Assembly: GCA_002269645.1 (NCBI GenBank)
Contig: NIVC01002150.1
Span: 1-64,000 of the forward strand
Direction: 5' to 3'
From: Macrostomum lignano
Taxonomy: Eukaryota
DNA: 64,000 nucleotides
Part shown: in pieces, positions 1-64,000 of the stretch
How the letters are laid out: every line of letters begins with the position of its first letter
How positions within the stretch are numbered: the first letter of the stretch is position 1
The notes under the pieces: generated by a model
What the model saw: the letters and a program-made list of their open reading frames with translations, nothing else
Told to the model about the DNA's origin: nothing
Databases searched by the model: none
Made by a program: the position numbers and the translations under genes

Positions 1-298
1 ATCGCCCTTTTTGTTGTCTCTGGAGCTTCGAGTCTGCGCTCTTGACGTCACCCTCGCATACTTATTTGTCTCTCCCCTCTCAGACAGGCCTCACGCGGGT
101 TTGGATTTTGCAGTAGCTATTCGAGCTTTAGCTGCCGAATCTAATTAATAAAACAAATTAGCCTTACTGTAACGCAGCGGGTCGCGTGCTGGGTCGAAAA
201 TTTACGAAACTGAAGGTACTGCTAATTCACACCTATAGTAAACAGTATGTGGACGGGTCTCGACTGCAGAATAGAGACGCGATACTGCTATGATAACA

Positions 299-830
299 GA
301 TAATGCTAATTGCTAATGCCATAGACTAACTGATAATGCTAATTGCTAATGTCATAGACTAACTGATAATGCTAATTGCTAATGCCATAGACTAACTGAT
401 AATGCTAATTGCTAATGTCATAGACTAACTGATAATGCTAATTGCTAATGTCATAGACTAACTGATAATGCTAATTGCTAATGCCATAGACTAACTGATA
501 ATGCTAATTGCTAATGTCATAGACTAACTGATAATGCTAATTGCTAATGTCATAGACTAACTGATAATGCTAATTGCTAATGCCATAGACTAACTGATAA
601 TGCTAATTGCTAATGCCATAGACTAACTGATAATGCTAATTGCTAATGCCATAGACTAACTGATAATGCTAATTGCTAATGCCATAGACTAACTGATAAT
701 GCTAATTGCTAATGCCATAGACTAACTGATAATGCTAATTGCTAATGCCATAGACTAACTGATAATGCTAATTGCTAATGCCATAGACTAACTGATAATG
801 CTAATTGCTAATGCCATAGACTAACTGATA
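299..830. repeat. 33-bp minisatellite (GATAATGCTAATTGCTAATGYCATAGACTAACT), about 16 copies
   Basis: Unit period read directly (GATAAT at 332 and 365). Confidence 0.97.
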
Positions 831-2421
831 GACCAACATGGACTATCACTAAGAGCCATATTGCTCTTAAATTTTCAAACAATGCCTAGGAAATTTACTA
901 TTTTAGGATAAAAAGGGAAAAATTATCCGACTAGAATTAAAAACGAAATTTTCTGCTATTGTCTTATCGCACAATACACCTGCAGCTTCTACTATTGATG
1001 CTATACGTTTCCGTTGACTATATTTCTACCTTTTGTTAGGCTGTTTGCTTTTAAGGACGTTACTTGCATGATGAGGCATACAGCAAGCCCGACAGAGTCT
1101 CATTGCTGCTACCTCGATAGATTGGCTTCCTTTAGAGGGGGGGGGGAGGGTGCTCGGATTATGAGTGCACGATCTAAATCAACTACTCTTTACTTCATTC
1201 AAATTGGTGCGCGGCCGTCAGCGTGGCAGCGTGGCCAGAGTGGCAAATATTTTATACAGGCACACCATAGAAAGCCATAGACAACATAAATAAATCTGGT
1301 TTTAACTGCCAGCAATTTGGGCAATTTGAGTATAATGTTCGTGAAATAAACCGAATTGATAGAAAAAGAAATTGCATGGTGAGGTCAGTTCTTAGTCTAA
1401 TGGTGAATATGAATTCTGCAACGCAAAAAATTCGACACAGTAAAAGGTATAGTTTCCTAGCGTTGAAACTTAAGCTAGCTATTATTCTACTTACGAATAT
1501 TGGACGTTTGAAGGCCGAATGTACGAGAGTAGAGAAATGTCCATGGTCTCTTGGTGTCATCTGTTGAACGTCCAGAAGCTCCGCCTGGGTGAAGGCCAGT
1601 GACCAACGAAGTTAGAGCTGATGCAGACGCATGTGGTCGTCGTGCTGATGAAAGTTGGAGGCTTGGCAAGGCTGCACTGAGGCGCAGTGCTGTCGACCTT
1701 CTGGCAGAATCATTGAATATCTCGACGTTCCAGAGGGCTGGCGACTTGATTATTGATTAAGAAAGTTTGCAGCAAAAAGTTGTGAATTCCGTGTGCCTGC
1801 GTTGCTACGTTCCGGCGCAGCAAAGTTTTTGTTGGGTCAAATTCTAATCCTTACAAGCTCTTGCTTTGAATACGGTAGTGAAGGTGTGCCAAGCTATAGT
1901 CGTAGTTAAAATTAATAATTGGTACAGCTGCAGAGCAAGTAAGGAATAAGCATTATGCAAACAGTCTGGCTCTGTTTTCTCAGCCAAAATTGGAGGGAAA
2001 GTAAAGCCTGCCAATATGTTGAACCAACGCCGGCAATGGAAGCATGGAAGCTGTCTCAGCTGATGAAGCAGACAGACTCCTTTATGCGGCTGCTAAGCAC
2101 AAATCATGTCGCTATGTAAGCTTGGGAAGGGGCCGCCTCCTTCCTTCCTGTCGTGCTTGCAAAGAGAAATTGAATTGAAAACAGACAGCACCGGCTTAAA
2201 TAATTCAAAACTAACTGGTGCTGGCTGCAACAGGCTCCAGGGGTAGAACTTTACCATTTTTCCTCTCTGAAAATCTGATAGACCAGCGTGGAAGTCAACC
2301 AAATCAGAAGACTCCTTAGAGACACAGAGACTCCTCAATGTCGTTCGAGTGTTCTGTTTGACAGCCAGTTTTAAGTTCGAGACAAGGACAGCAACTTCTC
2401 CCTGCTTCAAGAGAACTCATT

Positions 2422-2940
2422 TCTGCAACAGTAGCTAACTCTGCAACAGTAGCTAACTCTGCAACAGTAGCTAACTCTGCAACAGTAGCTAACTCTGCAA
2501 CAGTAGCTAACTCTGCAACAGTAGCTAACTCTGCAACAGTAGCTAACTCTGCAACAGTAGCTAACTCTGCAACAGTAGCTAACTCTGCAACAGTAGCTAA
2601 CTCTGCAACAGTAGCTAACTCTGCAACAGTAGCTAACTCTGCAACAGTAGCTTACTCTACAACAGTAGCTAACTCTGCAACAGTAGCTAACTCTGCAACA
2701 GTAGCTAACTCTGCAACAGTAGCTAACTCTGCAACAGTAGCTAACTCTGCAACAGTAGCTAACTCTGCAACAGTAGCTTACTCTACAACAGTAGCTAACT
2801 CTGCAACAGTAGCTAACTCTGCAACAGTAGCTAACTCTGCAACAGTAGCTAACTCTGCAACAGTAGCTAACTCTGCAACAGTAGCTAACTCTGCAACAGT
2901 AGCTTACTCTACAACAGTAGCTAACTCTGCAACAGTAGTA
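2422..2940. repeat. 18-bp minisatellite (TCTGCAACAGTAGCTAAC), about 29 copies, degenerate to about 3010
   Basis: Direct tandem periodicity. Confidence 0.97.
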
Positions 2941-4813
2941 GCTACAAACTCAATAGCTAACTCTCATCTCTGCAACAGTAGCTTACTCTTAACCTTGCAA
3001 CAGTAGTTAATTCTCAACTCTGCGACTCTGCAAGAGCGACAAGCGGCCCAAGCGACCTGTTGCGCCATTGGCGACTCCAGCTGGCAAACAACATAATTTG
3101 GTGCAGGAAGGTGCCCGGAATCCGCGCCCTGCTGCTCCTATTTTAAGACCCCAACTGACAGCGTATTTCTTTTTTGTTGTTGTTGACTATAAACTCTGCG
3201 GCAACATAATTGCAATCTAAGCAGAAATTCAGGAACAGGAAGACACAAAACTCTCGGTTGTTTAGGTCGCAAATTCTCGCCAACTTTGCCGAGCCACACT
3301 TGAGCGCTCGGCTCCCCACAGCTCAGGTGCTTGAAGGCAAACAGAAAAACCGAGAGCAAGAGCACGACTTACCACCCAGAGGGTGAAACTGAGAGACGAG
3401 AACGGAAGAGAAAGAGAGACAGGGAGAGAGAGAGAGTGACGAGACAAGAGAGAGCATTTTCTCTCTAGGCCATAGATTCTGCATGGCAACTAGTGCAAAC
3501 ACCGCGGGCCGGTTAAACAGACAGCATTGGCAGTTACGTGTTGCCACAGTAAACATGCCTCTCAGAACCACCGAAGCCTAACAACGAAAAGCCAGTTCTG
3601 GCTGCCGCTCGCTGCTCGCACAGAAACAGATGCTAAAGTGCCAAAGACCTCTCGAAAAGCAAAAAAAGCTTGCTTTATAAAGCTAGAGAGTACTTTTTAC
3701 GAGTATCGTCTGTCGAGGAGGCATTACAGTCTCGCGTTCATCAGTAGTCACTCGCTAATGAATTGATTAGCCATAGTGTGTGCTAATTGGTCAATTCAAT
3801 CGAACTATTGTTTTGTCCAGCACTTAAATTCAGTATTTACCTTGCCGTGTCTGAATGGCACTTTAGTGTCTAGCAAACATCTGTATGGAAGAGACAACCA
3901 GAAATATAAGGCAAATGTACTTCAGAGAACGGTGCACGGAGTTGGTGTCAATGCTACAACTTTCGTTTATTTGAGAAACGATGCAAGTTTTTAATTGAAT
4001 TGACACAAAATAGCATAAAACGTCACAATCGTATGTACGAGTATGTTATTTATTTTCTACAAAAAAATATTCCTAAACATACTGCTTAAATTAGTAATAT
4101 CAGATATAAAGATATTTCCTTCATAGTTCAGGCGGTAATCTTTTCAAAAGCGACGCTTACCTTGTAGTTAGTACGAGGCCTTTGACGCAAAATTTGAAAC
4201 CTAACTATAAAAAACAGTACCGGGGATGACGGGACATGTCAACAACCTCAAAAAGTCAACTTTCGCATGTTAAAGTACTCGTAGATTATGCTGATCCAAC
4301 GATCCCAACACACAGTATAACATAATACTCGTTAGCTCCGCTCGTTAGGCCAAAGATTGCTCAAATCAGTTTTAAAATGTGTCCAAACCAACTGTACATT
4401 GAGTCAGCTATTGTCAATAATGTTATGAACCGGCCCTTAAATGCGTCTTAAAATTTGCGAACTTGATTTAAGCAATGCAAGTTTACAAGTCAAGCAGCAG
4501 TAAGACGATAAGATAAGACGAGTATCAAAAATTTCGCAAACAATTAAGATAAGAAACAATATGCATCGGTGGCTCTAGCGTTGAGGTGTTGAAAACTGAG
4601 TAAACACCAAGTCAGTGCGCCCATTTACCCCGAGCAAGGAGACTCATGTACATCTGTTGATTCAGGCGGTGTCAAATGCTGGCCATTCTCTACCCTTCTA
4701 TTAAGCTAACCGAGAAAGCATTCCGCCTCTTTCTCAGCCTTGTTAACAGCGGCCCCGCACAAGCAGACACGCGGAACACCCGATTAACCCACAGACTTGC
4801 GAATCGCAGTGTA

Positions 4814-6609
4814 ATGCCAGCCGAAACCGAGGAGATTCCCGAGATCGACATGTCGCAGCAGTCGGAGGCCGTGGTTGCTGAGCAGCTGGTGTCGGCGCTC
4901 ACCACCGTCGGCTTCTGCTATGCGGTCGGCCACGGCGTCCCGCAGGAGACGGTGGCGTCCGCCTTCGCCGAGTCGGCCGGCTTCTTCGAGCGTCCGCTGT
5001 CCGAGAAGCTGCGGCACCGTCGCGACTGGCGCAAGTCGACCTGCGGCTACATCCCGCCTCACTGGGCCAGCACCGGTGACCCGGACGAGCCTCCCGTCGA
5101 GCGGTTCAGCCTCGACGCTCCGCCGGACGAGAAGGAGGTGCTGGACGTGTGCCACACCTGTGACGACACCGTCTGGCCCTCGAAGTCATTCCGGAAGGCT
5201 TCGCTGGACCTCATCAGCGCGGCTCAGGTAAGTTGAGTCTGATACAGTCACCATTATTCACCGTTATTCACTACTCAGCTACAGCTATTTTTCCGACGCT
5301 CCCCGCAGGACCTGACGCTGCGCCTTGTGCGTCTAATCGGCCGGGGCCTCGGCCTCAGCCCTCCCGACCAGCTGGCTGACGCCTTCGCGGGATTCGCTAC
5401 GCCCGGAAACACCAGCGAGCTGCGCATGCTGCACTACCCGCCGCTGCCACCGGTGACTGACGGCACAGTCTGTGGAGACAGGTGCGGAGAGCACACTGAC
5501 TATGGAATCATCACGCTGGTGTTCTGCGACTCGCAGCCCGGACTGCAGGTGAGAAGTTGCTGTTTCTACTATCGGTAATAAACAACTCACATCCTGAGCG
5601 CCTGATATTCGAGCAGTTTGATGTCTGATGTTCGATGTCTCCTGAAACATGCTTAGTAATTGAAAAATCTCTTTATTATCTCTTTTTGTCCCCTAAATCT
5701 CTTCATTAGGACTAAGTATTGGAGGGGGGGCAATGCCGACAAAATCTTAGGGAACAGATGTACCCCTGTATGTATGATAATAAAAATAATAATAGTACTA
5801 ATAATAATAGTAATAATAATAATAATAATAATAGTAATAGTAACTGATTACACCTGCCCTAATGGGCAGATGTGCAACCGACAGCTCAGCCGCAGCTATT
5901 GTCCAAGGACTGGGGGGTCGCCACACACACCCTCAATTACCCTAGCTAATGCTGGCACCCATTTTACAGCTGGGTGAACTGAAGCAATGCAGGCGGAAGT
6001 ATCTTGCTTAAGGACACAAATTGTTCCGAGTGGGATCGGAAATCGAACCCCCGACCTTCAAGTCGTGAGTTCGACTCTCTAACGACTAGAAAACCTACAA
6101 GAAAAATAAGCTTTTGATATGCAGTTACCATCGAAACGTTTTGGTCGCGTAAATCTCTTTAGACATTATTCGTTCGCATCTCTTATACAGCTTTGTTAGC
6201 CGCCTAATTCGTACTGTTTTTTCAAAGAGAATTCGCATGATCGTGAACCTAGAAAAAACACCACCATCCTCACCTGTCAGGTGCTGTCCCGGTCTGCCCG
6301 CTACCTTGACGCGAACCCGCGTCCGGTCGCGTCCTGGTGAACATCGGCGACCTCATGCAGCGCTGGACTGGCGGTCGGCTACACTCCGCCAGGCACCGAG
6401 TGCTGGCACCGACTGACCCGAAGCTGCGCTCCCAGCCTCGCTACAGCTTGGTGTACTTCACGCAGTGCGACGACGAGTACATTGTCCGACCGTTGCTAGG
6501 AGACCCGGACAGCTTCCCGCCGGTGAAGACCGGTGAGCACATGCGCAGGCGCTTCGAAGAGACCTTCCTGCTGGGCCAGGGCATCGACCCGCAGCTGCCG
6601 CCGCTCTGA
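4814..6609 (+). CDS. 2-oxoglutarate/Fe(II) oxygenase (IPNS/DIOX_N + 2OG-FeII_Oxy type), paralog A; 1-nt deletion in exon 3 (pseudogene or assembly error)
   Basis: Exons 4814-5227, 5309-5548 and 6281-6609 with GT-AG introns, all phase 0. Motifs: VGFCYAVGHGV (DIOX_N), RCGEHTDYG (HxD), HSARHRV (distal His), RYSLVYF (RxS). Compared with paralog B, CCTGGT reads CCGGT at 6324/6325, giving a premature TGA at 6338-6340. Confidence 0.88.
5776..6096 (-). mobile_element. tRNA-derived CORE-type SINE in intron 2 of oxygenase A
   Basis: The reverse complement matches the copy at 34060-34360: tRNA-like head with B-box-like GGTTCGATTTCC, CORE-like GTGTCCTTAAGCAAG...CAGCTGTAAAATGGG, and a (TTA)n tail. It has a deletion of about 35 bp relative to the other copy. 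Confidence 0.85.
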
Positions 6610-7870
6610 CCAGGGCCGAAACCAACGATGGAAATGCTGCCGTTACTTGAACTGTTGATTTCCACTCAATACCAATTAGAATGCTGTTTGGTACCCAGAA
6701 ATTCCCACATGCACTAATAGTGTTTGAATATTTCTGTCCTTTTGTCGCGTTAATTTAGTAGATGCAATGATACAATTCATCTTTATGCATAAATTAGCGT
6801 AACATTATTCTCAATGATTACCGTGTGTTACCATTAGGTATTTTCAGATTTGCCTCATTTTCTTCCAAAAAGTAAATTTTGTTAAAGTTGCGAATTTTCT
6901 TTAGGTAAACTGCTTCTTGTTACCCATGAATATACTCGGCATCATTATATTTTTTTAAATAAAAATTTCTTAAAGCCTTGACAAAAGCCTTAGCCCCTGA
7001 TAATATTTTGCAGTGCATGGGGCGGACAAGCCTGAATTCTACAGAACAGCATCTGTACTTGGCGTATGACCTTCTTTTGTCTGAGCGCACAGCTTATTTC
7101 TGTCACCATCGAATTATTTGGCATCAATGGAAAAAAAGACTCTTCCATTTTAAATTTACCTCGTATACGCATAAAAACAGTTTGCAGTTTAGCTTGTACA
7201 TGCTTTATATGCTCTCAGCTAAATCAACTAGAATTACTTTTAGCGTTCAGACTCGTGTGTTTCAAGACTTCATATTGAAATTTCATATCAACAAAACTTC
7301 ATATCCGAAACTTCATATCTCAGTTGGGATTAAGGCTATGGTTAGGGTTAGGTTTAGGCTTGCCGGGCATATGAAAGGTTCGAAGATATAAAAGGTTCCT
7401 AAAAATCAATGAAGACACACGACGGAACAACCAGAGCTTGAATTAGCTCATTTGCCGTTCTATTTTTGTCAGTAAAAGAGACGGAGAACTGTCGCATAGA
7501 GAGGAGGGAGTGGAATGTCACTCGCGCATGCTTGAAGGACCGATAAGAACAAGAAGAAACTGGCTGGAGTAGAGAAGATCGAGGGAAGGACGCCGAAGCA
7601 GCGCTGTTGTACAGCTGGAGTGCATCCATTATTCACCCGCTATAGGACAGGTGTGCAATGCAACTCCGTCACCGCAGTCTATTCCGTCACTGTCTGCATA
7701 GCCATTGACTAATCCGGGCCATTGACGGCAGACTCTCCGCTCCCTCCCTGCACCGCCAAGCAGCAAGGCCTCCCCTCCGCGTACAAAAGCAGAGCCCAGT
7801 GCAAAGCGGCCCCGCACAAGCAGACACGCGGAACACCCGATTAACCCACAGACTTGCGAATCGCAACGAA

Positions 7871-9177
7871 ATGCCAGCTGAAACTGAGGAGATTCCCGAG
7901 ATCGACATGTCGCAGCAGTCGGAGGCCGTGGTTGCTGAGCAGCTGGTGTCGGCGCTCACCACAGTCGGCTTCTGCTACGCGGTCGGCCACGGCGTCCCGC
8001 AGGAGACGGTGGCGTCCGCCTTCACCGAGTCGGCCGGCTTCTTCGAGCGTCCGCTGTCCGAGAAGCTGCGGCACCGTCGTGACTGGCGCAAGTCGACCTG
8101 CGGCTACATCCCGCCTCACTGGGCCAGCACCAGCGACCCGGACGAGCCTCCCGTCGAGCGGTTCAGCCTCGACGCTCCGCCAGACGAGAAGGAGGTGCTG
8201 GACGTGTGCCACACCTGTGACGACACCGTCTGGCCCTCGGAGTCGTTCCGGAAGGCTTCGCTGGACCTCATCAGCGCGGCTCAGGTAAGTTGAGTCTGAC
8301 GCATCGGAATTGCAGCTTAAGCAGTGCACAGACCCTCAGACGTTTCTCACCTACTCTGCATCATTAAGTAGCTCAGAGCTGCTACCGACAATAACAAAAA
8401 TTTGCTGCTCAAAAGTCTGAACTTAAAACAGAGGAGCAGCGTCACAAGGCGCTCCTAAAACCGAGTGCAGGACGCCAGCGTCTGATCAGCATCCAGCCAC
8501 CCATCACCTCAGTAACTCTTATTGACGCTCCTCGCAGGACCTGACGCTGCGCCTGATGCGTCTGATCGGCGGGGGCCTCGGCCTCAGCCCTCCTGACCAG
8601 CTGGCCGACGCCTTCGTGGGATTCCCCACGCCGGCGAACACAAGCCAGCTGCGCATGCTGCACTACCCGCCGCTGTCCACCGATACCAATGGGTCCGCCA
8701 GCGGCGACCGATGCGGAGAGCACACCGACTACGGTTGCATCACGCTGGTGTTCTGCGACTCGCAGCCCGGACTGCAGGTGAGCTTCCATGCTGCTTCACT
8801 TGTTTGACGCTTTCTGTGTCTGAAACATTTGCCATTGTCCTCGTCAGGTGCTGTCCAGGACTGGTCGCTACCTTGACGCGAACCCGCGTCCTGGTCGCGT
8901 CCTGGTGAACATCGGCGACCTCATGCAGCGCTGGACTGGCGGTCGGCTGCACTCCGCCAGACACCGAGTGCTGGCACCGACTGACCCGAAGCTGCGCTCC
9001 CAGCCTCGCTACAGCCTGGTGTACTTCACGCACTGTGACGACGATTTCACTGTCCGACCGTTGCTAGGAGACCCGGACAGCTTCCCGCCGGTGAAGACCG
9101 GGGAGCACATGCGCAGGCGCTTCGAAGAGACCTTCCAGCTGGGCCAGGGCATCGACCCGCAGCTGCCGCCGCTCTGA
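7871..9177 (+). CDS. 2-oxoglutarate/Fe(II) oxygenase, paralog B (intact, 327 aa)
   Basis: Exons 7871-8284, 8538-8777 and 8848-9177, GT-AG, phase 0. HTD...H iron triad and RYS motif are intact. Confidence 0.93.
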
Positions 9178-10944
9178 CCGAAGCAAACCACCTGATGAAG
9201 ACAGGAGTTTCTGGTTGGTAGGCGGCATCCCTACCTGCTCTATATTTAACCGTGGGTTCCGATCTAACCAAGACAATCAAATGCTGTGGGGCGTAAGGCT
9301 TGCAGATGGAGAACAATTGGTGAATTTATTTATTCTGAGTGCATTCAAAAATCTTGTCTAAAAACGCACATGAGCGTAGTTACGCTCGTATTCTACTATT
9401 CTTAAGCGTTGCCTCCTAAAACAACCAAGTGGCTCCCAAATTGAAGACCCTCTTTGATTCATTGCAATTTTTGTCACAATATTTACTCTTGCCAAATAAA
9501 ATTGCACTTGATAATAATCAGACTCTGTTTACAATGCGTCCATTGTTCCAAATGCTATCAACATATTGCAGAACAAGCAATGTAAATAGCGGTCGTGCTA
9601 AAGCCAACCATAAATGATAAGAAATCTGGACAGGAAATGACAGAGGCCAATCTCTGAGCTGAAACAATGCAGTGATAATGGGGGTCTCGGCCTGCGTCTG
9701 CTCTGTTTCTGGCCAGCGGTTTTTGTCGCGTCGCAGATTAGCATTTCAGCGCTGATCTGATAATCATAAAAGCGAATGCATGCTGCTGAGTGCGAGGAGG
9801 ACGCTGTGGCACAACGGTATCGCATCGTTCTCTTATCCAGGAGGACCTGGGCTCGATTCCTGGTGTAACTGAGTTAATTTTAAGGCAGTGATGGCTCTGG
9901 AGTCCTTAGCAGACTTTTAAACCTCAAGACACGGCTTGTACATCCTAGTTTACATCTGTACGAGTACACACCCAAGCTCAGATGAGGCAGCTCCATGGGA
10001 ATTTCAAACAAATGTTCAGTAATGCCAAAATTAACAATAAAAAAATCATTTTCTTCTTTTCTCTTCAATTTTTTTAAAATGTCGTTTTACAAACGGTACA
10101 CATAGAAAACATACTACGGCAGCTAAAATTTATTTATAAATGAGCTGACGCAGAAAAACTTGGATTTAAACGGGTAAAAAAGCAAACCACGAAGGAAGAA
10201 CAGATATAGCTGCTGCTAGGAGATTCGGTTAACAACAATTAAAAGTAAATTGATTTATCATAGATAAGTTCAAGTAATTGGGAAGCGGGCTTAGTATATA
10301 GCTCAGGCTGCTAGTAGGCCTTTATTATTCTTGTATAAAATATGTAGTAATTATTGAGATAATAAAAATAGACGATACGCAGCTAAGGAGAGCAGTACGA
10401 ACTATCTAAGTTCACTAGCTAATATTTTATAGCAGTTATCATTGCCAAAACAAATAAATTACGCGAAAATTTTAAACATTTAGCAAACAGCGAACAGTGA
10501 GAATATGGACATGGGCGAACCGTGCAAATTTCGTTGCAGGATTGAAATTTTGCAGGTTTTTACTTCTTTATTGAAGATAAAACACCTTCTGGACTTCCGA
10601 ATTGCCAATAAAGCAAGCATGCATTTTGTCCGTGAGATGCAGTCACAAGTTTATCAAGCTGAAGTTTGAGCATTGCCGCTCTGCAATGAAACTTTGCTCT
10701 AGCTTTTTCCTCTATAAACTTGTGAGTGCGCCTCGGACATGTCCGGGAGTCAAGAAGGTGAGATATCGCAGTGCTAAAAACCTGAAAAATTCCTTCTCTC
10801 GCCAATGCAGTTTGTGCAGAGAAAGCAAGTCTTTGGCAAAAATTTCAGGATTTTTGAGTGCAGCATCAATCGATCTGGTGCAGTTGACCTAAAGTGAGAA
10901 CTGGGAGTTCACGGGCTGCCATAGAAAATTAGCGGTACCAATTC

Positions 10945-11259
10945 AGGGAATCAGCTTTTCCTATAGTACTTCGTGTACTTGTAGGATCTGGGGAATCAGC
11001 GGTACCCATAGTAGTTCATGTACTTGTAGGAGCTGAGGAATCAGCGGTACCCATAGTAGTCCATGTACTTGTAGGAGCTGAGGAATCAGCGGTACCCATA
11101 GTAGTCCATGTACTTGTAGGAGCTGAGGAATCAGCGGTACCCATAGTAGTCCATGTACTTGTAGGAGCTGAGGAATCAGCGGTACCCATAGTAGTCCATG
11201 TACTTGTAGGAGCTGGGGAATCAGCGGTACCCATAGTAGTCCATGTACTTGTAGGAGCT
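10945..11259. repeat. 45-bp tandem repeat, 7 copies, derived from the last codons and stop of the CCDC181-like CDS
   Basis: The minus-strand unit encodes SSYKYMDYYGYR-stop; the copies farthest from the CDS are the most degenerate. Confidence 0.93.
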
Positions 11260-13403
11260 GGCTACAAGTAGAGCATTGGCCAGAGCCTGCGACTTCCTTG
11301 ACCGGCGCATGGCCAGCTGGGTCACGCGGGCCCGCTGTCGCTCGCACATCTCCTCGTATAGTTTCTGCTCTTCCTTGCGACGGAGCCACCTGGCAGAGAA
11401 TTAACGGGTTTTGAATGAGTACAGTCCAATGGCTCTAAATGATTCAAATTTTTGTTCACAGCCAGCCGCTTGCGAGTAAGAAAATGCAAACCAGGAAATT
11501 ACCAGACAGCAAAAAGAAAATACAGTTTTGTGCTTAGTTTTCTACACCGAAATCACCCCACATTGACAACTCGTCACTGAAACCGATGCCAGCATTCTCT
11601 GCGTATTACGTATACTTGCGCTTAATTGAATTAAGAAACCAACTCTTCTACTGTTAGTAGTCGCATTGAGTATTTCTTATCGATTTTGTCCTAAATAAAA
11701 TTGAACGACGCATCCCTGAAGCTGGAGGCCGGGTAGGGTCTCCTTCAGAGATCAATTATGCATTGGATTGAGGCACATATTTGAACCCATTGGTAGGCAA
11801 GCTAAAAAACTCTGTCAGCAAGAATTAACGCGGCTCAGTGTTTCTAAGCTTCACTAAGTGAATTTTAGCTGCAACCTGTCCAACATGGGCTGGTGGATCA
11901 AAGCTGGGTCAGTACTCTCTGCTCTTGCACCTGTCACATTGGATTAAGGATTAGCAAATGCTTGTTCTGGAAAGAATTTCGAAGTGCAATAAAATAAATT
12001 CACTTACAGCTTGAAAGCCCTCCGGCACTGCCTTGAAGTGCGCGTCTCAGAGTGCTCAATCATCTCCTCGCGCTCCATCTCTTGGTATTTCTTCTCCTTC
12101 TTCTGCTGCTTCCGCTTGCTCTGCAGCCAGTCTTCGAAGCTCGGCTTGCCATTCCGCTGGCGCTCTTGCTGCTCCTGCTCTTCCTGCTGCCGCTGCCGCC
12201 GCTCCGCCTCTTGGCGCTCCTTCTCGTCTTTCTGCTGCTCACTTTTGGCGCGCAGCCAAGCATCAAAGCCGGCGCCATTGTCTTGACGCTGCGCGCGCTC
12301 ACGCGCCTCGGCCTCCTCGCGGCGCTCCCGCTCTCGCCGCTCCCGCCGCTGCTGCTGCCGCTTGGCCCGCAGCCAGGCCTGGAATGCCAGCTCGTTGTCC
12401 CGCTCCCGCTCGTCCTGGCAACCGTTGCTACGCGCGCTGCCCGGCCGGCCGTTGCCGTTGACTGACGAGCGGCCGTTTGAGTCGCGCCGTTGCTGCCGCG
12501 GCGCCGAGCTCGGCCGGCCGCGTGGACCGCCGCCACCGCCGCTCGGCTCCCCGTTGCTTTCGCTGTCGCGGCCGCTCAGCTCCAGATCTTCGTCGCTGTC
12601 GCTGTCGATTTGATCGGCTTCCACCTCTCGCCTATCGACGTACTTGTACTGGCCACCGTCGCTGACTATAAGCACCTTCCCTGAGCCCGGCTGGTCGCCG
12701 CCGCCGTCCGTCTCCACTGGTTGCTGGCGATCCGGCGTCGATTTCTCAGCGTCGTCGCTGTCGGTCTCCGGCCGCTGCTCGGGTGGCGTCTGAGGCGGCG
12801 AATCGTCTGAATCGGCCTCGTCCTCGGCCGGTAGCTGCGTCGGTGGTGACGGCGACGGGGCGACCTGGACGAGCTCGGCGCTGAATCGAACCCGTGACGG
12901 CCTGGCCGCGGATTCCTCTGGCGACGGTTCACGCTCCAGTTCGGCATTGAGCTGGTCGAGCCGGGCCAGGGTATCCTCGTAGTCGGGGCCGGGCTCTGCG
13001 AAGGGCACCGGTGGTCGATTTTGAAACGTATTTTTCAGGCCAATTAAATTCTCCAAAAACTGACTGCCCTCTACATCCAGCATGGAGTTCTTCAGCTTTA
13101 TCTTCTGGAACTTTGAAGTTGCCTTGAAGCAAATTCAAGTAAATCGTATTTCAGCTCACCTTGCAAAGCCTTTAGAAATTCATCGTCGGCTTCCTCTGGA
13201 ATTTTTATTTATTTAGGCATTAATAATCGCATCAAATCAAAGGAAATTTTGAAAGTAGGACACATAGTGGCAAAAAGAGAGCTTGACACACCAGTCCAAT
13301 CATCAGCGCTGATTGTCTGCAGCCTGTCTAACTCCTCCATTGCTGCTAGCTGATCATCTCTCAGGCCGTACTCATCATGTTGTGGCTCATCCTGCTCAGT
13401 CAT
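11221..13403 (-). CDS. CCDC181: Coiled-coil domain-containing protein 181-like (microtubule/cilia-associated), about 434 aa
   Basis: Phase-compatible exons 13403-13292, 13195-13160, 12995-12008 and 11389-11221 (1305 nt, open). Family-like motifs recognised from memory: RLDQLNAEL...RVRFSAELVQV, KVLIVSDG, repeated AFQAWLRAK/FDAWLRAK/FEDWLQSK/AFKLWLRRK, and C-terminal YKYMDYY. Confidence 0.78.
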
Positions 13404-15959
13404 TAGAAATTTTAGCCTGTAATTAGACATTTTCATGGAGGTTTTTATTGATTGACAAAGGAAGTTTTGCTACAAATAGTTGAAGAAATTGAGCTGAATC
13501 TTAATGGCTATAAAATATTTTGATTATATATTAACCTAACCTATCTACGGCTAGTTGGAACAGAGATATAATTCAAGCTACCCTTTATCTTATTTGAAAA
13601 TTAATATTCATAATCTCAGTACAAAGTGTCTACTAAGGACATATAATATTTGCGTTGGCTATGTCCTAGTTGTTTAAATTTTTATTGGAAGAAAAACTGT
13701 TTGCTTAAAATATACAACTCAGATTGAATAAACAAACGATTGCTTGGCATAGTAAATTGCCTAGTATCTTTGACCTCTGTGGACCTTCCAATAGATATTG
13801 TACAGATGCGATATTTTACAATAATCATCTCTACAAGCAAAGCACTTAAACCAGCATAAGTAAAACAGCATTTTTAAACGAAATTTTCAGGTGGTTATGT
13901 TGTATTTATTACCCAACTTCCATTATGCTCTCATTTTTCTAACTTAAGTAAGCAATTCATTACTATTTACATTAAATCCATCGGCTCATATTTACTAAAA
14001 TACATAAAGTGAATTCTTATTTTTAATTAGTCATTGAATAAAGAATCATAAACCTTTCTCCATATAAAATTTCTAATCATACAAAAAGAGAAATATATGA
14101 ATTTATGAACCACTCAAATTAAAACTCAGCGATGGTTTGTTCTCCCCTGGCCTTTGAGAATAAAAAGAGATGTTTTAATTTAAGGTTTCATTTTCATCCT
14201 TTAAAAATTGTCAGGTTAATGTTACGACGAATATATTTAGTTTGCAAATTTAAACAAACGTCCCCATGACAACATACTTCACTAAGAGTTACCTATTTGT
14301 TAAAAGAAGAAATATTGGATTTGTAGCACTCCAGGTGAATTTTTTAGTAATGGAGCAATTTTAACAGCGTGATTTATTGTTTTTATGGAGTATCATGTCA
14401 ATCAAATGACAATCGATTGCACGCACGAATAATTAATAAGTCTCGCTTTCGTGCGTTTAGACGTCTTGACAGCCTTTAATTAGTTAAATTGATGGCTGTG
14501 TGGTATGGTCTACACACTAAAATAAATTAAAGAGAAGGAGAATTTCTTTATAGTAAGAAACAAAAAGGAAATAGAGGAGATTTTTGTGCTCCAAGACAGA
14601 ACTTCCAATGCAGAACTTTGAGGAGTAAAACTTACACCCACTCATCAGATCGCTAGCCATCAATCTTCCTTACTGCGCCGTTCGACTTCAATTGCGAATA
14701 GTGAGCTAACTAATGAGCAGCTCCCAGAGAGCGGAAGACGAACCTGGGCAACTTCTGCTGTCAATTAAGATCTTGGAATCGATAGCGATATACGATCTTG
14801 AGTGGAGCGCTAGCCTATTAATCAAACAAAATGTCGTGAAGCAGGTCACTTTTATAGTGCGCCACCTGAGTCAGTTTTTTAATATTAATAAACCTCTGTT
14901 TTTAAAAATGTCCTAGTTTAATTTGGCTTAATTTTGTTGGTCTTATTTCTTTCTCAAAAAGTTACATCTTTTTACTGAAAAGGCTTTTAGATTGAATTAA
15001 TTGGGAGATATTGTACTACGAGTAATATCTGCATATGTGTACTTTACGGTCTACGATTTTGCCAACCTTTCAAATAGTAATTATGAGAGTATGAAATTGA
15101 ATTTCAATTGCACTTTCTGCTGCAATCTTCCAATCTAAATAAGCGGCTATAGCTTCGATCAGAAAAATGCAATTGCTTTTGCGCTTTGGAAGATATAAGA
15201 ATTGGCTTCCCCCATCCGGCAAATCTCTTCCAGTAGAAATTTGCGCGGCTTCGATTCGTAGGCTTGGAGCATAGTAATATAATCTAGCAGATCGAGTTGC
15301 TCAGAGCTGAAGAACAAACCCCGGCCCCTTGCATCGTCTAAAACGAGGCAAAGTGGATCGTTTTTTGCACCCCTGGGGCTGAGGGGCTGAGAGATACAGA
15401 GACAAGTGACGCAGCGGACTGCAGCGGGAAGTGGCTGCTAGGCTGCAGTAGGCTCGATCTCAAGTCTCATCTAAGAAGGGTTGGAGTCGAATCTCGACCC
15501 ACCAGCTTATCCTGCTCGGGAAGCGATCTCAGTTTTTTGCCCACGGCTTTATTTCCCGTCCGCACTGTCCTCCCCCCCCCCTCTGTTTCCCGCCTCATCT
15601 CGGTGGAGGCTGGCAAAGTCGATAAATTCGGCGCCAATGTATAGTATAGAAGGCGTGAAATTGCTTTGCTAGTGGATTTTTGCTCGCCCACCCCTCTCCA
15701 TTCTGGTCCAGTGTCTTAGCGAGCATGGGTGAAACCTGAAACCTTATCCGCTTTGGGCAGGGGAAGTGCAGCCTGATGGCTGGTGTATCTGCTGCTGCTA
15801 AAAAACTATGAAAACACGGGGGTTGCTGGTTGGAAAGCAGAGATGTTCAGAATATGCAAAAGGCTGAATTTCAGCAGTGGCCGAAAGCAGAAATATGTAA
15901 AAAATGACTCCTCCTGTCACAAACTTGACCCACAAATCCGTGCATACTTGTTCCTGGTT

Positions 15960-16345
15960 GTGAGATCATGACTGTGAGATCATGTCTGTGAGATCATGTG
16001 TGTGCGATCATGTCTGTGAGATCATGTCTGTGAGATCATGTCTGTGAGATCATGTGTGTGCGATCATGTCTGTGAGATCATGTGTGTGCGATCATGTCTG
16101 TGAGATCATTTGTGTGCGATCATGTCTGTGAGATCATGTGTGTGCGATCATGTCTGTGAGATCATTTGTGTGCGATCATGTCTGTGAGATCATGTGTGTG
16201 CGATCATGTCTGTGAGATCATGTGTGTGCGATCATGTCTGTGAGATCATTTGTGTGCGATCATGTCTGTGAGATCATGTGTGTGCGATCATGTCTGTGAG
16301 ATCATGTGTGTGCAATCATGTCTGTGAGATCATGTCTGTGAGATC
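15960..16345. repeat. 14/28-bp minisatellite (GAGATCATGTCTGT / GCGATCATGTCTGTGAGATCATGTGTGT)
   Basis: Direct periodicity. Confidence 0.95.
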
Positions 16346-17190
16346 TGTCTGTGAGATCTGCCTGAGAGATCTATCCGATATTTGTCAGAGATCTGTATCG
16401 CTGAGATCTCACAGAGATCTGTCTCTACAATCCGCATCAGAGATCTGTGCCTGTAAATGAGACCATACTCTAAGATCTACGAGTAACACCGTGCTCTGTC
16501 GCTCAGCCACCGTCTGTGACTAAATTTCCTATATAAGAATTATAGTTTAATATTGCTTGTCTCTGGGTATTAATCATTTCCGGGATGTACTTCAGACCCG
16601 ATGAGCTTCACAAACCAGATTAGATTAGCATCTACCAGCGCAAAGCTCTCCAGAGTCCAAGTCCAAACCTCAGCGATAGGAAAGCATAAGCGGCAGGAAT
16701 AGAGGATATTTATGACTCGCGCCAAGAATTCCCAACTGAGGGTGGGGGAGCAGCCGAGCTAATGGAATATCTCCTTAATTATTTTTTGAGAAAGCAAAAA
16801 TAAATTATTAGAGAGAGATAGAGAGAGGGGCGCACAATCGCTGTTAAGATAATTGATTCCGGACTCGACTGCCACTCCAAATTGTCATCGGAGACGGCAG
16901 TCGAATGAGGTTTTTTCTCTACTTGGCTCGCGAGAAAAATGAATTAATGCAATGGGGATCTTCATTATTTGGCATCGGTATTGAGTGCGTGTCGCATTTC
17001 GGCACTAGCTGACAAAGTTTTCAGACAGTTGGCCGCAAATGTTATCACCAGCATCTCGCCTGCTCTCGTCTGTTGGCCTAAACAATTAGATCAACCGCAG
17101 AATTGATAATTTGCCTGATAAAGTTCAGAGTCAGTTGGTAATTCTGCAATTTCCATATTGTGCACTTTTGTATGGCATATTTATACTTCT

Positions 17191-18281
17191 GGGATGGGTG
17201 AATGGGGCGATGGGTGATTCTGGGATGGGTGATTCTGGGATGGGTGTTGTGGGATGGGTGATTGTGGGATGGGTGATTGGGGGATAGTTGATTGGGGGAT
17301 GGGTGATTGTGGGATGGGTGATTGGGGGATAGTTGATTGGGGGATGGGTGATTGTGGGATGGGTGATTGGGGGATAGTTGATTGGGGGATGGGTGATTGT
17401 GGGATGGGTAATTGGGGATAGTTGATTGGGGGATGGGTGATTGTGGGATGGGTGATTGGGGGATAGTTGATTGGGGGATGGGTGATTGGGGATGGGTGAT
17501 TGTGGGATGGGTGATTGGGGATGGGTGATTGGGGATGGGTGATTGGGGGATGGTTGATTGGAGGATGGGTGATTGGGGATGGGTGATTGTAGATGGGTGA
17601 TTGTGGGATGGGTGATTGTGGGATGGGTGATTGTGGGATGGGTGATTGTGGGATGGGTGATTGTGGGATGGGTGATTGTGGGATGGGTGATTGTGGGATG
17701 GGTGATTGGGCCGGGGATAGTTGATTGGGGGATGGGTGATTGTGGGATGGGTGATTGGGGGATAGTTGATTGGGGGATGGGTGATTGTGGGATGGGTGAT
17801 TGGGGGATAGTTGATTGGGGGATGGGTGATTGTGGGATGGGTGATTGGGGGATAGTTGATTGGGGGATGGGTGATTGGGGATGGGTGATTGTGGGATGGG
17901 TGATTTGGGATGGGTGATTGTGGGATGGGTGATTGGGGGATGGTTGATTGGAGGATGGGTGATTGGGGATGGGTGATTGTAGATGGGTGATTGTGGGATG
18001 GGTGATTGTGGGATGGGTGATTGTGGGATGGGTGATTGTGGGATGGGTGATTGTGGGATGGGTGATTGTGGGATGGGTGATTGTGGGATGGGTGATTGGG
18101 GGATGGTTGATTGGGGGATGGGTGATTGGGGATGGGTGATTGGGGATGGGTGATTGTGGGATGGGTGATTGTGGGATGGGTGATTGGGGATGGGTGATTG
18201 TGGGATGGGTGATTGGGGATGGGTGATTGTGGGATGGGTGATTGGGGATGGGTGATTGTAGGATGGGTGATTGGGGGATGG
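17191..18281. repeat. G-rich ~15-bp satellite (GGGATGGGTGATTGT/GG), about 1.1 kb
   Basis: Direct periodicity, with two or more G3 runs per unit on the + strand. Confidence 0.97.
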
Positions 18282-18901
18282 ACGATCGAATGACTGATAT
18301 TTTTTGAAGCTTTGATGTGCGCCTTTGGTTTTCTTTATTGTTAATCTAGATGCCACTAAAAAGATCTAATTTTAATAGAATATATTAATTGCTAGGAAAT
18401 TATCAAGATCATCACGTGACGAACCGCGCCTCCTATGATCAGGATCAGGATCGCAGGTGAATTGGGCATCTATGGCAGACGCTATTCTCACTCATGTTTC
18501 AGATCTAACCAAAGCAGAACTTCCATCAGCATAACCAACTCAAACACCCAAGCTGTGAGATCAGCTCACAGCTCATTTGCTCATCAGTTCTTTTCGTTGC
18601 CAGCACTTCTCAATCGAGGAGCAGCCAATCAGACGACTTGAGCTCTGCGATTCTGGGATTTGGGATTGGCTGGCAGTCCCGATGAAGACCTGAGCTCACA
18701 GCACAGCGAAAATCTCTTATTCAAATTGAAAGAGTACGGCTGTTCAGTCGCTAGTCCCGATTTTGACCAGCCAACGCTTTCCAGTCGCCCGAAACTCTTC
18801 TTCAGTGAGTGCATCGAAGCTTTTCATTTCAGCTGCACAGGTGCGAGTGCTGAATACTTGTTGGAGTGTATGCCTGTTTGTACAGGACTGTTGGCTGCTG
18901 A

Positions 18902-18920
18902 CACAGACAGACAGACAGAC

Positions 18921-18987
<67 letters not shown>

Positions 18988-18988
18988 G
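18902..18988. repeat. (GACA)n microsatellite
   Basis: Direct. Confidence 0.97.
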
Positions 18989-19195
18989 CCGCTCCTGCAG
19001 TGACAGGAACATAAACATTCATCTCCATTCTGTGTCGGCAAAACAGCAAGCAGCAAACAGCTCAAGCTCATTAGGCTAAAATTGGTCACGCATTTCTGCA
19101 CACAAAAGGCTTTCTCTATTGATCAATACCGCTCCAGGAAATGATTAATACTGTATCTTGCTCTGTTTACCATCGCTGATTCAACAGGCAAAGAG

Positions 19196-20996
19196 ATGCT
19201 CCGCAGACTGGAGACCACCGGCCTCATGCTTGCTGTCTGCTGCCTGTCGCTGCTCCTGGCTTCGAGCGGGCGCGTCGCCCTGGGCGAGGTGAGAAACACA
19301 ATGACTTTCTGCGATCTGGGACTGCTGTAATGAGCTCTATTCGCATTCGCAGTCTGAATACATTCGCGCATCAATTGTGCATTCGCTCTCCTTTGCAGGG
19401 GCGTAGCCAGGGGGCAAGGGCTGAGGGCGCGGTCCCTCCCCAATATGGCTGGCAAAGGTATATGGCGCCCCCTAGCAACAGCTTTGGCTTTGGGGGGGGG
19501 GGCTTTGGGAAGGGGCAGAGCAACTCAGCGGTAAAACGCGTCTGACTCTCGCGTCACAGACCTCTGGTTCGATTCCGTGTGCGGCTACTTTCATTTGAGG
19601 CTTGTGTGGCCCAGGGAGTTGTCGCACGATTCAAACCCACACGGCCAACTTCAAAAGCACAGAGACTGTACATGCCTGACGATTAGAAAGTCAGGGCCGC
19701 TGTACACCCTGTGTGAGCGTGTATGAGTGCGTGCCTGCGTACAGTATTGGCGCGCTTGTATGATTGTGGGACGATGTCGCCGAAGACGTTGCGCCAGGGT
19801 AGCTGTGCCTACAGAGGTGCAGAATCCCCTTGACTGCGTTCCTCCTCTTTCGTGCTTGAACGGGACAATGAGAGCGGAGCAAAGTGATTGTGTGGGAATG
19901 TCATCAGCGTTCCGTATCTGCTTTCTCTCTTAGTAGTGTTCATTAGGAATATTACCGTCCTTAGCTATCATTGGGCTGCAACAGGTCTAAGAATATTCTT
20001 TTTCGACTCATTCAGACCGCCGAATTCGACAACGACGGCGATGCGCTGACCGAGTACCAGTTGATGCCAGATCGCGACGAATTGCTGTCGGACGAGTTCA
20101 AAGACTACGACGACTGGTCGAAGAGGAACTTGGGGTCTGCTCTGCGCTTGCGCGGAAAGAGACACATGGGATCACCTTTCCGCTGGAGGGGTAAGAAGAA
20201 CATGGGATCTGCCATGCGATTCCGCGGCAAGAAGAACATGGGATCTGCCATGCGATTCCGCGGCAAGAAGAACATGGGATCTGCCATGCGATTCCGCGGC
20301 AAGAAGAACATGGGATCTGCCATGCGATTCCGCGGCAAGAAGAACATGGGATCTGCCATGCGATTCCGCGGCAAGAAGAACATGGGATCTGCCATGCGAT
20401 TCCACGGCAAGAAGAACATGGGATCTGCCATGCGATTCCGCGGCAAGAAGAACATGGGATCTGCCATGCGATTCCGCGGCAAGAAGAACATGGGATCTGC
20501 CATGCGATTCCGCGGCAAGAAGAACATGGGATCTGCCATGCGATTCCGCGGCAAGAAGAACATGGGATCTGCCATGCGATTCCGCGGCAAGAAGAACATG
20601 GGATCTGCCATGCGATTCCACGGCAAGAAGAACATGGGATCTGCCATGCGATTCCGCGGCAAGAAGAACATGGGATCTGCCATGCGATTCCGCGGCAAGA
20701 AGAACATGGGATCTGCCATGCGATTCCGCGGCAAGAAGAACATGGGATCTGCCATGCGATTCCGCGGCAAGAAGAACATGGGATCTGCCATGCGATTCCG
20801 CGGCAAGAAGAACATGGGATCTGCCATGCGATTCCGCGGCAAGAAGAACATGGGATCTGCCATGCGATTCCACGGCAAGAAGAACATGGGATCTGCCATG
20901 CGATTCCGCGGCAAGAAGAACATGGGATCCGCCATGCGATTCCGCGGCAAGAAGAACATGGGATCCGCCATGCGGTTTTATGGCAAATATTATTAG
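19196..20996 (+). CDS. Neuropeptide precursor (357 aa): signal peptide, acidic spacer and 24 predicted amidated nonapeptides
   Basis: Exon 1 (19196-19288) encodes the signal-peptide-like MLRRLETTGLMLAVCCLSLLLASSGRVALGE and ends at a GTGAGA donor. Exon 2 (20016-20996) follows a TTCAG acceptor in phase 0. It has an acidic pro-region, then KR/KK-flanked peptides each ending in Gly: NLGSALRLRG, HMGSPFRWRG, NMGSAMRFRG x18, NMGSAMRFHG x3, NMGSAMRFYG x1. Confidence 0.93.
19396..19460 (+). mobile_element. Probable truncated left end of a GC-rich MITE (CAGGGGCGTAGCCAGG...)
   Basis: Resembles the CAG-starting GC-rich termini of the two complete MITEs in this window; no matching right end or TSD found. 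Confidence 0.35.
19518..19590 (+). mobile_element. tRNA-like SINE head remnant in the neuropeptide intron
   Basis: A-box-like CTCAGCGGTAAA and B-box GGTTCGATTCC at tRNA-like spacing; no complete cloverleaf. Confidence 0.35.
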
Positions 20997-21192
20997 ACAA
21001 ATTTGATGTAACGATCGTACATTTGAAAAACTATTTGAGAACCAGGAAAATATAATTTAGCTGCCGCGAATACTCCGCTGCCGTCGATCGCTGCAGATCA
21101 GAGATATGAATTGTTTAAAAAATTCAAGCTTAAGATGCCCTGAAACTCGATGTCGTATTGTCGTACTTGACGTATTTGTAGAAACAGATATT

Positions 21193-21979
21193 GCTTTTGT
21201 CAGCCTAACTGAGAATGAAGCCATCCAAACTGAGAATCCTCCATAGGAAGGGCCTTGGCTGCGTCTTGCCTTAGGCTTAGTCTATGGGCCATGGACTGCA
21301 AAAGCCAAGCAAAATGATGAAAAGCCAGACACACTGAGAATCGATCGGTTTCCTTCTTTCCCAGCTCCCTCCAGCCCCTCCGAGCTCAACCCTCTTCGAT
21401 CACTGCTTCTCCAACTCCAGCGCCAAGTTGCGAATAAATAAAGTACACGACGTATAAAATTGGATCGCTTATTTACTTCTACCATTCTAAGTCGGGAATC
21501 CGTAGTCTATGGTACAATAGAGTGGATTAAAGCATTTAATCTACTTGAAATCGGAAGCATTAAATTGAACATAGTTTGAGTGAATGCTAACGAAGGAATT
21601 TTATGTAAATAAGCAATGATATTTCGTATATGATAAACGCTTTTCAATTCATAGTCTATGGTTAGAACATCCTCGGCAGCATTCAATTTTTCAAATGTCC
21701 GATGCTGCATATAACGGTCCCGAGGCGAAAAAACGGGCCGAGGACCATTGAGTGCTGCCGAGGACGTTCTAACCATAGACTATGAATTGAACAGCGTTTA
21801 TCATTTACATAAACCAATCGATTCTCAGTGTGGGTGGCTTTTATCACTTTGCTTGGCTTTTGCGTCTATGGCCCATAGACTAAGGCAAGGACGCAGCCAA
21901 AGCCCTTCGCAGGCAGCGTACGCTCGTATGGAGGATCCCCAGTTTGAATGGTTTGATTCTCAGTTAGGTTGTCAAAAGC
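21193..21979. mobile_element. Foldback/MITE-like long imperfect palindrome (arms about 230 bp) with a ~250-bp insertion in the left arm
   Basis: 21811-21979 is the reverse complement of 21193-21351. 21747-21812 is the reverse complement of 21600-21610 plus 21630-21697. Loop about 21698-21746. Confidence 0.75.
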
Positions 21980-22643
21980 TATGCTGAAAATTTGTGCTAA
22001 AATTCAGTTCCAAGTTCTAATCCAAGTTCTAGTCTACTTGTAAATGTGAAGAAACGCACCTACACGACAAGTTTCGGAATACGAGTATAGAAAATGACGC
22101 TCGGTATGACGCTTTGAGCAAAGAGTTCAGTGAGATTCCCCCCTGTCATTGAAGCTTGACGAGTAGAATGCCTTTCGTATAGGTTCTATCCTGTCTTAAA
22201 ATATTTTAGATTCACACCATAGTGACTCTGAGCTATAGGAATCTCCGTGCAAGGGTCTATTTTGGCCTATTATTCTTCGCTCTGTCTTTCTTGTGTACAA
22301 ACTATTTTTTGACACGAGTTTCTTCTTCATGGGTCTGTGCCTGTGCAGTACTGTGAGCACCGGTAGCTGGACGGTTTCGTAGTGCGCAAAAATAACTCGA
22401 GGGCTTCTGGCAAATCTTGGACTGAGCTGCCTGGCTTTATCAAAATGGATAGCCAATTCAGTGTATTTGCAGCAATCAAAAAATACCATTTCAAACTCAC
22501 GTAAAACCTGGGATGGAATGATGAGAGAATCCAGAATGCGTTGTACATTTGATTGACATTGATTGACATTGATTGACAGGGTAGAAAAGCACCTGAGTAT
22601 GTAGCTGGACATGCAGCAGGAATACATGTAATTACAAACAGAT

Positions 22644-23141
22644 TCAATGCTCAAGTGTTAGCAGTACGCACATCTGTGGGTGCACTATCACTCGCTCATA
22701 CAGGTGCAAGCCCCTGCATGAGCCAATGTACACAAAAGCCACCTGGCTGAACTCCTCAAGCCGGACGCCCTTGCTGCAGCGGTACCTGTCCCCATCCAGA
22801 GACTTCGGTTCTGCGGACAGGCAGACCCGGTCCGTGAAGCAGGGAGCGCCGCCAAGGCACGGCTTGCCCTCGAAGGTGAAGTTCTTCGTCTGAGCGAACG
22901 GGCACGGAGAGTCGCCGTCGCCCACAGGCGGTTCGGTCACGCTTGCTGGGCCGCCTCGCAGCTCGGCCGGTGGGGCCAGAGAGAAAATCTGCTGGCCCGA
23001 TGCCAGCTTGTCCTGCGACAGGCCGGGCACCGAGGCGCTGCACGACCTGAAGAGGTCGCCGGCTCCGAGGGGCGCTGCGAGAATGGGAGCGGGGAAAATC
23101 CAGAGGGCCAGCAGAGGGGAGATTAAGCAGAAAAACTGCAT
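22644..23141 (-). CDS. Putative secreted cysteine-rich protein, family not recognised (165 aa if unspliced)
   Basis: N-terminal hydrophobic signal-like segment MQFFCLISPLLALWIFPAPILAA, GC-rich codon usage, and 8 Cys after the signal. The C-terminus is uncertain because of a possible donor CAG|GTGGCT at 22743/22742. Confidence 0.65.
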   Translation of the reverse strand: MQFFCLISPLLALWIFPAPILAAPLGAGDLFRSCSASVPGLSQDKLASGQQIFSLAPPAELRGGPASVTEPPVGDGDSPCPFAQTKNFTFEGKPCLGGAPCFTDRVCLSAEPKSLDGDRYRCSKGVRLEEFSQVAFVYIGSCRGLHLYERVIVHPQMCVLLTLEH

Positions 23142-24427
23142 CTCGAACTGAATTTATTAGCTGTTTAATTTGTTTTGAGATTTTTCTGAACTTGCTGAGA
23201 TATATACTCCAGCAACAGTCAGACAAGTTCCACCTTCCCAAATGAGAATAATGCGAACTTCTGATTGTTGCTGAGATATCGGAGTCAATAACTGCATGTG
23301 CGTAGGAAGCAGTGAAGCTGGCTCCACGGAAAACCCATCGGCAAAAATTAGTCTCAAGCAAAAATAGGCATTTCAAAAATAGTAGTGCCGAAAAGTGAGC
23401 TTTTTTTCAATTTTTGGCTCCTAATAAGCAAAAGACAGCTCAATACTACATCACACCTGCAATATAATGTGTACTACTACCACATGACAGTTGCTAAAAA
23501 TAGCAACATCTCAACAACGCCAAATTCTATTCTTGAATGTGAGCTAAAGCTACGGACAATTAGCTGTAACCATATAGCTAAGCTACGCAAAGCTCAAGTT
23601 AAAGTTAAGAATCAATAAATAAAACTTCATAGATTTAAACTTGCAACTGGCAACTTTGTTTGTCAAACCATCAATTAGCGCATCAATTTTTTCCGAATAA
23701 ATGAGGTTCCCTCAAATTGCGAAAATGAAAGGAAATTATTCAGCTCTCTCACTTACCCCCATCACAAAAGTCAAAGTTTTTGAAAGTATATATAGCTTGA
23801 CTATTCTTATTATTCTTAACATTAAAAAACTTCAGCAAAATTTAGCTGCAAAATACACAAAGAAAATATTATCATGCAGGTTTATTGAAAAAGCTAGCAT
23901 CTGACAAAATATCCTGTACTGACCATGACAGATCATTATAGACCGTGTCCGTATTATAGATCCAAAGTGTTTGTCAACAAGAAATGCATTACGAAGTCCG
24001 AACAAAAGTTTCGTTTGCTTGCAGCTGTCAGTATAAAGACTTCTGTATCTCAATGTCCTTTGGAGCAACGATTACGCGAGCTCTATATAGGAGTGAGCTT
24101 TACAAGTGTGCATCCAGCCAGTTACATGTGCAGCTATAGGAATCGATTATCAGCTTGTCGGCAATCGTTCGAGAAGAGTTTGAATTGGATGCTTTTTAAT
24201 TAGTTCAGCCACTAGCAATCAGCGCCCTCTCGTTGGGGAGCCAAAAAATGCAGTACAAGTTGTTTTAATAAACAACATGTAGCGTCTCTTTGCATTTTAC
24301 CCCAGCAGTCCCCTGTAAGCCTTGACATGTCAGCAATTCCCCCCACAAGCCTTAACATATCATCTCCCCCCTTGACATCTCAGCGATGCCTCCATAAGCC
24401 TTGAAATCTTAAAAATATGTCAACTTT

Positions 24428-24480
24428 CTAACCCTAACCCTAGCCTAACCCGCCTAACCCTAACCCTAACTCTAACCCTA
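24428..24480. repeat. Short degenerate interstitial (TAACCC)n telomere-like repeat
   Basis: About 8 degenerate units; a similar GGTTAGGGTTAGG patch lies near 7343. Confidence 0.7.
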
Positions 24481-24495
24481 AAGCATTGACATTTG

Positions 24496-24682
24496 CAGGC
24501 GCGGATCCAGGAATTTCTTGAGGGGGGGGGCAACTTTTTTCATACTGCCCCGAGTAGGAACCCACGCCAAGGCCCAAGCCCTTTCTTTACTTAGAAGGGG
24601 GCCAAAGGCCAAGAGCAGAATTTTTTTCGAGGCAGCTGAGGGGGGCCATGGCCCCCTTGGCCCCCCCCAGGATCCGCCACTG
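24496..24682. mobile_element. 187-bp MITE with 8-bp TSD (hAT- or P-type)
   Basis: TIRs CAGGCGCGGATCC / GGATCCGCCACTG (11/13 match); exact TSD GACATTTG at 24488-24495 and 24683-24690. Confidence 0.9.
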
Positions 24683-27600
24683 GACATTTGTAAGCATTTC
24701 TTTTGGACTTGGTGAGTTGGGAAACCCGTGACATACTTCGCCAAAAATATGTGTGTACATGCACGAGCGCATATATATGATACCTACCAAGTAGTCTCAC
24801 TTAAGTCGTCTTTGGTAATTATGAATCTACGTACGTACATCGAAAAATATCAAACCTATCCACCAGTTTTTTCTTTTCCATAGCTGAATAAATAAATTTC
24901 AGGATATACCCCCCTTGAAACAGTGTCTTTGATGTCAATAACATTCTAATATTTTACGAAGTATACCACTTTTCAACTCCTAAATGGAGGTTTAGAAGTT
25001 CAATTCTCATTTTTCACAAACTGAAACTAATTTCTTGAAAGTAGCTAAACATCCTGCCGAATGTCCTGCCGAATGAATTATAAATACAATTATAATACAG
25101 TAAGTTGTTATACTTCTATTTTTCTTGGATTAATACTGGTTCTAAAATCGCGCCGCAAAGCATATAAAACGTATGTCTAGTCATACGTAGGGGTCGTTCT
25201 CAAAGTTTAGTCGTAAGCAGTGAAACAAATATTTTTAAAATTCAGCCTGAAATATTGAGTCATTTCTCATTTTAGCTGTAAAAAGAGTTTAAAAATAAAC
25301 GCCTTTTATGGGTCTTAATCTTTTTTCACATTGAACTTTTGATGTCAATCTCAACAGAGTGCACTATTTCATTTTTCGATATAATTTTTATTATCGCACG
25401 AGCTATAATACCCACTTTAGAGAAGCTGCATTCTGTTCACGTGGTCTTATTAAAGAAGAAAACTAATAAATGTTATTTATATCTTTGGTTAGTACAACCT
25501 AAAACCCATTTAACTCTTTTGATTGCAAAGCAGATGTTGCTATTTCGATTTTTGCTAGAAACGTAACATTATGAATGATAAAAAATCCACTTTTAATTTT
25601 ATTTGTTCTGTTGATAGAATCGGCTACTAGCTGCGTGTTAATCTGTTTTTTAAGAAAGATAGTCATATCTAACACTAAAGTGTCAGTTAAGGCAGTTTCA
25701 TTCTATAATAAAACAGAAAAGTTAATTTAATTCAATTTTAAGTTTTTTTCAATAGCACAAAATTAACCTAACAAAGAGCGATTTAGCTGACTACAACAAA
25801 GCAAGTAGCACCAAAATTATTTTAATTCAAAGCCTTCATCTGTGGGATGAGAAAAAGTACCTCTTTTTTGTCTCTAGTTAAGAAAAAAAATTTCTCAGCA
25901 CATTGTTAGGTTTTTTGGATGTTTTTTCATGTATTTAGATGAATTTTTGCAATTGATCACCCACTATGTTAGTCAGAACAAACAGAATTTGATTTATTTA
26001 GCTAAAATCGACTATTTTTCTCTTGGAAACAGTCGTTTTTTGTTGTTTTCACTCAGAAAAGACATTTTAACTGATTTAAAATTTGTAGTGTAAGTTACAA
26101 GTAAACATAATTAGTCAAAACAAGAGGTACATAGTAGAAACTGAAAATAAAGTAAGATTTACGAATAATAAAAACAATTGCATGATTTGATTAGTCAAAA
26201 AATAGTATTAAAACAATTTTGTATCTGATTTATTATCAATGAAATTAGCTGTCTGAAGCACAAGAAATTAATTTCTTTTAAACATTAAATTTATTCTCAT
26301 ATGTGCTGCACTTCATTAAAGATAGACATGTAGCAACTTAAACATTCAGTTGATACTTTCCACCTTTTGATGCATAGTTACTAACAAGAAAAAAATAAAA
26401 TAAAAAACTTGCCATTGTGCTGGCAATGTAATATTAAATATGGTACAGAAAGATGGAATCTATACAGAGTGCTACCACACGAATTTTTGAAGTATTTAAC
26501 AGATAAGTCATGGCAGCACCATAATAACAGACATAATATATTTATATTCTTCTTCGATTGACTTACGCTTTAGATATGTTTTAGATGATGATTTTCCATT
26601 GGGACTGACTCTATATTTACCGAGGCCGGACACAGTTAAGTGCGGCTGACAGCACTGGAGCGGCGATTAACAGGGAATGTGATGAGCTGTGGCCTGTGGA
26701 GGCAGCCAGCTGATGCGAGCATCAGTAGAAGGGAAAGACATCTAATAATGTCTTGCTATTGGTTTGTTACATATGACGTCTACTTTTTACAGCAAACGAC
26801 ATCTACTTTTATTCTAATGTGATCGATTAATTAATTCTACTGACCCAATTGGCTAAAGCACTGCAAACCGCACACCTCTCGCATCATTGTACAGTGGTAC
26901 TTTGGATGTGGTCAGTTCTGCAGGCATCGGTGGTTATCAAATGAGACGAATTGCACCGAGCATGACAGTGCAGGACCAGAATCGATTAAGGAGGTTCACC
27001 AGAGCAATTGCAGTGATCCATGCGGCTGCCGAGTCAGACGTCTGTAATAGGCCAATTAACTTACCAAGCCCAAACTACTTAATTTAAATTAATAAAGCTG
27101 TTCTATTATGTGCAGCCTAGCTAATTGCATAAGAAAATTGTAAAATAGTAAAATAGCATTAAAAGCTATGTTGCAGAATATAAATGCTTGCTGAATTCTT
27201 TTTTCAAAAGAAAACGCAAGTCTGTTCGAAAAAAGATACATGTATTTCAGGTTTTAAAAGAAATGGCGTCCTAGCTCATTTACTATATATATTATAATTC
27301 AAAAGACTTTTAATGCATTAAAAGACATATTTTGTAAACCTAATTTCTAGCGAAACAATCTTTGTAGATTTTGAGCTTCATATTTAGGTGCTAAGTACAA
27401 TAATTCAAGTCTTTGAGTTGTACAATAACAATTATTTCGGGTGTTTCTTGTTACGCGATAATTTTAAATACAAGCAATTTAGACGAAAAAAACAAAATAT
27501 TGATTTAAAAATAACATTTTCTATTGAAATAATCCTTATTAAATAGTAAAAATAGAATAAAAGATGCATCTTAACCATAAAAATTAAAGAAAACTTGCAC

Positions 27601-27845
27601 TATTTCACGATTTTTGGTCGTTTTATTCTCCGTTGCGAAAAATAACAAATTGCTAGATTTCGTCTGAAATGTTTAGTTTCTTGTGGTTTTAATGGCAGTT
27701 TTTTAATTAAATTGACGAAATAATCGTTTTTCGCAAAACAATTACTTTATTCGAAAACTTTTTTTTCTGTACCAAAACATCATGACCTTAATTTGAGAAC
27801 TACCCGTAGACGTATACAGTGACACAAGTGGCTGTTGTGTCACTG

Positions 27846-28044
27846 CAAGCGCCGCGGAACAGGGGGGGGGGGGCAGCTGCCCCCCTGACATTGAGTTGGG
27901 GGGCATTGCCCCCCTCAAATACCGTTCAACAGCATAATTTTGCTCAAATTTTTGGTCACTGTCCAAGACAGGGTCTGGGCTTGAGTTTCGGAAACTTGGT
28001 CCTGCCCCCCCCCCCCCTGGCAAAAACTCATTCCGCGGCGCCTG
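27846..28044. mobile_element. 199-bp MITE with 8-bp TSD (hAT- or P-type)
   Basis: TIRs CAAGCGCCGCGGAA / TTCCGCGGCGCCTG (13/14 match); exact TSD TGTCACTG at 27838-27845 and 28045-28052. Confidence 0.9.
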
Positions 28045-31000
28045 TGTCACTGTATCTGACTGAAAGACTGAAAAAATTAGGCGCAGAGTTAGCTACATGG
28101 CGCATGACCAAGATGGCCACACACCAAGATGGCCACAGCTCTAAGTGTCTAAATAGATAATAATAATCCCATAATAATAACATGGCAGGTCTATATATTT
28201 CACTTATTTCCTATTGGTAGGCCCTAATAATTAGAGAAATAGATGCTAAAAAGATGCTATATTGGAATTGTATTATATTAGGCCCCTATATGGTTTCCAG
28301 GCACCGAAAAGTGTGGATACCCCCTATATTATAGTCATTCCTTTGGCTTTAGCTTGACCTATATATGCATATATTTATTCATTACACTAAGCAAGTAGCC
28401 TAACACAAAATAAATACCTTGCCTTGTTGTATATTCATCTTAATTTGTGTATAGCATTACTAGTAGCAATGGTTTCTTAATAAACAGATACTATATAATG
28501 ATAGATTTGATAAATGTAATGATAGGGAATAAATTGGCATAAACACTGAAAAAGATTAAAGTTTTTGTATTATAGGTAATTAGTTTCAAATCTATTAGGT
28601 CTATTTCATCAGTATTTATGAATATGATTGATTAAACATAACTGCCATAACAAATAATATAAAAATAGCTATTATGTTGCTAATTAAGGATAAAAAGAGA
28701 GCAGAGCCAAAGAGATTCAATGTTGTGGCCATCTTGGTGTGTGTCCAGTCCATCTTGGTCTTATATTGTTTAGGTCATTTGGTGACAGGTATTTTATTTA
28801 AAAATACTTAAATAGTTGTTTCAATGATTTTGATAGACACACTTTGCCTTTGGTAAAAAATGAAAGATTTAGTGAGAGGTCATTTAGTGACATGATACAC
28901 CTCATAACATCAATTTGTAGTTATTTTGGTAAGAGACAAATAGGGGCCTACAATATAAAAAATGGTAGCTCTATAATAAAAAATAAAAAAAGAAAGTAAA
29001 ACAATGCTTTACTATTTCAGCAAGGCTGAAATTTTATCAATTAAGATTAGCAAGATAGTTTTCTACTTGCAACTATGATTATGATAGGCCTAGCTATTAC
29101 CATATTCATAAAGTGAAGGTCTATAGACTATATGTATAACTTTCTTGGCCATATTGTTTACTCTTTACCAATGTTAAACTGGTTACTAGGCCTAATATTG
29201 AAATGTATAGGCCTATATCTAATGTCACATTCTGGATTATGTAGTATATGCCCAAAAATCTAGGCTTGCATTGGCCTTGTATATCTAACATTAGATATGC
29301 ACAGTTGGTATGCATGACTCCTAAGATAATAGTGTGCATATACACTTGGCTTTATTTTGTCTTTGTTAATTTAAAAAAAGAGATTCATAGTAAACTTCTT
29401 TGTCTGTGGCAATTTACTTGAATTAGGTGATTTATAATATAGAAAAAAAATTATTCTTACAAAAATGTGCTTTAGTTAGATGGATTTATTTAAATAATTT
29501 TTGTTACTTCTTATTAGGTGCCCCAAAAGAAAGGCTCTAGATTGCTAGTTTGCACTAAATATAAAAATTTTGCCATTATAATTATTTATTAAGTGTTGTT
29601 TTACTATTATTTATATAAAATGTTCTATTTTTTAAAAGTGCAATCAAAAAAGCAACATAATAGGGCAAAGTCTAAAAATGTAAGAAAAAATAATAAACCA
29701 AATCTGCTTCCAAATAAGATGCTTACTGTATTTATTAAGCAACAAAAAACAATGAAATTAGGCTTAAATATATATCATTGTGGCGTATATGCACAAGAAA
29801 AAGAATTTTCTAAATTGCATTAGTAGAAGCTAGGTAAAATGCAATTTTCTGATCCTTATGGGAATTTGTATGTTTAAATAGTAAACTATGTTGAATATAG
29901 TATTTTTTGCAACTGAACTCTACAAAATACATATTCTCAATGGTATTGAAAGTGATAAATAGATAGACCCTTAAAAAGAATGTTAAATATGTTGTTGCAT
30001 TATAGAATGTAATATAAGATACTTAAAGTTAATAAATACATTACAGCCTTTCTATCATTTTTATTAGTCATTTTAGTCATAATTTAATTTACCATTTTTA
30101 CAAATCATCAAAAATAAGGCTATATGTGAATAATTTGTGCTTTTATAGATGTTTCTAACTTTTTAAAACTCAACTAAAATTACTTTATAACTTTATTGCT
30201 TTAAAATCGCCAAAAAACAAATTTTTAAAAAACTTGCCCTTTGTTTTTAGATTTTGTTTGCTACAGATGAAATGCTCATTTAGCTATTTTGGAAATAAAC
30301 TAGTAACAGTTAAATTGGTAATCAACAAATTGACTAGATACATATAGGTAGTATAATAGAAATAAATACCTTTGTATCTATCAATCTATGTGTTGCTTGA
30401 AGGTTTAAAATATTAATATAAATAATATAGTCAATGCTTATAAGGTTTATTTGGTGGGTTATCCTACTTATGAAAAAAACATTTATTTGGTACCAATATA
30501 TTTATCTTTGCTTACAATTAGAATGTTAGTTTTAGCTAGATTAGTAAAATATTCATATCACAGTATATATAGATGATACCAAAAGGAATTTTACTTTAAG
30601 TACAAAATATATAATAGAATATTGCTTTGATAATAGCATAGCATCATACAATCATTTCTAGCATTGTGCCTGTTTCTATATATTTTTAATTTTAACCTTT
30701 TATTATTTGTCATTGATATTATCTAATATCAAATTCCGATTTGACCTTGGGTCATAGGGTAATAGCTTTGAGCTGTTATAAAATTATAGGATAAGAATTG
30801 TGGCTCCTTAAAGTCTCTGCCCTGTAACAGCTATGCATAGCCTTGGATATGTTACAAAATTGGTCTTAATCAAACCTTGCTATCTTGCAATAGGTCAGGC
30901 TTATTTATAGATATAACAATGTAAGCTGAAATGTGTTTTAAATGCCAATTTTTAGTTTGTCTCTAGAGCCCTAGGTTTCTTGTGTTATAGTTGGCTCATG

Positions 31001-31350
31001 AAATGACATTGACCTCTCCTTTAGTCTACATTTTCTGTTATATTGTGTGCCTATACATGTCAATTTTAATGTTGGTATCCTCAATGTGAATCCCAGATGC
31101 CAAATTGGCACCCAGGTTTTCCAAGCTGGAAGTTCATGATTATTGGAGTTATAATTATTGAGACTTTAGGACTTTTCTATCGATTTTCAAATTTGATTAA
31201 TTTGTAGGCATACAAACTTTTACAACTTCTATGCCTCAGAGAGGTTCAACAATGTAAAGGGTTCCAATTTGAACCCAAAGATGCCAAATAGCAGTGTGAT
31301 TCTGCTTAAAATTTCAAACAAAACGATTCCAGCAACACCAAACAGCCCGG

Positions 31351-34300
31351 ATGTCTGCAGAATCAGCACCCGTGGAGCAGCCGGCCCCGTCAGAGGCGCC
31401 AGCCGAGGGGTCCAGTCGCAAACGAGCAAACGATGACCTGCTGACCCGAACTGGCGGGGCCTACATACCGCCAGCTAAACTGCGCGCAATGCAGGCCTCA
31501 ATGTCCGACAAGTCTAGCGAGCAATACCAGCGGGTGGCCTGGGAGGCGCTTAAGAAAACTCTTAATAGCCTAATTAACATGACTAATGTGACCAATCTGC
31601 CTAATATTGTTCGCCAATTACTATCGGAGAATCTGGTCAGAGGCCGGGGCTTGTTCATCCGGTCTCTGATGACCAATCAGGCCACCTCACCTGTGTTCAC
31701 GCCCGTCTTTGCCGGCCTAGTGGCCGTTGTCAATACTAGATTTCCGCAGATTGGCGAACTAGCCTTGAAACGCCTCATACAGGAGTTGAAAAAGGCTTTT
31801 CGGCGAAACAATAAAGAGACTTGTTTGAATTCTTGCACTTTTCTGGCTCACCTCATCAACCAGCGAGTTGCTCACGAGGTTCTGGCTCTGGAAATTCTCG
31901 CCTTGCTGCTCAACAGGCCGACGGACGGCTCCGTTGAGATTGCAGTCGGCTTCCTTAAGGAGGTCGGCGCCAGACTGTTGGAGACTGCACCAAGAGGACT
32001 GCGCATGATCTTCGATCAGCTGCGGGGCATCTTGCACGAGGCCGCGTTGGATAAGCGAGTCCAGTACATGATTGAGACTCTGTTTCAGGTGAGGCTCGCT
32101 GTGCATCAGTGCTACCTTGTGTTTTAGTACCTGTGATGGGTGATATTTAGTACCGGTTCTAGTACCTGTCCCGGTGTCTTTATATTATAGGGGCGGGGTT
32201 CCGGTGTTACCTGTTTTTACTACTGATACTATGGTATTTTTCTTTCATTCGATGCGACCATGCAACTCATATTTTAGTACGCTCGTACCGGTGCTATTTA
32301 TCTTCTAGTATCGGCTCTCTTTGTCTCAGCAATGGTGCCTTGAGCCTTTTAGTAAAGTCGTGTCTTTTTGCACCGGTGTTGTCTGTCTTACCGGTTCTGA
32401 GTGTCTTCAGTCCCGATGCCACCTGTTTTTGATGTAGGTAGCTGATTACACAGAATATCACCCAGAACGCTCATTCGCACTCTCTGTATGACAGTCGCAG
32501 GGCAAAAAAGATACGCACTGAGCCTACTCTTGGGGTGAAGAAAGCAAGTAGTACAAACCATATAGACAATCTAAAGTAGCCATCTAAACAAAATGTGCAA
32601 TTGTAGTATGAGACAAGTGTATGCAAAAATGAACAAGTTTGCATCGTATATATCATTTAAGCTATCATTATAATTCTGCCCTATTGTTATTACTATTGTA
32701 ATGATATGTCAGTAGTGATTTCAGCATCAACTGTTTTTTAATTTCTAATCTCGCAGGTCCGCCAGGACGAGTTCAAGCAGTACCCATCAATCCAGGAGGC
32801 CCTAGACCTAGTGGAAGAGGAGGACCAGGTGACTCACCTGCTCAGCCTGGAGGATGAGCACGACACTGAGCAGGCGCTGAATGTATTCCGCTACGATCCG
32901 GACTATCTCACCCACGAGGACGAATACAAGGCTATCCAACGGGAGCTGCTCGGCGACGGAGACGACAGTAGCAGCGACAGCGACAGCGGCAGCAGCGACG
33001 GCAGCGAAAGCGAAGACGACAACGAAGCTGGCGAAGGCGCAGATACGGAGGCTGCGGCGGCGGCTAAGCCGGCCATCGACCAAACCCAAGCCCAGCTAGT
33101 GCAGCTGCGCAAGACCATCTACCTGACTGTGCAGAGCAGCCTAGACTACGAGGAGGCGGCCCACAAGCTCCGGCGGATCCAGCTGCGGCCTGGCGAGGAT
33201 GCCGAACTGGCCAGCATGATTCTGGACTGCTGCGCCCAGCTGCGCACCTACGAGAAATTCTACGGATTGATGGCGCAGAGATTCTGCCAATTAGACAGAG
33301 CCTACGTGCAGCACTATGAGAGAATCTTCACTGAGCAGTATAATACTATTCACAGGCTGGAGACGATGAAGCTGCGCAATGTGGCCAGATTCTTTGCTCA
33401 CCTGTTGCACACTGACTCAATCTCGTGGGGCGTCATGCAGTGCGTGCAGCTCACTGAGCAGGGCACAACGTCTTCTAGTAGGATATTTCTGAAGATCCTG
33501 TTCCAAGACCTGGCCGAGCACATGGGCTTGGAGAGGCTCTCCCAGCGCTTCGCCGACTGCACTCTGCAGGCATTCTTCGAGGGCCTGTTCCCGCGGGATC
33601 ATCCGCGCAATACCCGCTTCTCGATTAACTACTTCAAGAGCATCGGCCTCAACGGAGTCACCCTGCCGCTGCGCCAGTGGTACGAGACTGCACCAAAGCC
33701 CAAGGCTGAGGAGTCTGATTCCTCGGAGTCTTCCTCTTCTAGTAGCAGTTCGTCTTCGTCATCGTCCTCTGATTCTGACTCAGACTCGGATGATGAGGCG
33801 TCAGCTAGACGGAAGCGGAGTAGCGGACGGGCCAGCCGATCAATCAAGCAGGAGCCTAAAGAGGCTGCGGCACCTACTGATGAAGGCAGGCAGCGGCATG
33901 GGTAAGCTGTTAACTAAATATCCCCACACTCACACAGAATGTGCAGCGGCCCGGACTTGTCCCTAATTCTGGTGTAAATCTTATGGAAATATCCTTAACT
34001 TAGATTCAACTTTCGTTTTAGTTTTATCATTAGTACACTATTTAAAGTGCACTATTATAGGGGTTTTAGCCTAGTGGTTAGAGCGTCGGACTCATTACAA
34101 AGGTCGGGGTTCGATTCCCGATCCCAATCGAAACTATTTGTGTCCTTGAGCAAGACACTTAAATCTGCATTGCTTCAGTTCACTCAGCTGTAAAATGGGT
34201 GCCAGCATTAGCTGGGGTAATTGAGGGTGTGTGTGGCGACCCCCCAGTCCTTGGACTGAACAGCCGTACGCAGCCTTCAGATGCGCCGCGCAATAGCTGC

Positions 34301-34795
34301 GGCTGAGCTGTCGGTTGCACATCTGGCCATAAAGGAAGGTGTAATCAATTATTATTATTAGATACTCGTACTATTAAAGCTTGATGTGCTATTCTCGCTA
34401 CTCGCCAGTAGGTTATACAAGCAGCAGTAACCCACCTGTACTTTTTTCTAATCCCACACAGCCGACAGTCGGACGCGGCTGTTGATAAGCAGTCGGAGAG
34501 GCGGCGAGGCAGCGGTCGCGATCGAGACCGCGACTATGAACGTGACGACGGCGATGAATCTCGTCGGCCAAGTCGCGACAGTCGAGATAGTCGGCGAGCC
34601 TCGGACAGGCGCGACAACAACGATCAGCATCGTCGGGATGTCGGAGACCACAGCCACGATCGATCCCATCGCGACTCAGTCGAGCGTCGGCGACCTGTCG
34701 ACGATAATAGGAACGGCGATAATCGCCGAGGGACGCAGATCCGTAGCGAAGTTCGCCTTGTCGGCGATCGAAGCGAACGAGGAAGTCGCCGATAG
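31351..34795 (+). CDS. CWC22: Pre-mRNA splicing factor CWC22 (MIF4G + MA3 domains, RS/RD-rich tail), about 738 aa
   Basis: Exons 31351-32088, 32757-33901 and 34462-34795 (2217 nt, open). Hallmarks: [74 protein letters not shown]. Confidence 0.96.
34060..34360 (+). mobile_element. Full-length tRNA-derived CORE-type SINE in CWC22 intron 2
   Basis: A box TAGCCTAGTGGTTAGAGC, B box GGTTCGATTCC, MIR/CORE-like GTGTCCTTGAGCAAGACACTTAA...CAGCTGTAAAATGGG, and a (TTA)n tail; second copy at 5776-6096. Confidence 0.88.
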
Positions 34796-34811
34796 GCTGA
34801 TTTCATTTTTT

Positions 34812-34817
34812 AATAAA
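34812..34817 (+). terminator. Probable polyadenylation signal of CWC22
   Basis: AATAAA 17 nt after the stop codon. Confidence 0.55.
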
Positions 34818-35022
34818 AAGAACTGCCTACTATGTTTAGCACCGCTTCATAACTGGTAATGTGCTTGTAAATTAAATTCATATTCATGTTGTTATAAATT
34901 TGCCCGGCTAAATACACGTGGCTTCAATTGTGCCGCCTTTGCACCAACTTCGTTGCGTTTCCAATTATTGAATGTTTTCTATGTATATTCATGATTTTTT
35001 ACGAGCGTATTATAAAGCGGGA

Positions 35023-35623
35023 CTGTTAGCTTGTTCCTATGCTGTAGGGTCAGCTGTTAGCTTGTTGCTATTCAGTAGGGTCAGCTGTTAGCTTGTTCCT
35101 ATGCTGTAGGGTCAGCTGTTAGCTTGTTCCTATGCTGTAGGGTCAGCTGTTAGCTTGTTCCTATGCTGTAGGGTCAGCTGTTAGCTTGTTGCTATTCAGT
35201 AGGGTCAGCTGTTAGCTTGTTCCTATGCTGTAGGGTCAGCTGTTAGCTTGTTCCTATGCTGTAGGGTCAGCTGTTAGCTTGTTCCTATGCTGTAGGGTCA
35301 GCTGTTAGCTTGTTGCTATTCAGTAGGGTCAGCTGTTAGCTTGTTGCTATTCAGTAGGGTCAGCTGTTAGCTTGTTGCTATTCAGTAGGGTCAGCTGTTA
35401 GCTTGTTGCTATTCAGTAGGGCTAGCTGTTAGCTTGTTGCTATTCAGTAGGGTCAGCTGTTAGCTTGTTGCTATTCAGTAGGGTCAGCTGTTAGCTTGTC
35501 GCTATTCAGTAGGGTCAGCTGTTAGCTTGTTGCTATTCAGTAGGGTCAGCTGTTAGCTTGTTGCTATTCAGTAGGGTCAGCTGTTAGCTTGTTGCTATTC
35601 AGTAGGTCAGCTGTTAGCTTGTC
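35023..35623. repeat. 31-bp minisatellite (CTGTTAGCTTGTTGCTATTCAGTAGGGTCAG), about 19 copies, between CWC22 and PSMG2
   Basis: Direct periodicity; ends 15 nt before the PSMG2 acceptor. Confidence 0.97.
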
Positions 35624-35638
35624 GCCGCCCGCCCGCAG

Positions 35639-36355
35639 CTGGTGCTGTCAGACAAGTCCATCGGGCCGGGCAAATGGTCCGACTACACCTGCGTGCTGCC
35701 CAGCGTGTCAGTCGGCAACGTTGGCCAGCTGGCTGCCGACCTGATCATCAGCTCCGGCCGGCTGTACTCGGTGGGCTACTGGCACAGCGCCTCGCTGACC
35801 CCGGTGTGCGGCCCCGGCCCGTTCGGCGGGCCGCCCTGCACAGCCGCCGAACTGTGGGAGAGCGAGCAGCGCCGCATCGTTGTGCTGCAGCTGCGCTCCC
35901 CCGTGCTGGCCTGTCGAAGGCGGCGCTTCCTTGACGAGGCCTGCAACCTCATCGCCGAGTGCGGCTTCGCCCGCGTGCTGCTGCTGGCCAGCGCATGGGA
36001 CTCGTCTAGGCGGGAGCCCAGCTGCCCGTCGCTTGGCTTGGCCGGCTCGCCCGGTTGGCCGAATCCCGCACCAGAAGGTCTCGAGTTCGAGCCGCTAGAG
36101 CCGGAGCGTCGCCTCTCCGGCGTCGGCCTGGCCGGGCCGCTGTTCCGCCGGCTGGCCGCCGACTCGCGCCCGACTGGCACGGCTTTGGCCTGCCTGTTCT
36201 GCTCCGAGGGCGACAATTCCGGACACGCCGGACAGTTGGCCGAAGCTGCGGCCGCCATTCTCGGACAGCCGGGCCTGGCGCCGGTACCTGGACGGCCTCT
36301 GCCGTCGTCCTGGCGTCTGCTGTACGGCAGCCGGCCAGTCGAAGGCTTGTATTGA
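35639..36355 (+). CDS. PSMG2: Proteasome assembly chaperone 2 (PAC2); the genomic ORF lacks any ATG
   Basis: PAC2 signature VLPSVSVGNVGQLAADLII, plus LQLRSP, LFCSEGDN and PSSWRLLYG. The ORF opens after in-frame TAG 35615-35617, starts at acceptor CCCGCAG|CTG (35638/35639, phase 0) and has no Met codon. Confidence 0.9.
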   Translation: MVLSDKSIGPGKWSDYTCVLPSVSVGNVGQLAADLIISSGRLYSVGYWHSASLTPVCGPGPFGGPPCTAAELWESEQRRIVVLQLRSPVLACRRRRFLDEACNLIAECGFARVLLLASAWDSSRREPSCPSLGLAGSPGWPNPAPEGLEFEPLEPERRLSGVGLAGPLFRRLAADSRPTGTALACLFCSEGDNSGHAGQLAEAAAAILGQPGLAPVPGRPLPSSWRLLYGSRPVEGLY

Positions 36356-36451
36356 CAACTTTAAACTGTAGAGTCTGCCAGCTTATTAGCTGTAATTCTG
36401 GGGTATCGATTTTAATGTGTTGGTGTTCTTCATATTTTTTACGTTTACAAG

Positions 36452-36592
36452 CCAAGCTGGTAGGTAGCCAAGCTGGTAGGTAGCCAAGCTGGTAGGTAGC
36501 CAAGCTGGTAGGTAGCCAAGCTGGTAGGTAGGTAGCCAAGCTGGTAGGTAGCCAAGCTGGTAGGAAAGTAGCCAGGCTGGTAGGTAGCCAAA
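36452..36592. repeat. 16-bp minisatellite (CCAAGCTGGTAGGTAG)
   Basis: Direct. Confidence 0.93.
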
Positions 36593-37193
36593 CACCCTAA
36601 CAGCATACTGGCACTAGACGCTCAGCATTTTTTCGAATTTTCGCGCCTGTAAAACATCTACCGCTCTAAGTAGCTAGAGTGTCAGTTGATTTTGTGCGCA
36701 TGTGTGAAAAAGTTTAAAAAAGTTTGTTTATATTTGTGTTTTTTCCGAGTTTTCTAAATCTCGAATAAAAGACAAGCCTGCAACTGTTGCAGTTTTTCTT
36801 CTAATCGCTTATGCCGGTTAGTTTTATGATTAAATTAATTTAATTAAATTTGATCGAAAACAAATTTTTTGCCGTTTATTTTTGTATTAACCGACTGTAC
36901 ATTATTATATACATTATACACGGACAAGTTACACGCATGTACATGCAGCGTAAATTTTGGGCGACATTTTTACTGACCGGTGGCGGCTTGCGAATTGCAA
37001 CTGCCCCCTGTTGCTATGGCGCTCCGCTCCCGTTTCCCGCTGTTGCCAACAGGGCCGGCGTCTGAGTCACGGAGGCCAGCAGTTGTTGGTGCTGTAGGGT
37101 CTTCTGCCTTCGCTCCATCTCTGCAATTTTAATGCGCCCATCGAGCTTTGGCCAAGTTAACTTGGTAAATAACACTGAGTGCTTGTACAAAGG

Positions 37194-37470
37194 TTTGCCA
37201 GCGGAGGGGTTGCTGCTAGTCCTGAGGGTTGCCAGCGGAGGGGTTGCTGCTAGTCCTGAGGGTTGCCAGCTAGGGGTTGCTGCTAGTCCTGAGGGTTGCC
37301 AGCAAGGGGTTGCTGCTAGTCCTGAGGGTTGCCAGCTAGGGGTTGCTGCTAGTCCTGAGGGTTGCCAGCTAGGGGTTGCTGCTAGCCCTGAGGGTTGCCA
37401 GCGGAGGGGTTGCTGATAGTCCTGAGGGTTGCCAGCTAGGGGTTGCTGTTAACCCTGAGGGTTGCCAGCT
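37194..37470. repeat. 33-bp minisatellite (GAGGGTTGCCAGCTAGGGGTTGCTGCTAGTCCT)
   Basis: Direct. Confidence 0.93.
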
Positions 37471-37907
37471 TGGTGCTGCTGGCCTGGTGATTCAAACTGT
37501 AGGTTGCTAGTTCAGTAATTTCTGCCTTGAGATAGGAAATATGGAAGTACATGTGTGTTCTTATTCACGGGGAACTTTTGCATTAACTTTCTGGAGCCAT
37601 GAATGAGCACACGCGCTTGTCTGTGCGGCCTGATCTCATGGTAACTCTAATGCAAACTATTGTACGAGCTAGATTAGCTCTTGTTTGGTAATTCGGGCGA
37701 ACTGCGGTAGAGGAGATTTATTGCACCTGTCATGCTCAAAAGCATGCACTCAGCACTCTATCAAGCTAAAAAACTCAACTTGGCCCAAAAGGTTGGTCTG
37801 TTTACCAGAACTTATTAGGAAAAGTGCATGGCTATTGGGGCTCTGCAAAGGCTGCTCGAATTGTCTCCATGGATACTGGGATATCGTGTGATTTTCGAAA
37901 AAATCAA

Positions 37908-55678
<17,771 letters not shown>

Positions 55679-56277
55679 GAGCTTGGCTGAGCCGTGCTGT
55701 CCCCGAGAATTCCGAGTTCGTCACTGCCTGCTGTTCGTCAAGCAATTTAATCACTCTACTGACTGCCAGTTGCATTAGGGTCAACACCGCAATCTTCTTT
55801 TAGAGGAATAGAGAAGGGAAATCCACGGTGGCACTTAAATATCCGTTCTTATTTCTCTTTCCTTGTGTTTTCTACTCGATACAGAGGTAGGCCCGGGGCT
55901 TTTTTTACTGCTAAATTTCTTCAGTGTTTCTCCGCAGCGCAAAGACGAGACGAGGCCTTCTCTCTCTTTTCCCATCTAAAACTTTTCCTCCGGCTGAAAG
56001 CGGACCAGTGCCCTAAGTAATTATAAGTGCTGGGCCGCGCCACTCCTGATTACACGCTCCATTGGCGCGTCCAATACTCGCCCGCCCATCAGCTGGAGTG
56101 CTTGCTGCAGGACTCCGAGCTTCTGTCTCCCCTCCCTCTCAACCCAGTCTCTCCGCTTCTATCCTTAGCCATATCCTAGTCTATCAGCTGCTACTCAGGT
56201 TTCACTTTTTATTGAACTGGCCGGCTCTACAGCAGGGCTTTTAAGTCAAATAGCCAGCCTTTTCTAGTGTGATGAAT

Positions 56278-58015
56278 TATCACAGGATTCACTGGCGCCT
56301 CACTGGATTCACTGGCGCCTCACAGGATTCACTGACGCCTCACTAGATTCTCTGGCGCCTCACAGGATTTACTGACGCCTCATTGGATTCACTGGCGCCT
56401 CACAGGATTCACTGGCACATCACAGAATTCACTGGCGCCTCATAGGATTCACTGACGCCTCACTGGATTCACTGGCGCCTCACTGGATTCACTGGCGCCT
56501 CACTGGATTCACTGGCGCCTCACTGGATTCACTGGCGCCTCACTGGATTCACTGGCGCCTCACTGGATTCACTGGCGCCTCACTGGATTCACTGGCGCCT
56601 CACTGGATTCACTGGCGCCTCACTGGATTCACTGGCACATCACAGAATTCACTGGCGCCTCATAGGATTCACTGACGCCTCACTGGATTCACTGGCGCCT
56701 CACTGGATTCACTGGCGCCTCACTGGATTCACTGGCGCCTCACTGGATTCACTGGCGCCTCACTGGATTCACTGGCGCCTCACTGGATTCACTGGCGCCT
56801 CACTGGATTCACTGGCGCCTCACTGGATTCACTGGCACATCACAGAATTCACTGGCGCCTCATAGGATTCACTGACGCCTCACTGGATTCACTGGCGCCT
56901 CACTGGATTCACTGGCGCCTCACTGGATTCACTGGCGCCTCACTGGATTCACTGGCGCCTCACTGGATTCACTGGCGCCTCACTGGATTCACTGGCGCCT
57001 CACTGGATATACTGGCGCCTCACTGGATTCACTGGCGCCTCACTGGATATACTGGCGCCTCACAGGATTCACTGACGCCTCACTAGATTCACTGGCGCCT
57101 CACTGGATTCACTGGCGCCTCACTGGATTCACTGGCGCCTCACTGGATTTCCTGGCGCCTCACAGGATTCACTGACGCCTCACTAGATTCACTGGCGCCT
57201 CACTGGATTTCCTGGCGCCTCACTAGATTTACTGGCACATCACAGGATTTACTGGCACATCACAGGATTCACTGGCGCCTCACTGGATTCACTGGCGCCT
57301 CACTGGATTTCCTGGCGCCTCACTAGATTTACTGGCACATCACAGGATTTACTGGCACATCACAGGATTCACTGGCGCCTCACTGGATTCACTGGCGCCT
57401 CACTGGATCTACTGGCGCCTCACTGGATCTACTGGCGCCTCACTGGATTCACTGGCGCCTCACTGAATCTACTGGCGCCTCACTGGATCCATTAGCACCT
57501 CACTGGATCTACTGGCGCCTCACTGAATCTACTGGCGCCTCACTGGATCCATTAGCACCTCACTGGATCTACTGGCGCCTCACTGAATCTACTGGCGCCT
57601 TACTGGATCCATTAGCACCTCACTGGATCTACTGACGCCTCACTGAATCTACTGGCGCCTCACTGGATCCATTAGCACCTCACTGGATCTACTGGCGCCT
57701 CACTGAATCTACTGGCGCCTTACTGGATCCATTAGCACCTCACTGGATCTACTGACGCCTCACTGAATCTACTGGCGCCTCACTGGATCCATTAGCACCT
57801 CACTGGATCTACTGACGCCTCACTGAATCTACTGGCGCCTCACTGAATCTACTGGCGCCTCACTGGATCCATTAGCACCTCACTGGATCTACTGGCGCCT
57901 CACTGAATCTACTGGCGCCTCACTGGATCCATTAGCACCTCACTGGATCTACTGGCGCCTCACTGAATCTACTGGCGCCTTACTGGATCCATTAGCACCT
58001 CACTGGATATACTGG
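56278..58015. repeat. 20-bp satellite (CACTGGATTCACTGGCGCCT), about 1.7 kb
   Basis: Direct. Confidence 0.97.
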
Positions 58016-59134
58016 ATATATGTTTCACTGAAAATAAAGGATAGTTACTACTGACTCTTCCTTCGAGTTGTGCAGTTATTCTGCAGGCAATATTCGCAAA
58101 AAGACTGCGGGTGGCGACCTTCGGCGACCGGTTGTCCCACAATCAGCAGAGAGACGAATATTCCTTTCGCTCACGGGGAATCGCTGAACTGCTGTGGCTC
58201 ATGGGAGGAGGTTGCTGAGATGCCAAGGGTCAATTGGGAGTTGTTGATAGGCCAAGCAAGCATCAAAGGGAGAGTTAGGGTTAAGCCAAAGCGCAAAGTG
58301 TGTACTACTATCTTAGGCTATAGAAAGCAGGCTTCGATGGTGGATGCTTTTTTTGCCTTAAGCATCATTTTCCTTAAGAAACCAACAATAGTGACTGTAA
58401 AATGTCCGAATACATAACATGCAGTTTATTCAAAATTTATTTCTTTGCTGCCTCCCCAACGGGGGGCGCAGATTGCTAGTCCACTATACTAAAAATAGTT
58501 TGTCGGTATCTATCTATGTGAGCGTAAACGATTTCAGAGAATAATGGCTCAGCCGATTTTTATGAGATTTGCACCATTTAGATAAAAAATTATACCTATT
58601 TTTCTGATTCTTGAGCACACACAAGCACACCAATGCTGTACGCAGGCACGCACTCATACACAGCTCACACAGGGTGAACAGCGGCCCTGACTATCTAATC
58701 GTCAGGCATGTACACTCTGTGTCTTAAGGTTCGGCTCTCATGGGACTGTGAATTGCACGGCAACCCCCTCGGCCGATTTTCGTGGACACAAGCCCCCCCC
58801 CTGGGATCGTGCAGGCGCGAGAGTCAGACCAATGGCACTGTTTTGAGGGCACTATTGAAGACCCTTGAAACTACTTTTTATGGTTTTATTTTATAAAAAT
58901 CTGCTTATTATGCCACTGATAGTAGACATCTATGCAGCTGAATAAACTCCTTAGTGAACGTTTGTATTTATGATTAAATAAACTTCTCTATAGCTAGATC
59001 TGCTATCAAAACTAAATGCCAAATTCTGAATATCTTAAGCTTGCAGTGGGCAGAAAAGTCAATAACTAATAATTCCTATACATGGCCTTCTGAAATTCAG
59101 ATTTCCGTTTCGACTGAAAGACTGAAAGCTTAAA

Positions 59135-63323
<4,189 letters not shown>

Positions 63324-63529
63324 TGATTGACAGCTCCGGTTGAATTCTAAGCTACTTTGATAAGCTCACTGGGCTCAGGCAGTTTGCATAGACAAGATAT
63401 ATATAGATTGGCTCTCCTAAACACCTTCAGCTCTGTTTAGTTGTCTATGGCAGAGAGTAGAGAAAGTCTCTATTTATTGCAATGCAAGTGAAAATTTATG
63501 CGAAGTACTTACTGTTGCTGCCCGACACT

Positions 63530-63722
63530 CAGTGACCACCGCTGCCCTCTCATATCCTTCAGTGACCTCAGCTGTCCTTTCAGATCCTTCAGTGACCTCT
63601 GCTGCCATCTCAGATCCCTCAGTGACCTCCGCTGTCCTTTCAGATCCTTCAGTGACCTCTGCTACCCTCTCAGATCCTTCAGTGACCTCCGCTGTCCTTT
63701 CAGATCCTTCAGTGACCTCCGC
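63530..63722. repeat. 30-bp minisatellite (CAGATCCTTCAGTGACCTCCGCTGTCCTTT)
   Basis: Direct. Confidence 0.93.
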
Positions 63723-64000
63723 CGCTCTGTTTGGTTCTTCAGCGAGCTGCCAAGCAGAAGACCATTGCATTCAAAAACAGCTTTTCATCAAGTGAGTATG
63801 GTATATTGCAGTAGTAAATACAGCATATCAGACTATTTATTTAGCAAATCACACATGAACCAGTAACAGTGCAAATTATTTCGATAATAGCTATGGAATA
63901 CAACAGTACAGGTGACTCAACTGACTAAACACATGGCAAGATACTGTGGTAATTTGAGCTCTAGAAGCATGCGAGAGTCAGGAGCAGTCGCAGGTACCTG

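What the first reader, a model, noticed from the sequence alone, without database searches (positions are those of the whole stretch)
19196..20996. Multi-copy neuropeptide precursor with an unusual -RFRamide / xxGSxxRxx-amide signature
Seen in the sequence: a signal-peptide exon, an acidic spacer and 24 dibasic-flanked, Gly-terminated nonapeptides (NLGSALRLR, HMGSPFRWR, NMGSAMRFR x18, NMGSAMRFH x3, NMGSAMRFY). Established knowledge: KR/KK cleavage, carboxypeptidase E trimming and PAM turn X-G-K-K into X-amide. Inference: the products look like GSLFRFamide/FMRFamide-type peptides extended by one residue. Because position 9 varies (R/H/Y), it is probably part of the mature peptide rather than a monobasic cleavage site. 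I do not recognise this C-terminal motif as a named family, so it may be an undescribed ligand family with its own GPCR.
Basis: partly seen in the sequence, partly recalled or inferred. Interest (0 to 1): 0.78.

Follow-up and report, generated by a model that had tools for sequence, protein, structure and literature searches.

The report
Flatworm HIGA-type multi-copy neuropeptide gene
This is a real gene of the flatworm Macrostomum lignano that encodes 24 copies of a short, probably amidated signalling peptide, but it belongs to an already named peptide family (HIGA in annelids and ribbon worms, probably related to NPLP1/HIGSLYRamide in arthropods), not to a new one.

Summary
A signal-peptide exon (19196-19288) splices with GT-AG, phase 0, to 20016-20996. 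The product has an acidic spacer and 24 nonapeptides: NLGSALRLR, HMGSPFRWR, NMGSAMRFR x18, NMGSAMRFH x3 and NMGSAMRFY. The same exon junction is in UniProt gene models of Macrostomum lignano, so the window comes from that flatworm or a very close relative.

The family assignment does not hold. The conserved part is the N-terminal core [N/H/Y]-[M/L/I/V]-G-[S/A]-A-[M/L]-R-[F/L/Y], not an RFamide-like C-terminus. In M. lignano paralogues the "amidating" Gly is often Ser, Ala or Phe. That core, placed right after dibasic sites, defines the HIGA pro-neuropeptide of Platynereis (HLGAAMRLV, HIGAAMRLRP) and of nemerteans (HLGSAMKFGKR). A matrix built only from Platynereis HIGA scores all five window peptide types at p <= 4e-5, and unrelated precursors score nothing. 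HIGA precursors also match crustacean HIGSLYRamide/NPLP-type precursors (one relative of unknown origin carries HVGSAMRYRG), and those match Tribolium Nplp1.

FMRFamide-, sNPF/LFRFamide-, myomodulin- and LXRX-type readings were tested and rejected.

Verdict: a new flatworm member of a known family, unusual only for 22 near-identical short Gly-KK-ended copies. Expression, the mature peptides and the receptor were not shown.

The parts
18696..18840 (+). 5' untranslated exon. The 5' end is not defined; the 3' end is at 18840, with donor G|GTGCGA.
   Evidence: tblastn of the N-terminal part of UniProt model A0A1I8IBN3 (P0241) maps ...EAFHFSCT(G) to 18696-18842. The model then continues KEMLRR from 19188 (sequences). 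It contains no in-frame ATG.
18841..19187 (+). Intron 1 (347 nt, GT-AG), which contains an (ACAG)22 microsatellite at 18903-18988.
19188..19288 (+). Exon with the start codon (ATG at 19196). It encodes MLRRLETTGLMLAVCCLSLLLASSGRVALGE, which is the signal peptide.
   Evidence: The M. lignano paralogue L001 has the same exon layout.
19289..20015 (+). Intron 2 (727 nt, GTGAGA...TTCAG, phase 0). It carries a piece of dispersed repeat at 19667-19762.
   Evidence: The junction ...VALGE|TAEFD... is present in P0135 and P0241.
20016..20126 (+). Acidic spacer TAEFDNDGDALTEYQLMPDRDELLSDEFKDYDDWS followed by a KR cleavage site.
   Evidence: 13 acidic residues out of 35.
20127..20198 (+). Two divergent copies: NLGSALRLR-G-KR and HMGSPFRWR-G-KK.
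   Evidence: The H-x-G-[ST]-P-[FW]-R-W type also occurs in the paralogues as HVGTPWRW. It resembles HLGSAIRWV of Platynereis HIGA.
20199..20954 (+). Array of 21 units of 36 nt, each NMGSAMRF[R/H]-G-KK. There are 18 Arg units and 3 His units; the His units are the 8th, 14th and 21st peptides. The units are 99% identical in DNA.
20955..20996 (+). Terminal copy NMGSAMRFY-G-K-Y-Y followed by the TAG stop. Only a single Lys follows the Gly.
   Evidence: The paralogues also end with a C-terminally extended copy, YLGSAMRFRSTARYNGPYRY.

Best explanation
This is a three-exon gene of Macrostomum lignano, or a very close relative, for a HIGA-type pro-neuropeptide.

Inferred pathway, by analogy with established prohormone processing:
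1. The signal peptide takes the 357-aa precursor into the secretory pathway.
2. Prohormone convertases cut after the KR/KK pairs.
3. A carboxypeptidase E-type enzyme trims the basic residues.
4. Amidating enzymes convert the exposed Gly.

Predicted products:
- about 18 NMGSAMRFR-NH2 ([M+H]+ 1068.52)
- 3 NMGSAMRFH-NH2
- 1 NLGSALRLR-NH2
- 1 HMGSPFRWR-NH2
- an acidic spacer peptide
- a C-terminal copy that is either NMGSAMRFY-NH2 or the uncleaved NMGSAMRFYGKYY

The part that probably carries receptor recognition is the N-terminal core [N/H/Y]-[M/L/I/V]-G-[S/A]-A-[M/L]-R-[F/L/Y]. The gene shares this core with annelid and nemertean HIGA peptides and, more distantly, with arthropod NPLP1/HIGSLYRamide peptides. 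The C-terminal residue and the amide are variable extras.

The 21 near-identical 36-nt units, with a His variant recurring every 6-7 units, point to recent unequal crossing-over or concerted evolution. This raises the dose of one peptide.

Shown here: the gene structure, the coding frame, the paralogues and the family similarity. Inferred only: neuronal expression, the actual cleavage and amidation, and the receptor.
For: Gene and frame:
- Canonical splice sites and an exact peptide count.
- The same phase-0 intron position in paralogue L001.
- Only synonymous differences between identical peptide units of the two paralogues.
- UniProt M. lignano models contain the spliced junction and the 5'UTR exon.

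Family:
- Among 5.8 billion proteins, the only close homologues are M. lignano proteins (E 7e-51 to 5e-30).
- Those paralogues share non-repeat copies with P0203, a HIGA-type precursor. HLGAAVRFGGERRWRY... aligns with HLGSALNMRFGGWRYRQ.... P0203 matches Platynereis HIGA at 1e-38.
- The window protein against Platynereis HIGA gives 107 bits, E 2e-29.
- Against nemertean HIGA it gives 4e-11 and 1e-6. Those HIGA sequences do not match the spurious periodic protein P0125 (E 3-10).
- A position-anchored matrix built only from Platynereis HIGA post-dibasic 9-mers scores all 5 window peptide types at p 7e-6 to 4e-5 and 8 of 11 paralogue copies at p < 1e-3. It scores 0 of 19, 0 of 35, 0 of 6 and 0 of 16 copies of the kinin, LXRX, P0187 and Lingula precursors.
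- Nemertean HIGA includes short Gly-dibasic copies such as HLGSAMKFGKR.
- Conzelmann 2013 reports repeated similar peptides and amidation for Platynereis HIGA; its mass-spectrometry support is stated for the peptide group that includes HIGA, not for HIGA alone.

Processing machinery: the M. lignano PC2 homologue is expressed specifically in the nervous system and is essential (PMC4490696).
Against: - No expression, read-level transcript or peptidomic data were available, so a neuronal origin and the mature products are inferred.
- E-values that involve the 22-fold repeat are inflated. An unrelated 12-residue-periodic protein (P0125) also scores 2e-25 against the window protein.
- Most window copies start with Asn rather than the His that gives HIGA its name.
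- The window's copies are short, directly abutting and Gly-ended, whereas most Platynereis HIGA copies are longer, carry acidic tails and are not amidated.
- In the paralogues Gly is replaced by Ser, Ala or Phe, so amidation is not a conserved requirement.
- The copy number may depend on the assembly. The older gene model has 7 units and then a frameshift.
Confidence: 0.8

Rival explanations
1. The peptides are FMRFamide/LFRFamide/sNPF-type RFamide peptides lengthened by one residue, forming a new -RFRamide ligand family whose C-terminus carries the activity.
For: 18 copies contain ...MRF-R-G-KK. NLGSALRLR and the paralogue copy NMGSAMRLRF-KR recall the sNPF ending ...RLRFamide. UniProt auto-named one gene model 'Pro-FMRFamide-related neuropeptide FF'.
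Against: No copy has RF-G. The C-terminus varies (RFR, RFH, RFY, RLR, RWR; RLRS, RLRA and RLRF in paralogues) while the N-terminal core is invariant. The exhaustive HMM search over 1.84 billion representatives gave HIGA/NPLP-like precursors; none of the copy-dense hits I read was an RFamide, sNPF or LFRFamide precursor. There is no Pfam FARP hit, even at E <= 10. 'RFRamide' occurs in no paper of the library.
Confidence: 0.04
2. The family is restricted to Macrostomum and arose on its own. Its resemblance to HIGA/NPLP copies would then be convergence on a short motif next to cleavage sites.
For: Close homologues are found only in M. lignano. The shared core is short, 7-9 residues. Similarity statistics for repeats are unreliable (P0125 artefact). 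Direct similarity to insect Nplp1 is not significant (E 0.2-0.7).
Against: The match is anchored in position directly after dibasic sites, and all copy types pass a matrix built only from Platynereis. Non-repeat copies are also shared (HLGAAVRFGG..WRY in the paralogue; H-x-G-S-x-x-RW). Non-periodic nemertean HIGA sequences hit the window protein at 4e-11 but do not hit the artefact control. The chance of the core motif at a given site is about 1e-5 (my own estimate from residue frequencies).
Confidence: 0.1
3. The gene is a diverged myomodulin-type precursor (...MLRL/LRMamide), in which ...AMRL-R would be a myomodulin-like end with an extra Arg.
For: GSAMRL resembles xSMLRL by eye. Myomodulin-like precursors are reported in flatworms (De Oliveira 2019, PMC6425005).
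Against: Myomodulins have a conserved C-terminal LRL/LRMamide and a highly variable N-terminus (PMC6425005). That is the opposite of the pattern here. None of the copy-dense hits read from the exhaustive search was a myomodulin precursor. Every copy has Arg, not Gly, after RL or RF.
Confidence: 0.03
4. The gene is a true HIGA-family homologue, but it makes a non-neuronal secreted product, for example a gland, epidermal or reproductive-tract peptide made in bulk. That would explain the 22-fold amplification.
For: No expression data were obtained. The very high and very recent copy amplification is typical of products needed in quantity. Drosophila Nplp1 is also produced by imaginal discs (PMC12800252 abstract).
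Against: HIGA was described as a pro-neuropeptide in Platynereis and nemerteans. HIGSLYRamide precursors come from crustacean cerebral ganglia. High copy number is also common in true neuropeptide precursors.
Confidence: 0.1

Closest known systems
HIGA pro-neuropeptide: Platynereis dumerilii, GenBank KF515947 (Conzelmann et al. 2013, PMC3890597), and nemertean HIGA (Thiel et al. 2021, PMC8557429)
   Same: Both have a signal peptide and many copies that each start directly after KR/KK with [H/N]-[L/I/M]-G-[A/S]-A-M-[R/N/K]-[L/F]. Near-identical copies exist: HIGAAMRLRP, HLGSAIRWV and HLGSAMKFGKR against NMGSAMRLR, HMGSPFRWR and NMGSAMKFRGKK. Both families mix amidated and non-amidated copies.
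   Different: The window gene has Asn, not His, at position 1 in 23 of 24 copies. Its copies are exactly 9 residues, all Gly-ended, with no acidic linker between them. Twenty-one units are almost identical in DNA. Platynereis copies are 12-25 residues long with acidic tails. HIGA has not been reported from flatworms in the papers I could search.
Arthropod NPLP1 / HIGSLYRamide precursors: Drosophila and Tribolium Nplp1, and crustacean HIGSLYRamide
   Same: Both are multi-copy precursors whose copies share a conserved N-terminal consensus and have variable C-termini, only some of them amidated (Veenstra 2014, PMC4237046). HIGSLYR-G-KK in Scylla is a short amidated copy with the same H-Φ-G-S-Φ-Φ-R skeleton. 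Relatives of the Oratosquilla precursor carry HVGSAMRYRG, HVGSALRYRP and NIGAALRYRQGKR. Platynereis HIGA matches crustacean precursors at 1e-21 to 1e-28, and those match Tribolium Nplp1 at 1e-5 to 1e-10.
   Different: The link from the window gene is transitive only. The window protein against Tribolium Nplp1 gives E 0.7, and against the Scylla fragment 0.015. Typical insect copies read x-[IV]-[GA]-[ST]-L-A-R-x-x-x-L-P and are longer. The one known receptor, for Drosophila NPLP1-VQQ, is the guanylyl cyclase Gyc76C (cited in PMC4237046 and PMC4022047). Nothing comparable is known for flatworms.
M. lignano paralogues PAA81134.1, PAA53821.1 and BOX15_Mlig018182g1 (P0001, P0244, P0003), annotated 'hypothetical protein'
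   Same: They share the same peptide core, the same intron position, and NMGSAMRFRGKK units that are identical at the protein level.
   Different: They have 9-10 copies, many with Ser, Ala or Phe instead of Gly, plus a C-terminal region with longer HIGA-like copies (HVGTPWRWSVPNY, HLGAAVRFGGERRWRY...). Overall identity is 40-51%.
FMRFamide-like, LFRFamide/sNPF, myomodulin and LXRX families
   Same: All are short multi-copy peptides flanked by dibasic sites, with an Arg-aromatic element near the C-terminus.
   Different: Those families are defined by their C-termini (RFamide, LRL/LRMamide, L-x-R-x on acidic peptides). Here the C-terminus is the variable part. Platynereis LXRX shows no similarity (E > 2).

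Membership tests
HIGA pro-neuropeptide family (spiralian) | A secretory precursor with many copies, each starting directly after a dibasic site. | tested here: met
   A signal-peptide-like N-terminus, with 24 copies after KR/KK.
HIGA pro-neuropeptide family (spiralian) | The copy N-terminus follows the consensus H-[I/L]-G-[A/S]-A-M-[R/N]-L. | tested here: met
   A PSSM built from Platynereis HIGA alone gives p 7e-6 to 4e-5 for all 5 window peptide types, and the controls give no hits. Position 1 is Asn in 23 copies and His in 1.
HIGA pro-neuropeptide family (spiralian) | Significant whole-precursor similarity to named HIGA sequences, beyond repeat artefacts. | tested here: met
   Platynereis HIGA: 107 bits, E 2e-29. 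Nemertean HIGA: 4e-11 and 1e-6, while these sequences do not hit the periodic artefact P0125. Paralogue P0001 and HIGA-type P0203 share non-repeat copies. Statistics that involve the 22-fold repeat are inflated.
HIGA pro-neuropeptide family (spiralian) | Copies are long, separated by acidic linkers, and mostly non-amidated, as in Platynereis. | tested here: not met
   Window copies are 9 residues, abutting, and all Gly-ended. Nemertean HIGA does contain short Gly-dibasic copies such as HLGSAMKFGKR and HLGSLMKGKFGKK, so this trait does not hold across the whole family.
HIGA pro-neuropeptide family (spiralian) | Neuronal expression and peptides detected by mass spectrometry. | not testable with these tools
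   No expression or peptidomic data for M. lignano were reachable.
NPLP1 / HIGSLYRamide family (arthropod) | Copies share a conserved N-terminal consensus and have variable C-termini (Veenstra 2014). | tested here: met
   The [N/H/Y]-Φ-G-[S/T]-x-x-R skeleton is shared with YIGSLAR, NVGTLAR, HIGSLYR and HVGSAMRYR. The C-terminus varies among the Macrostomum copies.
NPLP1 / HIGSLYRamide family (arthropod) | Significant direct sequence similarity to a named NPLP1 or HIGSLYRamide precursor. | tested here: inconclusive
   Window against Tribolium Nplp1 gives E 0.7, against Scylla HIGSLYRamide 0.015, and against Oratosquilla P0217 2e-8 (inflated by the repeat). The transitive chain is strong: HIGA to crustacean precursors 1e-21 to 1e-28, and those to Tribolium Nplp1 1e-5 to 1e-10.
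NPLP1 / HIGSLYRamide family (arthropod) | A shared receptor (Gyc76C-type guanylyl cyclase for VQQ; the other peptides are orphans). | not testable with these tools
   This is known only from the literature (PMC4237046, PMC4022047).
FMRFamide-like / LFRFamide / sNPF peptides | A conserved C-terminal R-F-amide (RF-G-dibasic in the precursor). | tested here: not met
   No RFG occurs in any of the 24 copies. The endings are RFR, RFH, RFY, RLR and RWR. No copy-dense precursor of this type was among the hits read from the exhaustive search, and Pfam gave no hit.
Myomodulin | A conserved C-terminal LRL/LRMamide with a variable N-terminus (PMC6425005). | tested here: not met
   The pattern here is the opposite: an invariant N-terminal core and a variable C-terminus.
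LXRX (lophotrochozoan) | Acidic copies ending in L-x-R-x, for example DVEEELQRV. | tested here: not met
   BLASTP of the Platynereis LXRX sequence against the window protein returned no hit at E <= 10.

The most novel reading that the evidence does not exclude
Spiralian HIGA and arthropod NPLP1/HIGSLYRamide may be one ancient protostome peptide family, defined by an N-terminal [H/N/Y]-Φ-G-[S/A]-x-Φ-[R/K/N] core. I found this equation in no paper I could search: Conzelmann 2013 listed HIGA as Platynereis-specific, and Thiel 2021 does not mention NPLP. The Macrostomum gene would then extend the family to flatworms. It would also offer a natural 'minimal ligand', a 9-residue amidated core made in about 22 copies, for finding the still unknown receptor of most peptides in this family.
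Probability: 0.5. Interest if true: 0.55.

Novelty: new member of a known kind. Interest (0 to 1): 0.33.

Why it matters
For annotation, this locus and its paralogues are labelled 'hypothetical protein', 'Allatostatin-A' or 'Pro-FMRFamide-related neuropeptide FF' in public databases. HIGA-type pro-neuropeptide is the defensible name.

For biology, M. lignano is a flatworm in which RNAi is already used (PMC4490696). A HIGA-type gene whose product is essentially one short peptide in high dose is a convenient way into a family whose function and receptor are unknown in spiralians and mostly unknown in arthropods.

The graded similarity from flatworm to annelid and nemertean HIGA, then to crustacean HIGSLYRamide/NPLP, then to insect Nplp1 suggests the family is older and wider than the papers I could read state.

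It is not a new kind of ligand, and nothing about its predicted processing is unusual.

Tried and rejected
- Literature string searches for RFRamide, GSAMRF/GSAMRL, GSVFRF and HLGAAL-type strings found nothing relevant.
- Pfam scans of the window protein and six relatives gave only noise.
- McVeigh 2009 (flatworm npp families) is not held. I did not try to fetch Koziol 2016. I therefore could not check whether an npp number already covers this gene. The Taenia npp supplement holds no matching strings.
- The marine-flatworm review has nothing on Macrostomum.
- Species identification through the neighbouring CWC22 exon failed: the best hits were 55-62% identical and none was from Macrostomum. 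The organism was identified instead from UniProt models that contain the locus's own protein.
- The exhaustive profile search was dominated by unrelated proteins with a 12-residue 'LGSSLSLRSFAR' period and S74-chaperone-like tails (E down to 1e-21). Its E-values could not be used directly, so I switched to a position-anchored matrix test and to non-periodic HIGA sequences as queries.
- The search with the Oratosquilla protein returned no named relatives. Its identity as HIGSLYRamide/NPLP-type was shown instead with the Scylla and Tribolium sequences taken from paper supplements.
- The Lingula precursor (YGSVFRFPYGKR) looks similar by eye but fails the anchored test, so I left it unresolved.
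- LXRX was considered because of its name and rejected.
- ARAGORN and Rfam found no RNA gene in the window.
- Structure prediction was not run. A short-peptide precursor is not expected to fold.
Full report
**1. What is in the sequence**

Reading 18900-21300 and listing the ORFs shows an ATG at 19196. It is followed by MLRRLETTGLMLAVCCLSLLLASSGRVALGE and a GTGAGA donor at 19289. An AG acceptor (TTCAG|ACC) opens a 981-nt frame at 20016-20996. The two exons join in phase 0 to give 357 aa.

The N-terminus has two Arg, a hydrophobic core (Kyte-Doolittle up to 2.8) and small residues at SSG/ALG. This is the shape of a signal peptide. SignalP was not available. A 35-residue spacer with 13 acidic residues follows.

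After the spacer come 24 nonapeptides: NLGSALRLR, HMGSPFRWR, NMGSAMRFR x18, NMGSAMRFH x3 and NMGSAMRFY. Each is followed by Gly and KK/KR, except the last, which is followed by G-K-Y-Y-stop. Tandem Repeats Finder reports a 36-nt unit, 21.7 copies and 99% identity. Seventeen units are identical in DNA. The His variant (CGC to CAC) is the 8th, 14th and 21st peptide, which suggests recent duplication of blocks of 6-7 units.

The open frame is not evidence on its own, because three minus-strand frames of the repeat are open too.

**2. It is a real gene, and the organism is Macrostomum lignano**

A search of 5.8 billion proteins found only three relatives. All are M. lignano 'hypothetical' or mis-fused proteins (E 7e-51 to 5e-30).

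Their genes have a phase-0 intron at the same place, directly after the signal peptide...AVIAE|gtgagt...ttcag|SANS. Their NMGSAMRFRGKK units differ from the window's unit at 4-5 of 36 bases, and every difference is synonymous. That shows selection on the peptide in this frame.

The exhaustive profile search returned P0135. Its cluster mate is P0241. They are UniProt A0A1I8IIH1 and A0A1I8IBN3, both from M. lignano.
- P0241 contains the window's protein exactly through the junction: ...GRVALGE|TAEFDNDGD....
- It then has 7 repeat units and a frameshift, which indicates a collapsed array in the older assembly.
- Upstream it carries a 5'UTR exon that maps to 18696-18840 and joins 19188 through a GT-AG intron.

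So the window is M. lignano or a very close relative (taxonomy). I did not see reads.

**3. Which part of the peptide is conserved**

In the paralogues the copies read:
- YLGSAMRLR-S-KK
- NMGSAMRLR-S/A-KK
- NMGSAMRFR-G-KK
- NMGSAMKFR-G-KK
- SMASAMRLR-G-KK
- NMGSAMRLR-F-KR
- HVGTPWRWSVPNY
- HLGAAVRFGGERRWRY...
- YLGSAMRFRSTARYNGPYRY

The Gly that would give an amide is often Ser, Ala or Phe. The end varies (RFR, RLR, RWR). The start x-[M/L]-G-S-A-M-R is invariant (alignment). This is the reverse of an RFamide-type family, where the C-terminus is the constant part.

**4. Finding the family**

The exhaustive HMM search was dominated by unrelated proteins with a 12-residue 'LGSSLSLRSFAR' period. 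Its E-values therefore cannot be taken at face value.

I screened the hits for dense G-K/R-K/R sites. That left a few true peptide precursors:
- P0203, from a metagenome, with copies such as HLGAAMNM..., HLGSAMKFRQ... and HLGSALNMRFGGWRYRQ...
- P0200, with NIGSARRFTGKR and NLGSARNFL..., next to GVESLARNGELPGKR.
- P0217, from the mantis shrimp Oratosquilla, with HIGSLFR... and HIGSLLR... (species name).
- A Lingula protein.

Relatives of P0217 carry HVGSAMRYRGN, HVGSALRYRPDKR and NIGAALRYRQGKR. HVGSAMRYRG differs from NMGSAMRFRG at only three of ten positions.

The literature gave three anchors.
- Veenstra 2014 (PMC4237046) states that NPLP1 copies share a conserved N-terminal consensus.
- Veenstra 2016 (PMC4888303) states that peptides of the NPLP precursor are also called HIGSLYRamides.
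- The Platynereis supplement of Conzelmann 2013 holds a precursor named HIGA (GenBank KF515947). Its copies include KRHLGAAMRLVQPK..., KRHIGAAMRLRPSKFEDKR, KRHLGSAIRWVD... and KRHIGADMRFAE....

Conzelmann 2013 describes HIGA as having repeated similar peptides and amidation, with mass-spectrometry support stated for the group it belongs to. It found no orthologue outside Platynereis at that time. Thiel 2021 found HIGA in nemerteans. Those sequences include HLGSAMKFGKR, HLGSAMNSRFGKR, HLGSLMKGKFGKK and FLGAAIRYRQ....

**5. Testing the match**

BLASTP of the window protein against Platynereis HIGA gives 107 bits, E 2e-29. The artefact control P0125 also reaches 2e-25 against the window protein, so repeat-driven scores are inflated. 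I therefore used three tests that do not depend on the repeat.

(a) A position-specific matrix was built only from the 22 distinct 9-mers that follow dibasic sites in Platynereis HIGA.
- All five window peptide types score at p 7e-6 to 4e-5.
- Eight of 11 paralogue copies score at p < 1e-3.
- The kinin, LXRX, P0187, Lingula and P0125 post-dibasic 9-mers give no hit at p < 1e-3.

(b) Non-periodic nemertean HIGA sequences hit the window protein at 4e-11 and 1e-6, and the paralogues at 5e-10 to 4e-5. They do not hit P0125 (E 3-10).

(c) The paralogue P0001 shares non-repeat copies with HIGA-type P0203: KRHLGAAV--RFGGERRWRY...QGKRYLGSAMRFR aligns with KRHLGSALNMRFGG-WRYRQGESKRHLGAALKFR. P0203 matches Platynereis HIGA at about 1e-38.

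I conclude that the window gene is a HIGA-family member.

**6. The wider link to NPLP1**

Platynereis HIGA matches:
- crustacean precursors at 1e-21 to 1e-28 (Penaeus P0249, Armadillidium P0247, Oratosquilla P0217);
- the named Scylla HIGSLYRamide fragment at 3e-6 to 2e-8.

The Scylla fragment matches P0249 at 1e-27.

Tribolium Nplp1, taken from the Thiel 2021 supplement, matches the crustacean set at 1e-10 to 1e-5. It matches HIGA only at 2e-3 to 1e-2, and the window protein not at all (E 0.7).

The chain is graded and plausible, but for the window gene it is transitive. I rate homology with NPLP1 at about 0.5-0.6 and give it as the novel case, not as the finding.

**7. How it most likely works**

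By analogy with established prohormone processing, the precursor enters the secretory pathway. It is cut after KR/KK by PC2- or PC1/3-type convertases, trimmed by a carboxypeptidase E-type enzyme, and amidated at the exposed Gly.

Predicted main product: NMGSAMRFR-NH2 in 18 copies, [M+H]+ 1068.519. Arg9 is part of the peptide, because in relatives it is followed by Pro, Gln or Ser with no cleavage site. The last copy may stay as NMGSAMRFYGKYY.

The pattern of conservation places the active part in the N-terminal core. The receptor is unknown. In this family only Drosophila NPLP1-VQQ has one, the guanylyl cyclase Gyc76C (cited in PMC4237046 and PMC4022047). Neuronal expression, cleavage and amidation are all inferred.

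**8. Novelty and limits**

This is a new flatworm member of a named family. Its features of note are the Asn start, the exact 9-residue Gly-ended copies with no linkers, and the very recent 21-unit amplification. Short amidated copies exist elsewhere in the family (HIGSLYR-G-KK, HLGSAMKF-G-KR), so even that is not new in kind.

I could not read McVeigh 2009 or Koziol 2016. An existing flatworm 'npp' number for this gene therefore cannot be excluded. The origins of P0200, P0203 and P0250-P0252 are unknown; they come from Logan and ENA assemblies.

Noticed in passing
window 4676-5236 and 7799-8293 (+): Two near-identical ORFs hit Pfam DIOX_N, the N-terminal domain of 2-oxoglutarate dioxygenases (E about 1e-18 each). 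This looks like a tandem gene duplicate about 3 kb apart.
   Followed up: partly
window 5818-6089 and 34106-34334; L001 12952-13272; L002 14165-14456: A dispersed repeat occurs twice in the window. It also lies 3-4 kb downstream of both M. lignano paralogue genes, at 72-75% DNA identity and up to 97% in translated pieces. It is probably a transposable-element fragment, so I did not use it as evidence of synteny.
   Followed up: partly
window 19520-19590 (inside intron 2) and 19667-19762: A stretch that looks tRNA-like to the eye (...GGTTCGATTCC...) is called neither by ARAGORN nor by Rfam. A nearby 96-nt piece is 80% identical to another M. lignano contig (L002 6791-6878). It is possibly a SINE-like element in the intron.
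   Followed up: partly
window 11255-12910 (+ frames) against 12004-13083 (-): UniProt model A0A1I8IBN3 ('Allatostatin-A') is a chimera. Its N-terminal 300 residues translate the antisense strand of a CCDC34-like gene (Pfam CCDC34, E 1e-6, below the family's cut-off) and are fused to the peptide precursor. The UniProt names 'Allatostatin-A' and 'Pro-FMRFamide-related neuropeptide FF' for this locus are not supported.
   Followed up: yes
window 31351-32127 and 32811-33905 (+); 35642-36355 (+): Neighbouring housekeeping genes: CWC22-type splicing factor exons (MIF4G and MA3 domains) and a PAC2 proteasome-assembly chaperone. The best CWC22 matches in the protein collection were only 55-62% identical, and none was labelled Macrostomum.
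   Followed up: partly
window 22644-23141 (-): A 165-aa ORF 1.6 kb downstream of the peptide gene, on the opposite strand, starts with a signal-peptide-like stretch (MQFFCLISPLLALWIFPAPILAAP) and has several Cys. It has no Pfam hit. It may be a small secreted protein.
   Followed up: no
window 17181-18356, 41000-44800, 45989-46679, 50192-50836, 52398-54913, 59446-61506: There are many long simple or short-period arrays: (ACAG/GTCT)n, (CT)n, and units of several bases up to a few tens of bases, open in several frames. The 4-kb bins at 16-20 kb, 40-44 kb and 52-64 kb show strong strand skews in GC or AT.
   Followed up: no
P0151, P0242 (Lingula anatina XP_013414106.1, XP_023932045.1): An uncharacterised brachiopod precursor has about ten copies of YGSVFR[FLM]P-x-G-KR. 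It looks like the Macrostomum core by eye (Φ-G-S-Φ-Φ-R-Φ) but lacks the first residue and fails the HIGA-anchored matrix test. I found these peptide strings in no paper.
   Followed up: partly
P0125, P0127, P0130, P0132 and similar hits: A large set of proteins from unnamed sources has a strict 12-residue 'LGSSLSLRSFAR/LGSALSVLDF' period and a C-terminal ...SDRRLK... tail that, from memory, resembles an endosialidase-type chaperone domain. They outscore true relatives in profile searches with this peptide array, which is a trap for repeat-based homology searches.
   Followed up: partly

What the first reader, a model, noticed from the sequence alone, without database searches (positions are those of the whole stretch)
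34795..36355. CWC22-PSMG2 operon-like pair: PSMG2 has no ATG and may take its start codon from a spliced leader
Seen in the sequence: the whole 238-codon PAC2 ORF has no Met codon and is closed upstream by an in-frame TAG (35615). It begins exactly at a phase-0 acceptor (CCCGCAG|CTG GTG CTG), about 840 bp downstream of the CWC22 stop on the same strand. Adding one Met gives an N-terminus (M-LVLSDKSIGPGKWSDYTCVLPSVSVGN) about as long as that of typical PSMG2. Established knowledge: flatworm spliced leaders end in AUG, which can act as the initiator codon, and SL trans-splicing resolves polycistronic pre-mRNAs. Inference: this is a dicistronic unit in which an essential proteasome chaperone depends on trans-splicing for its start codon.
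Basis: partly seen in the sequence, partly recalled or inferred. Interest (0 to 1): 0.72.

Follow-up and report, generated by a model that had tools for sequence, protein, structure and literature searches.

The report
Flatworm PSMG2 gene lacking own ATG
In the flatworm Macrostomum lignano the gene for proteasome assembly chaperone 2 has no start codon of its own and almost certainly gets its AUG from the spliced leader added by trans-splicing, a mechanism already documented in flatworms.

Summary
Window 35639-36355 (+) is an intact, intronless 238-codon PAC2/PSMG2 reading frame with no ATG. An in-frame TAG at 35615 closes it upstream, and it starts directly after a CCCGCAG| acceptor, 843 nt downstream of the CWC22 stop.

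The window is the first 64 kb of Macrostomum lignano contig NIVC01002150.1. The single 35-nt spliced leader (SL) of this species ends in ATG. Joined at 35638|35639, it gives AUG-CUG-GUG in frame (MLVLSDK...).

Indirect support:
- Three homeologous copies keep the acceptor and the ATG-less frame, with 7 synonymous and 3 non-synonymous differences.
- GenBank annotates the gene as a 5'-partial CDS starting within 3 nt of the acceptor.
- With one added Met, the N-terminus aligns without gaps to the closest homologue.
- The spacer contains no consensus donor.

I could reach no RNA reads, so the junction itself is inferred.

The operon part is plausible but unproven. After subtracting a 31-bp minisatellite (19.4, 7.4 and 4.4 units in the three copies), the spacer is 243 nt. 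That meets the published M. lignano operon criterion. An own promoter in the spacer is not excluded.

SL-AUG initiation was shown in Schistosoma in 2006 and is acknowledged for Macrostomum. This is a new member of a known kind, of modest interest.

The parts
31327..31332 (+). TTCCAG acceptor in front of the first CWC22 coding exon; probable SL trans-splice site of CWC22
   Evidence: It matches the published trans-splice acceptor motif [T/C]TNCAG. The GenBank CDS starts at 31333 in L003 and L001, and 3 nt later in L002. The SL ATG would be in frame, adding M-QHQTAR before the genomic ATG at 31351.
31333..34795 (+). CWC22 gene (MIF4G + MA3). Coding exons 31333-32088, 32757-33901 and 34462-34795; 744 codons as annotated
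   Evidence: Pfam MIF4G 3.2e-17 and MA3 1.6e-24. The exon model reconstructed reproduces the annotated length and range. Homologues are CWC22 at 52-58% identity.
34812..34817 (+). AATAAA poly(A) signal of CWC22, 17 nt after its stop
   Evidence: Use of this signal is inferred, not shown.
34796..35022 (+). Unique, AT-rich part of the spacer (CWC22 3'UTR plus about 190 nt). It contains TATAAA at 34893 and 35011
   Evidence: Only 0-1 differences in 227 nt among the three copies. No GT[AG]AG donor.
35023..35622 (+). 31-bp minisatellite, 19.4 units, consensus CTGTTAGCTTGTTGCTATTCAGTAGGGTCAG. It makes up most of the outron or intercistronic region
   Evidence: TRF score 1025, 96% matches. There are 7.4 and 4.4 units in the other two copies. 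It occurs nowhere else in the window. It carries TAG in every frame, so no upstream frame can read through.
35623..35638 (+). C-rich tract and 3' splice acceptor CGCCGCCCGCCCGCAG|; inferred SL trans-splice site at 35638|35639
   Evidence: Identical in all three copies. The annotated 5'-partial CDS begins 3 nt downstream.
35639..36355 (+). PSMG2 / PAC2 coding exon: 238 codons plus TGA, no ATG, single exon
   Evidence: Intact in the three copies with 7 synonymous and 3 non-synonymous differences.
36450..36591 (+). 16-bp minisatellite inside the presumed PSMG2 3'UTR
36764..36769 (+). First AATAAA after the PSMG2 stop (3'UTR about 410-430 nt if used)
   Evidence: Use of this signal is inferred.

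Best explanation
The PSMG2 pre-mRNA of M. lignano is SL trans-spliced at the acceptor 35638|35639. The 35-nt spliced leader ends in AUG. The mature mRNA therefore reads 5'-...UUGCAUG|CUG GUG CUG UCA..., and the leader's own AUG, 32 nt from the cap, is the initiator. It gives a 239-residue protein, MLVLSDKSIGPGKW..., of which only the Met is not encoded at the locus.

The genomic exon has no in-frame AUG, and its only two AUGs are out of frame. Unprocessed or polycistronic RNA therefore cannot yield PSMG2.

The precursor is probably, at about even odds, a CWC22-PSMG2 dicistronic transcript. In that case CWC22 is cleaved and polyadenylated after AATAAA at 34812, and the 800-nt remainder, mostly a copy-number-variable minisatellite, is discarded as the intercistronic outron.

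Shown here: the sequence anatomy, its conservation in three copies, the family assignments and the completeness of the N-terminus. Taken from the literature: the SL sequence, trans-splicing and operon statistics, and the ability of a flatworm SL AUG to initiate. Inferred: that this acceptor receives the SL, and that the SL AUG is the codon used.
For: 1. Organism and SL. The window is identical to M. lignano NIVC01002150.1. The M. lignano SL ends in ATG (PMC8629364), as do the SLs of M. cliftonense and M. hystrix, where the authors themselves call the terminal ATG a translation start codon (PMC10468722).

2. The frame and acceptor geometry are exact.

3. Three homeologous loci (L001-L003) keep the acceptor, the upstream TAG and the ATG-less open frame.
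- The differences are 7 synonymous and 3 non-synonymous, with P=0.006 against neutrality.
- One of them is CTG->TTG in the very first codon, which is synonymous for Leu.

4. No other PAC2-family protein of M. lignano turned up in either protein search, of 5.8 billion sequences and of 1.8 billion representatives. These copies are therefore the only PSMG2 found for the species.

5. GenBank annotates the copies named in the collection as 'partial' proteins starting VLSDK, 3 nt after the AG.
- That annotation cut transcripts at mapped SL-read peaks and called ORFs with TransDecoder. From my knowledge of TransDecoder, it calls a Met-less ORF only when the frame is open to the transcript's 5' end.
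- The same +0/+3 jitter is seen at the CWC22 acceptor between copies.

6. N-terminus. With one Met added, the conserved LPxVSVGN motif starts at residue 21, exactly as in the closest homologue P0137, and the alignment from Met onwards is gapless. The median over 96 homologues is 20.

7. The spacer has no GT[AG]AG donor. An acceptor not preceded by a cis donor is the known requirement for SL trans-splicing.

8. Conserved genes are strongly enriched among SL trans-spliced genes in this species: 45% of conserved genes are trans-spliced.

9. SL-AUG initiation is established in flatworms. In S. mansoni more than 40 cDNAs need the SL AUG (Cheng et al. 2006, as cited in PMC9851317).

10. Operon part. 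The two genes are on the same strand and adjacent, with no other called gene within at least 1.7 kb upstream or 6 kb downstream. The repeat-adjusted spacer is 243 nt in all three copies, against a published threshold of 1 kb and a mode of about 100 bp.
Against: - No SL-containing read, cDNA, CAGE or proteomic datum for this gene could be reached. Supplement searches found nothing.
- The acceptor CCGCAG deviates from the [T/C]TNCAG motif at position -5 (C instead of T).
- The annotated CDS starts at 35642, not 35639, so the annotated transcript end is 1-3 nt off the predicted junction.
- The first three codons (CTG GTG CTG) are all near-cognate starts, so non-AUG initiation cannot be excluded from N-terminal length alone.
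- For the operon: the raw distance is 843 nt, well above the roughly 100-nt mode. TATAAA motifs lie at 34893 and 35011. The unique spacer is as conserved as exons, which could equally mean a promoter. The three copies are duplicates, so their shared synteny is not independent evidence.
Confidence: 0.78

Rival explanations
1. Same start-codon mechanism (SL AUG), but PSMG2 is monocistronic. A promoter in the 227-nt unique spacer drives a transcript whose 5' outron is the minisatellite, and trans-splicing removes that outron. This rival contests only the operon sub-claim, which I put at about even odds; it does not compete with the SL-AUG core that my 0.78 refers to.
For: About 60% of SL trans-spliced genes in M. 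lignano are not in operons. TATAAA lies at 34893 and 35011, the latter 12 nt before the array. The unique spacer shows 0-1 differences in 227 nt among copies, fewer than introns at 1.3-1.6%. CWC22 has its own AATAAA right after the stop.
Against: The pair meets the published operon criterion, with a repeat-adjusted distance of 243 nt. Low divergence of a 227-nt piece rests on one substitution against about four expected, which is not significant. TATAAA in AT-rich sequence is common by chance. No promoter tool for this organism was available.
Confidence: 0.4
2. Conventional, non-trans-spliced mRNA translated from a near-cognate codon (CUG 35639, GUG 35642 or CUG 35645).
For: The first three codons are CTG GTG CTG. 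Starting at any of them would give an N-terminal length within the range of homologues. GenBank's protein starts at the GTG.
Against: - The first codon is TTG in copy L001.
- Any transcript extending upstream carries many out-of-frame ATGs in the spacer and array (13 ATGs).
- The frame begins exactly at an AG acceptor.
- The species puts an AUG-ending SL on about 30-39% of its genes.
Confidence: 0.05
3. A cis-spliced upstream exon supplies the ATG. It could be ATG 34972/34981 with an in-array donor, or the phase-0 CWC22 donor at 32088 joining in frame to 35639 to give a CWC22(1-252)-PSMG2 fusion.
For: Phase-compatible combinations exist. Flatworm acceptors are often shared between cis- and trans-splicing (PMC12582326).
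Against: - The only spacer donors are GTAGGG, GTTAGC and GTCAGC. None is GT[AG]AG, and each recurs in the repeat units.
- They would add 21-36 residues to an N-terminus that is already complete.
- GenBank models keep the two genes separate in all three copies.
Confidence: 0.05
4. The ATG-less intronless frame is a decaying retrocopy or pseudogene.
For: It is a single exon and has no start codon.
Against: - The frame is intact for 238 codons in three copies, with a 7:3 synonymous to non-synonymous ratio (P=0.006 against neutrality).
- All family motifs are conserved.
- No other PSMG2 of this species was found in either protein search.
- There is no SL remnant or poly(A) tract at the flanks.
Confidence: 0.02

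Closest known systems
SL-AUG-initiated mRNAs of Schistosoma mansoni (Cheng, Cohen, Ndegwa & Davis, J Biol Chem 2006; cited in PMC9851317 and PMC12582326)
   Same: The flatworm SL ends in AUG. The acceptor lies at a codon boundary, so the SL AUG is in frame. The recipient exon lacks its own initiator. Such cases are reported for more than 40 cDNAs.
   Different: The species and clade differ: a free-living macrostomorph rather than a parasite. The gene differs (PSMG2). Use of the SL AUG is inferred here from genome and annotation, not shown by cDNA or a reporter assay.
M. lignano operons as defined by Ustyantsev & Berezikov 2021 (PMC8629364)
   Same: Two adjacent same-strand conserved genes. The downstream gene starts at a trans-splice-type acceptor. 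The intergenic region is inflated by repeats, and the repeat-adjusted distance is 243 nt (<1 kb).
   Different: That definition is operational, based on distance. I could not see the SL-read, T-fill or transcriptional-unit tracks for this pair, so membership is not demonstrated.
slORFs (Song et al. 2023, slORFfinder; PMC9851317)
   Same: A reading frame that exists only after the SL is joined to the recipient mRNA.
   Different: slORFs in that work were called from Ribo-seq in nematodes, trypanosomes and Oikopleura, mostly from near-cognate NUG codons. Here the SL supplies a true AUG, and no ribosome data exist.
C. elegans SL2 operons
   Same: A polycistronic precursor resolved by 3' end formation of the upstream gene plus trans-splicing of the downstream one.
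   Different: M. lignano has a single SL with no SL1/SL2 specialisation. The nematode SLs contribute no AUG. The spacer here is about 800 nt rather than about 100 nt.

Membership tests
Flatworm SL-AUG-dependent coding sequence | The organism's spliced leader ends in AUG | tested here: met
   The window is M. lignano. The published SL is ...TTATTGCATG, and the genus relatives have the same ending. No SL RNA gene lies in the window itself.
Flatworm SL-AUG-dependent coding sequence | [quoted passage not shown] | tested here: met
   CCCGCAG| at 35638. There is no GT[AG]AG anywhere in the 843-nt spacer. The acceptor is identical in three copies.
Flatworm SL-AUG-dependent coding sequence | The SL AUG is in frame and no genomic in-frame AUG is available | tested here: met
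   The junction is at a codon boundary. There are 0 ATG in 238 codons, and an upstream in-frame TAG at 35615.
Flatworm SL-AUG-dependent coding sequence | SL-joined transcripts observed at the site | not testable with these tools
   Only indirect evidence: the GenBank 5'-partial CDS begins 3 nt from the AG, in an annotation that cut transcripts at SL-read peaks.
Flatworm SL-AUG-dependent coding sequence | Translation actually starts at the SL AUG | not testable with these tools
   N-terminal length and a gapless alignment with P0137 fit, but no Ribo-seq or proteomics is available.
M. lignano operon (PMC8629364 criterion) | Adjacent genes on the same strand with no intervening opposite-strand gene | tested here: met
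   Only CWC22 and PSMG2 are called in 12.7 kb, both on the + strand.
M. lignano operon (PMC8629364 criterion) | Repeat-adjusted intergenic distance below 1 kb | tested here: met
   843 - 600 = 243 nt, and the same 243 nt in the other two copies.
M. lignano operon (PMC8629364 criterion) | The downstream gene is SL trans-spliced | tested here: inconclusive
   Inferred from the anatomy and the annotation. No reads were seen.
M. lignano operon (PMC8629364 criterion) | A common precursor RNA from one promoter | not testable with these tools
   Needs long reads, RT-PCR or cap mapping.
PSMG2 / PAC2 (PF09754) | Profile match above the curated threshold and full-length similarity to PSMG2 orthologues | tested here: met
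   40.3 bits against 25.8. 31-40% identity over 91-97% of the length to animal PSMG2. The invariant PxVSVGNVGQL, SEGDN and PxSW motifs are present.
CWC22 | MIF4G followed by an MA3 domain; orthologues named CWC22 | tested here: met

The most novel reading that the evidence does not exclude
The 31-bp minisatellite that fills the outron is not neutral filler. Each unit carries two CAG decoy acceptors. SL joining at TTCAG|TAG would give AUG-UAG, and joining at GTCAG|CTGTTAG gives a frame that closes after 23 codons. On this reading, copy number (19.4, 7.4 and 4.4 units in the three homeologues) would titrate productive trans-splicing. Because the exon has no AUG of its own, it would thereby set PSMG2 dosage per copy. 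Obligate SL-dependent initiation would then be a tunable expression switch rather than an accident of acceptor phase.
Probability: 0.07. Interest if true: 0.5.

Novelty: new member of a known kind. Interest (0 to 1): 0.25.

Why it matters
1. Annotation. The GenBank entries for this gene (PAA61264.1 and PAA56080.1, both labelled 'partial') are very probably complete apart from one Met encoded by the spliced leader. The same is likely true of many '5' partial' models in M. lignano and other flatworm genomes. In this window CWC22 also has the SL ATG in frame. An annotation rule that prepends the SL ATG at mapped trans-splice sites would repair them.

2. Biology. This is a clean example, in a transgenesis-capable model flatworm, of a conserved housekeeping gene whose translation depends strictly on trans-splicing. 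It could serve as a natural reporter for SL trans-splicing efficiency.

3. The mechanism itself does not change, because it has been known since 2006.

Tried and rejected
- I searched the window for the SL RNA gene (35-mer, up to 3 mismatches) and found none.
- I looked for gene-level RNA evidence and found nothing. I searched the full text for the gene id and the supplements of Grudniewska 2018 and 2016 for Mlig003375, Mlig018665, PSMG2 and CWC22.
- I tried to recover the GenBank names of the CWC22 copies, to see whether they share a transcriptional-unit prefix with PSMG2.
  - My reconstructed 744-aa protein is not in the collection by exact sequence.
  - A homology search listed only foreign CWC22.
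- I hoped the closest PSMG2 relatives would be flatworm transcripts carrying an SL.
  - P0014 (L004) and P0137 (L005) are genomic-looking contigs of unnamed organisms.
  - Each has its own genomic ATG.
- I tested whether the unique spacer is unusually conserved, as a promoter would be. One substitution against about four expected is not significant.
- I first read the 3-nt gap between the acceptor and the annotated CDS start as a possible different splice site. I rejected this because there is no other AG nearby, and the CWC22 acceptor shows the same +0/+3 variation between copies.
- Rfam and ARAGORN found no bona fide RNA gene in the window.
- The bacterial promoter and terminator scanner was not used, because it does not apply to this eukaryote.
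Full report
**What is there**

The region was read directly and translated.
- From 35639 to 36352 there are 238 sense codons followed by TGA (36353-36355), and none is ATG.
- The next in-frame stop upstream is TAG at 35615-35617, only 7 codons before the frame's first coding codon.
- The frame begins immediately after ...TGTCGCCGCCCGCCCGCAG| (35638|35639).
- The upstream gene's stop codon ends at 34795, so the spacer is 843 nt.
- Pfam assigns the frame to PAC2 (PF09754, E=4e-10, 40.3 bits against a 25.8 cut-off). It assigns the upstream exons to MIF4G and MA3, the CWC22 architecture.

It has 19.4 units at 96% identity, and it ends 16 nt before the acceptor.

**Whose genome it is**

A protein search returned a 100%-identical 237-aa entry, 'hypothetical protein BOX15_Mlig003375g1, partial [Macrostomum lignano]'.
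- Its 90% cluster has three members, on three contigs of assembly GCA_002269645.1.
- Locus L003 is base-for-base identical to window 29642-42355, with the same coordinates in the record. The window is therefore the first 64 kb of NIVC01002150.1.
[quoted passage not shown] The three loci are homeologous or duplicated copies, with 1.3-2% divergence in non-coding DNA.

**The spliced leader**

The literature held in the library gives one 35-nt SL for this species, CGGTCTCTTACTGCGAAGACTCAATTTATTGCATG. It is present on 30-39% of genes (PMC8629364; PMC5730564).
- It ends in ATG. The SLs of M. cliftonense and M. hystrix end the same way, and those authors explicitly label the terminal ATG as a translation start codon (PMC10468722).
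- Joining it at 35639 gives ...GCAUG|CUG GUG CUG UCA GAC AAG, that is M-L-V-L-S-D-K, in frame.

**Is the frame a living gene?**

All three copies keep the acceptor, the upstream TAG and an open, Met-less 238-codon frame.
- Ten codons differ among them, 7 synonymously and 3 not. With 72% of possible changes being non-synonymous, three or fewer of ten has P=0.006. This indicates purifying selection.
- One synonymous change is CTG->TTG in the very first codon after the AG. That fits a Leu codon better than a required CUG initiator.
- Neither the 5.8-billion-protein search nor the 1.84-billion-representative HMMER search found another M. lignano PAC2 protein. Only one cluster scores below 1e-30.
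- A pseudogene or retrocopy reading is therefore very unlikely.

**Is anything missing besides the Met?**

The frame aligns over 91-97% of its length with animal PSMG2. All invariant motifs are present: PxVSVGNVGQL, SEGDN and PxSW.
- The conserved LPxVSVGN block starts at residue 20 of the genomic frame, so at residue 21 with one Met added.
- Among 96 homologues in which the motif could be located, the median start is 20 and the interquartile range is 19-23. 99% of them begin with M.
- The closest homologue outside the species (P0137, 39% identity) reads MFISLDPSLSGDKWEEYTLLIPCVSVGN. It aligns without a gap to M+LVLSDKSIGPGKWSDYTCVLPSVSVGN, with the motif at residue 21 in both.
- The only thing the locus fails to encode is the initiator.

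**Could an upstream cis exon supply it?**

I enumerated every ATG in the spacer that runs open to a GT at a codon boundary.
- Only ATG 34972 and ATG 34981 qualify. Their donors are GTAGGG, GTTAGC or GTCAGC.
- None matches the species' GT[AG]AG consensus. All three lie in the first minisatellite units, and the same motifs recur in later units.
- There is no GT[AG]AG anywhere in the spacer.
- Such exons would add 21-36 residues to an N-terminus that is already of normal length.
- The array has TAG in all three frames, because the period is 31 (1 modulo 3). Nothing initiated upstream can read through it.
- An acceptor not preceded by a cis donor is exactly what directs SL trans-splicing (Conrad et al. 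1993, as summarised).

**What the public annotation implies**

The GenBank models derive from a pipeline that mapped SL-containing reads, cut transcriptional units at the SL peaks, and called ORFs with TransDecoder. From my knowledge of that program, it reports a Met-less ORF only if the frame is open to the transcript's 5' end.
- All three PSMG2 models are 5'-partial and start at GTG 35642, 3 nt after the AG. The annotated transcript end therefore lies within 3 nt of the acceptor.
- The 3-nt offset is annotation jitter. At the CWC22 acceptor (TTCCAG|CAA CAC...) the CDS starts directly at the AG in two copies and 3 nt later in the third.
- This is indirect but specific evidence that SL reads were mapped here.
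- I could not see the reads themselves. Searches of supplements for the gene ids or names found nothing.

**CWC22 as a second case**

The annotated CWC22 CDS starts at 31333, right after TTCCAG, which matches the published trans-splice motif [T/C]TNCAG.
- My exon model (31333-32088, 32757-33901, 34462-34795) reproduces the annotated 744 codons.
- The SL ATG would be in frame here too. It would add MQHQTAR ahead of the genomic ATG at 31351.
- Both genes of the pair thus look trans-spliced. Only PSMG2 depends on the SL for a start codon.

**Operon or not**

The published analysis of M. lignano found that repeats inflate intercistronic distances. After subtracting them, the distances peak near 100 bp. 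The authors call a pair an operon if the adjusted distance is below 1 kb and the downstream gene is trans-spliced. By that rule 15% of genes, and 40% of trans-spliced genes, are in operons.

Points in favour of an operon:
- The raw spacer is 843, 471 and 379 nt in the three copies. The differences are entirely array copy number (19.4, 7.4 and 4.4 units), and the adjusted distance is 243 nt in all three.
- CWC22 has AATAAA 17 nt after its stop.
- No other gene is called within the 12.7-kb loci.
- The pair therefore meets the operational definition.

Points against, or left open:
- That definition is a distance heuristic.
- The unique 227 nt contain two TATAAA motifs.
- The unique 227 nt are at least as conserved as exons, at 0-0.44%.
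- Most trans-spliced genes in this species are monocistronic.

I rate co-transcription at about even odds.

**Chance**

The absence of internal Met is not by itself significant. P is about 0.09 given 70% GC and 84% GC3, although homologues have 2-8 internal Met. The significance lies in the conjunction of features and its conservation.

**Comparison with what is known**

- The terminal AUG of flatworm SLs acts as an initiator. This was shown by Cheng et al. 2006. [quoted passage not shown]
- A dedicated tool for such frames exists (slORFfinder).
- Macrostomum genome papers already treat the SL ATG as a start codon when annotating.
- The M. lignano trans-splicing paper does not analyse SL-AUG use or mention this gene.

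The finding is therefore a new, clean member of a known class. It is not a new mechanism.

**Verdict**

- Observation: confirmed.
- Start codon from the SL: well supported indirectly, about 0.8.
- Dicistronic unit: plausible, about 0.5.
- Novelty: new member of a known kind.
- Interest: modest. The main value is in annotation and as a possible natural reporter of trans-splicing in a transgenic model.

Noticed in passing
window 31327-31351: CWC22 itself appears SL trans-spliced at TTCCAG|31333. The SL ATG is in frame and would add MQHQTAR ahead of the genomic ATG at 31351, so two alternative N-termini are possible. The GenBank CDS starts at the AG in two copies and 3 nt later in the third.
   Followed up: partly
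window 34060-34126 (+), inside the last CWC22 intron (33902-34461): A degenerate tRNA-like element with A- and B-box-like motifs. Rfam tRNA scores 19.6 bits, below the 29-bit threshold, and ARAGORN finds nothing. It is probably the head of a tRNA-derived SINE. There is a single copy in the window.
   Followed up: partly
window 35023-35622, with the matching arrays in L001 and L002: Each 31-bp unit holds two CAG decoy acceptors. SL joining at TTCAG|TAG would give AUG-UAG. Joining at GTCAG|CTGTTAG gives a frame that closes after 23 codons. Unit number differs 4.4, 7.4 and 19.4 among the three homeologous copies.
   Followed up: partly
window 32088 and 35639: The first CWC22 donor (TTTCAG|GTGAGG, phase 0) could in principle cis-splice in frame to the PSMG2 acceptor, giving a MIF4G-PAC2 fusion. 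There is no evidence that this happens.
   Followed up: no
window 2300-3000, 17081-18365, 20000-21050, 42000-44000, 46000-48800, 52300-54000, 59100-61500: Very long tandem or low-complexity arrays, open in several frames on both strands, with extreme strand skews (GC skew 0.51 at 16-18 kb; AT skew -0.74 at 52-54 kb). At a rough estimate they occupy about a fifth of the window.
   Followed up: no
window 4661-5233 and 7709-8290 (+): Two similar ORF pieces with the N-terminal domain of 2-oxoglutarate/Fe(II) dioxygenases (DIOX_N, E about 1e-18 each). They look like a tandem gene duplicate.
   Followed up: no
window 12007-13134 (-): A 376-codon open frame with a weak CCDC34-like match (E=1e-6, below the Pfam threshold).
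   Followed up: no
window 36450-36591 and 37191-37481: Two more minisatellites (16-bp and 33-bp units), in and just beyond the presumed PSMG2 3'UTR. Both vary in length among the three copies.
   Followed up: no
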